Of a DNA stretch of 59,880 bases, positions 1 through 59,880 are shown in pieces. Within the stretch, counting starts at the first letter, position 1. Each line of letters starts with the position of its first letter. Source of the stretch: a virus. Lineage: Duplodnaviria > Caudoviricetes. The notes beneath the pieces are model-generated. The model did no database searches, had not been told where the DNA came from, and saw only the letters and a program-made list of their open reading frames with translations. The stretch covers positions 1 to 59,880 of IMG/VR virus record IMGVR_UViG_3300025888_000275. One strand, 5' to 3'. The position numbers and the translations under genes are program-made.

Positions 1-393
1 TTATGTACCAGTCTCAGACAACTTCTCTTTTTTAGGCTCTGCCGCTTTGCGCAGGTCTTCGTTTTCGCGCTCAATCGTTGTCACATATTTTTCCTGAAGC
101 TCCATTACTTTTTGCATCAGTTCAATTTTAGTCGTGTAGGCCGGGCCGCTTTCTTCGGTTGTGGCCTTACGCTCTTCCTCCAACATCTGGCCTTCGCCGG
201 TGAGAAGCCAGCGGGCATTGAGCTGCGGATAAATGCGGAGGATATCGCCTAAACTGGTTACTGGAATCTTTACATCCTTCAACCAATTGCCGACGGCTTG
301 TTTTGTTTCTCCAATCGAATCACCAAAATCAACATTTGTTATTTTTAAATGATCGATAAAAATACCAAGTCTTTCATTTACAGCATTTTTCAT
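1..393 (-). CDS. CI-like XRE helix-turn-helix repressor
   Basis: N-terminal HTH-like segment, LNARWLLTGEG motif typical of phage repressors, C-terminal coiled coil; divergent from a Cro-like gene. Confidence 0.8.
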   Translation of the reverse strand: MKNAVNERLGIFIDHLKITNVDFGDSIGETKQAVGNWLKDVKIPVTSLGDILRIYPQLNARWLLTGEGQMLEEERKATTEESGPAYTTKIELMQKVMELQEKYVTTIERENEDLRKAAEPKKEKLSETGT

Positions 394-437
394 CTTTTGT
401 TATTTAGAATCATTTTAAATTAACACATCAACTTAAA

Positions 438-463
438 ATAGTACAACAAATTTGTTGTACTAT
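438..463. promoter_or_regulatory. Perfect 26-bp palindrome, probable repressor operator
   Basis: ATAGTACAACAAA/TTTGTTGTACTAT located between the divergent cI-like and cro-like genes. Confidence 0.7.
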
Positions 464-537
464 CCATACTTTTTCTCTTACTTTACGCAGTCATATTACA
501 AACATAGCACGAATATATAACAAATAATATAAAAACC

Positions 538-750
538 ATGACAAGTAAAGATTTATTGAAGTTGAAGGAAGCAATGCCACTTGGATATCGCGACCAATTG
601 GCTGCCAAATTTGATGTTACAACTGTAACCATCGACCGTGTTTTACGTGGCGTGGGCAACCGGCCCGACATTATTGCCGCCGCTATCGAAGTTGCCGAAA
701 CTCATAAACAATATATGGCCGAACTAAAAGCCAAAATCAAATCACTTTAA
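538..750 (+). CDS. Cro-like small HTH protein
   Basis: 70 aa, QLAAKFDVTTVTIDRVLRG HTH pattern; first gene of the rightward early operon. Confidence 0.7.
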   Translation: MTSKDLLKLKEAMPLGYRDQLAAKFDVTTVTIDRVLRGVGNRPDIIAAAIEVAETHKQYMAELKAKIKSL

Positions 751-764
751 AACCAACCGATATT

Positions 765-1256
765 ATGGAAGCAATAGCATTAGTAATGTTTAATCAGACG
801 GTGAAGTACGAAAATGACAACATTTGGGTAAAGCCGGTCTGCGATTTCTTCAATTTACATGTTAAAAACCAGCACGCAAAGATCAAAAAAGACCTTATTT
901 TAGGTAAACTGGTCGGAAAAAACCGACCAGATTTGGGCGAAATCGACAATAACGGACGGATTTTGCTGTCAAAAAAAGGCTTTTTGAGATGGATTCAGAT
1001 CATCAACCCGAATACCATTGACCCAAAACTTCAACCTTCTTTTCTTCTTTATCAGGAATTGATTTTCGACTACCTGATTGGCTCAGGCGAAGAGCAAAAA
1101 ATGATTGGCAACCTAAACGCCAAGCTTCAGGACTTAAAAATGGATTACAGCGCACTTGGTAACGAAATAAGGACTACCCAGAAAGCACTGTTTGCCGCGC
1201 TTAACAGGCGATACCAGTACAGCCTGCCATTTGAAGCCCAAAAGGAAATTCAATAA
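765..1256 (+). CDS. Antirepressor with P22_AR_N-like domain
   Basis: WVKPVCDFFNL..Q..KIK.D.IL and GFLRWIQIINP motifs; paralog at 37521. Confidence 0.65.
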   Translation: MEAIALVMFNQTVKYENDNIWVKPVCDFFNLHVKNQHAKIKKDLILGKLVGKNRPDLGEIDNNGRILLSKKGFLRWIQIINPNTIDPKLQPSFLLYQELIFDYLIGSGEEQKMIGNLNAKLQDLKMDYSALGNEIRTTQKALFAALNRRYQYSLPFEAQKEIQ

Positions 1257-1284
1257 TCACAACCAATTTTTCAAAACCAATAAT

Positions 1285-1542
1285 ATGAAAGTACAAGCAT
1301 TTACAAAACAGAATGGTAAGATGGTTATTCAAACCATTGAAGCAGAAAATGAAGAGGCTGCCTGCAAACAGTTGTTCGATATTGAAAGAGAATCGAAGAA
1401 TGCAGTTGAAATAATAGCCATCCGTTTCTCTGGAAACAAGATTGTGACATGGAATTCGACCATGGCCCATTATTGCTGGGGCGAAGGCCAGATTAGTTTT
1501 CTCCAGTTCATACTCAATTGCATAGAGATGGATAAATTTTGA
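1285..1542 (+). CDS. Hypothetical early protein
   Basis: ATG at 1285 after an A-rich leader, in frame with ORF 1192..1542. Confidence 0.55.
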   Translation: MKVQAFTKQNGKMVIQTIEAENEEAACKQLFDIERESKNAVEIIAIRFSGNKIVTWNSTMAHYCWGEGQISFLQFILNCIEMDKF

Positions 1543-1755
1543 TACTTAACCCGGTGCATTGCTGCACTGAGAACAGCACTGCACCACACGGCGGGATTGG
1601 CACCAGCATAGGAGATGACACTCCCGCCAAAAATATATTGATTGATTTTTATCATAGCAAAGCAGTACTGGACGCTGCTCTAAAATGGGTCCTGCGTCAA
1701 TCTTAAATCCACGTGCCCCGGTCGGTTAATTCCGGAGCACATTTGCCTAAGTATT

Positions 1756-1830
1756 CGCGAGGTAGAGCAGTCAGGAAGCTCGTCCCGGTCATCACCGGGA
1801 AGGCCGGTGGTTCAAATCCACCCCTCGCCA
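1756..1830 (+). tRNA. Initiator-Met-like tRNA with atypical 8-nt anticodon loop (possible pseudo-tRNA)
   Basis: Acceptor CGCGAGG/CCTCGCC with 1:72 mismatch, D arm GAGC/GCTC, anticodon arm TCCCG-GTCATCAC-CGGGA, T arm GGTGG-TTCAAAT-CCACC. Confidence 0.7.
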
Positions 1831-1920
1831 CATGGCTACATGAAGCCAGAGCCGCAGATGCTTGGCCGCGAAATTCATGTTAAGCATCCGCTTTTTGGTT
1901 GGGGAGTTAAGAACCAAAAT

Positions 1921-1984
1921 TGGCCACAAAGGACGAAAGATTTTAAGAGAGATAGAGCGGGGTTCGACTCCCCGCATGGCCACA
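1921..1984 (+). ncRNA. Degenerate tRNA-like element
   Basis: Clear T arm CGGGG-TTCGACT-CCCCG and partial GGCCA/TGGCC acceptor pairing; no canonical D or anticodon arm. Confidence 0.35.
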
Positions 1985-2175
1985 ACGGTGGATGAAGCAA
2001 AACCGGGATAGAATCCTGATCGGTGTCCCGGTGCTTCCTGCCATGCCCCCTTCTTATTCCCCCGAAGGGGAAAGACAAGGACTAAGAAATAAAATAAAAT
2101 ATAAACAATAACGGCAATGCTTTAAGCCATCCCCTCCGGGGAGGGTTGGGGTGGGGCTTCAAAAACAAAATAACA

Positions 2176-2553
2176 ATGATTTACATCGCCGGAAAAATAA
2201 CAGGAGAAGACTTTACCACAGCATGGAACAAGTTTCAGGTGGCAGAGGCAAAGCTACACGCAATGGGCGTTCAGGTAATCAACCCGATGAAATTGGGGAT
2301 ACCACTTACATGGACATGGCAACAACAACTCGATAAGTGCATCGAAGTTTTCAAGCAAAACGCGACTTGTATTTTTTTACTCCGCGACTGGCGCGAATCG
2401 GAAGGGGCAAAGCGCGAATTCCTGACTGCGATGGAAATTAACAACGTTCAAAACAACCGGATCAGCATTTATTACGAGGAATCGAACGGTTATGCCGAAG
2501 TTTCGACCGATGTTGATGACAAAATACTCACCTGTTTAACACCAATACAATGA
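2176..2553 (+). CDS. DUF4406-like (nucleoside deoxyribosyltransferase-fold) protein
   Basis: MIYIAGKITG, NP, and IFLLRDWRESEGAKRE motifs; likely start at 2176. Confidence 0.75.
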   Translation: MIYIAGKITGEDFTTAWNKFQVAEAKLHAMGVQVINPMKLGIPLTWTWQQQLDKCIEVFKQNATCIFLLRDWRESEGAKREFLTAMEINNVQNNRISIYYEESNGYAEVSTDVDDKILTCLTPIQ

Positions 2554-2768
2554 TAACTACAGAACTTTTAACAAAAAAAACAAGTGTGAGGCGACGTGAA
2601 TTTGTGGTAGGCATACACCGCGAGGGGAAAAACCTGCTCGTACGCAAATCGGAATTGATTGGGGGCATTAAGGTGGCGCTCGACGAAACGTATGTGCTCA
2701 ATATTGACGATGCCGTTCTCGTGCAGCAAAACTGGATTAACGAACTACACGCATTTACATTAAACTGA
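2550..2768 (+). CDS. Hypothetical protein
   Basis: ATGA overlap with the upstream gene. Confidence 0.55.
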   Translation: MITTELLTKKTSVRRREFVVGIHREGKNLLVRKSELIGGIKVALDETYVLNIDDAVLVQQNWINELHAFTLN

Positions 2769-2773
2769 CTGAT

Positions 2774-2917
2774 ATGGACACATTTTACGCAATTCTCGAA
2801 GGTCTGTTTTACGTGGTGATGGCCGCTTTTTTGACTTGGATTTTTATTAGTGCCATGCGCCACACCGGACCCGACGAACGCAATGCCCGCACACGCTACA
2901 ACCAAACAAAACGATAA
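2774..2917 (+). CDS. Small membrane protein (47 aa, not in ORF track)
   Basis: MDTFYAILEGLFYVVMAAFLTWIFISAMR...; one hydrophobic helix; fills the gap between adjacent genes. Confidence 0.55.
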   Translation: MDTFYAILEGLFYVVMAAFLTWIFISAMRHTGPDERNARTRYNQTKR

Positions 2918-2920
2918 GCC

Positions 2921-3241
2921 ATGTTTGCCAACGAAGCCAGAAATTACATTACCGGATTAATCGCGATACAGCACAAAATACGGGCAACAGGTTATCGCCG
3001 CAGCGACCAGGTAACAGTGAACGGATGCCTGGCAAAACTCGAAACGTTACTAAAAGCTTGGAAATACCCGACCAATGAGTTGATGTCCGGGTTCTGGCGC
3101 AACCACCGCGAAGAAATCCGTTACCTGGTGCCAACGAATCAGTATAAAGGGTTCAAGGCGCTGATCTACCATTTTGAATACCTTGACAAGGAAAGTAAAA
3201 CATACATCAAACAAACCAAAGAATATGAAACCTCGAATTAA
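2921..3241 (+). CDS. Hypothetical protein
   Basis: Tightly packed ORF in the early operon. Confidence 0.6.
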   Translation: MFANEARNYITGLIAIQHKIRATGYRRSDQVTVNGCLAKLETLLKAWKYPTNELMSGFWRNHREEIRYLVPTNQYKGFKALIYHFEYLDKESKTYIKQTKEYETSN

Positions 3242-3590
3242 CGCATCTAACCATACCGACGACTACGAATGCCAACTGTGCGGATTTATTTTCGACCGGC
3301 ACCTGCACGGACCGTCGTGCCCCAATTGTGGTAAAGACTCGCTCGAGCTTTCGCAACTTAGGACTAAACTGAAATTAATTGCTTCTGTTTGCCTGCTGTT
3401 AATCTTTTTCAGCAGTTGCGCCCCACAACATCACATTGTTGGCAAACGGCCATTGGTCGAACGCCTTCAGAAGCAGGTTCGCCACCACAAAAACCACCTA
3501 AGCCAGCAAGGGTGCCGGATGCGCGGAAACATAGACCAGAATTACAGCCGGAGGCCTACCGGATCGTGGCCGTTCCAATTCCTGCAATGA
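3225..3590 (+). CDS. Zn-ribbon protein with internal hydrophobic, lipobox-like segment
   Basis: CQLC...CPNC followed by CLLLIFFSSC; start at 3225. Confidence 0.5.
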   Translation: MKPRINASNHTDDYECQLCGFIFDRHLHGPSCPNCGKDSLELSQLRTKLKLIASVCLLLIFFSSCAPQHHIVGKRPLVERLQKQVRHHKNHLSQQGCRMRGNIDQNYSRRPTGSWPFQFLQ

Positions 3591-3856
3591 ACCTTGGCAA
3601 GTTTCACATCCACCGGCACCGGTCGGCACTTTGCCACACCAGCGGTGGAGTGTTTGTAAACTTCGATGATGCTGCCGGTGCGAACCCCGGCCTTATTTGT
3701 GAAGATTGCCGCCTACGATACCGAAACATAACCGGAACCGACATTAAAAAAAACACAATTGATAAACCGCTTTTAAGAGCAACAACTGAATATTATGAAC
3801 ATTTCAATATATGTGATGATCGCGCCAAAACACAAATGGATAAATCAGGAGGTTGA
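3587..3856 (+). CDS. Hypothetical protein
   Basis: ATGA overlap at 3587; contains CEDC. Confidence 0.45.
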   Translation: MNLGKFHIHRHRSALCHTSGGVFVNFDDAAGANPGLICEDCRLRYRNITGTDIKKNTIDKPLLRATTEYYEHFNICDDRAKTQMDKSGG

Positions 3857-4523
3857 ATTATTGAAACGAGACTTTCCAACCCGCCGAACGGATTTGATTG
3901 CTGCTGAATTGAAATTGGCCTATCACATCGTAGCCAATAAGGCCTACCGTATTGGGTTGAAAAAAACAGATACTTTTTTGCACTCAGCGGAATGCAACCG
4001 GTTGGATGGCATAAAAGGCGCATCGACCCGGTTCGTTAAAGGACAGGTACCTCCTAATAAGGGATTACCCATGAGCGATGCGCTTCGCGAAAAAGTAAAA
4101 CATACCTGGTTCCCGAAAGGCCATGAACCGCCGAATACTAAATACGACGGATACGAACGAATTTCGAAAGATGGGTACCGCGAAGTGAGGGTGAGCAAAG
4201 GAAAATTTGTAGCACTTCACCGAAAAAACTGGGAAGCCCAAAACGGGCCAATCCCTGAAGGCATGATCATGAAATCGATTGACGGCGACCCGACCAATTG
4301 TGACCCGGCGAACTGGTACCTGATCAACCGTGCCAACCAGCTTGGCGAAAACTCCGGTCGCAATGAATTAGCAGATAGCTACATCATTTCAAAACTGGCA
4401 CATAAACACACTGAATTAAAGGCTGCATTCGCCGAAATGCCCGAACTAATTGAATTAAAAAGAAGTCAAATCAAACTAAAACGTACAATCAATGAGCTTA
4501 CTGAAATTACAACAAATGATTGA
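3816..4523 (+). CDS. HNH-endonuclease-like phage protein
   Basis: FVKGQVPPNKG and FPKGHEPPN repeats, ERISKDGY, LHRKNWEAQNGPIPEG, DGDPTNC..NW; the first HNH histidine appears replaced. Confidence 0.7.
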   Translation: MIAPKHKWINQEVELLKRDFPTRRTDLIAAELKLAYHIVANKAYRIGLKKTDTFLHSAECNRLDGIKGASTRFVKGQVPPNKGLPMSDALREKVKHTWFPKGHEPPNTKYDGYERISKDGYREVRVSKGKFVALHRKNWEAQNGPIPEGMIMKSIDGDPTNCDPANWYLINRANQLGENSGRNELADSYIISKLAHKHTELKAAFAEMPELIELKRSQIKLKRTINELTEITTND

Positions 4524-4941
4524 TAGTGGTAAAACATACTACTATCGCGAACAACCAGCTGTTTTTAAATCGTTTGACAACCTTGCTACTGAAATTGAAA
4601 TCCTTGTCGAGATAAACGGCAAACCTCAAAAATTTATAAAAGAAACTGAGGATAAAATAGGGCTGTTCCTCCAATGTTTTAAGGAGGTACCTGTTATTAC
4701 CGATGCTGATGTTGAATCAACAGGAAAGAACCTTCCGGCACAAAACAAACAAACCTATGTTCCTGAAATTTACATCAATACGAAAGACCTTTTTAAGTCA
4801 TTAAGCGACAAGCTACTTGAAGATATTGATACTGTGCGCAAGAAACCAGAGTATGTGAACCAGGCTAAACAGGTATGCAACAACGTGAGCGCAATCGTTA
4901 ACATCACCAAATTACAGCTTCAGCTGCTTCAAAACGGATAG
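4492..4941 (+). CDS. Hypothetical protein
   Basis: Overlaps the HNH-like gene; 149 aa ORF. Confidence 0.65.
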   Translation: MSLLKLQQMIDSGKTYYYREQPAVFKSFDNLATEIEILVEINGKPQKFIKETEDKIGLFLQCFKEVPVITDADVESTGKNLPAQNKQTYVPEIYINTKDLFKSLSDKLLEDIDTVRKKPEYVNQAKQVCNNVSAIVNITKLQLQLLQNG

Positions 4942-4943
4942 TC

Positions 4944-5699
4944 ATGAAAGAAATACCAATTTTATTCAGCACGCCAATGGTGCAAGCCATTTTGGAAGGC
5001 CGCAAAACTATGACCAGGAGAATTGTAAAGGATATTCATTCCGAAAGTCAGTATTTACCTGAATTCAAATTATCAGGATTCACATTTATTGAACCTGATC
5101 AATTTGAAAAACCTCACAACGAAAAGATCGCATCAGTTATTTCATGCCGATACGGCCAACCTGGCGATGTGCTTTGGGTAAGAGAAGCGTGGTGCTTGGA
5201 TTTATTAAATAGAAATGTTTATAAAGCTGATAGAGAAACGGATGGTGTTGGCCGAAAATTCTCATTTTCACCTTCCATCCACATGCCAAAAGCCGCTGCC
5301 CGTATCTGGTTGCAGGTTGAATCAATAAGGGTGGAACGGCTGAACGAAATACATTATCAGGATGCCATTGCTGAAGGAATAGAACGATTTGGAGATGACT
5401 CATGGAAGGATTACCAAAGTAAAACTGGCGAAACATATTATAGCAATCCAAGACTATCATTTAAATCACTTTTCCTTTCCATTAATGGGAAGCCAAAGCC
5501 AGTAAGAGAACGTGGCGAAACCGGTAAAATACTTTCGTACACGGCCATTGCCTGGGATCAGGAAGACTACGAAAAAACCTGGAAAAAATTTTACGGAGTT
5601 TACCGAAATAAACCACTTCATGTAATTATCAACCCATGGGTTTGGGTCGTCAAATTCAAAGTGCTGAGCACAACAGGGAAAGCAAACTTGAAACCTTAA
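4944..5699 (+). CDS. ASCH/PUA-like conserved phage protein
   Basis: PILFSTPMVQAILEGRKTMTRR, YGQPGDVLWVRE, PSIHMP, NPWVWV motifs. Confidence 0.75.
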   Translation: MKEIPILFSTPMVQAILEGRKTMTRRIVKDIHSESQYLPEFKLSGFTFIEPDQFEKPHNEKIASVISCRYGQPGDVLWVREAWCLDLLNRNVYKADRETDGVGRKFSFSPSIHMPKAAARIWLQVESIRVERLNEIHYQDAIAEGIERFGDDSWKDYQSKTGETYYSNPRLSFKSLFLSINGKPKPVRERGETGKILSYTAIAWDQEDYEKTWKKFYGVYRNKPLHVIINPWVWVVKFKVLSTTGKANLKP

Positions 5700-5712
5700 A
5701 CTGATAAGAAAT

Positions 5713-6153
5713 ATGCCAACAATCATCATTCCACAGTCGCAAATAACTGACATACTACCGGTACTCGATCGTAAAGCTTCCGATTTTCAGGTGGTAACTA
5801 TCTCAATTCGCAAACGGAAACGATTAATTGTAAAAGGCGAATTGTTGCACTTGTACTTTCGTAATCAGAACAAAAGGCTCGAAAAACTTGCAGTAGTAAA
5901 GTGTAAAGCGGTTGATAATTCAGGGAAAATGCAGTTAGTAACCCTGAGAAATACATACGACCGCAAGTATTACCTGAACCGGAAAGTAAAAGCGGCAGGG
6001 TTTAAACTGGAGCTGGAACTGACCGCGAAAACGATAATGGTAACTCCTGAGATGGCTGGTTCGATGAACTCACCAACTATGGCAAAGGGAATGAAAGCGC
6101 TGAAGGAGTTAAGCAGGGATTACAATTACGGGGTGCAATACATGCTGATATAA
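5713..6153 (+). CDS. Hypothetical basic protein
   Basis: ORF in the early operon. Confidence 0.6.
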   Translation: MPTIIIPQSQITDILPVLDRKASDFQVVTISIRKRKRLIVKGELLHLYFRNQNKRLEKLAVVKCKAVDNSGKMQLVTLRNTYDRKYYLNRKVKAAGFKLELELTAKTIMVTPEMAGSMNSPTMAKGMKALKELSRDYNYGVQYMLI

Positions 6154-6222
6154 AGCCCCCTCTAAATCTACTCCCGGTGGGGGAGACTTAAAAACGCACT
6201 AATCAACAATTAAGCTATAACC

Positions 6223-6579
6223 ATGACTGAAATAAAACGCATTGAAGCACAAATACCCGATACCGGAACGTTTTTTCTGGCATTCCCTTCGCCACAGAAA
6301 GACCTGATTGATATTGCAGAGAATCCCACCAAAATGGTGATAGTTGACGGAAATAGGGAAACAATGGTTGTACGTGGCGATTTTTTCAGGTACCCGCTGA
6401 ACATGATGAGCAACCTGATTTGTGAAATTACTTACGGGCACGATGCCGCATGGACCAGCCGACACCTGAAACAAAAATACCCTTACCTGAAGGAGGATAG
6501 TAAGATTGCTTTCTTTCTGTTTAAACGAATAGTCTTGAACACGATTAAGGGATTAGAGGATGGACAGGATTATGAGTAA
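6223..6579 (+). CDS. Hypothetical protein
   Basis: ORF with A-rich leader. Confidence 0.6.
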   Translation: MTEIKRIEAQIPDTGTFFLAFPSPQKDLIDIAENPTKMVIVDGNRETMVVRGDFFRYPLNMMSNLICEITYGHDAAWTSRHLKQKYPYLKEDSKIAFFLFKRIVLNTIKGLEDGQDYE

Positions 6580-6611
6580 ACAATTTGAAACCTTTTTAAA
6601 CTTATATAATT

Positions 6612-6953
6612 ATGGGACTTTATATTTATCTTACAGATCAGGACAGAATCAGCATGAGACAAGTTGCAGATGTGGAATTAAAAGAAATATTTGACGAAGC
6701 ACTACAACATGATAAATCACTGATGATTTCAGCAATCAATCACACCGAAAGCCAAGGATTGTTTAAAAAGCCGAAACAAACAATCAGGTATTCAATTTAC
6801 CACGAATGTTTCATTAATGGCAATCCTGCATTTCAAGCCAGACAGCAAATTTCTGCATCTGGATCAAAGCAACTTGTAATTGCATATCTATATGGAATTA
6901 TCAACGGCAGTTTATCAAAAATAGGCTTGAGTTCATTTATAAAACCCTTATAA
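6612..6953 (+). CDS. Hypothetical protein
   Basis: AT-rich ORF. Confidence 0.6.
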   Translation: MGLYIYLTDQDRISMRQVADVELKEIFDEALQHDKSLMISAINHTESQGLFKKPKQTIRYSIYHECFINGNPAFQARQQISASGSKQLVIAYLYGIINGSLSKIGLSSFIKPL

Positions 6954-6986
6954 ATAGACCTTTTGAAACCTTAAATACTATAAAAC

Positions 6987-7250
6987 ATGAAAATATCAGG
7001 TGTAGTAATTCAAAATCGAAACATATCAGAAAATACTGAGAATGATTTCGTTGCCACTTATAAAGGCAAAAGTATAGTAATATCTACAAATCATGGGTTT
7101 GGAAAACCTAAATGGGATCACCTTAAAAGATATAACATTGACGTAAAAGACATCAAATTAGGAATGTACGATGTACAATCCTATGAAGATTGCCATGAAA
7201 TGAGGGATGCAATACGATTAGCACTAAAAGGAGCTTGTTTAATCCCTTGA
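6987..7250 (+). CDS. Hypothetical protein
   Basis: AT-rich ORF. Confidence 0.6.
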   Translation: MKISGVVIQNRNISENTENDFVATYKGKSIVISTNHGFGKPKWDHLKRYNIDVKDIKLGMYDVQSYEDCHEMRDAIRLALKGACLIP

Positions 7251-7354
7251 TAGTTCAACTATACCACAATTAAAATACAGAGATTAACACAGATAAACAA
7301 TTCAACCAAACAATATTCAACGCTGAATTACCAATATTCAATACCCAAACACTA

Positions 7355-10300
7355 ATGATCGCACAAGATACTATCCAGAAAGTACTGTCAGCCGCCAATA
7401 TTACCGAAGTGGTTTCCGAATTTGTGAACCTGAAGAAGAAAGGCGTGAATTACCTGGGCGTTTGCCCTTTTCATAACGAGAAAACCCCGTCGATGGTCGT
7501 CAGTCCGGCCAAAGGTATTTTTAAATGTTTTGGCTGCGGAAAGGCTGGTAATGCCATTAGTTTCGTGATGGAGCATGAAGCGATGACTTATCCGGAAGCG
7601 ATTGAATACGTGGCTAAAAAATACCATGTCGAAATCCCGAAGGTTGAAATGACTGAGGATGAAATGCGCAAACGCAGCGAGCGCGATACACTGTTTGCGA
7701 TGAACCGTGTAGCAGCTACATTTTACGCCGACAACCTGAAGAACCATGGACAGGCTATTACTTACCTGAAAGACCGCGATTTTGATCTGACCGACATTGA
7801 TAAATTTAGTTTGGGAAGTATTGGTGTCGCCTGGGACGAATTTCTGAAACATGCCACATCGCTGGGTTATAATCCACAGCAATTGCACAAAGCCGGATTG
7901 TTGGGAAAGAAGGAGACGGGAGACGGGAGACGGGAGACGGGAGAACGATATTATGACCGATTCCGCGACCGGGTGATATTCCCGTATTTCGATCTGATGG
8001 GTCATGTGGTTGGCTTTACGGGGAGGATACTGCCTTCGACTGCTTCGCGCTCAGGCAGCGATGCCAAGGATGATGGGCAGGCGAAATACCTGAATTCTCC
8101 GGAGACGGAAGTATTTCATAAGGGGAGATTGTTGTATGGCTTATTTCAGGCAAAACAGGCCATTGTGAAGGAAGGAAAAGCTTACCTGGTTGAAGGCAAT
8201 ACCGATGTAATCCGTTTTCATAAACAAGGGCTGACCAATACCATTTGCACATCGGGAACCGCTTTAACGGTTGAACATGCCCGGCTGATCCGCCGGTTTA
8301 CCAACAACCTGACTATCCTGTTCGATGGTGACGGCGCTGGGTTGAAAGCAGCGGTAAAAGGCATTGATATTTGTATTCAGGAGGGATTGAACGTATATGT
8401 GGCCCTGCTTCCAACAGGCGAAGATCCGGACACGTTTGCAAAAGGGAAAAGCCGCGACGAACTGTACCACTGGATTGAGGATAATGAGAAAGATTTTATT
8501 TTGCTGATGTGCGACCTTGCAGCAAAAGACATTGAGCAAAAGCCAGCCGAAAAGGGAAAACTGATCAACGAACTGTTGGACATTGTAAAGAAGGTTCCCG
8601 ATCTGATTACCCGCGAAACTTACTTTTCGGAGGTGGCCAACAAATTCAGTATTGACCGCAAAAAGGTAGAAGCCGGAATTTTTAAGGAAGAGAAAGCTGA
8701 TGAGTTGTTTGGCATGATTGTAAACGAAACGGCCATCCGCGAAAAAGACCAGGTGTTTATCTATACTTCAAAAGAAACCGCTTTTGCCAATACCGGGTCC
8801 GACCTTGAAACGAATTCGATTGTTGTTTCAGGATTATTGACCGCCGTACAGATCGGAAAGCTAAGCGGTATAACTAAAAACTTAGTTTTTGCTGAAGAGT
8901 TTGACTACAAACATTCTACCTCATGTCGCGCAGGGTTGGAAGTTTCGCCGGAAGACATTATTAAAACTCAGCGGCAAATCAAACAGATGAAGTTTCTGGC
9001 AGAAAACGGATTTACGGTGTTGCTGAATTGCGGAGATCGTTATGGAAAAGATCAGGAATACGTTTCATTCTCAACCTTCTATTTTGATTTTCTGGCCGAA
9101 AGCATCAAACCTTACGATCCGGATTCGAAGAAAGAAGCGGTAGAAGCAGCTGCCGAATTCCTGAGCAAGTTGGACAACACGACCATATCGATTAAGACTG
9201 CCGAGATTGCCAAACGTTTCAACCTGTCGAAAGCCGACTTTGCACAGGTGCTGAAACCATTCCTGAGCAAGGTGAAAAACAAGGTGCAGCAGCGCAACGA
9301 GGAAATAATGATCGATGATGAGCATTACGTTTTTTCGATTGAGAAGCTGCCCGATTACGTGGATCAAAAGTTTTTCAATAAATACAATCATTTTGCCGCC
9401 CAGAATAAAGACGGTAAAAAGATATTTTATGTATTTGCCACCGAACATGGCACATTGACCAAAGTTGGGAACTTCTACATGGAACCGCAGTTTCAGGTAT
9501 TTTCAGACGATCCGCTGAAGAACAAACGTATATGTAAACTCAACCATGCCGATTTGCGGTCGTCGAAATACGTGGAGATCCCCAGTAACGAAATGATTGA
9601 ATTTGGAGCGTTCAAAAAGTTCCTTTTCAGGCAGGGTCCTTACCTACTCCGGAATGCCAAAGTATTTCACCTTGACACCATACTTGACTCCATAGCGCTG
9701 AATTTTCCGGTGGCCTACGAGCTGACTATTTTTGGACAGCAGAACGAGGATTTCTATGCCTTCAGCAATGCCGTATTTGCCGAAAACAAGATCAAATACA
9801 TGAACGACCTTGGATTGATTGAACATGGGGATACCACGTTTTATTCGCCCTCCATTTCAGTCATTTATAAGGACGTTCGCAAAGATGAAGATCAGTTTGC
9901 ACTCGACCGCTTCTTTATTTACCGCGAAAACAAAAATGTTCATTTCAAAGAATGGGCTGAATTGGTGCGCGAAGTATATAAAGCGAACGACAACGGCTGC
10001 TGGACGGTACTGATGGCCATCATGTGCGCCTTCAGGAGCGACATTTTCAAGATCGACCGGTTGTTTACCACCCTGTTTTTTATCGGGCCTACCGAGTGCG
10101 GAAAATCGCAGCTGGCACAATCGATCCGTGCGCTGTACATTCACCCCGATGCGCCAATGTTTAACCTGAACTCCGGCACAGACGCCGCATTTTTCACCAT
10201 GCTCCAGCGTTACCGCGATGCGCCGGTAGTGATGGAAGAATACAACGATCAGCAAATTTCAGATATTAAATTTCAGGGATTGAAAGCCTCGATTTACGAC

Positions 10301-11338
10301 GGTGAAGGAAAAACCAAACGACAGGGCGCCCAGGGAACGGCGCTGGATGTTAGCCAGGTAAACGCTGTACCGATTCTGTTGGGTCAGGAAGCTCCGGAAC
10401 GTGACGATGCTTCGCTGGGAAATAGATGTGTATTGTGCCCGGTACCGAAGAAAGAATTATGGAGCGACAACGAGGTGGCTAATTTTCAACTCCTGAAACG
10501 CTGGGAGAAGGAAGGACTTACAGAAATACTCTTCGAAGTATTGAAGTGTAGGCCAATAGTGAGAGATCATTATCAGAACAAATTGCGCATAGTACAAAAA
10601 GAACTCCGCATGGATCTGACCGCCGATCATTCGGCATTTCAAACCAGGATATTAGCGACCGTGTCGCTATTTCTGGCTATGGTGAAGTTATTTGAGGAAC
10701 ATGTTCCGGGGCTGGAATTGCCATTTACCTATTCGGAATTTTACCAGATCGCCCGGAAGAAGCTGATCCAACAGAGCGAAAGCATTACCAGCTCCAACCG
10801 TCTGGCTGTATTCTTCGACACATTTGTACAACTCACTGAAGATACCCGTAACGGGCTGATCCGTGGCAAGGAATATAAGATTGAATTGCTCGATGAGATT
10901 ACCATCCGCGAAGGGCAAAAGAACAGCACCGTGAAGAATTTCGATGAAGGGCCTAAACGCGTATTGTTTGTCCGGCTGGAAGTGATTCACCCCAAATACC
11001 GCGACCGTGTGGGTATTCAGGAACATTTAAAAATGAATAACCTTCAGAACTACCTGAAAGATCACCCGGCCTATATTGGCGCGGTAAAGCATACCACCTT
11101 CACCTGGCAGAACGAAATACGCAACATTGCCGACGATGGCAGCGGCAGGGTGATTTCGACCATGTTCGAAGAATCGAAACGCACCAGCGCCATTGCGCTT
11201 GACTACGAGAAGCTGGGTATTGATCTGGGCAGTTCGAGCCAGATGGAGAGCGTGAAGCCACTAACGCCGGAACAACAGGCTGTCAGTTTGCAATTGCAGA
11301 TGTACCCGAATGGAAAAGGAGATGGTTTGCCATATTAA
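7355..11338 (+). CDS. dnaG: DnaG-type primase fused to a C-terminal P-loop helicase
   Basis: CHC2 zinc finger CPFH..CFGC, RFRDRVIFP, KYLNSPET, Toprim VEG.D and FDGD.AG, Walker A GPTECGKS and Walker-B-like VVMEE. Confidence 0.9.
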   Translation: MIAQDTIQKVLSAANITEVVSEFVNLKKKGVNYLGVCPFHNEKTPSMVVSPAKGIFKCFGCGKAGNAISFVMEHEAMTYPEAIEYVAKKYHVEIPKVEMTEDEMRKRSERDTLFAMNRVAATFYADNLKNHGQAITYLKDRDFDLTDIDKFSLGSIGVAWDEFLKHATSLGYNPQQLHKAGLLGKKETGDGRRETGERYYDRFRDRVIFPYFDLMGHVVGFTGRILPSTASRSGSDAKDDGQAKYLNSPETEVFHKGRLLYGLFQAKQAIVKEGKAYLVEGNTDVIRFHKQGLTNTICTSGTALTVEHARLIRRFTNNLTILFDGDGAGLKAAVKGIDICIQEGLNVYVALLPTGEDPDTFAKGKSRDELYHWIEDNEKDFILLMCDLAAKDIEQKPAEKGKLINELLDIVKKVPDLITRETYFSEVANKFSIDRKKVEAGIFKEEKADELFGMIVNETAIREKDQVFIYTSKETAFANTGSDLETNSIVVSGLLTAVQIGKLSGITKNLVFAEEFDYKHSTSCRAGLEVSPEDIIKTQRQIKQMKFLAENGFTVLLNCGDRYGKDQEYVSFSTFYFDFLAESIKPYDPDSKKEAVEAAAEFLSKLDNTTISIKTAEIAKRFNLSKADFAQVLKPFLSKVKNKVQQRNEEIMIDDEHYVFSIEKLPDYVDQKFFNKYNHFAAQNKDGKKIFYVFATEHGTLTKVGNFYMEPQFQVFSDDPLKNKRICKLNHADLRSSKYVEIPSNEMIEFGAFKKFLFRQGPYLLRNAKVFHLDTILDSIALNFPVAYELTIFGQQNEDFYAFSNAVFAENKIKYMNDLGLIEHGDTTFYSPSISVIYKDVRKDEDQFALDRFFIYRENKNVHFKEWAELVREVYKANDNGCWTVLMAIMCAFRSDIFKIDRLFTTLFFIGPTECGKSQLAQSIRALYIHPDAPMFNLNSGTDAAFFTMLQRYRDAPVVMEEYNDQQISDIKFQGLKASIYDGEGKTKRQGAQGTALDVSQVNAVPILLGQEAPERDDASLGNRCVLCPVPKKELWSDNEVANFQLLKRWEKEGLTEILFEVLKCRPIVRDHYQNKLRIVQKELRMDLTADHSAFQTRILATVSLFLAMVKLFEEHVPGLELPFTYSEFYQIARKKLIQQSESITSSNRLAVFFDTFVQLTEDTRNGLIRGKEYKIELLDEITIREGQKNSTVKNFDEGPKRVLFVRLEVIHPKYRDRVGIQEHLKMNNLQNYLKDHPAYIGAVKHTTFTWQNEIRNIADDGSGRVISTMFEESKRTSAIALDYEKLGIDLGSSSQMESVKPLTPEQQAVSLQLQMYPNGKGDGLPY

Positions 11339-11424
11339 CGTGTTGTAGCTATGAGCAGGTTTGCGTTGCACCACGTATTAAGTTACATAAAACCTATCCG
11401 CAAACTTGCTTATAGGTGCGGTTA
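11336..11424 (+). repeat. attC-like site 1 (TAAC...GTTA imperfect hairpin)
   Basis: TAAC 11336-11339 includes the primase stop; arms CTATGAGCAGGTTTGCG / CGCAAACTTGCTTATAG; GTTA 11421-11424. Confidence 0.7.
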
Positions 11425-11450
11425 TGCGTTGTTATTTAATTATCAATATT

Positions 11451-11816
11451 ATGAATTTAGATATAGGGAACAAACCACTTAAAGAATTGACCGCCGAAAA
11501 CATCATGCAAATTGTAATGATTATCGGGTCTGCTCCTTCATTAGAATTTTGGAACGAACCTGTATTGCTGGATTTTACAAACACATTATTTAGTGATACA
11601 ATAGTTATTGACTATGTCAGTTATAGAAAATCTGACAATAAAAAAAGTTGTCAATACACGTTCTTTTTTGATTTTAAAAGATTCAGTTGGCATTACATTA
11701 AAGATTTTGAAATCTATCATAAATGGCAAAGATACCACAGTAGCAAGCTGGGTCTACCCGAATTGCGTTATCTTATTTCGCAGGGCTTCGATGTCCCGCT
11801 TTATAATAACGCATAA
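11451..11816 (+). CDS. Cassette gene 1, hypothetical
   Basis: AT-rich ORF whose stop lies inside the TAAC of site 2; start at 11451. Confidence 0.7.
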   Translation: MNLDIGNKPLKELTAENIMQIVMIIGSAPSLEFWNEPVLLDFTNTLFSDTIVIDYVSYRKSDNKKSCQYTFFFDFKRFSWHYIKDFEIYHKWQRYHSSKLGLPELRYLISQGFDVPLYNNA

Positions 11817-11931
11817 CGGTCTTTTGCTTGACGCAGGTGGGGAATTTAACCGGATCGCCACCTAAGTACAGATTTCATCCGGTTACTTGTCAGAGAGCGA
11901 ATATGCCCCACTTGACGGCAAGCAAATGTTA
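11814..11931 (+). repeat. attC-like site 2
   Basis: TAAC-GGTCT-TTTGCTTGACGCAGGTGGGG ... CCCCACTTGACGGCAAGCAAA-T-GTTA with an inner stem TAACCGGAT/ATCCGGTTA. Confidence 0.75.
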
Positions 11932-11951
11932 TTGGGCGTTTTAATTAGTCA

Positions 11952-12425
11952 ATGATGAAAAAATACACAAAACAAAAATTACTAGATGCTTTTGATCATT
12001 ACGCAGATTGTCAGACAATAAGAGTAGATCACGAAGAAAACGACTACTTAGAAAATACTATGAGTAGTGTGATGTTTGTGACGTTAGTTGAAAAACTATT
12101 TTATGAAATTGAAATGGGAGTTATGCAAGAATCTGAACCTAAATTTAAAATTGGAGATAGGGTATTTGCTAAATTTGATTACGAAACATCCAGCACCGGA
12201 AGTTTTAAAGATGGAACAGAAAAACAAAGCGTTGAATGTGATGGAAAGGTAGTTGCTGGATATAATAATGATTTAATCGTTGAATCAATTAGTAAATTCA
12301 GGGTTGCCTCATATCAAAATAATGGTTTGATGGGAACAAATTGTTCGAGAAACGCTAAGTCTTGGTATGAAATAAGAGAGGAAACGCTAAAATCTCCGTT
12401 GTCTGCCATTTTAAATGCCCTATAA
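11952..12425 (+). CDS. Cassette gene 2, hypothetical
   Basis: AT-rich ORF with PKFKIGDRV motif; stop lies inside the TAAC of site 3. Confidence 0.7.
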   Translation: MMKKYTKQKLLDAFDHYADCQTIRVDHEENDYLENTMSSVMFVTLVEKLFYEIEMGVMQESEPKFKIGDRVFAKFDYETSSTGSFKDGTEKQSVECDGKVVAGYNNDLIVESISKFRVASYQNNGLMGTNCSRNAKSWYEIREETLKSPLSAILNAL

Positions 12426-12510
12426 CGGTCCCCGTATTGACGCAGTTGGCAACTTGTTCACTGCGTCTGGCTCCGTAAAAGTGTCCGCCAATTGCCGCAA
12501 TACGGTGTTA
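12423..12510 (+). repeat. attC-like site 3
   Basis: TAAC-GGTCC-CCGTATTGACGCAGTTGGC ... GCCAATTGCCGCAATACGG-T-GTTA. Confidence 0.75.
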
Positions 12511-12545
12511 TAATTTGTTTTTAATTACTTATAAAAATTGAAACT

Positions 12546-12734
12546 ATGTCAAGAACTAAAGGAAGTGGTTGGGGCGGTGGAGTTTTACTCTACCAGAAAT
12601 GTCCAATCTGTCAAAAGAAAAAGGCATTATATGATCCATTGCCTCAAAATATATCATTCAAATGCACAAGTTGTAAGGCTCGATTCTACGATGAAAGTTT
12701 GATATGTCGAACTCATCCAGAACCGATTAAATAA
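12546..12734 (+). CDS. Cassette gene 3, small Zn-ribbon protein
   Basis: CPIC...CTSC; followed by TTATAAC. Confidence 0.65.
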   Translation: MSRTKGSGWGGGVLLYQKCPICQKKKALYDPLPQNISFKCTSCKARFYDESLICRTHPEPIK

Positions 12735-12780
12735 ATTATAACGGATACCTATACAAAACACCATTTAAAATCAAACACTT

Positions 12781-13596
12781 ATGAAAAAACTTTTGGCCAG
12801 TTACGAAGCAGAATTGCAGCTTCGTAACTATTGTTATCATACCGTGAAGTGCTATGTCGGGTTAGTCCGATCCTTCATCATGCACTTTTACAAACATCCT
12901 ACCTTTATTTCCGAGGAAGAAATCAAAATTTATCTTCTCAAATCATCTTCTCAGGCACTTTTGAAACAGCGCATCAGCGCAATTAAGCGATTTTATGAGT
13001 TGGTTATTAAGGACCCTCTGAAATTTAAGTATATACAGTACCCGCGAACAGAGCAGCATTTGCCAGATATCCTTTCATTTGATGAAGTGCAACGGCTATT
13101 TACTACCTGTACAAATTTGAAACACAAAGCAATCCTGTTTTTGTTCTACTCTACCGGCATGCGCGAAGGCGAAGTAATCAACCTGAAAATAAAGGATATT
13201 GATAGTGGACTTATGCAAATACATATTCGCCAGGCCAAAGGGAAAAAAGACCGGATTGTTCCGCTATCAGAACCGACGTTAAAAGCCTTACGAGTATATT
13301 TCAAAGAAGAAAAACCCCACAACTACCTGTTCAATGGCCAGTTTTCCGACCGTTATTCAGCCACATCCATTCAGCAATTTGTTAAAAAATATGCTACAAT
13401 TGCCAAAATCAAAAAGCGCGTTTATCCTCACCTTTTGCGCCACTGTTCAGCTACACATTCCTACGAATCAGGGACGGATTTAATGATTCTTCAAAAAATA
13501 TTGGGCCACAGCCAAATAAAAACGACTCAAATTTACACTCATCTTTCAAACAACCTCCTATCAAAAGTAAGAACGCCGGACATGGCGCTTGTATAG
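12781..13596 (+). CDS. Tyrosine recombinase (XerD/integron-integrase-like, without IntI insertion)
   Basis: SAM-like N-terminus (LRNYCYHTVKCY); catalytic GMR, KGKKDR, HLLRH, LGH, IYTH all intact. Confidence 0.92.
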   Translation: MKKLLASYEAELQLRNYCYHTVKCYVGLVRSFIMHFYKHPTFISEEEIKIYLLKSSSQALLKQRISAIKRFYELVIKDPLKFKYIQYPRTEQHLPDILSFDEVQRLFTTCTNLKHKAILFLFYSTGMREGEVINLKIKDIDSGLMQIHIRQAKGKKDRIVPLSEPTLKALRVYFKEEKPHNYLFNGQFSDRYSATSIQQFVKKYATIAKIKKRVYPHLLRHCSATHSYESGTDLMILQKILGHSQIKTTQIYTHLSNNLLSKVRTPDMALV

Positions 13597-13963
13597 GTAA
13601 AGTGTGGACGGAGAAAGAACGCATTGAATGAGATTATCAGATATTTTAAAACCAATAAAAATGGAAAAACTATCAAACAAACAAATGATTGAAGTAATAA
13701 AATTTGTTGTGGAACAAAGAGAAACGCGAGCTTCCAGATTACAGATAAAATTTTTGTGGGGGTATAATCGGGCTGATAACACAATGGAAGAACTTGAAAA
13801 ACTGGGCGTTGTTGGAGAGTCTAAGGGCGTGATTGGTCGTGAGGTAATAATATCACTAAATGATGCAACTAAATTAATTAAGCAACTCAATGATTCATGC
13901 AGCGAATAGCCTGACTTATAACGACGATGATTTATACTCTGTATAATTAAAGTGTGGACGGAG
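13590..13963 (+). repeat. 24-bp direct repeats flanking the FtsK-gamma gene
   Basis: TGTATAGGTAAAGTGTGGACGGAG at 13590-13613 and TGTATAATTAAAGTGTGGACGGAG at 13940-13963 (22/24 identical). Confidence 0.85.
13661..13909 (+). CDS. Stand-alone FtsK gamma (winged-helix) domain protein
   Basis: ASRLQIKFLWGYNRADNTMEELEKLGVVGESKGVIGREVI resembles the FtsK-gamma consensus (S.LQR...IGYNRA.R..E.LE..G.VG...G...REVL). Confidence 0.75.
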   Translation: MEKLSNKQMIEVIKFVVEQRETRASRLQIKFLWGYNRADNTMEELEKLGVVGESKGVIGREVIISLNDATKLIKQLNDSCSE

Positions 13964-13995
13964 TATTGAAAGGGGAAAATAGAGGTTTCAGGAGG

Positions 13996-14020
13996 GATTG
14001 CTTCGTGCCTCGCAATGACG
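13996..14020 (+). repeat. REP-like family A (GATTGCTTCGTGCCTCGCAATGACG), representative copy
   Basis: Identical copies at 21013, 24511, 33112, 40469; reverse copies at 46518 and 59344; variants near 15010, 15815, 23782-23855, 34308, 34780, 53278. Confidence 0.85.
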
Positions 14021-14105
14021 GGTTGAAGGACATTTCCATAATCAGGAGGAAAAAGTTTTGAGAAGGAAAAAAATAATAAAAAAAGCAACTGACAGTCAAA
14101 AGGGT

Positions 14106-14640
14106 GTTCCCGCGTTCCCGCGTTCCCGCACCCCGTGCCCCACGCTTTCAAAAAACCAGAATAAAACGATTTTGCAAATCTCATGCCATTGAAAACCAGA
14201 CAGATAAAGTAAGTAAATAATGATAAAAAAAGTAATAATCTCTCTCTGTAAGTTGCGGGAACGCTGGGTCACGCTGGGTCACGATCTGAAAATTACTAAT
14301 TTTTGGGTCACGGTGGGTCACGGCGGGATAGACGTTTTTAGCCGTGCCCCAACTTTTAATAAAAATAAGTATTTGAAAACTAATGTGTTAATCCGTGGCG
14401 GTTAGTCGCGGGAACGCGGGACAGAGAAATGGCAAAAAAAGGCCTTTTGAAAAAAAAAATATTTTTTTTGCCCGAAAAACCCCAAAAAACCGATAATAAA
14501 TAAACCGAAGTCTATTAAATTTTAATAATCAATAGATATTATTTATAAAATAATATTAAAAAATGTTCAAAAAATTAGAAAAGTAATAAAAAGAAGGGTG
14601 AAAAACTATTTAACAATTTTTAAAAAAGAACCGTTTTGAA
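14106..14640. other. Putative replication origin
   Basis: GTTCCCGC x3 (14106-14129), inverted GCGGGAAC copies (14255, 14408), TGGGTCACG x4, then a long A/T tract; downstream of the primase-helicase. Confidence 0.5.
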
Positions 14641-14809
14641 CACGATTAAAGGATTAAATGATTTACAGGATTAAAAGAGGGGGTCCCTACTCGTATAAGT
14701 TTGCCGGATCTGAGAGCGAAGTTTTCAAACAGATTGGTAGTGGTGTAGCTGTTCAAATGGTTCAGTGGGTAGGAAATGAAGCAATTAAATACTTTAATAA
14801 GATAGCAGT

Positions 14810-15001
14810 ATGACCGTTAAATTTTACATATTTCAGCGCGACGACCAAACGGGAAAAACCCGTGACAGATATTTGTTTAAGGACGAACGGAGTGAATTAG
14901 CAGTTGGTATCCGGGTGAAACACATGAATACGACCTACCAAGTTGATTCGATGGAATTTATTGGTAAGACTCTCAAAGCGGTATGTTTAGAAGTACCTTG
15001 A
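14810..15001 (+). CDS. Small hypothetical protein
   Basis: 63 aa ORF followed by a REP pair and a terminator. Confidence 0.55.
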   Translation: MTVKFYIFQRDDQTGKTRDRYLFKDERSELAVGIRVKHMNTTYQVDSMEFIGKTLKAVCLEVP

Positions 15002-15116
15002 TGCTAATGGATTGCTTCCCGCCACGTTCCTCGCGGTCGCAATGACGGTCAAATCAGCGTCATTGCGAGGCGTTGCGAGGAACGCGGCAAAGCAATCTGT
15101 AATTACTTTATTAACC

Positions 15117-15146
15117 AAGCCTGTTCGTAGTTGAGCAGGCTTTTTT
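15117..15146 (+). terminator. Intrinsic terminator
   Basis: AAGCCTGTTC-GTAGTT-GAGCAGGCTT followed by a T run. Confidence 0.7.
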
Positions 15147-15230
15147 GTTTTTTGAACCCTATGTATAATAATTTTATTATATTCGTAGCGCTTCATTCAC
15201 CGTATTTAACCCCAAATACGGTGAATTTTT

Positions 15231-15749
15231 ATGAGCATACTCAAGAAGAAAAAGAACATTGTTAAGATAAAGGTTCATCCGGTTGTTTACGATTTTTATA
15301 CTGCCCAGTATGGTGAAACTTTTGATTTGAAAGAAGATTCGGTACTTTCCATTATAGTCCCACATGTGTTAACATTGAAGCCAAAAGAATATGAGCCTGA
15401 ACGCATAGCTAATTATAAACAGTTAAATGTGATTGTATGTGATATGATGATTGGATCGGGAAGTGATTGTGCCCAATATATTAATACAGATCACCGGCAT
15501 TTCGTTAGTGACAGGAACCAGTATTATATAAGCAGGTTCCTGGATAGTATTTTAAAGAACATATTTTATAATTACATGCTGGCGTTTATGAGGAGCAATA
15601 AGAAGGCACAACAGAAGGATGCTATATTTGATTTTATGCTGGTTTATAAAATTGAGGAATGTTCGATCAATTTTGATATGCTGAAAAAGAGCTGGGACCG
15701 AAGTGGCGAAAAAAAGGAGTGGAAGGCTAATTGTGTTAATAAATGTTAA
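15231..15749 (+). CDS. Hypothetical protein, candidate late-gene regulator
   Basis: 172 aa; first gene before the head module; helical C-terminus. Confidence 0.55.
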   Translation: MSILKKKKNIVKIKVHPVVYDFYTAQYGETFDLKEDSVLSIIVPHVLTLKPKEYEPERIANYKQLNVIVCDMMIGSGSDCAQYINTDHRHFVSDRNQYYISRFLDSILKNIFYNYMLAFMRSNKKAQQKDAIFDFMLVYKIEECSINFDMLKKSWDRSGEKKEWKANCVNKC

Positions 15750-15878
15750 AATAATAAAAATAAACTACTAACTTTTGTCCCGTGGGAAAATTACGATTGG
15801 AAGGTATGCGGACAGGTTGCCGCGCTTCGCTCGCAATGACGGTAAATAGTAAATGAATAAATAGTAAATAAATACACG

Positions 15879-16319
15879 ATGGATAATTCAAATGTTGGAT
15901 ATTATAACTTAATAGGATTGGAGTGGGTATATGCTGATTTGGTTTCGAGCATTACTTTGATATCGCCAGGGGTTGTCAGGGTTAATCTGGGAACCGGAAT
16001 TGTTTGGAATAAGATTTATTTTACACCTGGTGCTGGAAAGTTTCCAGAGACCAATGGTAATGATGCCAGTGGCGTTTACGTTGATCAAAAATTAGCGGCA
16101 AGTTGTGTTAATGATGATAGTAGCAACTGGGAGGAACTTGATGAATTGAGCAGAAGAAGAGTTATACTTCGACTTACATTTAAGGAAGGGGTTCGAATTG
16201 CAGGAACAAAGGAACGCGGATTTTTACTGTCGGTTTCGAATGAAGACGGCAATGGCAGATATATCAGTATTTCGTCAAGCATGAGATCGGAGGAACGAAG
16301 TAAGTGGGAGGAAGTATAA
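15879..16319 (+). CDS. Hypothetical virion-module protein
   Basis: Beta-rich 146 aa ORF preceding the protease. Confidence 0.6.
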   Translation: MDNSNVGYYNLIGLEWVYADLVSSITLISPGVVRVNLGTGIVWNKIYFTPGAGKFPETNGNDASGVYVDQKLAASCVNDDSSNWEELDELSRRRVILRLTFKEGVRIAGTKERGFLLSVSNEDGNGRYISISSSMRSEERSKWEEV

Positions 16320-16386
16320 CGATTATAAGAATTGCCTTCGACTGCTTCGCGCTCAGGCACCGAGAATTACACGAATTAAGAGAATG

Positions 16387-16418
16387 GGTGTACTCAGAGA
16401 TGGGTACACCTTTTTTTT
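16387..16418 (+). terminator. Intrinsic terminator
   Basis: GGTGTACTC...GGGTACACC followed by T8. Confidence 0.65.
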
Positions 16419-16562
16419 GTTAAAAGATTATTCATCCGATGAACTTAAAGTCATCGGATGAATGGGGTAAATGGTGGAAAAAGGACAATAGAGGGTATTG
16501 CGAGTCCTTTAGCAGGAATAAACAATGAACTAAGATTATACCGACAAAAACTGTATAAGCAG

Positions 16563-17450
16563 ATGAAAGTTTCTAAATTACTTAGTTCGGTACTTTTTGA
16601 GCCATGGATGATGTTGCCGGAGGCAGCAGAATTGCATTTACCAATGATTGCGGCATGGCTGCTGGGTAATGAAATTCAGTTTGAGGAAAAAGGCAGGCTG
16701 GATATACAAATGGCATTCGCCGGTAGAATAAGCCCTGGATTTCCGGAAGATGTTGCCGATATGCCTGATGGATCGGTGGCGATTGTAAACCTTAAAGGTG
16801 AACTTACCAAATATGACGGGATGTGCAGTTACGGTGCCGTAACCACAGGTAACCTGATTAAAACACTTGGAGCTTCAAAAAATATTTCGGGGGTAGTAAT
16901 TGACTTTGACGGTCCCGGAGGATCTGTTAATGCCATTTCGCCTATTATTGAATCAATTCAATTTGTGCAGCGACAGGGAAAACCCATTGTAGGTCATGCC
17001 GACCTGATAGCCAGCGCCCATTTATACGCGGGGGTATATACCGACCATTTGATGATGGATAACACTATTAGTTCGCACATTGGAAGTATAGGTGTAATGA
17101 CTACCCTGATGGATTACCGCGAGAAACTGAAACAGATGGGCGTGGATATGAAAAATATTTATGCTACCCAAAGTACCCACAAAAATTTAGAGTCGGAACA
17201 GGCATTGGAGGGTGACTTTACGCTCCTGAAAAAAAACGTGCTGGACCCGTTAGCGGCCAAATTTCAACAAGCGGTTAGGGAACAACGTGGAGCCAAATTA
17301 AATGAAAAGGTTGACGGTATTTTAAACGGCGCCATGTTTTTTGCCGAAGACGCGGTAAAGAACGGACTGGCCGACAGTATTGGCACTTTGGAAGATTCGA
17401 TACAAAGAGTTCTTGATTTGGTGGAGGTACGGAAGTTTATGAAAAGGTAG
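16563..17450 (+). CDS. S49 (SppA-like) prohead protease
   Basis: DGPGGSV, IASAHLY, IGSIGV, AVKNGLADSIG; likely start MKVSK at 16563. Confidence 0.85.
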   Translation: MKVSKLLSSVLFEPWMMLPEAAELHLPMIAAWLLGNEIQFEEKGRLDIQMAFAGRISPGFPEDVADMPDGSVAIVNLKGELTKYDGMCSYGAVTTGNLIKTLGASKNISGVVIDFDGPGGSVNAISPIIESIQFVQRQGKPIVGHADLIASAHLYAGVYTDHLMMDNTISSHIGSIGVMTTLMDYREKLKQMGVDMKNIYATQSTHKNLESEQALEGDFTLLKKNVLDPLAAKFQQAVREQRGAKLNEKVDGILNGAMFFAEDAVKNGLADSIGTLEDSIQRVLDLVEVRKFMKR

Positions 17451-17623
17451 AAGAAAGTCGCAGTGGTCAGTGGTCAGTCGCAGTGGTCAGTCGCAGTGGT
17501 AAAATGGAGCGGAGACGGGAGACGGGAGACGGGAGACCGGGAGTAAAATTAAAAGTAATGGTCGGAGACCGGTGGTTGATGATCGATTAGTAAAATAGGT
17601 ATTAACAATTAATAATTAAAGCA

Positions 17624-19234
17624 ATGTCGAAAAAACTTGGAAAATTTCAGGAATTAAAATCGATTGCCCTCCGCATGTTGGGTAAGGCTGATTTTGATAA
17701 AGATCCTGATGGAAAAGCTTTCCTTACCGATGACGATAAGGCAAAGATGAAGTCGGCATTTTCGGATGAGTTCATTACGAAATTTGAAAATGCTTTGGAT
17801 TTGTCGGCTGAACTGGACGAACAGCAAGCTTCGGCTACCGCTACTTTGGACCAGTTGAAGTCGGAACACCAAACAGCTCTTGAAACTGCCGTTTCGCAGG
17901 CCAATGCGGCCACCGATCGCGCAACGAAAGCTGAAACTGAAAAAGTACGGTTGGAAGCTGAAAAGAAAGCTTTGCAGGAAACCGTTGATGTATTGAGCCA
18001 TGAAGCTGAAGTGGATGCTCCAGCCGAACGTATTCTTTCGCCTTTGGCAGGGAACGGAGCTGGTGCTGTTAAAGCATGGAACCATGTTAAGGCTGACCGC
18101 AAAAGTTTTCACAACCAGATGGCATTTAGCTACCTGGAAACAGGGGATTCGAGCAAGCTTATTTTGGCACAAGCCACGGATTCGTTTAACTACGGCGCTG
18201 TAAAAGCCAGTGGAAACACGATTAATACCGAAGAGCTTACACGAGAATTTGGTGATTACATGAGCCAATTCAAAATTGAGCTTGAAATCAAGAAGCTTTT
18301 AACCCAGCCAACTGAGAGCCAGAAATACATGACTACCAAAATGGCCATTAAGAGCTGGAAAGCTTCGAAAGCTAAAATTACCAGCATTGTCCAGCAATTT
18401 GTTGCACTGTGGACCCCGCTTGGTAACTCTACTTTCTCGCCGATTGAAATCATCAACCGCAGGCATAAAATTAACGTGCCTATTACCCCGAACGACATTA
18501 CTGACGGATGGTTGACTTACCTGTACAAGGAAGAAGTAACCCCTGACCAAATGCCTATTACCCGGTACATCATTGAACAATTACTTCGCCCTCAAATTGC
18601 GGAGGATATTGAATTGTTGTTGATTGCCACCGGTGTTTACGAAGAGCTGGGAGACGGCATTGTAACTGGAGACTCAGGTCAGGCTACAGGAAAATCGATG
18701 GATGGTTATCTGACCATTTTGAAAGCGCTGAAGGCTAACCCTGCCACGGTTGCCAATTTCTTTGATCCTACTACTGTAGTTGACGGTTTTACCGGAATTG
18801 ATGAAAACAATGTGCTGGTTTTAATTGACGGCTACACCAAATGGATCAAAGCCATTGCCCCTAAGTATCATGCCAAAGGTTTGAACATGTTGATTGACCC
18901 TGAAATTATGGACCTGTACAACTACGCTTACCGCGATAAGTTTGCAGATACCAAAAATCAGGATGGTGAACGTAAGGGACCTGACTTCTCGAAACTGACC
19001 TTTGTCCCGTTGGAAGCCATGCGTGGATCGGGAGTATTCTTCTGTACCCCAACCGATAATTTCATCAGGTTAATCCATACCAACGAAGCCGGTGCAGGCA
19101 CCAACCTGCAACTTCAGGTACAGGATTATACCGTTAAGATTTTCGGTGAGTTCTGGCTTGCCTGCGGTTTTGCCTTGCAGGAATTGATTTTCGCTTATGT
19201 CCCTGAAACAGAATCCAGCGGATCTGGTGCATAG
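17624..19234 (+). CDS. Major capsid protein with N-terminal coiled-coil scaffold
   Basis: Follows the protease; coiled-coil N-terminus; 536 aa; ends ESSGSGA. Confidence 0.7.
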   Translation: MSKKLGKFQELKSIALRMLGKADFDKDPDGKAFLTDDDKAKMKSAFSDEFITKFENALDLSAELDEQQASATATLDQLKSEHQTALETAVSQANAATDRATKAETEKVRLEAEKKALQETVDVLSHEAEVDAPAERILSPLAGNGAGAVKAWNHVKADRKSFHNQMAFSYLETGDSSKLILAQATDSFNYGAVKASGNTINTEELTREFGDYMSQFKIELEIKKLLTQPTESQKYMTTKMAIKSWKASKAKITSIVQQFVALWTPLGNSTFSPIEIINRRHKINVPITPNDITDGWLTYLYKEEVTPDQMPITRYIIEQLLRPQIAEDIELLLIATGVYEELGDGIVTGDSGQATGKSMDGYLTILKALKANPATVANFFDPTTVVDGFTGIDENNVLVLIDGYTKWIKAIAPKYHAKGLNMLIDPEIMDLYNYAYRDKFADTKNQDGERKGPDFSKLTFVPLEAMRGSGVFFCTPTDNFIRLIHTNEAGAGTNLQLQVQDYTVKIFGEFWLACGFALQELIFAYVPETESSGSGA

Positions 19235-19295
19235 GAAGTGTGATTTTATGCCGGTTAATCCCGGCATAATTTAACCCTCTAAAAAAATATACGAG

Positions 19296-19838
19296 ATGTT
19301 ATTACTATTTGTAAAAGTATCGGTATTGAAAAAGTCCGACAATGCAGGTCGGCCTGAAGCCCATAAAGACAAAATAGTTTTGTTTCCATGGGACGACGTT
19401 GAAACCATACCAGCAAGGAATGCCAATGGTGTTTTGATTGCCGGGGACCTTGTGATGAAAAGCGGTAAAACGGCCATTGAGATTTATGCGACCCCAAAAA
19501 CCATGAAAGCATGGGACGTAAGTTCGGGCGATCCGGACAAGAAAGGGTTTATTCACCACCTGGAATTTGAACACCCGGGAGATGAAATTGAATACGCTGA
19601 ATTCGCTGAAAACTGGCTAAACGTGAACTGTGGGGCCATTGTACAGAAATGGGACGGCACCCGTAAACGTATGCTTGGTTCGCCTGGTTGCCCTATACAA
19701 TTTCAGCACGAAGGAAAGAATGACTCTGAATCGGTTACCAACATGGTAAAGTTTGAATCGTTTTTCCCTGACCAGAAAATTGCACACTACGAAGGAGCAA
19801 TCCCAGTGTTGGATAGCGGTAGCGGAAGCGGATCGTAA
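19296..19838 (+). CDS. Putative major tail tube / structural protein
   Basis: Follows the capsid gene; beta-rich 180 aa; ends DSGSGSGS. Confidence 0.5.
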   Translation: MLLLFVKVSVLKKSDNAGRPEAHKDKIVLFPWDDVETIPARNANGVLIAGDLVMKSGKTAIEIYATPKTMKAWDVSSGDPDKKGFIHHLEFEHPGDEIEYAEFAENWLNVNCGAIVQKWDGTRKRMLGSPGCPIQFQHEGKNDSESVTNMVKFESFFPDQKIAHYEGAIPVLDSGSGSGS

Positions 19839-19934
19839 AGCCCCACCCCAACCCTCCCCAGAGGGGAGGGGGTAAAAAACACCAAAGATGCTGCTGCTTC
19901 ACACACGGCAGCATCTTTAATAAATTTCAGGGAC

Positions 19935-20969
19935 ATGGAAGACAAAGAAAATCGCAGTGGTCAGTGGTCAGTAGCAGTGGTCAGTGGTCAGTCGCAGTGG
20001 TCAGTGGTCAGTCGCAGTGGTCAGTCGCAGTCGCAGTTGGCAGAAAAAAGGAGTTCGAAGTGCCTAGAGTTCGAAGTGCCTAAAGTTAGGAGAACAAAGA
20101 CTGTAGAAAAACGGCGCTCGTCCGTAAAAATATTTTATCCGTATTGGGCTGGTGCAAGCAAATGGGAAGAACTACGCTACTCGCTTCGGAGCCTTGAAAA
20201 AAATTTCAAAGAAGATTTTGTTGTTTACCTGGTTGGGGATTGCCCTGACTTCCTTCGACAAGCTCAGGAACCGAAGACGGGAGAATGGAGACGGGAGAAC
20301 GGAGAACAGGAAAGTGATCAGTCGCAGTTTACAGAAAACGTAGTGCATATACCATATAAGCGAGATGATACGCGGAGTGGGTTGTGGAATACGACGCGGA
20401 TGATGGAGGTTTTTATGAAAGAAGCGAATTTCACGAATCAGGACGAATTTCACGAAAGTGGGGATTTGTTTGTGCGGATGAATGATGATGTGTATTTGAT
20501 TGGTGAGCGGACGCTGGAGGATTTGATGGTAACCCGGATTGTACGGATGCCTGAAGAGGTGGCGGCTATCCGGTCGGGAAGCGCAACGTGGCGCAGACAG
20601 GTTTTATCGACTCACGAGGAACTTATAAACAGGGAATACCCAGGGTATATGACTGAATCGCATTGCCCGGAAGTGTTTTCGGGCCGATTGATGAACCTCA
20701 TTTACCAGGCTTTTACTTTGCCCGAAAGTGAATTACTGCCCAGCACTCTTTATTACAATGTATTTCCATACCAACACCAGTTGCTTGACAGGAAGACTGA
20801 ACGCGCCCTTTTTTATGGGGAAGAGAATGCGTTTAGTTATTCGTCGGACCGTGTGGCCAAAAAATGCAGGGACAAATATTTTTTAAACCATAATGATTCG
20901 GGACTGAACGAGGAACTGAAGCGGTTTATTGAAGATATGTTTTCAGAGAAAAGCAGGTTTGAAAAATAA
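19935..20969 (+). CDS. Stealth-like sugar-phosphotransferase / glycosyltransferase
   Basis: EELRYSLRSLEKN, VYLVGD.P, MNDDVY, FLNHND motifs; N-terminus built from repeats. Confidence 0.6.
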   Translation: MEDKENRSGQWSVAVVSGQSQWSVVSRSGQSQSQLAEKRSSKCLEFEVPKVRRTKTVEKRRSSVKIFYPYWAGASKWEELRYSLRSLEKNFKEDFVVYLVGDCPDFLRQAQEPKTGEWRRENGEQESDQSQFTENVVHIPYKRDDTRSGLWNTTRMMEVFMKEANFTNQDEFHESGDLFVRMNDDVYLIGERTLEDLMVTRIVRMPEEVAAIRSGSATWRRQVLSTHEELINREYPGYMTESHCPEVFSGRLMNLIYQAFTLPESELLPSTLYYNVFPYQHQLLDRKTERALFYGEENAFSYSSDRVAKKCRDKYFLNHNDSGLNEELKRFIEDMFSEKSRFEK

Positions 20970-21095
20970 AAAAATTGACTATTAGACTATTTACGATTTA
21001 CGATTTGGAACAGATTGCTTCGTGCCTCGCAATGACGATCTAATCAGCGCGCGTTAAATAGTAAATAGTAAATAAAAAAAATAGTAAATAAAAAA

Positions 21096-23231
21096 ATGGT
21101 ACGGCTGGCTAAACTGATATTGCATTTTAATACTCCGGAGTTGACGGAAAATTTATGTCGGATGGTTCCGGGGGCTATTGTGATTGATAATGGTTCGACC
21201 AAATACCCCTACACGGGAAAGAACCGATGTATCAGGCAGGGAAATTTTGGATTTACAAAGGGATGGAACGCGGGAATAAAAGCAGTATATAAGGAGTTTG
21301 ATGCTTTTTGGCTGATGAATTCGGATATAAAACCATGGGGTGATTGCGTTGCGCAGGTTGAAAAATTATTGAACCACAACCCAGCCGTTCAGTTTTTCAC
21401 CCCGGCTTATAATTGCTGGATGAAACATTGCCAGCCCCAAAATCAAGTTGGCAGTCGCAGTATTCAGTCGCAGTTAGTGGAGACGAATGTGATGGAGTTT
21501 ACCGCGCCGGTGATCCGGAAAAAAGTTTTTGAGAAGATTGGATTTTTTGACGAGTTGTTTGCTAAAGGATATGGCGTTGAGTTTGATTTTTGCTACAGGG
21601 CCAGAAAAGCCGGAATACAAATGCATGTTGACCACCGTATGACATTTTACCACTTAGGCCAGCAAACGATTAATCAGCATGAAGGGATACTGGCATACAG
21701 CAATGAGGCCAATGCAGAACTAACGACCGGACTACGGGCAAAATATGGACCTGACTATAAAAGACTTGTAATGAACGGACTAAAAATTAAAACAGACCTT
21801 GAAATGAAAATAGCTATTTACACCACCATTTTTGGCGATTACGACACGCTGAAAGAAATGCCAACTCAGGAAGTTGGAGCTGATTTATTTGTGATAACGG
21901 ATAAGCCCCTCCTAAATCCTCCCCAAAGGGGAGGACTTAAAGAATGGAATGTGATTGTGCCGGAGTTTCCGAGGAAGGATTTGCACCCCAGGATGCGGGC
22001 TAAGTTTTTCAAACTTTTCCCGTGGGAAATTGAGCAATTGAAAAAATACGACATTACAATTTATATCGATGCTTCGATACGGATTACTTCGGGAAACTTT
22101 GTGGCGACTTGCGTGAAAAACCTCACCAATGGTTTTTTGCTCTTTAAACACCCGCAGCGCAATTGCATTTACCAGGAGGGGGATGCTTCGCTTTCGCTTA
22201 TCAAATACCAATCGGAACCCATTAAAGAACAGTTGGATTTTTACAGGCGATTTCATCCTGCAAATTCGGGACTGTATGCCTGTGGGATCATGATCAGGAA
22301 AAATACGGAATTGGTCCGCAAGATTATGGGCGACTGGTGGTGGGAGATCATGAAATATTCGTACCAGGACCAGCTTTCGTTACCGGTAGTTTTACGGGCG
22401 AATAAGTTTACCCCGTCCACATTCGCGGAGAACCAGTATAAGAATGGATTTTTGAGGGTGGAGTGGCATGATGATAAAAGCCCCACCCAAACCCTCCCCG
22501 AAGGAGAGGGCTTAAAAAAAGACGAACCATTTTTTACGGTACTGATGCCGGTGTGGAAAACTCCTGTGGATTTACTTCGAAAAGCTATTGTTTCGATTGT
22601 CAATCAGTATTTCAGAGATTTTGAATTAGTGATTGTGGATGATAATAATCAGGATGAAGAATTGGTAAAAGTACTTAATGGCTTTGATGATGGTATCAGA
22701 GTTAGAGTTATCAGGACTACTGAGAATAAAGGATTGGCGGCAACATTGGATTTTGGCATTGGACAGGCAAAAGGGAAATACATTGTCAGGATGGATTCGG
22801 ACGATGTGGCGCATAAGGATTTGTTACAAAAGCATTATGACCATATACAAAATAATCCGGATACGGTACTATGCGGGGTTCAACTGAACCTGATGAAGGA
22901 CGGGAAGTTATCAAGAATAACCAATCACCCGAAAACTATTGACCGAAACCGTGCAGCTACTGTTAAAAGCTTTTGGTTGGTGAATCATCCTGGGGTGTGC
23001 TATAAGCGCGATGTTGTACTGGAACTTGGCGGATATGGAGATACACCGCCGCAGCTTGCTGAAGATTACGCGCTTTGGTGTAAATTTTTGAATGCCGGAT
23101 ATGTGATTGAAAACTTACCTGATGTTTTGATTGATTACCGGTTGGGAGATGGCAGCCAGATTGGACAGAACCGGAAGGGAGATGAATGGGTGATTTGGCT
23201 GGAGAAGTGGAAGAAAAGTCTGAACCACTGA
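21096..23231 (+). CDS. Three-domain glycosyltransferase (GT2 + DUF616/TOD1-like + GT2)
   Basis: IDNGS, NFGFTKGWN, MNSD, GFFDE; IYTTIFGDYD, YIDAS, HPQRNCIYQE, QDQLSLP; VLMPVW, VDD, RMDSDD, EDYALW. Confidence 0.85.
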   Translation: MVRLAKLILHFNTPELTENLCRMVPGAIVIDNGSTKYPYTGKNRCIRQGNFGFTKGWNAGIKAVYKEFDAFWLMNSDIKPWGDCVAQVEKLLNHNPAVQFFTPAYNCWMKHCQPQNQVGSRSIQSQLVETNVMEFTAPVIRKKVFEKIGFFDELFAKGYGVEFDFCYRARKAGIQMHVDHRMTFYHLGQQTINQHEGILAYSNEANAELTTGLRAKYGPDYKRLVMNGLKIKTDLEMKIAIYTTIFGDYDTLKEMPTQEVGADLFVITDKPLLNPPQRGGLKEWNVIVPEFPRKDLHPRMRAKFFKLFPWEIEQLKKYDITIYIDASIRITSGNFVATCVKNLTNGFLLFKHPQRNCIYQEGDASLSLIKYQSEPIKEQLDFYRRFHPANSGLYACGIMIRKNTELVRKIMGDWWWEIMKYSYQDQLSLPVVLRANKFTPSTFAENQYKNGFLRVEWHDDKSPTQTLPEGEGLKKDEPFFTVLMPVWKTPVDLLRKAIVSIVNQYFRDFELVIVDDNNQDEELVKVLNGFDDGIRVRVIRTTENKGLAATLDFGIGQAKGKYIVRMDSDDVAHKDLLQKHYDHIQNNPDTVLCGVQLNLMKDGKLSRITNHPKTIDRNRAATVKSFWLVNHPGVCYKRDVVLELGGYGDTPPQLAEDYALWCKFLNAGYVIENLPDVLIDYRLGDGSQIGQNRKGDEWVIWLEKWKKSLNH

Positions 23232-23341
23232 TTAAGCTGATTAAGGGATTACACTGATTAAATAATTTGAAGATTTGAAAATTTGAAAATTTGAAAATTA
23301 AAAATTTAACCACAGATTTTAACCACAGATTAATACAGATT

Positions 23342-23500
23342 ATGAAAAATTTACTTTTAGTTCAGGATGGTAATGGAAATGTATTATTAAAAGAAACGGT
23401 TATCGCATTTTTTAAACAGGTTTTTTGTATTCACAATTGGATAGAGGTTGGTTATACAAAAGAATGTACAAAATGCCATTCTACAAAAAACAATGACTGA
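23342..23500 (+). CDS. Small Cys/His protein
   Basis: FCIHNW...CTKC; start at 23342. Confidence 0.5.
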   Translation: MKNLLLVQDGNGNVLLKETVIAFFKQVFCIHNWIEVGYTKECTKCHSTKNND

Positions 23501-24476
23501 AGACCAGGCATATAGGATAAGGGAGTGGATCGAGGTCCCGAAACAAGTTCGGGATGACGGGATGCCAGCGATGGATGACGGCGCTTATTTTGAGCTGGGA
23601 TTAGTGTTGCTGGGGGAGGTGATGCCTAACCTGTTTTTTCTGGCAAATATCAGAAGGAAAGGGACTGTTCGTGGATTGGAGACGGTGAAGTTTGAGCTGG
23701 GACAGAAGATCAGGGGGTTTAAATGGCAAGACCGGAGACGGGAGACTGGAGACGGAAGACGGGAGACGGGAGATAATAGCGGGTTGCCGCCCGCCACGTT
23801 CCTCGCGGTTCGCAATGACGCCGGGGTTGCTTCGGCTTCGCCTCGCAATGACGGTTCTGGTAAGCGTTTTGTGTTACGGGAGGAGTTTCCGTTTTTGGTA
23901 AGGGATGATTGCCCGGAGGAGTTTAAGGTGTTGGTGGCTGATATGATTACGGCGCACGATAGATATGTGAACGCACATCCTAAAACATTTGCAGTGGCAA
24001 ATAAGGACAATGAGGCGTGTTTTGCCGTTGCGCGTGTGTTGGTTGAGAATTACCTTAATAACCGTAAGTGCTGGAACGAACTGGAGCATTATAAGAAAAC
24101 CGGTGAGATTTTGGGAGAACATGAATTGTTTGCCAAACGCACCCGCGAAAATGAACTTAAAGAGATGCCTGCTACGGAACTGATGGCTTTGTACCGGAAC
24201 CTTCCTAGAAATATACGCTATTACGGTAAGCTGATTGAGGATGATCCGGACAATGAACTGACAGCTGACCGGATGAAAAAAAAGGAGTGTTTTGAGTGGG
24301 AATTGAAGGTTGTGAAGCGGTTGATGGATGTGAGGGAGAAGAAAAAAGTGGTCAGTCGCAGTAAGCAGTTAAAAAATAAGGAAGTCGGCAAGAAAAAAAT
24401 AATTAATGATTATATGACAAAACTTGAAGAAAAAACCGAGAATTCGGCAAAGGTAAGTTGGAGGCCAGAGAAATAA
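23493..24476 (+). CDS. Hypothetical phage protein with in-frame repeat insertions
   Basis: Start at 23493; LREEFPFL..CP motif; repeat-derived peptides. Confidence 0.65.
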   Translation: MTEDQAYRIREWIEVPKQVRDDGMPAMDDGAYFELGLVLLGEVMPNLFFLANIRRKGTVRGLETVKFELGQKIRGFKWQDRRRETGDGRRETGDNSGLPPATFLAVRNDAGVASASPRNDGSGKRFVLREEFPFLVRDDCPEEFKVLVADMITAHDRYVNAHPKTFAVANKDNEACFAVARVLVENYLNNRKCWNELEHYKKTGEILGEHELFAKRTRENELKEMPATELMALYRNLPRNIRYYGKLIEDDPDNELTADRMKKKECFEWELKVVKRLMDVREKKKVVSRSKQLKNKEVGKKKIINDYMTKLEEKTENSAKVSWRPEK

Positions 24477-24579
24477 GAAATTAGAAATTAGGTGCTGCAA
24501 ATAAGGGTAAGATTGCTTCGTGCCTCGCAATGACGGGTTAAAATAGTAAATAGTAAATAATTAAATAGTAAATAGTATC

Positions 24580-25419
24580 ATGTTAAGCGAGGAAGAAAAA
24601 TTAAAGGCATTGCAGGAAAAGGCTGCTACTGGGAATATCACGGCGCTTCAGATGCTCGATAAGCTGGCATTTGAAAAGCGTGTTGCTGAACTGAAGCAAG
24701 ATATGATGTCGAGCGCTATTTATGATAAGCCTGAGTTAAATGCCGATCTTGTAAAGGATGTCCCTTCGCTTCCGTTTGTTTGTACTGCAATTGAGAAATT
24801 GAAAGACCTGGACATATCAGAGATTGAACGTTATATAAGAAAGGGTGAATTTAGCGCCCTACCTGATCACATGGCTGTTTACATGAAGTGGATGGAGGTG
24901 GCGCATGACTGGTATTATAAATTCAAGGACAAGAACTGGATTATCAGGTACCTGATGGCGCACTGCAAAGATTTGGACGGAAACTGCATTTCGGTGTATA
25001 TGGCGAATAAGGTGTTTACAGATATGCTTTCGTTTTTCTACTCTGATAAGGATTTTAAAAAGAATTCGTGGTTTTTGTACCTGGCTGAGCGCATTATTAT
25101 GGGCGCTGCTATGCTTTGGGAGCTAAACGATTTTGAGGGTTATTACAAGGCATTGGAGAAAGCGGCTTCGGTGATTGAGAAGGTTAACATTGAGGCAACA
25201 AAATCAGACCCAAGATTGCTGGAGCGCCGTCCGCGTTTCTTTGTAACCAGCGCCAAACAGTTGGGAATACCGGAGGCTGACCGTAATGCCCTGGCGCGCC
25301 AGATTGACGAAATGCAAATACCTGAGAGCGTTAAACTAAGGGTAAAGGGTGATTTGGGATATGCTGAACGGAATTTGATGGATGAAGGGGTGAAGGATGA
25401 AATGGAGGAAACGAAGTAA
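24580..25419 (+). CDS. Putative terminase small subunit
   Basis: Helical 279 aa protein directly upstream of terL; positional inference. Confidence 0.45.
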   Translation: MLSEEEKLKALQEKAATGNITALQMLDKLAFEKRVAELKQDMMSSAIYDKPELNADLVKDVPSLPFVCTAIEKLKDLDISEIERYIRKGEFSALPDHMAVYMKWMEVAHDWYYKFKDKNWIIRYLMAHCKDLDGNCISVYMANKVFTDMLSFFYSDKDFKKNSWFLYLAERIIMGAAMLWELNDFEGYYKALEKAASVIEKVNIEATKSDPRLLERRPRFFVTSAKQLGIPEADRNALARQIDEMQIPESVKLRVKGDLGYAERNLMDEGVKDEMEETK

Positions 25420-25420
25420 C

Positions 25421-25547
25421 GCCCCCCTCTAATCCCCCCACAGGGGGGAAGATAAGAACGAAGAAATGAGATTATTGCAATGAATAGAGATATTTATAAA
25501 ATAACGGATCGCAAAAAGCCCCTCCCTGTGGAGGGGTTGGGGAGGCT
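25421..25547. repeat. REPIN-like doublet (family B), representative copy
   Basis: Inverted C-rich/G-rich hairpins around a conserved AAGAAC..ATGAGAT..ATGAATAG..ATAACGGATCG spacer; other copies 35463-35590, 39811-39946, 48577-48706. Confidence 0.75.
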
Positions 25548-25549
25548 AC

Positions 25550-27247
25550 ATGCGGGTAAGTGAGGAAGAGGGTAGTTTGCATTATTCGAGCTGGGTGAAG
25601 ATGAACATCATGCTGGCTAAACCCAGGGATTTATTCCTGTTTGCCGGTCGTGGTACGGGTAAATCGAAGGATATACTTGCGGCACGAAGCGAGGATGTTA
25701 TCAGAGAGATGCCGGGGGCTACCTTCATTTTTACCAGCGATACTTATATTAACCTGATGAACAAGATACTTCCGGCAATTATGGACGGCTGGGAGCAACG
25801 CTATGATTTTTATGACGGTCAGCATTTTGTGTGCGACGTGGAACCGCCTTTGTCGTGGGACAGGCCCATTGAGGGGCGGACATTGACCTACAGCCATACT
25901 ATTTCGACTTATAACGGGTGCCGGTTTTTGCTGACTTCGCTGGACCGGCCCAGTAATAACGCGGGTGCATCGGTAGTACATATTTTTGGTGACGAGGCCA
26001 AATACATGCGCGAGAAGAAACTGAATAAGCTCTTCCCTACCCTGCGCGGTGACCCGAAGTTTTTTGGACATTCGCCTTATTTTTTGGGCAAGACTTTCAC
26101 GAGCGACATGGCGAACCCTTTGGTTGGTGAAGATGACTGGATGTTGCGCATGGAGGCGAATATGAACAGGTCTGAACTGATCAAAGCCATTCAGGTGGGC
26201 AGGATTGTGAATGAGATTGAATATGAATTGTATGATTCCATTGAAAATAAAGCAAGCGAACGGGCAATTGGATTGATCCGTAAAAAGCTTGAACGGTGGG
26301 AGTTTCGGCATTTAATGGCCAGATGGGGAGAAAAAGGAAAGGGAAATACGTTTTTCCAGATGGTGAGTAGTTATGCGAACGCTGATATTTTGACGGAGGA
26401 TTATTTCGACAACTTACTGAAAACACTGGATATTGAGGAGTTTAAGATTTCGGTGCTGAGTATGCGCAAATCGTTGTCGAAGAGCGAACGGTTTTATGCA
26501 CGGTTGGACGAACGCCATTTTTACCCGGATGGATACGATTATTCGCGGGTGGATAGTTACCGGTTGCGGGAAACAATTACTGATAACAGCTTATTGCTGC
26601 GTTATTGCCAGCATGATCAGCCACTGGAGGCTGGAATGGATGTGGGAAACATGCTGAGCCTGGTTATTGGTCAGCCACGGGGAAATGAATACCGGGTACT
26701 GAAGGATTTTTACACTATACCGCCAAAGTGGTTTACTGATTTGGGTGATCAGTTTTGCACGTATTTCGCACACCACCGAAAGAAGGTGCTTTACCTGTAT
26801 TATGACCGGGCAGCCAATAATTTTCAGAAGGTAAAAGAAGATACGGCTACGAAAATGAAAAAGGCGATTGAGTATGACCGATTTGGAAAACAAACGGGTT
26901 GGGAAGTGAAGCTGATGAGCCTGGGACAGGGTAATATTTTGCATACTGAGGAGTATGACCTAATGAACGTTATTATGGACGAGACGGACCGGAGGCTTCC
27001 GAAATTGCTGATTGACCAGTTTAACTGCAAGGAATTGAAAAGCTCGCTGGAGATGGCACCAACAAAGCCGGGAACAGGGAACGAGAAGATACAGAAGGAA
27101 AAGAATAGCGAGAAATTACCGGCGCACCGTTTGCCACTGGAAAGCACCAACATGAGCGATGCGTTTAAATACCTGATTTGCCGTAAGGAATGGCTTGATT
27201 ACTGCAAGGAACATGTGGTGCGGGATTATGAGGTGAAGGTGTACTAA
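25550..27247 (+). CDS. terL: Terminase large subunit
   Basis: Walker A AGRGTGKS, Walker B HIFGDEAKY, nuclease acidic motifs GMDVG, YYDR, SDAFKY. Confidence 0.85.
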   Translation: MRVSEEEGSLHYSSWVKMNIMLAKPRDLFLFAGRGTGKSKDILAARSEDVIREMPGATFIFTSDTYINLMNKILPAIMDGWEQRYDFYDGQHFVCDVEPPLSWDRPIEGRTLTYSHTISTYNGCRFLLTSLDRPSNNAGASVVHIFGDEAKYMREKKLNKLFPTLRGDPKFFGHSPYFLGKTFTSDMANPLVGEDDWMLRMEANMNRSELIKAIQVGRIVNEIEYELYDSIENKASERAIGLIRKKLERWEFRHLMARWGEKGKGNTFFQMVSSYANADILTEDYFDNLLKTLDIEEFKISVLSMRKSLSKSERFYARLDERHFYPDGYDYSRVDSYRLRETITDNSLLLRYCQHDQPLEAGMDVGNMLSLVIGQPRGNEYRVLKDFYTIPPKWFTDLGDQFCTYFAHHRKKVLYLYYDRAANNFQKVKEDTATKMKKAIEYDRFGKQTGWEVKLMSLGQGNILHTEEYDLMNVIMDETDRRLPKLLIDQFNCKELKSSLEMAPTKPGTGNEKIQKEKNSEKLPAHRLPLESTNMSDAFKYLICRKEWLDYCKEHVVRDYEVKVY

Positions 27248-27316
27248 AGCCCCCTCTAAATCTCCCCCAAAGGGGAGACTTTAAAAAGGTTAACCACAGA
27301 TAGAACGGATTATGAG

Positions 27317-27676
27317 TTATTCTAGTTTGAGAGCTTCTTCAATTTTATTAATTGTGTCAGCAAAATTAGGATCTATTTTTTTTCGATTTTCGATATATGA
27401 TGTAAGCATTTGTAATTCGGTAAGGGCCGAAAACGGTTTTATTATTTTGAGATGAATAGCTTTTGCTTCGCCATCAAATTCAAGCATTGGCTTTGTTAGT
27501 GATTTATCCCAACGTTTATATTTCTTACGAAAAGCATTTTTTTCGAAAACCACTTCGAACTGACTTGTTGAATCATCAAAGTCATATCCACAAATATCAC
27601 CATTACGAATAATTTTACCATTAATATCCTTTGTGTGAGTGGGAAACCCTTTAGGTAATTCTGAAATAAAGTCCAT
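27317..27676 (-). CDS. YopX-like protein
   Basis: TKDINGKIIRNGDI...FEVVF resembles the YopX KDKNGKEIYEGDI motif. Confidence 0.6.
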   Translation of the reverse strand: MDFISELPKGFPTHTKDINGKIIRNGDICGYDFDDSTSQFEVVFEKNAFRKKYKRWDKSLTKPMLEFDGEAKAIHLKIIKPFSALTELQMLTSYIENRKKIDPNFADTINKIEEALKLE

Positions 27677-27729
27677 AGATTATATTTTATTACTGAGTAA
27701 AGTTATGGAATATATTCATCCGATGAACT

Positions 27730-28011
27730 TTAAGTCATCGGATGAATGTGGTGGGTGAGGCCGAGGCAGTGGAAGAATGACATGAGATTGTGCAGACGCT
27801 CGTCGGGTGTGTGGCCGTGGGGATGGATGATTACACGTTTTTCGTAGTTGACGGGTGGTTTGCCGAGGCCGAGGAACTGAATCCGGTTGGCGGATTTTAC
27901 GGGCGCATTGACGAGATGGTGGTGCATGGCCAGTTGACTGGCCAGGTGGATAACTTCGTCGGGGGTGGATGAATAGCGGGAAGGGATGATGACCATTTTC
28001 ATATTTACCAT
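27730..28011 (-). CDS. Hypothetical His-rich protein
   Basis: Part of a reverse-strand cluster; A-rich leader. Confidence 0.45.
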   Translation of the reverse strand: MVNMKMVIIPSRYSSTPDEVIHLASQLAMHHHLVNAPVKSANRIQFLGLGKPPVNYEKRVIIHPHGHTPDERLHNLMSFFHCLGLTHHIHPMT

Positions 28012-28026
28012 TTATTTATTTACGAT

Positions 28027-28266
28027 TTACAATTGGGCTGCGTTGTGGATGATGTGTGAGAGGGAGTCGATTGACTGGTAGAAGATGATGACGCTTTGGG
28101 TGCCTTTTCGTTCACGAACGATTTTGGCATCGTAGGGGATGGCGGCAAACTGAAGCTGCCGGAATGTGCCGAAGCGGGTTCCGGCGGTGAAGCGGTGGCG
28201 GCACCCTTCGGGTTGTTGGCAGAATGGACAGGGATTCATTTTACCAGCTTTTACCTGTTGGTTCAT
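28027..28266 (-). CDS. Hypothetical protein with CPFC motif
   Basis: MNQQVKAGKMNPCPFC...; overlaps the upstream gene. Confidence 0.4.
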   Translation of the reverse strand: MNQQVKAGKMNPCPFCQQPEGCRHRFTAGTRFGTFRQLQFAAIPYDAKIVRERKGTQSVIIFYQSIDSLSHIIHNAAQL

Positions 28267-28441
28267 AATCGCCGCTTGGATTAAGGTAAACAGTACATTG
28301 ACCATTGTATCCACTGATGTACACTTGATTACTTTCGGTGCTTTCTTTTTTTGCTATTTTAATAGCTTCATTTTTTGATAAGTCCACATAAGTTGCTTCT
28401 GTTTCTAATTTTTCGTTGATAATTTCTACTGAGTGTTTCAT
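28241..28441 (-). CDS. Hypothetical protein
   Basis: ATG with A-rich leader. Confidence 0.6.
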   Translation of the reverse strand: MKHSVEIINEKLETEATYVDLSKNEAIKIAKKESTESNQVYISGYNGQCTVYLNPSGDYEPTGKSW

Positions 28442-28494
28442 TTTGTTTGTGTTTTTAGATGTTATTAAAATATGATTAGATGGTGTGAGTGGAT

Positions 28495-28795
28495 TTATTC
28501 AATAATAACCTTTGGACAATAATCTTCCAACTCGAATAATAATATTAAGTTTTTTAGACAGTCAGAAAAGTTATGTCCAGCATTGCTGCGACAGATGGTC
28601 ATTTCTTCATTATCACCGTACAGAACCGTTTTTGTGGTTTCGTGATCATCAAAAAAATCATCAATGTCGAGCGGAATCAATTCGCCGTCTTCATTAAACA
28701 TTTCTTCATTATCCAAAACTTCATCTTGTCCGTTTTCGTTGTATTCTATTTTTGTACGAAAAGCCGCGCAGATTTCTTCGTTTTGAAGCTTTCAT
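28495..28795 (-). CDS. Acidic hypothetical protein, possible frameshift near the start
   Basis: Frame open from 28791 down to 28495; the ATG at 28795 is one base out of frame. Confidence 0.45.
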
Positions 28796-29278
28796 AATAT
28801 TGATAAATTAAGATTATTCCAGATTGTCGGCCCTGGAATTTGGCCGTGTATGATTATGTTACTTTTTGTAGTTGCCTGATTCTATGAGTTTCCTCATTTG
28901 CCTAACCAGCTTGAGCTGGCTGTTGGTTGCTGATACCTTTGATTCGATTCTGCTTATGTAATCGGTCATTTCCTGAAGTGTCAAAGTAGTTGTCATTTTG
29001 TCGCGTTTTAATTATGACCGAAAGTAAAGGACTTAAAAGACCTAAAACTATGACAAAAGTCATAGTTTGAAAATTATTGCAAAAAAGATTGAAAATGTGC
29101 TGAAATACCAATAAAATAAGGCAAATATAATTTAAAAAAAGTTTTAAAAAGACAAAAAATAGGCTAATTTGTTGAATTGTTAAATATAAAAGTAATAAAA
29201 TAACCGCGCAAAATTGAAGGAAAGGCAAAGAAATTGATTAATTAAACATATAAACAAAGGGGCTTTCAGGCTTCCCTG

Positions 29279-29656
29279 GCAATGCGACTGATGCAATGTG
29301 ACTGATGCAATGCGACTGATGCAATGCGACTGATGCAATGCGATTGATGCAACATGACTGATGCAACATGACTGATGCAACATGACTGATGCAACATGAC
29401 TGATGCAATGTGACTGATGCAATGCGACTGATGCAATGCGACTGATGCAATGTGACTGATGCAATGCGACTGATGCAATGTGACTGATGCAATGCGACTG
29501 ATGCAATGTGACTGATGCAATGTGACTGATGCAATGCGACTGATGCAATGTGACTGATGCAATGTGACTGATGCAATGTGACTGATGCAATGTGACTGAT
29601 GCAATGTGACTGATGCAATGTGACTGATGCAATGTGACTGATGCAATGTGACTGAT
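29279..29656. repeat. 14-bp tandem array, 27 units
   Basis: GCAATG(T/C)GACTGAT, including four GCAACATGACTGAT variants. Confidence 0.95.
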
Positions 29657-29976
29657 GCAATGTGACCAGGTGCAAGGATGCAAGGTTGCATCTATAATAT
29701 AAGGTAGCAATGTGACCAGGTGCAAGGATGCAAGGTTGCATCTATAATATAAGGTAGCAATGTGATCAGGTGCAAGGATGCAAGGTTGCATCTATAATAT
29801 AAGGTAGCAATGTGATCAGGTGCAAGGATGCAAGGTTGCATCTATAATATAAGGTAGCAATGTGATCAGGTGCAAGGATGCAAGGTTGCATCTATAATAT
29901 AAGGTAGCAATGTGATCAGGTGCAAGGATGCAAGGTTGCATCTATAATATAAGGTAGCAATGTGATCAGGCGCAAG
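29657..29976. repeat. 50-bp tandem array, 6 units plus a partial
   Basis: GCAATGTGA(C/T)CAGGTGCAAGGATGCAAGGTTGCATCTATAATATAAGGTA. Confidence 0.95.
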
Positions 29977-30321
29977 ACAATAGAGAAGAAGATATAATAT
30001 ATATTATGGTTAGTATAGACGACAAGGGGAGTCATATATCACTATGTTAAATAGACACGTAAGACGAAACGCTCAGTAGGGCGGGGCGCCCAACACTTCA
30101 CGGAAATTGAAAATTGAAAGTTGTACGATAGGTTTAAAACCACAGGATCAGGAGATTAGGCGACGGCTGTTTTGAATTAATACGCTGAACTTGCTGAAAA
30201 TGAATGGTAATGTTGAGCGGTTGTTACTCCCTGTGCTATGGTATAAAAAATAATTATAATCTTTTCGCTATATTAAATATATTTAGTATATATTTGCGTC
30301 AGGTTTAAAAAATATGATACC

Positions 30322-30705
30322 ATGCGGAAAGGAAAGTTAATTCATTTATTGAAAGGCGATAACGAGGAATTAAACATGGCTGCTGCCGAAGTTAATGCAA
30401 AGTCGAAAGCATCGTATATTGAGGATGTGTTTTTGCATTTGGTGTTGATGAACACTAAAAGGGAAGCCATTCCTGAATTTGAGATTGCAGAACTCGATAC
30501 AGATGGTGATGTAATTGGAATAAACATTGCCCTTGATACGGAAACAAATTACCACTTGCGATTGCTTGCGGTAACCGGTAAAACCAATCCCAAAGTTTAT
30601 ATGCAGAGTTTCCTCACTTGGTTGGCCAGCGAGCATAAGGCAAACGGACGGGTGTGGATTGACGATACACCGGCGAGGGCGCTGCCGATAAGGATGAGAA
30701 AGTAA
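30322..30705 (+). CDS. Hypothetical protein, possibly ribbon-helix-helix type
   Basis: Preceded by a TATATTTG (-7-like) box at 30289-30296. Confidence 0.55.
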   Translation: MRKGKLIHLLKGDNEELNMAAAEVNAKSKASYIEDVFLHLVLMNTKREAIPEFEIAELDTDGDVIGINIALDTETNYHLRLLAVTGKTNPKVYMQSFLTWLASEHKANGRVWIDDTPARALPIRMRK

Positions 30706-30807
30706 GGAAGACGGCCCCCTCTAAATCTCCCCCGAATGGGAGACTTGAAGAACGCTTTGAATGAGATTATTTATAACACAAAAGATTAACCATTAAAATT
30801 GAAGAAG

Positions 30808-31170
30808 ATGAAAACACCATTTAAAACATTTTGGAACTGGTTATTTCCATACAAAAATTATCCATCATGCCTTGCTGAAGAATTGGCAATTAAAACACCT
30901 TATACAGTTGAACAGCTTCAACCAATGATTGATATAATTAAGCATTATTTTGGTTTTGAAATGAAATCAAAAGAAGCTGAACAAACACACATTGTTAAAG
31001 AAAAGTCTTATAAGTGTATTGTTTTTGCAATGGAAAATAAATTTGATTTGTATTTTTCAGCATCAATGCTATACGCGCCTCCAATTGATCCTGATAAAGT
31101 AATTTATAACTCAGAACTTACTGCTAACATAAAAGGTGTAACCCTAAAATTTGAACCAGATGGGAAATAA
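30808..31170 (+). CDS. Hypothetical protein
   Basis: AT-rich ORF followed by a terminator. Confidence 0.55.
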   Translation: MKTPFKTFWNWLFPYKNYPSCLAEELAIKTPYTVEQLQPMIDIIKHYFGFEMKSKEAEQTHIVKEKSYKCIVFAMENKFDLYFSASMLYAPPIDPDKVIYNSELTANIKGVTLKFEPDGK

Positions 31171-31267
31171 CCAACTTGCCCAATACTACAACGAGCAATT
31201 CAAAATCACCCGAACATTAAATTCATTTAAATAGGATTAAACCGCGATTAGAAATCGCGGCACCCAT

Positions 31268-31301
31268 AAAAACCTCCGGCATAAACGCCGGAGGTTTTTT
31301 T
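31268..31301. terminator. Bidirectional terminator
   Basis: AAAAACCTCCGGC-ATAAAC-GCCGGAGGTTTTT. Confidence 0.75.
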
Positions 31302-31346
31302 GTGGGTTAATGGTAAATAGTAAATGAATAAATTGTAAATGAACTT

Positions 31347-31381
31347 GTCCTTTGATGTAAATACAGTTGCCTGTAATATTG
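31347..31381 (+). promoter_or_regulatory. Putative late promoter GTCCTTT-N24-(T/A)TTG, representative copy
   Basis: Same spacing at 38993, 39765, 57037, 59376; near-matches at 16504 and 44847. Confidence 0.6.
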
Positions 31382-31385
31382 GTAC

Positions 31386-31670
31386 ATGGAACGTGAAATG
31401 ACAATATGGCAAGCCATAGCCGAAATGAGAAAACTTACAGCCGAAAACACCAGTTTCTCGCTGGTGTACATGAGTTATAACCGGGGAAAACAAACCAGTC
31501 AGGGAGTGGTGCGGGTGAACAACGCGATACTGCGGACACAAACACATAAGGACGACAATCAGAATGCTGATTACATGCTTAACTACCTTGATAGAGAACT
31601 GAACCTGCCCCGCCAGTTCTACCAAATTGCACTGATGGAATTTAACGGATACCTTACAATACCAGAATAA
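31386..31670 (+). CDS. Hypothetical protein upstream of portal
   Basis: 94 aa ORF closely coupled to the next gene. Confidence 0.65.
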   Translation: MEREMTIWQAIAEMRKLTAENTSFSLVYMSYNRGKQTSQGVVRVNNAILRTQTHKDDNQNADYMLNYLDRELNLPRQFYQIALMEFNGYLTIPE

Positions 31671-31672
31671 TT

Positions 31673-33043
31673 ATGAAAACATATCACAATGGGAATGACT
31701 CGCTGGTTGAATTCGCTGATGTAGCCTACTACTTTTCGGTAAAGGGCGCTGCTTATGGTGAAACAAATACTATTGTATCTACCACACCGAGCATTACAAC
31801 GCCCTTACCCTTATCGATTAGCGGAGGGTATAATATCATATCGGAAGGCGATGATAATAAGTTTCCATACCAGTTGCGGCAACTGATTGATGATAATAAC
31901 CTGATTGGTGGTGTTATTAACCGCCAGCGTGGATTGCAATACGGCCAGGGATTGGCTTTATACCGCATTAAGTTTGAAAACGGCAGTCGTGTTGTTGAAT
32001 GGTTTTGGGACGATAAGATTGGTAAAGACCTTGAATTGTGGGATTACGAGGAATACCTTATTAATGTGTTGCTCGATTTGATTGTGAAACGCGAGTACAA
32101 TACAAAAATTATTGGAAATAAAGGGATGCGTGTTGGTGGCGCTGCTATTCCAACCAGTTTGAAGCATGTACCACTGGCCGATTGCCGCCGTGAATGGCCT
32201 GACGTAAAAGGGATAAACCGCAATATTTTTATTGCTGACTGGCGAAACGGAAATCCTGAAGTGATTGAACGCTACCCTGCGTTTGACCTGGTAAAAGGAT
32301 TGAACCAGCCAACATCTATTTACTACTACAGCGCTTACCAGTTTGGACGGAACCAGTTTGATTTTAATGTCCCTATTTTTCACGGAACGAGAAAGTGGAT
32401 TCAACGGAGCAATGTGGCCCCTGATATACTGAAGGCGCAGAGCGATAATGGCATGAACATAAAGTGGCATATTGTTGCGCCACAAAGTTACTGGGACAGC
32501 AAGCGCACCATACTGGAAGCCAGTTGCAAACAAAAGGGCATACCATACAAGGAACAAATGCTCGAAGACCTGAAGGATAAAGTTTTGCAAGGACTCACCA
32601 AAGTATTGTCGGGTATTGATAACGTCGGTAAATTTTTCTATTCTGAATCGGTTATGCAGGAGCTGGGTATTGGGCGGACTGAAATTATGAAGTGGGAAAT
32701 TACGGCGCTCGATATGAAGGTGAAGGATTTTACCGATGCACAGATCAATATTTCGAAACGGGCCGATAGCGCGATTACTTCGGGGGCCAACATGCCGCCA
32801 AGCCTTGCCAATATTATTGTTGACGGTAAACTTGCCAGCGGCAGCGAAAAACTGTACGATTACAAGTTGTTTATAGCCACCGAAATACCGATTGTACAAA
32901 TGCAGGCGCTTAAAGTAATGAACCTGTGGCGCAGAATGCGTTATCCAAATATTGACGGGCAGTTTGGTTTCTACCACGACATTGTGAAACGCGAGGAGAC
33001 TCTGACGGCAAGTGCAAGGCTGACGAATACGCAGAATGCGTAG
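31673..33043 (+). CDS. Portal protein
   Basis: 456 aa; GDDNKFP N-terminal motif, N.GKFF, LASGSEKLY; position after terL and before adaptor genes. Confidence 0.65.
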   Translation: MKTYHNGNDSLVEFADVAYYFSVKGAAYGETNTIVSTTPSITTPLPLSISGGYNIISEGDDNKFPYQLRQLIDDNNLIGGVINRQRGLQYGQGLALYRIKFENGSRVVEWFWDDKIGKDLELWDYEEYLINVLLDLIVKREYNTKIIGNKGMRVGGAAIPTSLKHVPLADCRREWPDVKGINRNIFIADWRNGNPEVIERYPAFDLVKGLNQPTSIYYYSAYQFGRNQFDFNVPIFHGTRKWIQRSNVAPDILKAQSDNGMNIKWHIVAPQSYWDSKRTILEASCKQKGIPYKEQMLEDLKDKVLQGLTKVLSGIDNVGKFFYSESVMQELGIGRTEIMKWEITALDMKVKDFTDAQINISKRADSAITSGANMPPSLANIIVDGKLASGSEKLYDYKLFIATEIPIVQMQALKVMNLWRRMRYPNIDGQFGFYHDIVKREETLTASARLTNTQNA

Positions 33044-33173
33044 GGAAGACGGAAGACGGAAGACGGGAGACCGAAGCCGGAAGAGCGCGAAGAATAAAGC
33101 TCTTAATGTGGGATTGCTTCGTGCCTCGCAATGACGGTAAATAGTAAATAATTAAATAGTAAATATTTTCAAG

Positions 33174-34250
33174 ATGGATACCATTTTCAATAAGAATAGC
33201 GAGGGGCGCGAAGAGATGCAGAAGTATTTTCCGCAGATACCCGGAACGGTTGAATACAATGAGATTGAGCCTGATGTGGTGGCCGCTCAGGACGAAGTGG
33301 CGAAATACCTTGGCAGTTCGGTTGTTGAGAAGGCTATTGCACATTACCTGAGCGATGATTTCAGGAAAAGTACTGAAGGGCTGGCGGCGGATGAAATTAA
33401 GCGGTTGAAACGTTTGGATACGTTGACCGAACTTACACAGAATGCCGTTACACTTTGGGCATACCGCGATTTTGCGCGGAACAAGGATGCCACACATACA
33501 TCGACCGGCAGGGTTGCGCGGATGGACAAAGGTCAGGATGAAATTAACCTGAAGCTGATTGATGCTGATGATTTGGCATTGATGCAAAAGGCATTAAAAG
33601 CCATGGACCGGCTTATTAAGTTTGTTGATGCCGAACAGTTCGTAGAATGGACCAGCTCGCAGGTGTATAAAGAAACCCGCGAATTGCTGATTTGGAATGC
33701 TGATTTGTTTGAAAAGTATTTCCCAATTGAGCGAAACCGCAGAGTCTTCCTGCTATTGGCACCGATGATACGGAAAGTACAGATTGACCGTATTGTTCCA
33801 CGCCTGGGAAAAGATGCTTTTAACGCGTTACTGGGCAAGGTACAGTTAGTAGCTGTCGAAAATATTGAAACATCTGAGGAGTCGGGATCAGGTTCCGGAT
33901 CGGGTGGTATATTGGTTGAGTTGACGGATGATGAAATGTATTTGTATGATTTGATTGGTTACGCGGTTGCTGAATTTGCCATGGCTGAAGCTTACCTGAA
34001 ATTACCTACCCAATTGTTTACCGAAGCCATGTCCCAGCGTTTCTGGAATGCCGGTAATGGAGCATCGGCATTGACGCTTCGCGAGAAATTGATTGGTGAT
34101 CTTGAAAGGAAAGGAACCGAATCGCTTGCAAGGCTGGAATCGGAACTCGAACGCCGGATTGCTGTTGAAACAGTAACGCCGATTACAGATGATTCGATTG
34201 TGGATATTGCTGACAGGATGAATGTGGTGAATTTGTACCTACGGGTTTAA
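33174..34250 (+). CDS. Putative head-tail adaptor (DUF6712-like)
   Basis: Helical two-repeat protein after the portal; internal SGSGSGSGG. Confidence 0.5.
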   Translation: MDTIFNKNSEGREEMQKYFPQIPGTVEYNEIEPDVVAAQDEVAKYLGSSVVEKAIAHYLSDDFRKSTEGLAADEIKRLKRLDTLTELTQNAVTLWAYRDFARNKDATHTSTGRVARMDKGQDEINLKLIDADDLALMQKALKAMDRLIKFVDAEQFVEWTSSQVYKETRELLIWNADLFEKYFPIERNRRVFLLLAPMIRKVQIDRIVPRLGKDAFNALLGKVQLVAVENIETSEESGSGSGSGGILVELTDDEMYLYDLIGYAVAEFAMAEAYLKLPTQLFTEAMSQRFWNAGNGASALTLREKLIGDLERKGTESLARLESELERRIAVETVTPITDDSIVDIADRMNVVNLYLRV

Positions 34251-34383
34251 TTATTGACTATTAGACAATTTACTATTTACTATTTAAACCCCATGCTTCG
34301 AATGTTGGATTGCCACGTACCTCGCAATGACGGGTTTATTTTAAATAGTAAATCGTAAATAAATAAATTGTAAATAAAAAAGG

Positions 34384-35463
34384 ATGAACAACATACAGAT
34401 ACCACAGCGAGGAATTTATAAGGAGTATGCCGGTGCATGGGATGAAATTAGCCCGAAAGATGCGCCGTATATTGGTAAATGCCTGTACTGGCTGGAGCAA
34501 AAGGAGATTGATGTGGACATGTTCCGTAAACTGGTTGTTGACAGGCTGATTAACCGGGTGAATTCGGCGAACATGCCCATGCAGGGCGATAAAGCCTGGG
34601 ATTTATGGGCGAACGAAGGGCAGTTGGCCGATACGGTGAATTTTTTCTTTAAGATTAGAAGCCCCCACCAAACCTCCCCCATGGGGGGAGGCTTAAAGAA
34701 CGAAGCCCCACCTAAATCCTCCCCACAAGGGGAGGACTTGAAGAACGCTTCGAGTGGGAGTGGTGAAGAACAGGATGGGGTTGCTTCGGCTGCGCCTCGC
34801 AATGACGCCGAAACATACGAGGTTATTCCGAATTTTGTGAAGAATTTGGTACCGGAAGTTAAAATTGGTTGGTTTAAATATTATGGGCCGGATGATTTTT
34901 TGGGCGAAATGAGTTTTGTGGAGTTCAAAGATTTGCTGTATTGCGCCGATAAATGGATGAAAACTAAAGAGGTTTGTTGGCTCGATCGCATGATGGCTAT
35001 TTCGTACCGACGGAAACAATGGTTTTTGGGACTGAAACGCATGATTCCATCGCGTAAATTCGAGAAACGGGTGAAATATAACCCGACACTGGTCGATTTC
35101 CGCATTAAAAAGTTTGAAAAACTGGATATTGGCGCTAAATACATGTTCTTTCAGTATGTAATGGGCTGCATGTACATGATGAAGACGGACGCTGAAGGGG
35201 CTGGCATTGAACTGGACGGCCATATCTGCAACTTATCGATTGTGTTCGATCCGAAGCATAAAACCAAAAAAGAAGATGGTGAACCGGAAAATGAAGATGT
35301 TAACGAACCTGATGATGGTATTGGGTTGTCGGGCGTTATTATGGCTCTGGCCGAAAGCGGTGTATTTGGGAATATCGACCGCACAGCGGAAGCCAATGTC
35401 TGGGACGTGATTACCCGCCTGTACCAACTGGAACTACAGCGCAGGGAATTTGACAGGAAATAG
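34384..35463 (+). CDS. Hypothetical tail-assembly protein with in-frame REP insertions
   Basis: ORF with LAESGVFG C-terminal motif; repeat-derived insert at about 34661-34808. Confidence 0.6.
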   Translation: MNNIQIPQRGIYKEYAGAWDEISPKDAPYIGKCLYWLEQKEIDVDMFRKLVVDRLINRVNSANMPMQGDKAWDLWANEGQLADTVNFFFKIRSPHQTSPMGGGLKNEAPPKSSPQGEDLKNASSGSGEEQDGVASAAPRNDAETYEVIPNFVKNLVPEVKIGWFKYYGPDDFLGEMSFVEFKDLLYCADKWMKTKEVCWLDRMMAISYRRKQWFLGLKRMIPSRKFEKRVKYNPTLVDFRIKKFEKLDIGAKYMFFQYVMGCMYMMKTDAEGAGIELDGHICNLSIVFDPKHKTKKEDGEPENEDVNEPDDGIGLSGVIMALAESGVFGNIDRTAEANVWDVITRLYQLELQRREFDRK

Positions 35464-35592
35464 CCCCCTCTAAATCTCCCCCGTGGGGGGAGACTTGAAG
35501 AATGAAGAAATAAGATAATGATATGAATAGGTACAATATTATAATAACGGATCGTAAAAAGCCCCTCCCTGTGGAGGGGTTGGGGAGGCTAT

Positions 35593-36048
35593 ATGATAAC
35601 AATTTCAGAACTTGATGACCTGGCTATTGCGGCGGTGGCTGCATGTGATACTTTGGTAGATTATGCACTGGTTTCGTCGGAAGCGGAGTTAAAAGATTTG
35701 TTGCTGAAGCTGAAGTTTCCGTTACTGGTTTGCGCATACCCCAGCGCCGATGGCGATGACCGCAATGTTGACAACTATGCCGAAAGCAACCTTGCGTTGT
35801 TTTATGTGCTTACCCCGTTTAAAGAAAGCTTTTCGAAAACAGACCGTACCGATGCATGGGCAAAAACACAACAGGGCATGAAGGAACTGAAGGAATTTAT
35901 TAAGGAGCAAATGACTAACCAGGATAGCCCGTTTTTTGAGTTGTTACAGGATGCCGATTTTGGTAAACGGAGCATCGACCCTGAATATAATTTTCTGGGA
36001 AATGTGGGATGGAGCCTGAAATTTGATTTTACAACGAGCGGACTGTAA
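35593..36048 (+). CDS. Putative tail completion protein
   Basis: 151 aa; PEYNF..GWSL.F C-terminus; positional inference. Confidence 0.45.
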   Translation: MITISELDDLAIAAVAACDTLVDYALVSSEAELKDLLLKLKFPLLVCAYPSADGDDRNVDNYAESNLALFYVLTPFKESFSKTDRTDAWAKTQQGMKELKEFIKEQMTNQDSPFFELLQDADFGKRSIDPEYNFLGNVGWSLKFDFTTSGL

Positions 36049-36177
36049 CCTACAGCCCCCACCAAACCTCCCCCACAGGGGGAGGCTTAAAGAACCTTCG
36101 GGATTGAAAAATGCTGAAGGTTTTTTTATTTGGTGGAAACGGTGTAACTTAGTGGGATAAACCAAAAACTGATTGAT

Positions 36178-36789
36178 ATGAAAAAACTTATTTTCGTAGT
36201 CTTATTTTTGCCACTGCTTACATTTGCCCAGGAGAAAATAACACTATTAGTCGAATCGAATATTGAGTATGCTCCGATTGGATTAAAGCTTATGATCCAG
36301 CCAATAGACAATAAGATGGGCGGGTACCTTACCGTAAAAATATCGGAAGATATTTTTTTTAGAGATGTTAATAAGGGAAAAAGTGCTATTGACTTTAATG
36401 AAGATGCTGTTACTGTTGATATTAATGAAGTGATTATCGGCGGTGGTATTGTGCTTAATATTAGCGACAACATTGATTTCTACGGTGGCGTTGGGATTAT
36501 GACCGGAACCAAGTTCATGCTGAATTATTACAGCAGAAATATCGGCACTACGAAAAACCCAATTTACGAATGGAATTCATCTGATTATTGGACTAAAACA
36601 AATAGTACGATGCTTATGCCAATGGCTTCATTTGGAGTGGTGTTAACAAAGAACAGGCTAAAGTTCTCGATTGGTAACGAAACGGCATTTACAAAGGATG
36701 CGCACTTCATGTCTTCCAAGCTAAATCAAAAGTCGTTTGCCCGGTTATCAAGTTTTACGTTTGGTATTGGATATACCTTTAACTTGTAG
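36178..36789 (+). CDS. Outer-membrane beta-barrel protein (moron)
   Basis: Signal peptide MKKLIFVVLFLPLLTFA, alternating beta strands, C-terminal FTFGIGYTF. Confidence 0.7.
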   Translation: MKKLIFVVLFLPLLTFAQEKITLLVESNIEYAPIGLKLMIQPIDNKMGGYLTVKISEDIFFRDVNKGKSAIDFNEDAVTVDINEVIIGGGIVLNISDNIDFYGGVGIMTGTKFMLNYYSRNIGTTKNPIYEWNSSDYWTKTNSTMLMPMASFGVVLTKNRLKFSIGNETAFTKDAHFMSSKLNQKSFARLSSFTFGIGYTFNL

Positions 36790-36892
36790 GTTTTTTAAAA
36801 AATAATCCACAAAAAAAACCGCTCACTCAGCGGGTTTTTTTATTCCATTCAATTGTTGTAACTTACAGGGATAAACCAAAAAAATCAAATCT

Positions 36893-37195
36893 ATGAAAAA
36901 ACTAACGAATGAATTTACCGGCAAGAACATCCTGTTTACAGGCGACATGCACCTAATTAATGAAAAGCACATGTATTGGCTATTGTGTGAAATGGCTGAT
37001 GCCATACATAAGTCAAGTGTAAGCAAAAAAATTGATTTTGTAGTTGTAGGTGCAAAGGCAGGACCCGCCAAACTAAAGCAAGTTGAAGAACTAAATAACC
37101 AGGGATGCAACATATTGGTTATAGATGAAGAAACTTTTATTCGAAAGTTTCTTGAATTAGAAGAACTTCCTCCATACATTAATTTTTATTACTAA
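36893..37195 (+). CDS. Stand-alone BRCT-domain protein (moron)
   Basis: FTGKNILFTG, SVSKKIDFVVVG..AGPAKL, ILVIDEETF match a ligase-type BRCT pattern. Confidence 0.8.
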   Translation: MKKLTNEFTGKNILFTGDMHLINEKHMYWLLCEMADAIHKSSVSKKIDFVVVGAKAGPAKLKQVEELNNQGCNILVIDEETFIRKFLELEELPPYINFYY

Positions 37196-37209
37196 AAAGA
37201 AAAACCCGC

Positions 37210-37368
37210 TTACTCAGCGGGTTTTTCTTTTTCTTCTTGCTCCTCCAGATACTTGATTAGAACCGTTTCAATGAAATTTGCCATTGTCCGGTTTTCTTTC
37301 TTTGCCTGAGTCTTTACTCGCTCAAATACATCCTTGTCAATCTTTAAACTTGTAGCTTCTTTGACCAT
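37210..37368 (-). CDS. Arc/CopG-like ribbon-helix-helix repressor
   Basis: ATSLKIDKDVFERVKTQAKKENRTMANFIETVL; start at 37368. Confidence 0.75.
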   Translation of the reverse strand: MVKEATSLKIDKDVFERVKTQAKKENRTMANFIETVLIKYLEEQEEKEKPAE

Positions 37369-37520
37369 ATTCTTAGGTATTACTTTGTATTGCAAAAATA
37401 GCAAAAAATTGGACTAAAAAAATACTTTTAGATATTTGTGAAATATATTTTAAATATCTGTTGTATATATGATAGAATATTATTTATATTTGTGCAGGTC
37501 AAACTATAATACGTTTTAAA

Positions 37521-38294
37521 ATGGAAAAGAACTTAGAATTAGCATTAACGAAGTCAATTAGAACATCAGACTCGGGTAATATATTCATTGACCCGTTTTG
37601 TGATTTTTTTGGAATTCAAACCAGAAATCAATTGGACAGGCTAAAACAAGATCCAATTTGCCAAAGTGACATGCAAAAAATCAGCTGTCAGTCTATATTT
37701 GGAGACAAAAAACTAAGGTATTGTATAGGGAAACGCGGCTTTATTCGTTGGATTCAGATCATAAATGCGGCGATTGTCCGCACTGAGTTGCAGGAATTGT
37801 TCGTTCAATACCAGGTGGCAGTATTCGATTACCTATATAACGGCAACGAATCAAAAATCGCCCAGCTCGAAGACATCCGCACCTATGCGTTAAACATCAA
37901 CAGGGCAATTAGTATCAACCGGCAATTGATGGAATATATTGCCGAGCAAAAACAACACCGCGACTTATGCCTTTCTGCCTCGCCAACCGATTGGACACAG
38001 ATAAAAGCAAATCTTTTTCAGGAAAAGCAACTGCCAGAAGCTCCTGAGCAACTGAAGGCAATTGAAATTGAATTGCCAAATGACATTGCCCAGTTGCAAA
38101 ACCTGAAGAAAAATATACAGACAAACCTGCTTAAAACTAAAAACAGGTTGCTGTATAATAGTAATTACAAAAAGGAAATTGAAACACCACTGCCGGAAGG
38201 ATATAAAAAAGAGATGGTAAAACTCCGGATGAAGAAATTTGAAGAGCAGCTTGAAAAAGTAAATCAAAAGCTAATTGAAATTATAAATCAGTAA
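37521..38294 (+). CDS. Second antirepressor (P22_AR_N-like)
   Basis: IDPFCDFFGI..Q..RLK.DPI and GFIRWIQIIN; TATATTTG box at 37485-37492. Confidence 0.65.
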   Translation: MEKNLELALTKSIRTSDSGNIFIDPFCDFFGIQTRNQLDRLKQDPICQSDMQKISCQSIFGDKKLRYCIGKRGFIRWIQIINAAIVRTELQELFVQYQVAVFDYLYNGNESKIAQLEDIRTYALNINRAISINRQLMEYIAEQKQHRDLCLSASPTDWTQIKANLFQEKQLPEAPEQLKAIEIELPNDIAQLQNLKKNIQTNLLKTKNRLLYNSNYKKEIETPLPEGYKKEMVKLRMKKFEEQLEKVNQKLIEIINQ

Positions 38295-38374
38295 AAACAA
38301 CAATCCCCCGGTTCTCAGGCTGATTGCACAGCCTGCCGGGGGATATTAAATTCACATTTAACACCGTAAAGATC

Positions 38375-38635
38375 ATGAAAAAACAAGAAGAAAACAAAAC
38401 GGAGAATTGCACGCTTGTTAATGGCGTGATGCTGACCGAAGCCGCAGTAGATTTTATCAAATCGCTGCAACACGAGAATAACAGCTACCTTAAAGAGGTG
38501 TGCGAAGAACTGAACACAACAATTTCGATGTTGATTGATGTGCTGAACGATCCGGATGACGCTGCGGCTATTGTAGAACAGATTAAATACCTGAACACTT
38601 TCAGTAAAAACTTTAAAAGCCTGATGAAGCCATGA
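38375..38635 (+). CDS. Hypothetical protein (paralog A)
   Basis: VNGVMLTEAAVDFIKSLQ; start at 38375. Confidence 0.6.
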   Translation: MKKQEENKTENCTLVNGVMLTEAAVDFIKSLQHENNSYLKEVCEELNTTISMLIDVLNDPDDAAAIVEQIKYLNTFSKNFKSLMKP

Positions 38636-38889
38636 ACACACCGGAAATAAAAACAAACATCGAAGTAGGTGGCGTAGTACTCACCGAAAAAGCCATTGCC
38701 CGCCTTAAACAACTTCAGGAACGCGACAACGACGGAATTGACCACATGAGCAAAATTATACAGATGGGCATTCGCGCTATTGTTCGTAATCTCGACAATT
38801 TTGACCCGGAAGAAATGAAGAAAATACAAAGCGTATTAGTTGATCTGTCGTATGTTTGCGATTGGATTGAGGATTTGGAAAAGCCATAA
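38632..38889 (+). CDS. Hypothetical protein (paralog B)
   Basis: VGGVVLTEKAIARLKQLQ; ATGA overlap with paralog A. Confidence 0.6.
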   Translation: MNTPEIKTNIEVGGVVLTEKAIARLKQLQERDNDGIDHMSKIIQMGIRAIVRNLDNFDPEEMKKIQSVLVDLSYVCDWIEDLEKP

Positions 38890-39048
38890 AGCCCCCTCTA
38901 AATCTCCTCCCATGGGGGGAGACTTGAAGAATGCCCTGAATATAGGTTGACTATGTTCGGGGCATTGTTGTACGGCTATTGACGCGCAAGCTGTCCTTTT
39001 TTATATCGGTCAATTAATGAATTTTTGCATCAACAAAAAATACTAACG

Positions 39049-39240
39049 ATGGAACGAATAAAGGCATTTGTAAAAAAGCGTGCCCTGAATGTCAGGAGCA
39101 CGCCTCGTAAACTTCTCGAAGAGCAGATTGATGTAATCGCCGTATCGGAAGTTATTTCAATTTTCGAAATGATTGAAAATGGAGAAATCGAACATTTTCT
39201 CCAGCATGTTTCAGACATTAGTTCCGAAACAGATCAGTAA
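39049..39240 (+). CDS. Small hypothetical protein
   Basis: Follows the promoter-like motif at 38993. Confidence 0.45.
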   Translation: MERIKAFVKKRALNVRSTPRKLLEEQIDVIAVSEVISIFEMIENGEIEHFLQHVSDISSETDQ

Positions 39241-39590
39241 TTTTTGTACTCCTGCGTTAATTCGATACCTTCGTTTACAATTTCAATAATTTCATCCGAA
39301 CCTGAAGCAAACTCAACTCTCTGCGCTAACAGTTTTAGAGCTTCCTTCTTTTCGGAATCAATTTTTCTGGAAATGAACTTGTTAATAGCAGCAACCAGGT
39401 ATTTTTTAATTTGGTCAAGTTGTTTGTCAAACGATGGTAAATGTTTAACGCATGAATTTCCTTGTTCAGCCCAGATCAGGTTTTGCAGCGTCGATAAATG
39501 CATTCCTGGCTTACGGTTGTTGTAAGCTTGATGGGCTCTCTTTACGAATGTTTCGTAATTCATACCTTGCAGGTAACTTTCTGTACTCAT
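39234..39590 (-). CDS. Hypothetical protein (moron)
   Basis: 118 aa reverse-strand ORF with ATG start. Confidence 0.6.
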   Translation of the reverse strand: MSTESYLQGMNYETFVKRAHQAYNNRKPGMHLSTLQNLIWAEQGNSCVKHLPSFDKQLDQIKKYLVAAINKFISRKIDSEKKEALKLLAQRVEFASGSDEIIEIVNEGIELTQEYKNY

Positions 39591-39966
39591 ATTGTAAAAA
39601 TTTTAGTGCTCAATAAAAGTACAATTTTATTAATCGATTTTCAAGGCAGCTTTCCCGGCTGCTTTTTTGTGTAGAGATTAAAAAACCTTCAGCAGAAATG
39701 CCGGAGGTTTTTTTTGTCCTACAGCCCCACCCAAACCCTCCCCAAAAGGGAGGGCTTAAAAAATGTCCTTTCGGGGGTGGTGGCAATGGTAGATATTTGA
39801 TTAAAATAGAAGCCCCCACCAAACCTCCCCCGCAGGGTGAGGCTTAAAGAACGAAGAAATGAGGTTATGATATGAACAGAAACATTACAATATTAATCGA
39901 AGCGGTTCCGGCTCCCTCCCCCTGTGGGGAGGGCTGGGGTGGGGCTGTAGTTAAGGGAGGCTTCTG

Positions 39967-40401
39967 ATGGACCAGATACAGATACAGTTTGCGAATAAGA
40001 TTCTGAAGGAGGAATGGAAGGAGTTTGAAGATATTCAGGATAGGGTGATTGCTATGCGAACGAGGCGGGTGTCGGGAACCTTGCGCAACGAGCATGGAAA
40101 CCGGAAATACTCGGTAGCAACTACGGGCGCAATGGAGATTACCAGCAAATTGGTGCACCCTGACTATGAACGGTTTCTGGATATGAAAAGTGATAGAATA
40201 TCGGTTAGACGGAAGCCAAAAAAAGGAGCAAAACGGGGATTGTCGGCACTCTTCCCGAACAACGATAAGATTACACGCAAACGCGGGCGGAATATACATA
40301 ACAAAATCATATTTGGACGGTTGAACCCGATCAGTTTCAGGCTGATGCATGAGTTACGGAGCGAAGTGGTGAAAGGGGCAAGGGAAACGCTGGCGCCGTA
40401 G
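39967..40401 (+). CDS. Basic neck/tail morphogenesis protein
   Basis: SGTLR, HPDYERFLDM, IHNKIIFG motifs; precedes the tape measure gene. Confidence 0.5.
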   Translation: MDQIQIQFANKILKEEWKEFEDIQDRVIAMRTRRVSGTLRNEHGNRKYSVATTGAMEITSKLVHPDYERFLDMKSDRISVRRKPKKGAKRGLSALFPNNDKITRKRGRNIHNKIIFGRLNPISFRLMHELRSEVVKGARETLAP

Positions 40402-40530
40402 TCAGTGGTCAGTGGTCAGTCGCAGTGGTCAGTAAACAGTGGTCAGTAACCCCTCGCTTCGAATATGGGATTGCTTCGTGCCTCGCAATGACGGTAAATA
40501 GTAAATATTTTAAATAGTAAATATTTCGCG

Positions 40531-43500
40531 ATGAATAAGAAAATATACAACGAGGATTTGATTTTGAACCTGATTGTAAACGGGGACAAGGTTACACCGG
40601 GCAATACTAAGTTGTTGCAGGAACTTTACAAACTTGACGATGCTACCCGCCAGTTTCAACTACGCAATGCAGCCCTCGAACTTCAAAAGCGGGAACTGGT
40701 CAAAACGGACACGAACTATGCGGCCAAGCTAAAGTTGATCAATGCCCAGATGAAGGCCAACGATACTGCGATACAGAGCAACCAGATTGCTATGCAGAAT
40801 TTGCGCAAAGAGATTGGAATAGCAGGATTGACCGTTAACCAGTTGAATACCTACCTTAAAGTTTTAAAAATACAGTTGGCCAATGCTTCGGACCCTAAAG
40901 CAATGAGGCTGCTACGAAATGAAATACAGGAAGTAAATACCCGCGTTACCACTATGACCACCGGAGCCAGCCGACTGAGCCAGGCATGGAGTAAATGGGC
41001 GCGTGAGGCGAACAAATACAGCGCAGCAATAGGGTGGATCTCGATTGCTGTATTTGGTATTGGATCGGCAGTTTCGAAAACGGTGGAGTGGATTGGGTTG
41101 CTTGACCGGACACTATCAGGAGTGATGAAGACTTCGGGACTGACGCGGGAGGAAGCCATGAAGCTGAAACGCGAGTTTGACCGGATGCAGACCCCGACCA
41201 AGAGCGACGATTTGCTGGCTATTGCGCGTATAGCGGGTATGTTGGGCATTACCGGCTTCGAGAACATCAAGAAATTTACCGGTGCGGTTGATATTTTGCA
41301 GATTTCGCTGGGCGAAGATTTGAATACCAGTGTGGAAGAAACGGCCACTAAAGTAGGCAAGCTGGTGAACGCCTTCAGGGTAACGGATAAGATGCCGATT
41401 GATGAAGCGTTGCTGCGTACCGGTTCGGTATTGAACGAGCTGGATAAGGCGAGTGTGGCCAGCGCCGGAACCATATTGGAATATATGACGAGACTGAGTT
41501 CGCTGGGAACTTCGGCCAATTACCCCATGGAGAAACTGGCCGGACTGGGCGCAACGCTGGAAAGTGTGAACATACCGGCAGAGCGCGGGAGTACGGCGCT
41601 GCGCAATATTATTAGCGGGTTGGGAAAATACGGGGATAAATTTGCCCGGATACTGGGCGTCACTACCGAAGAGTATAGGAAATTGGTGGAGACCGACATT
41701 AACGGAACGTTCCTGAAGTTGATTGAGTTGACGGCCAAAGGCGATAAGAGTATTATGGACGTGGTGGCGAGTATGGGCGATTTCGAAGTTTCGGGGGTAC
41801 GTGTGGCAGAAGTATATTCGGCACTGGCCAAAAACATTGATGTGATAAGGGTGCAGCAAGCAATAGCTACCAAGGCATTTGAAAGTTCGGCCTCGGTAAT
41901 GGGCGAATATCTGATTACCCTGAGCGACTACCAGAGCGCGATTGATTTGCAGAAAAAGCGGGTTAGGGCGCTGGCCGATGAGTATAATTTGGTGTGGAAA
42001 GGATCGCTGTATAACGTGTATAAGTTATGGGTTGATTTTTTGTATTTGTTAAAGGATTTGACGGGTTGGATTAGCTTGCATGGAAGGCAGATACTAGCAT
42101 TGATACCATTGTATGCAGCATGGAAAAGTACGGCTATTGCTGTATGGATTACCTCTGTGTGGCAAGCTAACCGGTTGTTGGTTATCGGACTGTGGGATAC
42201 TATTAAAACCACAATTACTGCGAATTCTGTTTTTATTGCATTCCAAAAAAACGGAATACGTGGTGCCATGGTTGCACTCAGGGCATTATGGGCGACTATG
42301 GAGGTAAACCCGTTGGGATTGGTTATTGGCGCACTGAGTTTATTGGTTGCAGGGGTCATGTTTTTTACGGCCAAGACTGATAAAATGAGGAATGCTTTGG
42401 GTGAAATGTCGGATGATATGATAAAGGCGAAGATGGACCTGAACGGTGTGTTTGAGGAATTGAAAAAGTCGGCTGTTGGTACAGAACAACGGGTGGCACT
42501 GATTAAAACCATTAACGAACAATATGGACAATATTTGCCACAGATGCTTACGGAAGCTGATAATCTGGCAACCATTGAGGAGGCACAACGCAAAGCGAAT
42601 ATTGCATTAGAGAAAAGTATATCACTAAAATATCAGGAATCTGTTTTCGATAAGCTGATGCAGGAGAATGCAGAAAAAAGACAAAAAGCAATTCTGAAAA
42701 TTACTTCTAATATAGAAAAAGACAGGGGTACTGTTGCCGCAGGAACCGCAATGTCGCAACTGGATAAGTATGCAGCGGATGTTTTATCGGGTAAAAGTTC
42801 GGGTGATAGCAAAGATATCGATCAATATGGTCAGCAATTTTTAACGAATTGGGATTTAATAAGCGCCAAAGAATCGGATGGTATGTATCAATACCTCCGC
42901 CTACTGAAAGAACAGTTGAAAGAAAAACAACGACTTACAGGATTTATACAGGGATATACCACGATGAATGCAGGAACCAGCGAATATAAATATGGGAACG
43001 AAAGCACATCAAATGGACCTTCGACAGGCTCAGTAACCACCAATACCCCGCTGATGAGTGAGGATACCTTTAAATTAAAGAATAAAGCGCTGGAGACGGA
43101 GAATACTTTACGGGAAACAATACTGGAGAACCGGAAGATGAAGGATGATGAGCGTAATCTGGCTGAGTTGGCAAACGAGCGGGTGTTTTTAAATAAGAAA
43201 CTTGCACTGCAACTCGAATATGATAAGGGTGATGCAGCGGCAGTGGCGGGTTTAAACCTTCTGTTGGCCAAGAATGCGCGAAGCATTGCGGATGCAGGGA
43301 ACAAGGAGATAAAAGCACAGGAGAAGATTGACAAGAAATTGCTGGATATGTCGAAGATCAGGACGGAGGCGATGATTGAAGGCAGGGATAAGGATTTGGC
43401 GGAGGAAGTGAACCGTAGCGCTGATTTGATTACTGAATATGAGGCTTCGAGGTATTCGCAGGCAGAAATTGACACCGCGATAAAGGAGGGACGCCTCAAA

Positions 43501-44733
43501 GATGCGGAGGACTACCAACAACGCAACCGAAATGTTGACGAGGCGGTGGCATTGGAAACGCAGAACCATTTTAATAAAATGTATGACATTAACCTGAAAT
43601 ATATTGACGAGCAATTAAAGTTGGATACAATCAGCTTTTCGGAGCGGTTGGCTACGCTTGAAGTACAGTATCAACAGGGAGAAATTAAAGAAAAAGATTA
43701 CCTGGCCCGAAAACAGGCACTTCAGGATGAGTACACAAAAGTGCTGGTGAGGTGGAACAGGAAAAACGGGGATGTGGATACCGAGGCCATGGACGCTGAG
43801 ATTGCAGCAGCTGTAACAACCGGCGAACTATTGTGTGCAACCGAGGAACAAATTCAGCAAGCCATCACAGATATTCGCAAGAAATATGCCCAAAAGCGGG
43901 AGAAAAACGCGGAAACCAATGCACAGCGGGAACTTCGGATATTAAAAGAAAATTTTTCGCAGCAACAGTTAGATGCTTTCGCCCAAGGAGAATTTGTTGT
44001 TGGATTGGCACAACAAATTGGTCAGGGAGTTGGATCGGCCATTGGATTATTATTTGACGATACGCAAAAAACCAATGAGGCCATTTTGAAGGCGCTTATT
44101 GAAACCGTTTTGGACGGAGCACATGCCGCAATTATGGCGTGGTATGCAGTGATCCTTGCGCGGGAAATTGCAACAAAGGGTGTTTACGGAATTCCAACAG
44201 CAGCAATATATATGGGATTGATAGAAGTTGCCTTTGGCGCTGCAAAAGCATTGCTCGGTACATGGGATACAAAAAAGGCCGCGACTACCACTACTCAGGC
44301 TGCATCGGGTATTTACCCTGTAATTGGTGCTGATGACGGGAAGTTGTATAACGCGGGTTACCAGCAACGGGCGGTGACGGGTATTTATAATGAGCCGACA
44401 CTGATAGCCGAACGCCCTGAGATGGTAATTGACTACCCTACCCTGCGCAACATTAAGATGAACGCCCCGGGGCTGATTGATACGATTTACCAGATGCGGG
44501 TGCCGCAGTATGCAAATGGGAGATACACAACAGGAGACGGGAGACGGGAGACGGGAGACGGAATCAGTCGCAGTGGTCAGTCGCAGTCGCAGTATGCAAT
44601 ACCGGTGGAACAGTTGGTAGTAATGAACCGGTTTCTTGATCGCATCGAGCAATGGAACCCATCAATCGCGATTGAGACGTATGAGCGCAAGAAGGATAAC
44701 TGGAAGAAAATCACAGGCGGCGGACTGAAATAA
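40531..44733 (+). CDS. Tail tape measure protein
   Basis: 1400 aa; coiled coils, TP901-type core (AERGSTALRN), NPLGLVI hydrophobic segment. Confidence 0.9.
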   Translation: MNKKIYNEDLILNLIVNGDKVTPGNTKLLQELYKLDDATRQFQLRNAALELQKRELVKTDTNYAAKLKLINAQMKANDTAIQSNQIAMQNLRKEIGIAGLTVNQLNTYLKVLKIQLANASDPKAMRLLRNEIQEVNTRVTTMTTGASRLSQAWSKWAREANKYSAAIGWISIAVFGIGSAVSKTVEWIGLLDRTLSGVMKTSGLTREEAMKLKREFDRMQTPTKSDDLLAIARIAGMLGITGFENIKKFTGAVDILQISLGEDLNTSVEETATKVGKLVNAFRVTDKMPIDEALLRTGSVLNELDKASVASAGTILEYMTRLSSLGTSANYPMEKLAGLGATLESVNIPAERGSTALRNIISGLGKYGDKFARILGVTTEEYRKLVETDINGTFLKLIELTAKGDKSIMDVVASMGDFEVSGVRVAEVYSALAKNIDVIRVQQAIATKAFESSASVMGEYLITLSDYQSAIDLQKKRVRALADEYNLVWKGSLYNVYKLWVDFLYLLKDLTGWISLHGRQILALIPLYAAWKSTAIAVWITSVWQANRLLVIGLWDTIKTTITANSVFIAFQKNGIRGAMVALRALWATMEVNPLGLVIGALSLLVAGVMFFTAKTDKMRNALGEMSDDMIKAKMDLNGVFEELKKSAVGTEQRVALIKTINEQYGQYLPQMLTEADNLATIEEAQRKANIALEKSISLKYQESVFDKLMQENAEKRQKAILKITSNIEKDRGTVAAGTAMSQLDKYAADVLSGKSSGDSKDIDQYGQQFLTNWDLISAKESDGMYQYLRLLKEQLKEKQRLTGFIQGYTTMNAGTSEYKYGNESTSNGPSTGSVTTNTPLMSEDTFKLKNKALETENTLRETILENRKMKDDERNLAELANERVFLNKKLALQLEYDKGDAAAVAGLNLLLAKNARSIADAGNKEIKAQEKIDKKLLDMSKIRTEAMIEGRDKDLAEEVNRSADLITEYEASRYSQAEIDTAIKEGRLKDAEDYQQRNRNVDEAVALETQNHFNKMYDINLKYIDEQLKLDTISFSERLATLEVQYQQGEIKEKDYLARKQALQDEYTKVLVRWNRKNGDVDTEAMDAEIAAAVTTGELLCATEEQIQQAITDIRKKYAQKREKNAETNAQRELRILKENFSQQQLDAFAQGEFVVGLAQQIGQGVGSAIGLLFDDTQKTNEAILKALIETVLDGAHAAIMAWYAVILAREIATKGVYGIPTAAIYMGLIEVAFGAAKALLGTWDTKKAATTTTQAASGIYPVIGADDGKLYNAGYQQRAVTGIYNEPTLIAERPEMVIDYPTLRNIKMNAPGLIDTIYQMRVPQYANGRYTTGDGRRETGDGISRSGQSQSQYAIPVEQLVVMNRFLDRIEQWNPSIAIETYERKKDNWKKITGGGLK

Positions 44734-44923
44734 TTTACGAATAGACAATTTACTATTTACGATTGGCCGCTTTGATCGGCGCGCTGGGGTTTAATTAGTA
44801 AATCGTAAATAATTAAATTGTAAATGGATTAAATCGTAAATATATTGTCCTTTCTCCTATCTCCATTCTCCTGTACTTTCAAATTGTAAATTGTAAATAG
44901 TAAAATCGTAAATATTCAAAATT

Positions 44924-46489
44924 ATGATCTTAACAATTCCAGGCGGGGCATCGCAAACATGGGGCAATCCCATATTACTGAACGTTTCTGAAATAGTTTA
45001 CCCTGGGGATGCAGTTAATCCGCAGCTGTTTTATCAGGTTCGCATAAAAGCCACGTTAGAAGGTGTGTTGGTGCGCGAAGCGGCACTACTCCCAGATGGC
45101 TTCGGCAACGCATCAACCGACATAGCGCCTTTCATCACGTCGCCGGGTAGCATTGGCATAGAATGGGGAGAAAAATACCGCACCTTACTGGGCTGGGTGA
45201 CGAATTGGTTCACAGAGGATCACCGGGCAATAGAAATTGTAAACGAAACGGTTATTGTTGATGGGCAAATTACGATCCCGGGCGGAGCGGTGCAATTGTC
45301 GGGCAACCCAATACAGATAATTGTTACCACCACCGATGAAGCGATGGCCGGAAAAACGAATTATAAACTGGCATTAAAAGTTACCTGTGACGAATTAATG
45401 GGATCGCCTTATATCGAAGAAATAGCACCGTTGGCGCTTGTTTCGAAATTCGACATCAGCGGTTTTGTTGATCAACCGGTCGCGTTCGATTTCGATTACC
45501 CCGCAATAAATAAAGTCACCAGTCACACCGCCTTGTCTCTTACTGTCACAATTGATATTGGCGAAGTGTATATCGATGCTGACGGCGACAGGCAAGTTTC
45601 GTGGCCCGACCCGCCAACCAGCAAAATTATACAAGTATTAAAAGGCAAACTCAGGCCTTACGAATTGGCCCTTTTGAACGAAGCCGGAAAAACCTTTAAT
45701 ACTGAATATGTCGAAGGCGGTAAATTCCTGACACACATGTTGCAAAACCAAAAGGTTTCTCTGCTTCAGGAAATGAAACTTTGGTTTTTGAGCAAATGGG
45801 CCGCGGATACTCAAATTTTGCTGAACCTGGAAATTGAAACCGATCCTCCTTATTTTGTTGATCCGAATGATGGTGCAGTAACAAATTACGCTTTCCAATT
45901 TACTGACAACGTATTGATTGCAAATGCCTTAATCGAGTTTACGATCAACCCTACATTTATGGGGTTCGATGTACCGCCCGGAAGCCACGCCCCAGCCGGG
46001 ACTAAAACACTGGCCTATTCGTTCTGGATCAGCAATTATCCGGGCGATGATGAATTTGAATCGGAACACTTTCGTTTTGTAGTTGACAAAAACTATCACG
46101 AAAAAGAGTTTGTTTTTTACTACGTCAATCCGCTGTCAGGGATAGATTGCATAAGGTTAACCGGCGAATATGTAGAAACATTGCCAACCGAATCGGAACA
46201 ATCGTACAAACCAATACCCGAAGGATCGGGGACAAAAGTTGCAAGCCTGGTAACTACTTCGGCATCCGATCAACGAAGCTGGGAAATCAACACGGGTGCA
46301 AAAACCGCTGACGAAATGCGCGGGTTACGTGACTTTTTAACATCGAAACAAATATGGATGGTCGATCCTGAACGGGAAACCTACAAAAAGCTGATCCCTG
46401 TTTATCTCGAACCCGGTGATAATCTCATTTTCGACAGTATGCAGGACATCCAGAATTTCAGTATCAAAGTTTTTGAAGCACATAAATAA
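44924..46489 (+). CDS. Tail protein
   Basis: Follows the tape measure gene; YVNPLSGIDC, NTG motifs; duplicated N-terminal module. Confidence 0.65.
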   Translation: MILTIPGGASQTWGNPILLNVSEIVYPGDAVNPQLFYQVRIKATLEGVLVREAALLPDGFGNASTDIAPFITSPGSIGIEWGEKYRTLLGWVTNWFTEDHRAIEIVNETVIVDGQITIPGGAVQLSGNPIQIIVTTTDEAMAGKTNYKLALKVTCDELMGSPYIEEIAPLALVSKFDISGFVDQPVAFDFDYPAINKVTSHTALSLTVTIDIGEVYIDADGDRQVSWPDPPTSKIIQVLKGKLRPYELALLNEAGKTFNTEYVEGGKFLTHMLQNQKVSLLQEMKLWFLSKWAADTQILLNLEIETDPPYFVDPNDGAVTNYAFQFTDNVLIANALIEFTINPTFMGFDVPPGSHAPAGTKTLAYSFWISNYPGDDEFESEHFRFVVDKNYHEKEFVFYYVNPLSGIDCIRLTGEYVETLPTESEQSYKPIPEGSGTKVASLVTTSASDQRSWEINTGAKTADEMRGLRDFLTSKQIWMVDPERETYKKLIPVYLEPGDNLIFDSMQDIQNFSIKVFEAHK

Positions 46490-46605
46490 ATTAACAATTA
46501 GACCATTTACTGTGTACCGTCATTGCGAGGCACGAAGCAATCACATAATCGAAGCACTGGTGTTAAATAGTAAATTGTAAATAAATAAATAGTAAATTTT
46601 ATAAA

Positions 46606-48576
46606 ATGTTGGTCCTTACCTTAAATGGAAATATAATTCCTATTCCACTGGATTTCTCCATGCGCCTAACGTGGAAGAACCCGGCTTGCGATTTCGAGAA
46701 AATACCATCGGGGTACGGACTTGGTTTGTCGTTCCCGATCAACGAGCATACCCGCGCCCTGTTCGGTAACCCTGAGCGGTTTGCAAAGTACCGCACCGCA
46801 AACGATCAGAAGTTTCCGGGTTTTGAGGTCCGTTTTTCGGGCGTGTTGCTGATGTCCGGATCGTTGTCTATTACAACAGCTTCCGGGGGAAATTACGAAG
46901 CAACCATTATTGATGAAATTGGTGTGCTGGGCGAAAATGAACAGGAGCGCGATATATTGGAATTCCCAGAATTCAACAAATTGGTTAACTGGACAAACAG
47001 CGCGAATTATAGCCCCGATACGCACCCTTACTGTTGTTTCCCTATCATCAATGCTGGTTTTTTCAAGGAAAAAGGGCTCATAAAAAAAATACCCGTTTGG
47101 GAAACCGGGTTTGATGAATCAACTGGTAAACATTATAGTCGGGCAACCGGAGAATTTTACGATCAGGAAGTATTGAGCTATTGTTTTGGAAAAACTCCTA
47201 TATATAGTAAAGTCAACGCGTTGAATACGGATAATACGATCAGGCAAATTGCCGACACAATTAGTTTGAATGCAAATGATTTTACATCAAAAACGATCTC
47301 TGTAATTTCGCCTTTCTTTTTTCTGAACAAAACCATTTCGGATGCGCTTAAATCGGTCAATTTTTTTGTCGATTATAATATACTCAACGTATCTGAAATA
47401 TTCAGGATGCTATGTATTTATAATAATTTCGACATTACAACAAACACCTACACTGTCACCGAAGATTTAAGTTATCAGGAGATAGTGCTTATACCCGACG
47501 TATCGGTTGGGTTGGATGGTGGGCATGATTACAATAAACAACCCGGAGTAGTAGTAATATCAGATGGTTCAGCTCCTTCTGATGAAATAAATATTGTTTC
47601 GATCGGCAAAATAGTATCGGCATATATCAGGGCTTATCCGGCATCAATAAAAGCAAAGGATTATCTCCCCAAAATGAAATTAGGCGAATTGCTGCTTTCA
47701 ACTCAAAATACGCTGAACACTTGCTTCCATTTTTTACCCAATAGCACCGTAAATATTTACTCACGCGAAGCGATCATTACCGGTACGGCTACCGATCTGG
47801 ACCGCTATTTTTTAGGGACATGGGATATTGGCGAAAAAAAATGCGTTGCCCTTAATTTCACGCACGAAAACGATACCAAGGACCTTGTTTTCGAGGAAAG
47901 GTTTACCGACATCACCGATCGCAGGGCCGACATTAAAACCGCTGTTGCCAACTGGGAAGCGCTGTTAGCCGTAACCGCGCCAGTTGAAGGTGATATCCGA
48001 TGGGTTACAGCAGCAAATTCTTATTTCGAGTATCGGATGATTACTCAGACAATAGTCGATCAAACGACACTGGACGAAACTACAGTTGATGTTTTGGGCT
48101 GGGCTGAATTTTCTATCGGACTGCAAAACGGATGGTATCAATATGGCCGCAAGGAAGTTGAAGAAATTAAAACATCGTGGGGCACTTGTTTTGGCGATGC
48201 AACGAATACCCTTGTCAACCAGCAGGGAAATATGAATTCGTGGAAAGCAAAACTACAGCCGTTCGCGCCCCGGCTGCTTGTTTATGCCGGCAACAACCAT
48301 GGGGGGCCCGAAACAGACACTTTCTCGTTGGATTACGAAAAAGCAGGAAAAGGAATATTGCCAACATGCTGGAAAAACTGGAACGCGTTTTGGGCAAATC
48401 GCCTGGAAGTAACCGGAACTTTCGATTTTCCTGTAAATACACTGCGTCACCTCATTTACAATATTTGTGACAAGTACCGCACCCGCGAAGGCGAATTTAT
48501 GATTGACGAAATGAGCTGCGATATTTATGAAGATCGGATCGGGGAGACTGAGATCAAAGGATTTAAAGTAGAATAA
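46606..48576 (+). CDS. Tail / baseplate hub protein
   Basis: 656 aa in the tail module; SFPI..N N-terminus, YLPKM, PRLL motifs. Confidence 0.6.
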   Translation: MLVLTLNGNIIPIPLDFSMRLTWKNPACDFEKIPSGYGLGLSFPINEHTRALFGNPERFAKYRTANDQKFPGFEVRFSGVLLMSGSLSITTASGGNYEATIIDEIGVLGENEQERDILEFPEFNKLVNWTNSANYSPDTHPYCCFPIINAGFFKEKGLIKKIPVWETGFDESTGKHYSRATGEFYDQEVLSYCFGKTPIYSKVNALNTDNTIRQIADTISLNANDFTSKTISVISPFFFLNKTISDALKSVNFFVDYNILNVSEIFRMLCIYNNFDITTNTYTVTEDLSYQEIVLIPDVSVGLDGGHDYNKQPGVVVISDGSAPSDEINIVSIGKIVSAYIRAYPASIKAKDYLPKMKLGELLLSTQNTLNTCFHFLPNSTVNIYSREAIITGTATDLDRYFLGTWDIGEKKCVALNFTHENDTKDLVFEERFTDITDRRADIKTAVANWEALLAVTAPVEGDIRWVTAANSYFEYRMITQTIVDQTTLDETTVDVLGWAEFSIGLQNGWYQYGRKEVEEIKTSWGTCFGDATNTLVNQQGNMNSWKAKLQPFAPRLLVYAGNNHGGPETDTFSLDYEKAGKGILPTCWKNWNAFWANRLEVTGTFDFPVNTLRHLIYNICDKYRTREGEFMIDEMSCDIYEDRIGETEIKGFKVE

Positions 48577-48708
48577 AGCCCTTCCCCGACCCTCCCCAAA
48601 GGGGAGGGAGTAAGAACGCATTGAATGAGATAATGATATGAATAGGAACAATTTCAATATAACGGATCGCAAATCACCCCTCCTTCGGAGGGGCAGGGGG
48701 GAGGCCGT

Positions 48709-50073
48709 ATGAAACGCGGAATCTCAGGTACATTGGCGCTTACCACCGACACAAAGATGAAGGAAATCATTCGTGCCCTTTGGCGCGATATACCGAGGCG
48801 GCACATTAATTGCGAATGGCACCCTGACGGCATCATCTTTTCGTGCGCCGTGGTTGATGGCGTGGAAATAGTAAGCTTTACCGGTGGTAAATTGTTTATC
48901 CACAACTGGAACTCGATCCGTGAAATGATGATCCCGCTGGTCCCGGTGCTCCCACCGGTTGACGAAGAAGATCCTACGCTGGGCGATCCTGTCTTTGCGC
49001 TGGGCGAAACTTCCGAACGGATCCAGCGGCATAAAAAGGTGACCTACACGGCCACTGCGGTAAATGCTACGCTGCTAACTTATTCGCTCGATGCCGATTC
49101 GTTACTGGCCGGTAATACCATCAACGAAAAAAACGGCGAAGTAAATTACGATGAAGATTGGATTGGCGATGCTGTTATTACCTGCACGGCTGACGGCGGT
49201 TCGGAAGCCACAACTGCAACGCATACGGCAACTACCACAGAGGCTGTTGAAGGCGAAGATATTATTTCGCTGGCCGATGTACTCGTGCCGGACACAACAC
49301 CGATACACCGCGCACTGATGGTTTACGGCGACCGGGTGGAAACAATAGATGATGGCATCCATTATATATATGGCAAGGTACCGGCTGATGAAGCAGTTAC
49401 TGAAGCTACGATCGTAATCGGCAAAGAATATTACCGCGAACGTATATATGAGGGTTTTATCAACATACTGATAAGTGTTTTGAATGGCGCCGATACTGGC
49501 CGCTCTTTCAACAGTGACTGGAGTAATTCCGGGAACGTGACGCGGACCGTGCCTGTTACCCAGGTGCGTTATGTTGACACCGATGTAAGTTGCGTTTGGG
49601 ACGAAAATGATGAAAATACCGGCATTCAGATCGGTACCCGCCAGAAACAAACCAAAAAGACCGGTTCCGACTGGGTAAATTCCGGGGCTTCGTACCCGTT
49701 TTCAGAAACTAATTTGACGGTTTGCCCGTTACCTGAACCCCCGGCACCTGATCCCAGTTATGCCTATATTAGAGTTGGTAACGGAACGTTTGATGAAGCT
49801 ATTGCCACTGAGGCTGAAATTACCTATACCGAAAACATAAAGAAAAACATAAGCAGTCCTGCTCTTTCCGGATACAATAATATTTTCATATCAATTCCGG
49901 TTGATCGGTACCTGGAGATAGGTGATGACATTGGTGAAATCTCAACGTTTGAAATGCTTGTTCCGCTTGATATCAGATCCGGGCATAAAAACAATAATGT
50001 TTACCGAGATACCGAAAGTTTTGCAACTACAAAATCATGCCCTTTTTGGGTAAAAATTAAAACCACACCATGA
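48709..50073 (+). CDS. Tail-associated protein with Ig-like segment
   Basis: Acidic, Thr-rich beta protein in the tail module. Confidence 0.55.
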   Translation: MKRGISGTLALTTDTKMKEIIRALWRDIPRRHINCEWHPDGIIFSCAVVDGVEIVSFTGGKLFIHNWNSIREMMIPLVPVLPPVDEEDPTLGDPVFALGETSERIQRHKKVTYTATAVNATLLTYSLDADSLLAGNTINEKNGEVNYDEDWIGDAVITCTADGGSEATTATHTATTTEAVEGEDIISLADVLVPDTTPIHRALMVYGDRVETIDDGIHYIYGKVPADEAVTEATIVIGKEYYRERIYEGFINILISVLNGADTGRSFNSDWSNSGNVTRTVPVTQVRYVDTDVSCVWDENDENTGIQIGTRQKQTKKTGSDWVNSGASYPFSETNLTVCPLPEPPAPDPSYAYIRVGNGTFDEAIATEAEITYTENIKKNISSPALSGYNNIFISIPVDRYLEIGDDIGEISTFEMLVPLDIRSGHKNNNVYRDTESFATTKSCPFWVKIKTTP

Positions 50074-52523
50074 CAGCGATAAAAAGGACATTTGAAGCTC
50101 AGATACCTGGCCCTTTTGACGAGAAGGTGTGCAATTATGTTGTAGATAGGGTAGCACAAACGGTAAAAGTAGAAACCATTACAGACTACCTGGCCAGAAT
50201 TATTCCAGACATAAGAAGCGCGTCCGTTCAGGTTGCGGTATTGACGAAAGATGGATATGAGACATCTGAAACTTATTCTTTTAGTGAATGGCCTGATGAA
50301 GCAACTAATTTTGATACAAAATATTACGCTTTCATCGGCGGCCTTGCTGATGAAAATTTTGTTGAGATACCGCCGTCGCATCAACCTGTTACCATTGCCG
50401 AAGAATCGAAAGAACTGTTAAGTATTGACGAAGATCAGGTATTGACTATCAATCTTGATGATTATGTGACAGACGATGAGTTGGCTGAAGTGATTGATGA
50501 TGTGCTTGAATACATTGAATTTTCGATTATGGCAAACGGAGAAGATGTACCTGTAACTATTGCACCGGAATCATCTGACGAAGCAACGATTGGTAGTGAT
50601 CAGGTTTTACACCTTAAAAAGAAAGATTTGAGTTATGCCGATTTTGGAACGATAACTTGGCTTCATGATTATACCTTTAGATTATCTATTTACAAATTTC
50701 ACATTCAGGGCAATTATTTTTCGGTCGAGACACACGATGTAGCATTGGCTGCGGCTGATGCAACGTATGACCGGATAGATACATTTTACGCTGATAGCAG
50801 TCCCGCAACTGATGTAATTACAGGAGTGGCTTCGGCTGACCCGGTTGCAACTGAATTAGATCCATTTACTCAGCTGTTTCTTCAAAATGTACTGGTAAAG
50901 GCCGGAAGTACCTCGCCGGATACTACAATTGAGGAAGAAATAATCTTTAACGAAAATGTAGAATGGGCTACGGCCTTGATAATTGCCAAAGATGGCGCAA
51001 CTGTTGATTTTGATAATACCGCTTCACATTTTGCCGGAACGAAACAAACAAGGGCAACGTTTTTGCCTTACAAATTTGGTGGGATAATATTTTCGTACTC
51101 GAAGGATACTGACGTAAATATCAGCAATTCGAACCTTATTTTAAGTGTCCGAACTTCACGGACATTTGGAGCAACCGAAAGTATTTATCTAAAATTGGCC
51201 GATGTGTGGACGGTGAAAAGTCAACCGGTGTATATTAAAGACGGGCAATACGGATTCAACTCTTCGCTTACAGACTACCAAACACTTACTATTCCGTTTG
51301 CAGACTTTAAATCGACCACAAACCTGATTAATACGCTTCGGGTGGCTTTCACCGGTTGTGGCGCAGGCGTTTCCGGAAATACCACTATTGACTTTGACAT
51401 GATCAAAATTCAAAAGGGTATTGCACCGGTTGAAAATACTGAAACTGATCCGGTATTTTTGAAATGGTTGGCAAATTATGTGCCGCCGGATGGTAAGCAT
51501 AACTCAACCACCGAAAAACAAGGAGGTAGTGATGAACTTGACGAATTTTATCATCTAACTTCCGGGCAGATAACTAATTTAATTACCCCAGATACGCCGA
51601 TTGTTAAAATTGATAATGGCGTCACGGAGGTTAAAATTGAATACGGTGCTTTGTATAATTTGTATGTCACACAAGGATCGGGAACTGGAAGTTTGAGTAG
51701 TTATGATGATTGGGTAGTGCCTACAAACACCCATATTAATTCACTTATTACCGCAATAGGAGGGGCTCCTAATGGAAATAAATTAAAAAGTATTGGATTA
51801 ATATATTGGAACACAAATGAAGGTACAAATGAATTTAAATTTAATGCTAGAGGAACTGGACAGAGAAATTACAGTGGAACATTTCAAGGAATTAAGGAAT
51901 ATTTAAATATACATAGCAATGATGCCAACGACAGTGTTTATTTTAGTTCATATGTTGATGCTGGAGAAGAAAATGATAATATAGCCGGCAGATCAATCCG
52001 TCTTTGCAACCCTTCAACCCTACTTTCGGAAGGTGAAACTGGTGAATATATTGGAAACGATGGAACTGTTTACGCTACAAAAGTGATAAATGGTGTAGAA
52101 TGGCTTTCCGAAAACCTAAATGAAACACAATGGAGAGATCATAGTTATATTCACGGTTATGAAGCAGGGGTTTATACACCGATAAGTAACGAAGACTGGG
52201 CTGCACTTACTACCGAAGCAATGTGCTATTACAACGACTTAGAATCAAACGGTGCAACGCAAGTTGCTGTATTGACTGACGTAAAAATAGGCGGAACAGT
52301 TACCATTCATAAGCCTGTTACCGTAGCAACAGCAAGTGCAGCCTTTGGAAGTATTGATGCAGATCAGAAATTAACACTGACAGAACCAACTTACGCGGCA
52401 TTACCTGATCCACCGACTTTAGGTTCTATTTCGCCTAAAAATTACTGGACAGGCACACAGGCAGCGTATGATGCTTTAGGTTCATACGACAGTAATACAA
52501 TTTATTTTGTGGAGGAAGCATAA
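50070..52523 (+). CDS. Tail fibre / receptor-binding protein with permuted Fib_succ_major-like domain
   Basis: CBM-like middle, YGALYN..W.VP..KLKS.G..W..GTN..F.ARG.G.R..SIRL, C-terminal WTGTQAAYDAL..NTIYF. Confidence 0.65.
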   Translation: MTAIKRTFEAQIPGPFDEKVCNYVVDRVAQTVKVETITDYLARIIPDIRSASVQVAVLTKDGYETSETYSFSEWPDEATNFDTKYYAFIGGLADENFVEIPPSHQPVTIAEESKELLSIDEDQVLTINLDDYVTDDELAEVIDDVLEYIEFSIMANGEDVPVTIAPESSDEATIGSDQVLHLKKKDLSYADFGTITWLHDYTFRLSIYKFHIQGNYFSVETHDVALAAADATYDRIDTFYADSSPATDVITGVASADPVATELDPFTQLFLQNVLVKAGSTSPDTTIEEEIIFNENVEWATALIIAKDGATVDFDNTASHFAGTKQTRATFLPYKFGGIIFSYSKDTDVNISNSNLILSVRTSRTFGATESIYLKLADVWTVKSQPVYIKDGQYGFNSSLTDYQTLTIPFADFKSTTNLINTLRVAFTGCGAGVSGNTTIDFDMIKIQKGIAPVENTETDPVFLKWLANYVPPDGKHNSTTEKQGGSDELDEFYHLTSGQITNLITPDTPIVKIDNGVTEVKIEYGALYNLYVTQGSGTGSLSSYDDWVVPTNTHINSLITAIGGAPNGNKLKSIGLIYWNTNEGTNEFKFNARGTGQRNYSGTFQGIKEYLNIHSNDANDSVYFSSYVDAGEENDNIAGRSIRLCNPSTLLSEGETGEYIGNDGTVYATKVINGVEWLSENLNETQWRDHSYIHGYEAGVYTPISNEDWAALTTEAMCYYNDLESNGATQVAVLTDVKIGGTVTIHKPVTVATASAAFGSIDADQKLTLTEPTYAALPDPPTLGSISPKNYWTGTQAAYDALGSYDSNTIYFVEEA

Positions 52524-53275
52524 TGCCAATATTTATAGGAACATCGGTTAAAAATCAGGCTTCAATAAGCGTTGGAACTCAGCAAATGGGTAAAGTTTAT
52601 TGTGGGGATAAATTGGTGTGGCAAAAAGCACCAAAAGGATTAGGTTATGGCGCTCTCTATAGTTGGTATGCAGCCAGTAATGCAAACTTTTGTCCTAGTG
52701 GATGGCATTTGCCAAGTAGTACAGATGTAGAAAATTTAGCATCATATCTCGAACCCTCTTGGAATCAGAGTTCTAACTCAGTTGGTGGAAAATTAAAGGA
52801 AGTAGGTATAACATATTGGACATCACCAAATACGGGTGCTACAAACCAAGTTGGATTCACGGCAAGAGGCTCTGGATATAGAGATCATTATGGTATATTT
52901 TTATATGACAAAGAAAAAAATTATTTTTTTAATGCCGAGTCTCATCCCGCTGGAGCAAGAGTTAGTCTTATGTCGTATAATAATGCTACCCTTCAAACAA
53001 CAAAAACAAATGTTGCATATTTTATCACAGATAAAAATGCTGGAACAAGTATTCGTCTAATCAAAGATTCAGGTACCGCTACAGAAGTTACAGATATCGA
53101 CGGAAACGTATATCCATGCGTAACCATCGGGTCTCAGTGCTGGTTAGCTGCAAATTGGAAATGTGAACACTTTAATGACGGAACAGTAATACCAATTGTA
53201 ACAGACAACACAGCATGGGCAGCATTAACAACGCCGGGAATGTGTTATTATGGAAACGACATTGGAAACGCTTAA
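52523..53275 (+). CDS. Fib_succ_major (FISUMP)-like protein, circularly permuted
   Basis: YGALYSWYA..CPSGWHLPS..GGKLKE..SIRLIKD followed by VTDIDGNVY..IGSQCWLA. Confidence 0.75.
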   Translation: MPIFIGTSVKNQASISVGTQQMGKVYCGDKLVWQKAPKGLGYGALYSWYAASNANFCPSGWHLPSSTDVENLASYLEPSWNQSSNSVGGKLKEVGITYWTSPNTGATNQVGFTARGSGYRDHYGIFLYDKEKNYFFNAESHPAGARVSLMSYNNATLQTTKTNVAYFITDKNAGTSIRLIKDSGTATEVTDIDGNVYPCVTIGSQCWLAANWKCEHFNDGTVIPIVTDNTAWAALTTPGMCYYGNDIGNA

Positions 53276-53404
53276 TAGATTGCTTTGCCGCGTACCTCGC
53301 AACTCCTCGCAATGACGGTTTTTGTTTAAATTGTAAATTGTAAATGATTAAATAGTAAATAGATAGGATTGTAAATAATTAAATAGTAAATTAAAATTAA
53401 CATC

Positions 53405-53830
53405 ATGTATTTATTCAAAAAGTTACCAAACACGTGGATATTCGGCGAAACAGTTGACAGCGAATGTCCGGCGGGTATTTTCCGCATCGAACCATCGACT
53501 GACAGTACTACCGTAACGATCCGTTATTGCCAGCGAGATATATTCTATCGCAGTAACCTGCCATTTGGCTCGTTTAAGAAAGCCAATGGCGATGCTTACG
53601 CTTCGTTTGCCGAATTTAAAGTGGCATACGCTGGGTTCTTCTCGAATGCCGAAAGCGAAATTTTGGGCAATGCCAATTTTATTGATACCACGCTGGCAAC
53701 TGTCATTTATGAGGGCTATAAGGCAGGCGCCAGTTACCGCATCTGTAAGGTCGATATTTCGACCCCAATTATTTCGCGCACATGGGCTACCGGAGCATGG
53801 GCCGACCACGCAACTTTAACATACGAATAA
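53405..53830 (+). CDS. Hypothetical tail-fibre-associated protein
   Basis: Directly upstream of the DGR target gene. Confidence 0.6.
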   Translation: MYLFKKLPNTWIFGETVDSECPAGIFRIEPSTDSTTVTIRYCQRDIFYRSNLPFGSFKKANGDAYASFAEFKVAYAGFFSNAESEILGNANFIDTTLATVIYEGYKAGASYRICKVDISTPIISRTWATGAWADHATLTYE

Positions 53831-53833
53831 GCC

Positions 53834-55048
53834 ATGAACCTGAAATATGACAGCATTCTGGGCCGCGTTCGGGAGAACGATGCCCAGCCCGAAAAATGGG
53901 GAATACACACCGACAATACCGGTAGCACTACGCTTGACCGTAGTGGGAATAGTTTTTACGAGTTTACGAAGCTTTGGCTTCCCGGTGTGGCCTTGGTTCT
54001 CCTGAACGACAGCCTGGAAGAAACAGCTATACTTGCCACGCCCGCCAACCCAACCATTTCGGGCAGCGCGGTACTCGACGGCACAGCCGGACAGGTAATG
54101 GTACGCATCCCAAAGATTTATTACCGCGAAGTTTTTGATGTGAACGGCGTGTTGACAGATGTTGAAGTATCGGCACAGCCACGGATCGGATTTCGCCTGC
54201 ACGAGAAATTCAGCTATGGAAACGGAAGGAATGAGATATATATTGGAGCATACGAAGCATCATTAGCCACCGGAGACAAGTTGGCATCTGTGTCGGGCGT
54301 AGCAACCCTGACATCTGTTACGCTGGCCAATTTTCGCACGTATGCCGGTAATCGTGGGGCTGGCTGGCATGGTTTTGATTTTTACACGATGCACCTTATA
54401 CAGTTGTTGTTTTACGTGTATTACGCCAACTTCGATTCTCAAACTGCATTGCCAGGATATACCGAACACACATGGGACTATAGTTATAAGCGAAATACAG
54501 GGCGCAGTAATGTGCTAACTACCATCAACGGCTCTGTGAATTCGACTGCCGGTGGCGTTGATGCTGATCTGGAGGGTGGCTGGTTTGGTTCAAGCCGCGT
54601 AATCGCCAACCGATTTCTATTTATCGAAAACATATTCGGGCACATCTGGAAAATGTTAGACGGCTATACTTTTGACGGGCGGGTAATCGGGGCCAATTCT
54701 GTGTTTGCAACGCCTAACCCTGCTCTGTTTAGCAGCGACCCGACCACTATCTTAGCCAACTATGCTAATCTTAACGTAGCGTTACCGGCGGCAAGCAACG
54801 AAAATTACATGCAGAATTTGCAAGGTTTGTTTTTGCCAAAAACGCACGGCGGCAGTTCGTCAACATACATTACCGATTATTTTTGGTCGTATCTCGATAA
54901 TGCAGAGTACAATTATTTTCGGCTCGTTTTGTCGGGCGGCAGTCTGGCTTATGGCGCTCAGGCGGGGCTCGCTTCGCGGTATGCGCATCTCGTTTTGGGC
55001 CTTGCGTATTCGGATATCGGTTCTCGGCTTTGCGCTGAAAAAATTTAA
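53834..55048 (+). CDS. DGR target protein (C-type-lectin-fold receptor-binding protein)
   Basis: QVMVRIPK, YIGAYEAS, IENIFGHIW..DG motifs; C-terminal variable repeat ending GSRLC. Confidence 0.9.
   Translation: MNLKYDSILGRVRENDAQPEKWGIHTDNTGSTTLDRSGNSFYEFTKLWLPGVALVLLNDSLEETAILATPANPTISGSAVLDGTAGQVMVRIPKIYYREVFDVNGVLTDVEVSAQPRIGFRLHEKFSYGNGRNEIYIGAYEASLATGDKLASVSGVATLTSVTLANFRTYAGNRGAGWHGFDFYTMHLIQLLFYVYYANFDSQTALPGYTEHTWDYSYKRNTGRSNVLTTINGSVNSTAGGVDADLEGGWFGSSRVIANRFLFIENIFGHIWKMLDGYTFDGRVIGANSVFATPNPALFSSDPTTILANYANLNVALPAASNENYMQNLQGLFLPKTHGGSSSTYITDYFWSYLDNAEYNYFRLVLSGGSLAYGAQAGLASRYAHLVLGLAYSDIGSRLCAEKI
54916..55033 (+). repeat. DGR variable repeat (VR)
   Basis: 118-bp ungapped match to TR; 23 mismatches, all opposite TR adenines. 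Confidence 0.95.
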
Positions 55049-55081
55049 TGAATGTATTGGGGTACTCGGTTTCATACTGGT

Positions 55082-55199
55082 TTTTCGGCTCGTTATGTCA
55101 GGCAGCAATCTGAATAATGGCGATCAAGCGGAGCTCGCTTCGCGGAATGCGAATAACGATTTGGGCAATGCGAATTCGAATATCAGTTCTCAGCTAAGC
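55082..55199 (+). repeat. DGR template repeat (TR)
   Basis: AAT/AAC-rich copy of VR between the target gene and the RT gene. Confidence 0.95.
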
Positions 55200-55307
55200 T
55201 ATTTTTAATGCGAAGCCGATACCTTGCCGCTTGGCAAAACAAAAAAATAAATCAAGAGTGCTGGTAGTGTAAAAATGAAAGCTCTTATTTGATAGCAAAT
55301 AAAACAG

Positions 55308-56279
55308 ATGAAAAGAAAAGGAAATTTATATCAGGAATTATGCAGCCGCGAAAACATAGCGGCGGCATACGCGGCGGCTAAAAAGGGCAAAATGAAATAC
55401 AGCGAAGTGGAAGCCATTGAAGCCAATCCAGACAAATACCTGGATAAATTACAGGTGATGCTCACTAATAAAACATACCGGACCAGTGATTATGAAGTAT
55501 TCACTAAAGTAAGCGGAAATAAAGTCAGAGAAATATACAAATTGCCGTTTTTCCCTGACCGGATCGTGCATCATTGCATTATACAGGTAGTACAAAAACT
55601 ATGGTTGTCATTATTGATCCGCGATACCTTCAGCACTATACCAGGCAGGGGAATACACGACGGTGTGCGGCGGGTAAAGCTGGCATTGAAAGATGTTGAG
55701 AATACCCGTTATTGCCTGAAAGCCGATGTGCGGAAGTATTATCCATCCATTGACCACGACATCCTGAAATTGATTATCCGGAAGAAAATAAAAGACAATG
55801 ACCTGCTTGAATTGCTCGATCAGATTATTGATTCAGCTTCAGGAATACCAATAGGCAATTATGTCAGTCAGTGGTTTGGAAATATTTATCTGGCCTATTT
55901 CGACCATTTCTGCAAGGAGGAATTGGGCTGCCGTTATTACTTCCGGTATTGTGATGATATTGTGGTACTAGGGAGTAATAAAGAAGAACTACACGCCCAC
56001 ATTATTGCCATCAATCATTATCTGGTAGAAAACCTGAATCTTAATTTAAAATCAAACTACCAGGTATTTCCGATTGATAAAAGGGGGCTTGATTTTTTGG
56101 GATACCGATTTTTTCATGGATACACATTGGTCAGGAAAAGAATAGTACAGCAAATGAAACGTAAATTAAACCATCCCAAAAGCATGAGTAGTTACTGGGG
56201 TTGGTTGAAACATGCAGACACATACAGGTTAACAACTAAATATTTCAAAAATGAAGGGAAATTCAAACAATCGGCCTGA
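55308..56279 (+). CDS. DGR reverse transcriptase
   Basis: PDRIVHH, GRGIH, LKADVRKYYPSIDH, GIPIGNYVSQ, YCDD, DFLGY motifs. Confidence 0.95.
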   Translation: MKRKGNLYQELCSRENIAAAYAAAKKGKMKYSEVEAIEANPDKYLDKLQVMLTNKTYRTSDYEVFTKVSGNKVREIYKLPFFPDRIVHHCIIQVVQKLWLSLLIRDTFSTIPGRGIHDGVRRVKLALKDVENTRYCLKADVRKYYPSIDHDILKLIIRKKIKDNDLLELLDQIIDSASGIPIGNYVSQWFGNIYLAYFDHFCKEELGCRYYFRYCDDIVVLGSNKEELHAHIIAINHYLVENLNLNLKSNYQVFPIDKRGLDFLGYRFFHGYTLVRKRIVQQMKRKLNHPKSMSSYWGWLKHADTYRLTTKYFKNEGKFKQSA

Positions 56280-56565
56280 TGCTATCGTGCAGATGGGCGA
56301 CAAAGTACAGGTGCGGTGGAATATCACACGCAACGACCGAACCAATATGGACGAAACGGTTACAGAGAGCTGGGATTATGAGTATGTCAATTGTGATGCC
56401 CCGGAACGTGGCGCAATTATCCGGGCAATCATGAAAACGAAATATCCGCTCGTTGATGACGAAATTGCGGTAATCAACAACAAAGACCTTCATCCGGAGC
56501 AGTATGACGAATATCAGCTATTCCGGGGGCAGGTCAAACAAATTGTAGATGAAGCGTTTCAGTGA
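56251..56565 (+). CDS. Hypothetical protein coupled to RT
   Basis: Overlaps the RT 3' end; KYP..DEIA..N..Y.EY..FR motif seen in small tail-associated proteins. Confidence 0.65.
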   Translation: MKGNSNNRPDAIVQMGDKVQVRWNITRNDRTNMDETVTESWDYEYVNCDAPERGAIIRAIMKTKYPLVDDEIAVINNKDLHPEQYDEYQLFRGQVKQIVDEAFQ

Positions 56566-56848
56566 TTTTTCGAGCGAGGAAACTCCACTCGACGGTGCAA
56601 AGGTAAAACTGGACGAAATACTGAATCAGGAAGTTGAAATTATTGCCTTCCGATTGTCAGAATCGAAGTTCAGCAAGAATGTAAGCGGGAAGTACGCCAC
56701 AGTGCAATTCAATACACCGGAATGCACCCTTCCGCGTGTATTCTTTACCGGATCGGACGTACTGATAACACAGCTCGAAAAATACAAAGAGGAGTTGCCT
56801 TTCATGACAGTAATCAAAAAAATTAACAAGTATTATACGCTGAGCTAA
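56549..56848 (+). CDS. Small beta-rich protein, candidate DGR accessory factor
   Basis: MKRFSDF..G.KVKLDEILN.E..SKF..VFFTGSDVL..LPF.T.I; overlaps the previous gene. Confidence 0.65.
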   Translation: MKRFSDFSSEETPLDGAKVKLDEILNQEVEIIAFRLSESKFSKNVSGKYATVQFNTPECTLPRVFFTGSDVLITQLEKYKEELPFMTVIKKINKYYTLS

Positions 56849-57170
56849 TATCAAAACCGGCTCCTCCGGATATGACACAAAGTTCGCATCGGCTGGTGAC
56901 GATTTGCAATCGTCACCTCTTAGCTAGTGATTTGTAATCACTATTTGACAAATTTCAGTTTGACCCAAAAACGTCAAGAGGCAGTAGGTAACCATATCCT
57001 TCTGCCTTTTTTTGGCAACTGAGCTTGTCGAAGTTTGTCCTTTCGTTCAATCGCCAAACGGCCCATCTTTGAATAAAAAGGGTCTTGAACACGATTAAAG
57101 AATTACAAGATTTTATCTGGAATATTTAAAAACTTCCGGCTGATACCCGGAATTATAACTCTACTGAATT

Positions 57171-57764
57171 ATGTGTGAATCACAAAAAGTAATTGCCGAC
57201 AAATGCGATGAATGCCTATCAAATATTAATGAACGCGTAGATGGTGTACTGGAAAAATTTGAAGTACATTCATACGAAATGTTCAATAATTTTGAAACGA
57301 AACAAAACCTTTCATTGAAAAATCAGGAAGTAGTAGCTGATGGAGCAATATTTACATATTTAAAAAATCAAGAAAATAAACACGACGAAGCGTTCAGTGC
57401 ACATTTAAAAGTACAAAGAGAAAAACATGACACCGAATTCAGTCAACATTTGGAAAAGCAAGCTATTAAGTATGAAAATTTTGAAAAAAAAGTCCTTGGA
57501 TTAATCTGGAAAGTTTTAGCTTTTGTTTTTGGTGTTGTTATATTATGTAGCGCAGTGGTTGCTGTAACTTGGATAACAGTTCAAAATAAGGCAGAGAAAA
57601 AAGATACGCTATCACTTTTGAATGCGAAGTCAATTATAGATGCCGGAGATAAATATAGGGATCAAAGATATGTTATAAGAAAAGATGAAACCCTTGAAAA
57701 GTATCATTATCAATGGTGTTACGATTCTGTATTTGCGGATATATTAAAGAATGAATCAAAATAA
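57171..57764 (+). CDS. Single-pass membrane protein (lysis module)
   Basis: Coiled coil plus one transmembrane helix. Confidence 0.55.
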   Translation: MCESQKVIADKCDECLSNINERVDGVLEKFEVHSYEMFNNFETKQNLSLKNQEVVADGAIFTYLKNQENKHDEAFSAHLKVQREKHDTEFSQHLEKQAIKYENFEKKVLGLIWKVLAFVFGVVILCSAVVAVTWITVQNKAEKKDTLSLLNAKSIIDAGDKYRDQRYVIRKDETLEKYHYQWCYDSVFADILKNESK

Positions 57765-57769
57765 ACTAC

Positions 57770-58111
57770 ATGAAAACACTAAAATCAATCATCGATTGGT
57801 GCAAAATGCACATAATCATTTTCATCGCAATTGTAGCGATATGCTTATTTTCCTACGTGAGTTTTACAAGTACAGTCAGTTTTCCGGTTGAATATATTCA
57901 AAAGATACCTTTTGGAATTCTGGGTGCCGCTGTAATTTTATGGTGTGCTTTTTTTTGGATGAAACATGCTCACCCGGATGAATGGGATTCTCTTGACGAG
58001 AAAACAGCAGGGGGTATTTCCGATCTTACAGCATGGCAAAAAGTACTAATATCTTATTTACGAATATTTCTGTTTTGTTTTATCGCGGCAGTTCTGGCTT
58101 TTGCCCTATGA
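57770..58111 (+). CDS. Putative holin
   Basis: 113 aa with three hydrophobic helices, directly upstream of the endolysin. Confidence 0.55.
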   Translation: MKTLKSIIDWCKMHIIIFIAIVAICLFSYVSFTSTVSFPVEYIQKIPFGILGAAVILWCAFFWMKHAHPDEWDSLDEKTAGGISDLTAWQKVLISYLRIFLFCFIAAVLAFAL

Positions 58112-58647
58112 AAACCATCACCCTCATATTGCTATTTGTTTCCCTGCAAATTCAGGCGCAAATACAGACTTCTCCATTACGTGACAAGCTCGTTGCCTGT
58201 GCCGACAAATACATCGGAATCCGTGAGAAAACAGGCAATAATGATGGGCCGGAAGTTGAAGCAATACTCCGAAATGTTGGGCTTGGAAAGGGCTATGCCT
58301 GGTGCGCCGCTTTGCAGGCTCAAATATTTGATGATGCCGGTCTCAAGAATCCTCATTCAGCTTATTGTCCTGACTGGTTTAAAACAAATGTTGTTTACCG
58401 GCGAGATAAGCCAACACCTATTTCATTTGTCGCTAAAAAGGGAGATAGCGCCGGGTTTTTCATTCCAAACAAGAACAGGGTTGGGCATATTGGTATGATC
58501 TACGCAGAATCAAAATGGAACTATTCACTGAAGGAAGGCAATACAAACGAAGCGGGATCAGACGAAGGCGAAGGCGCTTATAATAAATTCAGGAATAAGA
58601 AATCAATCTACATTATTGCAGATCACTTAATACCATACGAAAAATGA
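58108..58647 (+). CDS. CHAP/NlpC-like endolysin with signal peptide
   Basis: GIREKTGNNDG, AWCAA, GHIG, EGNT; start MKTITLILLFVSLQIQA at 58108. Confidence 0.8.
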   Translation: MKTITLILLFVSLQIQAQIQTSPLRDKLVACADKYIGIREKTGNNDGPEVEAILRNVGLGKGYAWCAALQAQIFDDAGLKNPHSAYCPDWFKTNVVYRRDKPTPISFVAKKGDSAGFFIPNKNRVGHIGMIYAESKWNYSLKEGNTNEAGSDEGEGAYNKFRNKKSIYIIADHLIPYEK

Positions 58648-59291
58648 AAGCAAAATTGAAAAAATATTGGTGGGTTATCGGTCTGGTTTTACTTGGACTT
58701 GGCGTTTTCTTTTGGCAGAACCGCAAAATTGAGAAACAAAAAGACACCATCCAGATCCTTGCAATAGAAAACGCGGTTCTGAATGACACGGTTAAAGTGT
58801 ATAAAGACAAATCCGGTGCACTTACCTTCAAAATTAATTCAATTCAGATTGAACGCGATAATCTGAAAGCATCGTTGGAAGAATCCGGATATAGTCTCAA
58901 AGAACTCAAGCGCCGCGATATTAACTGGCGCAAAATAAACAGCGCACTCGAAACCGAATTAAGGGTTGCCGGGCAGTTTACAACCGTTTTGCGCGACACG
59001 GTTTACCGAAATTCGGTTGATACAATTCGGGCATCTGTATTCGATTGGAACAATAAATATTTATCGTTCGCTGGCCGGATAGTGAACAGGGATGTTACCG
59101 GCAATTATAACTACAAAACCTCGCTCGACGTGATCCAATCAAAAAACATCATATCTATTTATATGTCCGACCCAAACGCAACTATCATCAGCGGCAACCA
59201 ATTTACGGTCACATCGTCAAAAAAGTGGTACACGCGCCCGTGGGTGTGGGGATTGGCGGGAATGGTTGGTGGGTATTTTATAGCAAAGTAA
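58644..59291 (+). CDS. Spanin-like membrane protein
   Basis: N-terminal TM helix, coiled coil, C-terminal KKWY..W..G..GG hydrophobic tail; follows the endolysin. Confidence 0.55.
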   Translation: MKAKLKKYWWVIGLVLLGLGVFFWQNRKIEKQKDTIQILAIENAVLNDTVKVYKDKSGALTFKINSIQIERDNLKASLEESGYSLKELKRRDINWRKINSALETELRVAGQFTTVLRDTVYRNSVDTIRASVFDWNNKYLSFAGRIVNRDVTGNYNYKTSLDVIQSKNIISIYMSDPNATIISGNQFTVTSSKKWYTRPWVWGLAGMVGGYFIAK

Positions 59292-59442
59292 AAGCCTCCC
59301 CCCGCCCCTCCAAACGTAGGGGTGATAAGAACGCTCCGTTTATCGTCATTGCGAGGCACGAAGCAATCTAAATCTGTCCATTCGCCTTCAGACAAAAATC
59401 TGAAAATTTGATTTTCATTATTAATAACCAAAAATTCATCGC

Positions 59443-59880
59443 ATGAAAAGGTTTATTGCATTTTGCATTTTCGCGATCGGGTTAATGATATCCCTGCCTT
59501 CGACAGCTTCGCGCTCAGGCAGCGAGTCGCCACCTGGTCAGGTTTCGTTTGTTTCAGAACAGCCCGCCATTGCCCCGGCAATGGCTTACGCATTTGTTCC
59601 GCAAACTACCAATTTTGTTGTGTATAATCAACTAGCACCTATAACCGTAGTGGTTAAGGAGGAAGGAGGTTTGGCAATTGAGAAAAGTTTGAATACTTCT
59701 CTCGATTTGGGCTACTTAAATAAGGATGTTGTAATGTCTAAAGTGCCTACCTACAAGTTGAATTGTGATTTTGGATTTCTATTATGCCTTTACACTAAGG
59801 AGATGATCAATCAAAATACAACTGCAAAAAATATACAGTCCGATGGGCCAATAACCATTCGGGCAGATTCACAGGTTTAG
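59443..59880 (+). CDS. Hypothetical secreted protein
   Basis: Signal-peptide-like start; in-frame repeat peptide PSTASRSGS. Confidence 0.5.
   Translation: MKRFIAFCIFAIGLMISLPSTASRSGSESPPGQVSFVSEQPAIAPAMAYAFVPQTTNFVVYNQLAPITVVVKEEGGLAIEKSLNTSLDLGYLNKDVVMSKVPTYKLNCDFGFLLCLYTKEMINQNTTAKNIQSDGPITIRADSQV

Follow-up and report, generated by a model that had tools for sequence, protein, structure and literature searches.

Here we have analysed an array of hairpins and small open reading frames in the genome of a Bacteroidota phage, and we refer to the whole stretch of 59,880 nt as the window. The array lies between the stop codon of a primase-helicase gene, which is its left border with the phage backbone, and a gene for a tyrosine recombinase; an initial annotation had proposed this layout, and its three ORFs and three hairpins are indeed present at the positions given there (Table 1). 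The primase has the Pfam domains Zn_ribbon_DnaG, DNAG_N and Toprim, and homologues of its C-terminal part (29-31% identical) stand upstream of arrays in six other loci. Array and primase are fused, the TAA stop codon of the latter being the TAA of the first TAAC motif. The stop codons of ORF1 and ORF2 coincide with a TAAC in the same way, and that of ORF3 is found 5 nt ahead of the last one (12739-12742). The three ORFs are mutually unrelated (blastp E at least 1.3) and AT-rich: their GC content (0.33, 0.33 and 0.37) is lower than that of the primase (0.46) and of the whole genome (0.42). Neither ORF1 nor ORF2 has a relative in IMG/VR.

Table 1. The array and its borders in the window
Feature	Position	Strand	Content or basis
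Primase-helicase gene, 1327 aa	7355-11338	+	ORF; left backbone border of array
attC-like hairpin 1, TAAC...GTTA	11336-11424	+	fold; R1 match E 5e-13
Cassette 1, 478 nt if crossover AA/C	11339-11816	+	hairpin 1, ORF1 and end stem
ORF1, 121 aa, no family	11451-11816	+	in cassette 1
attC-like hairpin 2, long class, 118 nt	11814-11931	+	fold z -3.80; R1 match E 3.6e-5
Cassette 2, 609 nt	11817-12425	+	hairpin 2 and ORF2
ORF2, 157 aa, no family	11952-12425	+	in cassette 2
attC-like hairpin 3	12423-12510	+	fold z -2.87; R1 match E 1.8e-8
Cassette 3, 316 nt	12426-12741	+	hairpin 3 and ORF3
ORF3, 62 aa, weak zinc-ribbon match	12546-12734	+	in cassette 3
attI-like junction, TAAC then sequence conserved in relatives	12739-12780	+	alignment of upstream regions; directly 5' of recombinase start codon
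Tyrosine recombinase, 271 aa, XerA/IntI-like without IntI insertion	12781-13596	+	profile and structure matches

Do these hairpins belong to one family of sites? Folded as single-stranded DNA and compared with shuffled sequences, the + strands of hairpins 1, 2 and 3 gave z values of -1.53, -3.80 and -2.87 and the - strands values of +0.34, -2.11 and -1.96; in hairpin 3 the - strand folds about as well as the + strand. Across 20 sites the arms fold better on the + strand in 18. A covariance model, R1, was built from a seed of 34 sites, two of them from the window and hairpin 2 not among them. In a scan of the complete genome of 59,880 nt, with both strands included, it found only the three window sites at E ≤ 1, and in 990 kb from 80 related loci it gave 240 matches, all except two on the recombinase strand. 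RNAalifold, applied to a MAFFT alignment of the 34 sites, predicted 22 pairs, and compensatory changes were seen in 17 of these. The paired cells amount to 93.6% against 65.6% in shuffles, none of 500 shuffles reached the observed value, and slid controls were at most 47.5% paired. AAC and GTT are invariant, and the sites share an asymmetric bulge of 4-5 nt, an unpaired spacer and two conserved G.T positions (33 and 30 of the 34 sites); they fall into two length classes of about 85-89 and about 120-129 nt. The folding of both strands and the covariance model that the initial annotation had suggested have thus yielded a single structured family with covariation and a specific model, and the structural features of attC sites were found: an imperfect hairpin, an AAC/GTT core, a spacer, strand-specific irregularities and conservation at the level of structure. 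Hairpin 1 has similar hairpins in two related loci (L060 and L070). The alternative that the hairpins come from an unrelated repeat was also checked, and they are not among the other intergenic repeat families of the genome. The strand asymmetry in these sequences points indirectly to the + strand, although this bias would also fit an RNA structure, because the + strand is the sense strand.

The ends of each cassette had been described as nearly complementary, and this proved to be real and longer than claimed, since the ends of all three cassettes form a stem of 15 positions, the eleventh of them being G.T. Across the family, the two ends of one cassette are complementary at a mean of 7.95 of 11 positions (n=163), compared with means of 3.98 of 11 where both flanks come from one hairpin (n=230) and 4.01 of 11 where the ends are non-adjacent (n=119). 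In a set of 122 cassettes, Watson-Crick pairs of several types occupy each of positions 1-9 almost without exception, and positions 12-15 are paired in 109, 105, 100 and 76; position 11 is Watson-Crick in one cassette, the others including 99 G.T, 17 C.T and five T.T. A 15-bp end pairing with covariation and a fixed non-Watson-Crick position fits a circular intermediate, and the lack of complementarity between the flanks of the same hairpin beyond AAC/GTT fits a site-specific crossover. The integron-like geometry proposed initially is thus upheld in that the ends pair and covary, the circle itself being predicted from them.

Comparison of related phages, also suggested in the initial annotation, showed that the number and content of cassettes vary between conserved flanks; a fixed gene content, which would have spoken against gene shuffling, was not seen. 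One unit (L041 2305-3124 and L065 2766-3585, 91% over 821 nt) stands inside one array and at the end of the other, and its homology begins and stops at TAAC. The loci L040 and L052 have the same pattern (95% over 835 nt), with breakpoints inside AAC in these shared cassettes. In the Polaribacter phages Freya_1 and Freya_10 the flanks of the array are 100% identical (7158 nt), and what separates the two is a 4.9-kb block with 12 annotated ORFs, bounded as AAC/...AAC/attI. Freya_10 equals Freya_9, with which it has identical flanks, plus one unit of 307 nt. This unit was inserted precisely where the last AAC meets the attI-like sequence, at a point 49 nt upstream of the integrase ATG. The 10 Freya isolates differ in which parts of the Freya array they contain. 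In the five closest relatives of the window, whose recombinases are 83-91% identical to ours, nucleotide homology is confined to the stretch that starts at 12736-12739, at the last TAAC, and runs through the end of the recombinase gene. Variation was also visible in peat metagenome contigs, where 12423-12743, that is cassette 3, forms a separate unitig with a depth of 43.1 against 24.1 and 20.9 for its flanks (run X2). A sequence other than that of the window joins this unitig before 12423 in X2, X4 and X6, and in X5 a different hairpin arm follows 12743. No junction of an excised circle was seen in these contigs.

Could the hairpins act in the transcript instead, as stems that process or stabilize RNA around each ORF, with modules exchanged by homologous recombination between similar hairpins? 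In T4-type phages, promoter-stem-loop cassettes are known for which module exchange by homologous recombination has been proposed. Here the folded strand is the sense strand, G.U-compatible wobbles are conserved, the hairpins are intercistronic and the end-to-end stems could in principle pair in a transcript too. However, the breakpoints lie at the invariant AAC and not inside similar arms, the last unit adjoins a conserved non-hairpin site at the recombinase gene, and the flanks of the same hairpin do not pair past AAC/GTT. Moreover, homologous exchange would need more similarity than hairpins from different cassettes have (34-48% mean column identity in MAFFT alignments). We consider this explanation very improbable.

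The sites are closely tied to the recombinase gene across the relatives, 12 of 13 of which are in Bacteroidota assemblies. Among the related viral loci, 64 have 1 kb or more of sequence before this gene, and in 63 of these at least one site lies directly upstream of it; 217 of 233 + strand scanner matches fall within 8 kb upstream of it, 81 of them in the first kb. The sequence right after the last AAC, 40-65 nt before the recombinase ATG, is conserved within each recombinase clade and the sequence preceding it is variable, so that the junction has the character of an attI, a site adjoining the integrase gene at which new cassettes enter. The association is not uniform. One locus whose recombinase is 63% identical (L014) has no model match and only degenerate sites, Ingeline_1 has the same gene order without an R1 match, and in L099 (38% identity) the matches are downstream of the recombinase on the opposite strand. 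Within a unit the hairpin moves together with the ORF on its 3' side, and in 153 of 159 intervals the recombinase strand carries the longest ORF; the ORFs are therefore not co-oriented with the attC top strand as in integrons. Usually a unit has one ORF per hairpin, sometimes none or several. Cassettes of the family are rich in DNA methyltransferases, many of them orphan.

For the recombinase, the best curated model was NF040815 (XerA type) with 208.6 bits, below its cut-off of 220. The XerD and XerC models gave 165.3 bits (cut-off 329.6) and 162.3 bits (cut-off 335.15), and among solved structures the best matches were XerA 5hxy and 4a8e. Both IntI models stayed under their cut-offs, as had been expected: TIGR02249 gave 173.1 bits in two stretches (265) and NF011946 gave 103.4 (435). 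The predicted absence of the IntI-specific insertion, the I2 helix, was also borne out. The match to IntI4 (2a3v) splits into query 5-167 on chain 6-174 and query 193-266 on chain 243-316, with 25 query residues opposite 68, and the insertion is missing in all five family members aligned with IntI1 by MAFFT. The residues R-K-H-R-H-Y were assigned by eye from invariant columns of five aligned sequences. The Freya integrase is merely 30% identical to the window recombinase, and the latter reaches 116 bits with Salmonella XerD and 97 bits with the Freya integrase. That the recombinase lies downstream of the array in the same orientation was confirmed; that this is unusual was not, for judged by the polarity of the hairpins it is the canonical integron geometry. 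According to passages in three publications (PMC4889954; PMC4792948; PMC7790495), attC recombination depends on the IntI-specific domain, and a recombinase that lacks this domain does not count as an integron integrase when attC sites are nearby; this published need counts against the proposed catalyst.

More questions are raised by the genome in which the recombinase is found. In IMG/VR the record is listed as a provirus, and no second recombinase gene was found in the window genome, so that the enzyme may have the role of lysogeny integrase, alone or in addition; Bartlau et al. take these integrases as a sign of temperate life (PMC8776804). Is it possible that the hairpins are ordinary attC sites from bacterial integrons, moved by a bacterial IntI, with a lysogeny integrase or dimer resolvase as neighbour? 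A CALIN has at least two attC and no IntI, and the window holds three sites, defined by R1 only, and no IntI. Qi et al. (2023) regard phage attC clusters, one of them in the Polaribacter phage P12002L, as integron components active with IntI1, which recombined one predicted attC of that phage (PMC9892861). P12002L matches R1 at nine sites, seven on the gene strand, beside methyltransferase and Mom-like genes, and it has no recombinase match at E ≤ 1e-10. R1-type sites may therefore work as attC, given the nine in P12002L and the one predicted attC tested there. Qi et al. also note methyltransferase cassettes; unlike us, they credit bacterial integrons and name no phage recombinase, "Xer" having no occurrence in their text and "tyrosine recombinase" appearing in general statements only (PMC9892861). 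Against a bacterial IntI, however, stand the position of the sites upstream of the phage recombinase in nearly all loci and on its strand, the insertions exactly at the conserved site before its gene, the covariation of the sequence after the AAC with the recombinase clade, and the single recombinase of the window. A host IntI is also unlikely because the relatives are in Bacteroidota, in which complete integrons are nearly absent according to a passage in PMC9024848. We regard this origin of the hairpins as unlikely.

It may also be asked if the Xer recombinases of the host act on the hairpins, the phage protein being an accessory. Some elements exploit XerCD with folded single-stranded sites, and the FtsK-gamma domain activates XerD. 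The phage recombinase is Xer-like, and in the window it is followed by a protein of 93 aa with an FtsK-gamma domain (Pfam E 2.1e-13). Yet a tblastn search at E ≤ 1e-4 gave no homologue of this ORF in any other locus searched. The phage protein has a complete set of catalytic residues, as judged by eye in five sequences, and the attI-like site covaries with the clade of the phage recombinase. We regard host Xer as a very improbable catalyst.

The platform resembles bacterial integrons in many respects: imperfect palindromes bounded by ...AAC/GTT..., an unpaired spacer, strand-asymmetric irregularities, cassette ends able to re-pair in a circle, a crossover in the G/TT or AA/C triplet, insertion at a site by the 5' end of the recombinase gene, a classical polarity of recombinase and array if read on the - strand, and small, predicted promoter-less ORFs of foreign composition. 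It differs in its recombinase, in the inversion of the ORFs relative to the sites, so that they point toward the recombinase, in the 15-bp R stem of the circle with its fixed non-Watson-Crick position, in the two classes of site length and in its residence in phage genomes of Bacteroidota. With XerA and XerC/XerD the recombinase shares size and domain layout, but it is below every Xer cut-off and linked to cassette arrays rather than to a chromosomal dif. In filamentous phages of the CTX type, tyrosine recombinases use folded single-stranded att sites. By analogy, a Xer-type enzyme would act here on a hairpin from one strand, although the array has many sites, each belonging to a cassette, and the phage itself encodes the enzyme.

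The results support the initial reading of the locus as a distinct system of gene capture and shuffling. We hypothesize, with a probability of roughly four in five, that it is a phage-borne integron-like platform whose catalyst is the adjacent Xer-like recombinase without the I2 helix. The mobile unit consists of an attC-like imperfect hairpin followed by an ORF, both borders being the AAC of a (T/C)AAC motif. It would be excised as a circle, in which its ends would pair into the 15-bp stem that closes the hairpin, with an obligatory non-Watson-Crick position 11. The folded + strand would then recombine with a double-stranded partner, the attI-like site that precedes the recombinase gene by about 40-65 nt. 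The crossover would fall within AAC on the + strand, that is G/TT on the - strand, and new cassettes would thereby enter beside the recombinase gene. The structured site family, the cassette borders, the varying arrays, the precise insertion at the attI-like site in near-identical isolates and the lack of the IntI insertion are seen in the sequences; the single-stranded substrate, the circular intermediate, catalysis by the 271-aa enzyme on these sites and the way in which the cassettes are expressed we infer. Pointing toward the recombinase, the cassette ORFs are presumably read through from the replication operon, which would make them early genes. As many cassettes carry orphan DNA methyltransferases, the platform most likely swaps anti-restriction and other accessory genes.

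We found no earlier description of such a phage array with a Xer-like recombinase in the literature. On balance we favour the wider view that these loci represent a second integron lineage, widespread in Bacteroidota, in their phages and in some chromosomes, in which cassettes tagged with hairpins are captured and reshuffled by a small Xer-like recombinase that has no I2 helix. This lineage would mainly swap anti-restriction methyltransferases and other counter-defence genes. The finding suggests that integron-style gene capture needs no classical integron integrase and that phages use it. If true, this second lineage would also explain the phage "CALINs", and we would have in it either the pre-I2 stage that has long been sought in the evolution of integrons or a case in which single-strand cassette recombination was invented independently.

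The locus between the primase gene and the recombinase gene of this genome is an integron-like platform, and its recombinase, the putative catalyst, is not an IntI. The initial annotation had described a cassette array of integron type served by a non-IntI tyrosine recombinase, and both its observation and its interpretation hold when related loci and cultured phages are compared. The genome is that of a tailed phage, with genes for a head maturation protease and a tape measure protein; its IMG/VR record is classed as a provirus with a CheckV completeness of 100%. The three cassettes, each a hairpin with an ORF, follow directly on the primase gene (see the table). ORF1 to ORF3 are unrelated to each other and have a GC content of 0.33-0.37, compared with 0.46 in the primase gene. 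No Pfam, NCBIfam or PHROG family was found for them except for a weak zinc-ribbon match in ORF3. ORF1 and ORF2 had no relative in IMG/VR and their Atlas matches were all below 0.9, and a blastn search of the locus against GenBank phages gave no match. On the far side of the recombinase gene lies an ORF for a stand-alone FtsK-gamma-domain protein, bracketed by a 16-nt direct repeat at ~13598 and ~13951; no homologue was found in the other fetched loci searched, and a weak contig joint in one metagenome run (13637>13994) bypasses the ORF. Elsewhere in the genome ARAGORN reports a tRNA-like gene with a four-base anticodon (catc), whose identity it leaves undetermined, and there are long tandem arrays with periods of 14 nt and 50 nt.

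Features of the array, its surroundings and selected related loci (window coordinates unless a locus is named)
Feature	Position	Strand	Remark
tRNA-like gene	1756-1831
Dispersed intergenic repeat copies	6150-6199 and 12 more copies
Primase-helicase gene, DnaG-type, 1327 aa	7355-11338	+	TAA stop doubles as start of a TAAC
Hairpin 1 (TAAC to GTTA, imperfect) and ORF1 (121 aa)	hairpin 11336-11424
Hairpin 2 (TAAC to GTTA, imperfect) and ORF2 (157 aa)	hairpin 11814-11931
Hairpin 3 (TAAC to GTTA, imperfect) and ORF3 (62 aa)	hairpin 12423-12510
Last TAAC of array	12739-12742
Tyrosine recombinase gene, 271 aa	start at 12781
Near-perfect 10-bp inverted repeat (GTTAC...GTAAC type)	12788-12835	+	within first recombinase codons
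FtsK-gamma-domain protein, 93 aa	13628-13909	+	directly 3' of recombinase gene; Pfam E 2.1e-13
Dispersed intergenic repeat copies, examples	13987-14021, 21004-21038, 24502-24536, 33103-33137, 40460-40494
Tandem arrays	29223-30056
P12002L (L010), site cluster of the same type	30002-32931	minus	precedes methyltransferase or Mom-like genes
P12002L (L010), site cluster of the same type	38029-39251	minus	precedes methyltransferase or Mom-like genes
L095, unit adjoining recombinase gene, 4.1 kb	3691-7860
L099, three R1 matches	10193-14993
L109 (Freya_9), two neighbouring cassette ends	3721-3808

Sites upstream of the recombinase are a family trait. A pattern scan of IMG/VR gave 163 relatives, and the comparison drew on 80 fetched loci with 42-87% identity. 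An arm-duplex scanner, and then a covariance model of the sites, R1, took the place of simple TAAC/GTTA scans with MFE folding, which were either too noisy or too strict. With the scanner, 217 of 233 matches on the + strand, the strand of the recombinase gene, lay in the 8 kb preceding the recombinase start, the first kb accounting for 81, and 16 lay downstream; the largest array had 14 sites. At least one site was present in 63 of the 64 loci having at least 1 kb of upstream sequence. At E <= 0.01, R1 made 240 matches in 990 kb, and the recombinase strand carried 238 of these. Directly 5' of the start codon, at a distance of ~40-65 nt, there is an attI-like site in which a variable cassette end and (T/C)AAC are followed by a clade-specific conserved sequence, of one form in the window's clade and another in a clade ~50% identical. 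In the five closest relatives, whose recombinases are 83-91% identical, nucleotide homology to the window is confined to the stretch that begins at 12736-12739 and closes with the recombinase gene. Two loci were considered as 'empty' platforms and rejected: L059 has a site and the sites of L014 are all degenerate, so that clade offers no clean empty platform. The exceptions to the pattern were L014, L099, the Cellulophaga phage Ingeline_1 and the Polaribacter phage P12002L, in which no recombinase match was found. L099, from a Shiella aurantiaca scaffold, is a different arrangement: its recombinase is 38% identical, and three strong R1 matches lie downstream of the gene on the other strand. 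Genome assemblies placed 12 of 13 relatives in Bacteroidota, and one relative (L095) is on a 451-kb Flavobacterium contig of a MAG. The unit adjoining its recombinase gene has complementary cassette ends and holds genes for a SulP permease and an NhaA antiporter; it may be a chromosomal version of the platform carrying host genes.

Do the hairpins form a site family of their own, or could they belong to an unrelated REP or terminator family? Folded as single-stranded DNA, hairpins 1, 2 and 3 gave z = -1.5, -3.8 and -2.9 on the + strand and +0.3, -2.1 and -2.0 on the - strand, and among 20 hand-picked sites the + strand gave the better folding of the arms in 18; the other two were a tie and an exception, hairpin 3 of the window. 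The sites make up a short and a long class, of ~85-89 nt (31 sites) and 120-129 nt (134 sites), respectively. MAFFT misaligned the arms when long and short sites were taken together, and the short class alone was good enough for the R1 seed of 34 sites, 32 of them from loci other than the window. In the consensus structure 17 of 22 pairs have compensatory changes; paired cells amount to 93.6%, as against 65.6% in shuffles (0/500 reach the observed value) and at most 47.5% with the partners slid. Two G.T positions are conserved, in 33 and 30 of the 34 sites. Searched on both strands of the 59,880-nt genome, R1 matched the three array sites only, including hairpin 2, which it found though this site was outside the seed (E 3.6e-5). 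None of the other intergenic repeat families of the genome was matched, which argues against a REP or terminator origin, and Rfam gave nothing more than two sub-threshold chance matches. Folding of both strands and the covariance model, which were among the checks proposed at the outset, thus describe a structured site family. The dispersed repeats belong to several families that differ from the attC-like sites; among them are a GC-rich hairpin repeat, a '...CGCAATGACGG' element which has very high depth in peat metagenomes, TAAATAGTAAAT runs, and short tandem runs of GGAGACG and GTCGCAGTGGTCAGT.

Cassettes common to two arrays define the unit. L041 (2305-3124) and L065 (2766-3585) have the same cassette, 91% identical over 821 nt, and the limits of the block are the TAAC preceding the upstream hairpin and the TAAC beyond the ORF. 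What comes next is a further hairpin in L041 and the recombinase leader in L065. L040 and L052 behave in the same way (95% over 835 nt), and their hairpins have similar arms and a diverged loop, with one change that by eye in the alignment appears to preserve pairing. These boundaries at TAAC indicate that the mobile unit is a hairpin plus the ORF downstream of it, with the predicted crossover in the AAC of the + strand. Read on its - strand, the array has the layout of a classical integron: the recombinase gene is directed away from the adjacent attI, and the cassettes start after G|TT and end with their own hairpin. The + strand is then the counterpart of the folded 'bottom' strand of integrons, and the ORFs alone are inverted, the longest ORF being on the + strand in 153 of 159 intervals. 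When the hairpins set the polarity, the downstream, co-oriented recombinase, which had been called unusual, has the position expected in an integron, and what departs from it is the direction of the ORFs. In the Polaribacter phage Freya_9 (L109) two cassette ends lie ~35 nt apart with no ORF between them, so they fold on themselves and give an R1 match on the opposite strand; apparently this is a cassette devoid of an ORF.

The ends of a cassette are complementary, in that the 14 nt following GTT in one site pair with the last 14 nt up to and including the AAC of the next. Across one cassette a mean of 7.95 of 11 positions were complementary (n=163), compared with 3.98 for the two flanks of the same hairpin (n=230) and 4.01 for non-adjacent ends (n=119). 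In 122 cassettes, positions 1-9 of this end stem were almost always Watson-Crick, with several pair types at each. Position 11 was Watson-Crick in only one (G.T in 99, C.T in 17, T.T in 5), positions 12-15 were paired in 109, 105, 100 and 76, and there was no pairing past position 15. All three window cassettes, whose near-complementary ends had been noticed from the start, obey this rule. For ends several hundred nt apart that co-vary in this way, the simplest explanation is a circular form, where the cassette ends would close the hairpin. The stop codons noticed in or near TAAC recur in the family: in 27 of 149 cases the TAA of TAAC serves as the stop, as in the primase gene, and in 35 the stop ends 13 nt before the C, so stop codons are often part of the conserved cassette end.

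Variable gene content at the locus was confirmed in cultured phages. The Polaribacter phage Leef_1 and Ingeline_1 have the order primase, small ORFs, integrase; sites are visible in Leef_1, with two R1 matches, and Ingeline_1 had no R1 match. The Freya integrase (271 aa) is 30% identical to the window recombinase, and family members outscore XerD, XerC and IntI1 against it. Freya_1, the shortest array state seen, and Freya_10 have flanks 100% identical over 7158 nt and differ by a 4.9-kb block of 12 annotated ORFs; the left border of the block is AAC| and its right border AAC|attI-like sequence. What distinguishes Freya_10 from Freya_9 is a single additional 307-nt hairpin-ORF unit, placed precisely where the last AAC meets the sequence 49 nt upstream of the integrase ATG. 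The ten Freya isolates have seven genome lengths and hold differing subsets of the array, and the Danklef phages have 38% of the Freya array in common, in three pieces. Part of the window locus occurs in eight sequencing runs, none of them an RNA run; six are peat metagenomes, three of which are possibly the source of the window DNA and so not independent. In Logan contigs of four runs (X numbers), used in place of reads, 12423-12743 is a separate unitig in X2 and X5, at depths of 43.1 vs 24.1 and 20.9 and of 6.99 vs 5.3 and 4.5, respectively. Other sequence joins before 12423 in X2, X4 and X6, and in X5 the 5' arm of a different hairpin follows 12743. Cassette 3 therefore occurs in several contexts in these contigs, with breakpoints at the predicted crossover; no circle junction was seen among the contigs. 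Because their sides are no longer than 20-23 letters, the joints 10901>14636, 13637>13994 and 14020>15018 were left out of account.

The recombinase contains the Pfam domains Phage_integrase and, N-terminally, SAM_4. It scored 208.6 bits with the NCBIfam model of XerA type (NF040815; cut-off 220), 173.1 in two stretches with that of the integron integrase (TIGR02249; cut-off 265), 165 with XerD (330) and 162 with XerC (335). Since all are below the cut-offs, membership of IntI and of XerA/C/D was rejected, and the IntI search was negative as expected. The best matches among solved structures were XerA 5hxy and 4a8e. The match to IntI4 2a3v is interrupted at the IntI insertion (25 query residues vs 68 of IntI4), and in a MAFFT alignment with IntI1 the insertion is absent from the window protein and four relatives, which accords with the initial annotation. 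The columns R, K, H, R, H and Y, assigned as catalytic by eye, are invariant in five relatives, and the window genome has no second tyrosine recombinase gene and no serine recombinase gene. The family was compared with IntI and Xer by pairwise scores instead of a tree, with IntI1 alone on the IntI side, because a plasmid search for diverse IntI gave only that protein. By eye, L002 retains the inverted repeat within the first recombinase codons and L001 retains part of it; the repeat could serve in regulation or binding.

A Pfam scan of 148 cassette ORFs, the longest of 204 candidates, found N6_N4_Mtase in 16, C5 DNA_methylase in 4, Dam in 2 and Mom in 1, together 23 of 148. PAPS_reduct (3) and YopX (2) were also found, and the rest are mostly without a family. 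In the passages of PMC4889954 that bear on this subject, the IntI-specific domain is seen as what permits cassette recombination, and other recombinases near attC as coincidental. According to Néron et al. 2022 (PMC9024848) integrons are almost absent from Bacteroidetes, and Bartlau et al. 2021 (PMC8776804) took the integrases to indicate a temperate lifestyle. CALINs, attC clusters without an integrase, were reported in phages including P12002L by Qi et al. 2023 (PMC9892861), with IntI1 recombining 5/6 tested sites; they name no phage recombinase. In P12002L we found 9 R1 sites, 7 on the gene strand beside methyltransferase and Mom-like genes, and no recombinase match. A full-text literature search returned no account of phage cassette arrays served by a recombinase other than IntI.

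A large family with every other hallmark of integrons and without the IntI domain would be a direct test of the view that this domain is needed, and the idea can be tested now because cultured pairs exist (Freya_1 to Freya_10, which differ by whole cassettes, and also Leef_1). The platform offers a reason for the phage CALINs reported earlier. If our reading is true, it would bear on how single-strand recombination evolved from Xer, and gene-capture platforms would be owned by phages too, not by bacteria alone. Platforms loaded with methyltransferases would then be the phage counterpart of the defence-rich integrons of bacteria.

Follow-up and report, generated by a model that had tools for sequence, protein, structure and literature searches.

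A free-standing FtsK-gamma-type gene beside a Xer-like recombinase gene in a Bacteroidota phage

The gamma domain of FtsK is a bifunctional textbook domain that reads polar DNA motifs and switches on XerD. In a phage record of 59,880 nucleotides (IMGVR_UViG_3300025888_000275; the whole stretch analysed, hereafter the window), a small gene resembling this domain stands alone, just after a gene for a Xer-like recombinase. Does it serve that recombinase, act on the host, or occupy this place for some other reason? A preliminary description, made from the letters of the sequence, had offered three readings: a dedicated activator of the recombinase, a decoy affecting host dimer resolution, or a further captured cassette. 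The locus is laid out as follows, in window coordinates.

12737..12760, + strand: conserved leader (TATAACGGATACCTATACAAAAC) upstream of the recombinase gene
12781..13596, + strand: Xer-like tyrosine recombinase, 271 aa, Phage_integrase and SAM_4
12800..12828, no strand: 11-7-11 palindrome GTTACGAAGCA-GAATTGC-AGCTTCGTAAC, recombinase codons 7–16
13590..13613, + strand: direct repeat copy 1 (TGTATAGGTAAAGTGTGGACGGAG), overlapping the recombinase stop TAG at 13594–13596
13614..13640, + strand: piece of a dispersed intergenic module (AAAGAACGCATTGAATGAGATTAT...), containing the upstream ATG 13628
13661..13909, + strand: stand-alone FtsK-gamma winged-helix protein gene, 82 aa (93 aa from ATG 13628)
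13917..13937, + strand: TATAACG-N9-TATAC element downstream of gamma, resembling the leader 5′ of the recombinase gene
13932..13946, + strand: mini hairpin TTATAC-TCT-GTATAA, not significant
13940..13963, + strand: direct repeat copy 2 (TGTATAATTAAAGTGTGGACGGAG)
13987..14021, + strand: dispersed repeat copy (..GATTGCTTCGTGCCTCGCAATGACGG), in at least 6 places in the window; families D12, D15 and I23–I25
14100..14425, no strand: iteron-rich non-coding spacer between gamma and the head-gene block

The ORF at 13628..13909 matches the Pfam profile PF09397 (FtsK_gamma) with an E-value of 2.1e-13 and 50.2 bits, above the cut-off of 30.6; the match spans residues 19–75 and profile positions 6–62 of 63. 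A six-frame search of the whole record with this profile recovered the same ORF at 49.3 bits, and a Pfam scan of the protein at E<=1 returned FtsK_gamma alone, with no match to DUF3653. The AlphaFold2 model, with a mean pLDDT of 87.3, is a winged helix. By Foldseek, its first nine matches in the PDB were FtsK gamma domains of P. aeruginosa and E. coli (2J5O, 2J5P, 2VE8 and 2VE9), with an rmsd of 1.0–2.1 Å, 34–41% identity and target-normalised TM-scores of 0.68–0.82. Profile and fold agree, bearing out the gamma-like identity first suggested for the ORF. Gene callers of public collections place the start at ATG 13661, giving 82 residues; because ATG 13628 sits within a dispersed intergenic repeat, 13661 is the likelier start and probably the one in use. 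No match to the FtsK motor (PF01580) was found in six frames across the whole record, and an ORF of 82–93 residues in such a record is therefore not an FtsK/SpoIIIE DNA translocase. The gene encodes a real, free-standing FtsK-gamma-type winged-helix protein.

The protein shares its Pfam family, winged-helix fold and G-Y-N-R motif with the gamma domains of FtsK/SpoIIIE (2J5P, 2J5O, 2VE8, 2VE9 and 5DCF), to which it is 34–41% identical over 56–64 aligned columns. Unlike them, it is a free-standing protein of 82 residues with no motor in the record, and it has a predicted extra C-terminal helix at residues 77–91. Its Pfam score of 50 bits is about half of the 101–105 bits of Bacteroidota FtsK gamma domains. 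N1296, R1300 and E1303 are recognition-helix residues of KOPS-reading gamma domains, and R1300 of E. coli FtsK gamma has a role in KOPS reading. The recognition-helix motif GYNR of the phage protein aligns with that of the E. coli and P. aeruginosa domains; N47 and E54 are retained at the N1296 and E1303 positions, and the R1300 position is N51. The E. coli KOPS occurs six times on the + strand and eight times on the − strand of the record and is not polar, although this motif is that of E. coli and may not be the host's. The motif-polarity scan found no B. subtilis SRS in the record. For Lactococcus, PMC8190038 gives the motif as GAGAAG.

The protein belongs to a group of gamma proteins, stand-alone or in tandem, that is widespread among phages and other mobile elements. 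At E<=1e-3, we found 368 relatives among 1.84 billion representatives. Among the 150 listed, 22 are of 110 residues or fewer (the phage protein included), 73 of 111–350 and 55 longer. All ten relatives sampled carried two or three gamma stretches each; above Pfam cut-offs, six of the ten showed gamma alone, two gamma with the FtsK motor, one gamma with DUF4236 alone and one gamma with DUF4236 and an AAA ATPase. Against stand-alone forms the phage protein scores 58.5–77.4 bits at 36–50% identity, and against the FtsK gamma domains of three Bacteroidota MAGs 43.5–46.2 bits at 37–39%. Gamma-like matches occur in 138 GenBank phage records. Annotation was present in 35 of the 40 rows listed, most of these under 'FtsK-like DNA translocase/protein' features and seven under RdgC-type ones. 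In StevieRay, the sole GenBank context inspected, gamma adjoins RecE/RecT and RusA genes. A word-based search for close relatives returned nothing besides the protein itself; neither a single-protein scan of viral contigs nor a scan of genome contigs with the gamma alignment A2 gave a match. A scan of metagenome contigs gave three loci, of which one alone (L091) is long; there the match falls at the C-terminal end of an ORF of 385 aa, and the surroundings are rich in GC. Stand-alone phage genes of this kind have been reported before: the available part of Kazantseva et al. 2021 (PMC8190038) describes FtsK_gamma as occasionally a separate ORF in phages, with role unknown, and the present gene adds a case.

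The gene directly upstream, at 12781..13596, proved to be a Xer-like recombinase, as had been supposed. It matches PF00589 (Phage_integrase) with an E-value of 1.3e-39 and 136.2 bits (cut-off 27.1) and has an N-terminal SAM_4 domain. In an 11-sequence alignment R128, K153, R220, H243 and Y252 do not vary and H217 hardly does; the catalytic set is intact, as in members of the tyrosine recombinase superfamily. The best NCBIfam match was XerA_Arch (NF040815), at 208.6 bits below its cut-off of 220; XerD (TIGR02225) scored 165.3 bits and XerC (TIGR02224) 162.3 bits, below their cut-offs of 329.6 and 335.15. The nearest solved relatives are XerA (5HXY and 4A8E), then IntI4 and XerD. Six-frame searches of the whole 59.9-kb record gave one hit for PF00589 and no match to PF00239 or PF00665, so that this is the sole recombinase recognised in the record. 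Nucleotide similarity to five homologous loci (L093, L094, L095, L002 and L003) starts at 12736–12739, and the leader at 12737..12760 marks the left edge of a horizontally shared recombinase module. With the closest recombinases (84–91% identical) the similarity covers 12736–13605 only, and within ~5 kb their genomes hold no other protein in common with this phage. The module, of ~860 nt and with sharp borders, moves between unrelated Bacteroidota phages. An 11-nt inverted repeat, TACCTATACAA, occurs exactly at 12746(+) and 13589(−) only, its leader arm covering 12746–12756.

The gamma segment lies between the 3′ end of this self-contained module and the iteron-rich spacer before the head genes. 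In two syntenic phages, L004 and L005, the order is recombinase, terminator, an iteron spacer of ~0.5 kb, a 174/151-aa ORF, a 125/154-aa ORF, an SppA-like protease and a capsid-region gene; there is no gamma. By this comparison, we read gamma as an accessory, lineage-specific insertion of 326 nt (13614–13939). The spacer here carries units of GTTCCCGC, GCGGGAAC and GGGTCACG in both orientations; at the equivalent position without a gamma gene are GGGAAC-type iterons in L005 and TTGTAATTT-type iterons in L004. The 24-bp direct repeats reported to bracket gamma are present, with 22 of 24 positions agreeing between 13590–13613 and 13940–13963. A 16-mer within them, TAAAGTGTGGACGGAG, is exact in both copies and has no third place in the window at <=3 mismatches (shuffled sequences averaged 0.34 such matches, with two reached in 3 of 100). 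The first 16 nt of the repeat match the recombinase module's conserved 3′ end, agreeing with that of the L095 recombinase gene at 12 of 16 positions in copy 1 and 14 of 16 in copy 2. We take the repeat to be the duplicated 3′ junction of the recombinase gene; it has no recombinase-type inverted arms. Its pattern had no match in IMG/VR contigs, a set from which the window's own record was possibly left out.

Further repeats surround the segment. In family D17, 13606–13642 is 86% identical to 48603–48639 and 68% identical to 30739–30775. A scan of 12400–15300 for promoters and terminators gave no enrichment over shuffles, with 13 sigma-70-type sites against 8.0 ± 2.7, and blastn of 12700–14100 against GenBank phages gave no match. 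The TATAAC at 13917 and the hairpin TTATAC-TCT-GTATAA, both remarked on earlier as echoes of cassette ends, are indeed present. The hairpin (13932–13946) lies outside the minimum-energy fold, and its region is no more stable than shuffles, 59 of 200 of which equal or surpass it (z −0.56); the hairpin is a chance occurrence. The pattern TATAACG-N(4-12)-TATAC, chosen post hoc, occurs in the window only at 12737 and 13917, with 0.06 expected. Motifs of the ATAACGG type recur 38–50 nt upstream of five start codons, and the TATAAC-type motif recurs 5′ of several genes in the manner of a promoter-proximal element. As this motif is promoter-proximal-like, the repeat lacks inverted arms and the hairpin is due to chance, we found no evidence of capture by the recombinase. 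The suggestion of a further captured cassette holds in that a lineage-specific segment with a flanking duplication was inserted, and is unsupported in its second part, that the recombinase captured it.

We hold, with moderate confidence, that gamma is a real free-standing domain protein carried on an accessory insertion, an optional DNA-binding factor and not the recombinase's obligatory partner. The segment would have entered by recombination among the many putatively regulatory repeats dispersed between the phage's genes, leaving the 24-nt repeat, which would not be a recombinase recognition site. Such an insertion would be akin to gene shuffling by the promoter/stem-loop (PeSL) cassettes of T4-type phages. 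In the available parts of the sources (Arbiol et al. 2010, PMC2839356; PMC4122927), accessory genes there likewise lie between repeated intergenic regulatory sequences, and the repeats mediate insertion, deletion and replacement of small accessory genes (PMC2839356). At the present locus gamma has dispersed intergenic modules on its flanks and is missing from the same position in syntenic phages. Unlike PeSL as described in those parts, the repeats here have other sequences and belong to another phage group and host phylum; we saw no mini-circle and no recombinant variant between dispersed repeat units. Gamma itself would bind DNA sequence-specifically through its conserved G-Y-N-R recognition helix and may act in phage DNA metabolism or regulation.

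We compared the assembled contigs of four out of six peat-metagenome runs over 8000–18000. Run X2 has a further variant of equal depth at 12743. None of these contigs joined 13613 to 13964, as a gamma-less form would, or showed a strand-switch joint at the 11-nt inverted repeat. Since contigs drop rare variants, this says nothing about absence of the gamma-less form. The joints listed were set aside, as their short sides were all 21–25 nt and fell at dispersed repeats. A gamma-less sister strain of the phage was not found, and we infer the mode of insertion from one genome.

One could instead suppose that gamma is an optional activator or directionality factor that contacts the Xer-like recombinase as FtsK gamma or XafT contacts XerD, so that the phage could recombine at its own site without the septal FtsK of the host. 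FtsK gamma is, after all, a known XerD activator, and the two genes lie side by side on one strand. A scan of 12400–15300 gave no terminator between them, and gamma is therefore probably co-transcribed with the recombinase. In L002–L005, a hairpin with a T-run stands directly 3′ of the recombinase gene; gamma here abuts the recombinase without one, and co-expression would suit a functional pairing, which counts against the reading we favour. A nine-residue gamma peptide, RQFRIGYNR, suffices in a fusion (PMC5052618), and its equivalent in the phage protein, IKFLWGYNR, is identical at 5 of 9 positions. Another stand-alone gamma locus, L059, has a tyrosine recombinase 1.5 kb away. The satellite TLC-phi codes for its own XerD activator, XafT (DUF3653; PMC6744903, PMC9226527), likewise a small mobile-element protein that could free Xer-type recombination from FtsK, and XafT may serve as a working analogue. 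For XafT no sequence homology to FtsK is reported (PMC6744903), whereas the phage protein matches FtsK_gamma and not DUF3653; XafT also serves elements that use the host XerCD, whereas this phage has its own recombinase.

Against such a role stands the distribution of the two genes, which lack linkage; the idea of a dedicated activator does not survive it. None of seven recombinase homologues (L002–L005 and L093–L095; 48–91% identity) has a gamma gene within ~5 kb. In three MAGs with the closest recombinases (89–91% identical) the host FtsK is the sole gamma match, though the MAGs may be incomplete. Conversely, only 4 of 80 gamma-bearing viral loci have a tyrosine recombinase within ~4 kb, as does one of five complete stand-alone gamma loci. 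The residues argue the same way. In E. coli the salt-bridge pair FtsK R1289 and XerD E184 is the one whose mutation most reduced recombination (PMC5052618); the equivalents here are I40 in gamma and P165 in the neighbouring recombinase. Thus a residue critical for XerD activation is Ile in the phage protein, and across the stand-alone family it varies among R, L and I. Neither RQFRIGYNR nor the R1289–E184 pair, the marks of an E. coli-type XerD-activating gamma, was found here. The recombinase is nearest archaeal XerA, which, in the available part of PMC5357621, works without FtsK, and free gamma is reportedly efficient on XerD only when brought by translocation or in fusion with a recombinase (PMC6744903). 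A complex prediction from alignments of recombinase 90–271 and gamma 12–93, run without controls, scored 0.13 against a mark of 0.32 and counts neither way. We consider an activating role unlikely; the comparative evidence predicts that gamma is dispensable for the recombinase.

A fuller version joins a free gamma to a self-contained Xer-like recombinase with a lox/dif-like site in its own gene, gamma acting as a switch in trans or directionality factor. Though decidedly unlikely, it would amount to an FtsK-independent, portable recombination unit of ~1.2 kb, and gamma would be the first FtsK-gamma homologue taken over by a mobile element for control of a tyrosine recombinase, unlike the unrelated XafT. 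Since gamma is probably co-transcribed with the recombinase, the locus is convenient for testing control of a tyrosine recombinase by free gamma.

Gamma could also be aimed at the host, binding KOPS-like motifs or XerD there and so disturbing or hijacking FtsK-guided segregation and dimer resolution during infection or lysogeny. The DNA-recognition helix is kept (GYNR, with Glu at the E1303 position), as is 37–39% identity to Bacteroidota FtsK gamma. However, the protein resembles free-standing phage forms more closely than it does the FtsK gamma of hosts; Asn stands at the R1300 position, and Ile at the R1289 position, where the FtsK gamma domains of all three host MAGs have Arg. Such a role is improbable.

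The position of gamma directly 5′ of the iteron-rich spacer and head-gene block raises a further reading, in which it is a DNA-binding part separated from a small-terminase-like function and reads the spacer repeats. Portal or terminase-like genes come right after the recombinase in L002, L003, L094 and L059. In the available part of PMC8190038, FtsK_gamma forms the N-terminal domain of a small terminase in Bacillus phages Sam46 and Sam112; these fusions and the single FtsK_gamma genes of phages likewise place gamma outside a translocase. Unlike in Sam46 and Sam112 as described there, gamma here is unfused to a terminase and follows a Xer-like recombinase; the phage is one of Bacteroidota, from peat metagenomes. 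However, L004 and L005 have the iteron spacer without gamma, and gamma is thus not a conserved reader of it. Moreover, no terminase was recognised among the window ORFs scanned, and the 172-aa ORF after the spacer (15231..15749; AlphaFold2 pLDDT 70.8), considered as a possible small terminase, has homologues without names and no Foldseek match better than E 2. We regard a packaging role as very improbable.

Least probable of all is an integron-like event (IntI with attC cassettes), the recombinase capturing gamma site-specifically at the repeat or TATAAC motif: direct repeats do flank the segment, TATAACG-N-TATAC lies only 5′ of the recombinase gene and downstream of gamma, and the recombinase matches IntI4 and the integron-integrase model, but at 173.1 bits, below the cut-off of 265, the match being split in two by a gap opposite extra residues of IntI4, while the repeat lacks inverted arms, the hairpin is not significant, ATAACGG recurs 5′ of unrelated genes as expected of a promoter-proximal element, no comparable repeat flanks any of five other stand-alone gamma loci, and the only recombinase-style palindrome lies within the recombinase gene, not at the borders of gamma.

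That palindrome may be a more useful lead than gamma. Its arms are complementary at 10 of 11 positions here and in L093, L094 and L095, and at 11 of 11 in L003; it has decayed in L002. Between pairs of sequences the palindrome averages 93% identity, where the recombinase gene averages 74.7%; five of the six arm codons are identical, and 46 of 194 codons in the rest of the gene (p 0.0045). From its sequence it is a candidate lox/dif-like core site, with an RNA hairpin or an operator as alternatives. If it is a recombination site, the module would be a very compact enzyme-plus-site unit. Compact single recombinases are likewise found in XerA/dif, XerS/difSL, XerH/difH and Cre/loxP, and XerS is genetically linked to its own site, according to the available part of PMC5357621. 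Unlike in the XerA, XerS, XerH and Cre modules, the candidate site here, one symmetric 11-7-11 palindrome, lies inside the recombinase coding sequence, and the Xer models score below their cut-offs. Each genome has one copy, a scan of viral contigs returned the L003 contig alone, and as RNA the palindrome folds at −19.5 kcal/mol (z −3.27).

The gene that follows the recombinase encodes a real stand-alone FtsK-gamma protein, hereafter gamma. Its ORF (13628..13909, + strand) matched the Pfam FtsK_gamma profile at 50.2 bits (E 2.1e-13), well past the 30.6-bit cut-off, and no other part of the record matched. The AlphaFold2 model, built from a 20-sequence alignment, has a mean pLDDT of 87.3 and a predicted fold that combines three helices with a beta wing and adds one more helix at the C-terminus; compared with the PDB by Foldseek, its ranks 1-9 were all FtsK gamma domains. 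A PDB sequence search agreed, with FtsK gamma matches that included the XerD-gamma fusion 5DCF, and the identity first proposed in the preliminary description is thereby confirmed. Public gene calls start the protein at ATG 13661, giving 82 aa; the upstream ATG 13628 falls within a dispersed intergenic repeat.

The virus record is complete (59,880 nt; 100% by CheckV), is a provirus by IMG/VR class and carries nearly all long ORFs on the + strand. Window DNA is contained in peat-metagenome runs, and the closest recombinase homologues are located in three Bacteroidota MAGs, one labelled Prolixibacteraceae. The gene order is as follows.

Gene order of the phage record
1..393, - strand: repressor-like gene at the left end of the record
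after the repressor-like gene: early genes, an HNH endonuclease among them
after the early genes: 1,327-aa protein with a DnaG primase N-terminus
downstream of the primase: recombinase (12781..13596), gamma, then a non-coding spacer of ~0.7 kb
after the spacer: SppA-like protease and downstream structural ORFs
after the structural ORFs: glycosyltransferase-like genes, then a minor-tail (tape-measure-like) protein
after the minor-tail protein: tail protein with a diversity-generating retroelement, and an endolysin
53834-56279: the diversity-generating retroelement
55308..56279: its reverse transcriptase

The retroelement's variable repeat (54916-55029) lies within the 3′ end of the tail protein gene and differs from the template repeat (55082-55195) by 21 mismatches, all 21 at A in the template. 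ARAGORN reported a tRNA-like gene (1756-1831) with a four-base anticodon, catc, and without an assigned amino acid.

The recombinase, a tyrosine-type enzyme of 271 aa, has a SAM_4-type N-terminal domain, and its catalytic set is intact. Archaeal XerA was its top family model (208.6 bits, cut-off 220), followed by the integron-integrase, XerD and XerC models, every score lying below its cut-off; among solved structures, those of XerA, IntI4 and XerD come nearest. It is the sole tyrosine recombinase of the record, in which searches for serine recombinases and rve-type transposases gave no hit, and it sits mid-record, away from both ends. Together with a 43-nt leader, the gene forms a sharply bounded module of ~860 nt (12736-13605), common to L093, L094 and L095 from MAGs and L002 and L003 from viral contigs at 76-82% nucleotide identity. 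Its contexts, phage or MAG, are otherwise unrelated, often directly before portal or terminase-like genes. In peat run X2 (at 12714-12743), a depth-43 contig stops at 12743, right after TTATAACG, and the depth is 21 for the contig that runs on into the recombinase gene. This drop, seen in the contigs of one run, hints at a second variant diverging at the module's left border.

Gamma looks like an accessory gene inserted at a variable site rather than a conserved partner of the recombinase. Recombinase homologues with usable flanks numbered seven, on viral contigs (identity to the recombinase: L002 87%, L003 84%, L004 65%, L005 48%) and in MAGs (L093 90%, L094 89%, L095 91%), and searches of the fetched flanks found gamma-like sequence at none of them (best tblastn E 0.11 and 0.38). 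The three MAGs have exactly one FtsK_gamma match each, within an ORF of 816-854 aa that is the host FtsK. Nucleotide similarity between the window and the five closest homologues is confined to 12736-13605, no protein besides the recombinase being common to them, and the L095 copy is frameshifted near codon 204. L004 and L005 are phages syntenic with the window, both with homologues of the protease and of one more downstream structural gene, and L005 also with a primase homologue upstream of the recombinase. Their order runs from recombinase through a hairpin with a T-run, an iteron-rich spacer of ~0.5 kb and two small ORFs to the protease, with no gamma between recombinase and protease. Because the homologues, including these syntenic phages, lack gamma in the flanks fetched, sequence comparison identifies it as an insertion found in this lineage of phages alone, with the recombinase module on one side and the spacer on the other. 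Searched from the other side, with an HMM from 11 recombinases, 4 of the best 80 IMG/VR gamma loci had a tyrosine recombinase, as did 8/8 control loci; among the five complete stand-alone gamma loci, L059 was the only one. The co-occurrence suggested for a dedicated activator was thus not borne out.

The 24-nt direct repeat bracketing gamma (13590-13613 and 13940-13963), described at the outset, is real: 22 of 24 positions are identical, and its 16-nt core occurs in the window only in the copies at 13590 and 13940. Copy 1 takes in the stop codon of the recombinase gene, and the initial 16 nt of this repeat are the counterpart of the module's conserved 3′ end; by our own count, copy 2, after gamma, matches the L095 recombinase terminus at 14/16 positions and copy 1 at 12/16. 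Sequence following copy 1 (13606-13642) is part of an intergenic module that recurs at 48603 and 30739, and intergenic repeat families are strewn over the whole genome. We propose that gamma may have recombined in between copies of such dispersed modules, and that the junction at the recombinase 3′ end would have been duplicated during insertion, for which the PeSL cassettes of T4-type phages offer a known parallel (PMC2839356). A comparable bracketing repeat was found at 0/5 of the other stand-alone gamma loci. Contigs of runs X4 and X5, and of X2, which unlike these is flagged as a possible source of the record, span repeat-gamma-repeat without differences, the X2 contig also covering the whole recombinase gene. 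As for the motifs after gamma, the mini hairpin does exist, yet shuffles of the sequence fold just as well. TATAAC had been taken to echo cassette ends; since ATAACGG-type motifs, which number 11 on + and 4 on - in all, lie 38-50 nt before the start codons at 2146, 12781, 25550, 35593 and 48709, these ends behave like a recurrent promoter-proximal element, not cassette borders.

Residues at the XerD-gamma contact bear on the activator reading as well. Keller et al. (PMC5052618) describe the gamma surface touching XerD as a subset of the DNA-contacting surface, with peptide 1289-1297 (RQFRIGYNR) enough in a fusion and the R1289-E184 salt bridge most important. The phage peptide is IKFLWGYNR, with I40 in place of R1289, and recombinase E164-P165 aligns with XerD E183-E184, placing P165 at E184. 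The R1289 position is variable in the stand-alone family and is Arg in all three host FtsK gammas. According to Midonet et al. (PMC6744903), gamma activates XerD efficiently only via translocation or recombinase fusion, which speaks against a free gamma as activator, and XerA-type enzymes are reported to act without FtsK (PMC5357621). The residue differences, the delivery requirement and the FtsK-independence of XerA-type enzymes together lower the activator reading, and we regard any regulatory effect of gamma on the recombinase as rather improbable.

Relatives of gamma are widespread. A profile-free HMMER search of 1.84 billion representatives returned 368 related proteins at E<=1e-3; among the 150 listed, 22, phage gamma included, are of <=110 aa. 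Ten sampled relatives contain two or three gamma stretches each, some with additional FtsK motor, DUF4236 or AAA ATPase domains. At the best 80 IMG/VR loci gamma lies mostly within ORFs of 183-877 aa, with five complete stand-alone genes (L010, L055, L058, L059, L066) and one further cut by a contig end. Stand-alone loci occupy early or DNA-metabolism regions: by reading of translations, gamma in L010 precedes an HNH-like ORF as well as methyltransferase-like ones, and in L055 it lies 1.6 kb upstream of a primase resembling that of the window. GenBank phage records with a gamma match number 138; among the 40 listed, most matches fall within features named 'FtsK-like DNA translocase/protein' and 7 within RdgC-type ones, and the single context inspected has gamma beside RecE/RecT and RusA genes. 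Phage gamma resembles the stand-alone forms more closely than it does the FtsK gamma of Bacteroidota. Stand-alone gamma genes in phages are already on record, with function given as unknown in that account (PMC8190038).

A scan for 11-N(6-8)-11 inverted repeats revealed a palindrome within the recombinase gene.

12800-12828: palindrome GTTACGAAGCA-GAATTGC-AGCTTCGTAAC, 11-7-11 layout, recombinase codons 7-16

The palindrome, of which the window and five further genomes or records have one copy apiece, is retained in L003, L093, L094 and L095 and decayed in L002. Mean pairwise identity is 93% within the site vs 74.7% over the gene, ranking it 12th among 784 sliding windows. Close homologues conserve its synonymous sites, and variation is located in the spacer and at the innermost arm base; across five sequences in frame (the frameshifted L095 was excluded), identical arm codons number 5/6 vs 46/194 elsewhere (one-sided Fisher p 0.0045). 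These features suit a candidate lox/dif-like core site within the enzyme's own gene. A stable RNA hairpin (-19.5 kcal/mol, z -3.27) or an operator would explain the site equally well. A perfect 11-nt inverted repeat also surrounds the gene (TACCTATACAA / TTGTATAGGTA, 12746-12756 and 13589-13599), with exact copies in the window at 12746 and 13589 only; its counterparts in relatives are only 6-8/11 complementary by our own count, and no inversion joint was seen at it in the run contigs.

Iterons that differ from phage to phage fill the spacer behind the recombinase and gamma, and further repeats are spread through the genome.

Iterons and other repeats
window 14100-14425, L005 5915-6165, L004 5990-6270; both orientations: iterons in the spacer
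7898-7958, 17497-17543, 20273-20319, 23720-23780, 33031-33091, 44519-44565; + strand: short arrays of the heptamer GGAGACG
29223-29750: tandem array, 14-nt unit, ~25 or more registers
29607-30056: tandem array, 50-nt unit, 7 copies
6150-48616: dispersed hairpin element ..AAGCCCC..CCTCCCC-N-GGGGAGG..CTTAAAGAAC, 13 copies, after many genes
16430-16463 and 27714-27747: two near-identical 34-nt palindromes (ATTCATCCGATGAACTT.AAGTCATCGGATGAAT), 11 kb apart

The iterons are of GGGAAC/GGGTCAC type in the window and L005 and of TTGTAATTT type in L004, and their spacer might serve as an origin or a pac region, or hold accessory recombinase sites. In the GGAGACG arrays, one of which lies inside the primase ORF, GGAGACGG occurs 19 times on + and 0 on -; AGTCGCAGTGGTCAGT-type arrays often adjoin them. 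Other genes are preceded by a repeat, GATTGCTTCGTGCCTCGCAATGACGG, followed by TAAATAGTAAAT runs. In the peat runs, the hairpin element and the GATTGCTTCGTGCCTCGCAATGACGG/TAAATAGTAAAT repeats reach a depth well beyond that of the phage, so both also occur elsewhere in the peat samples.
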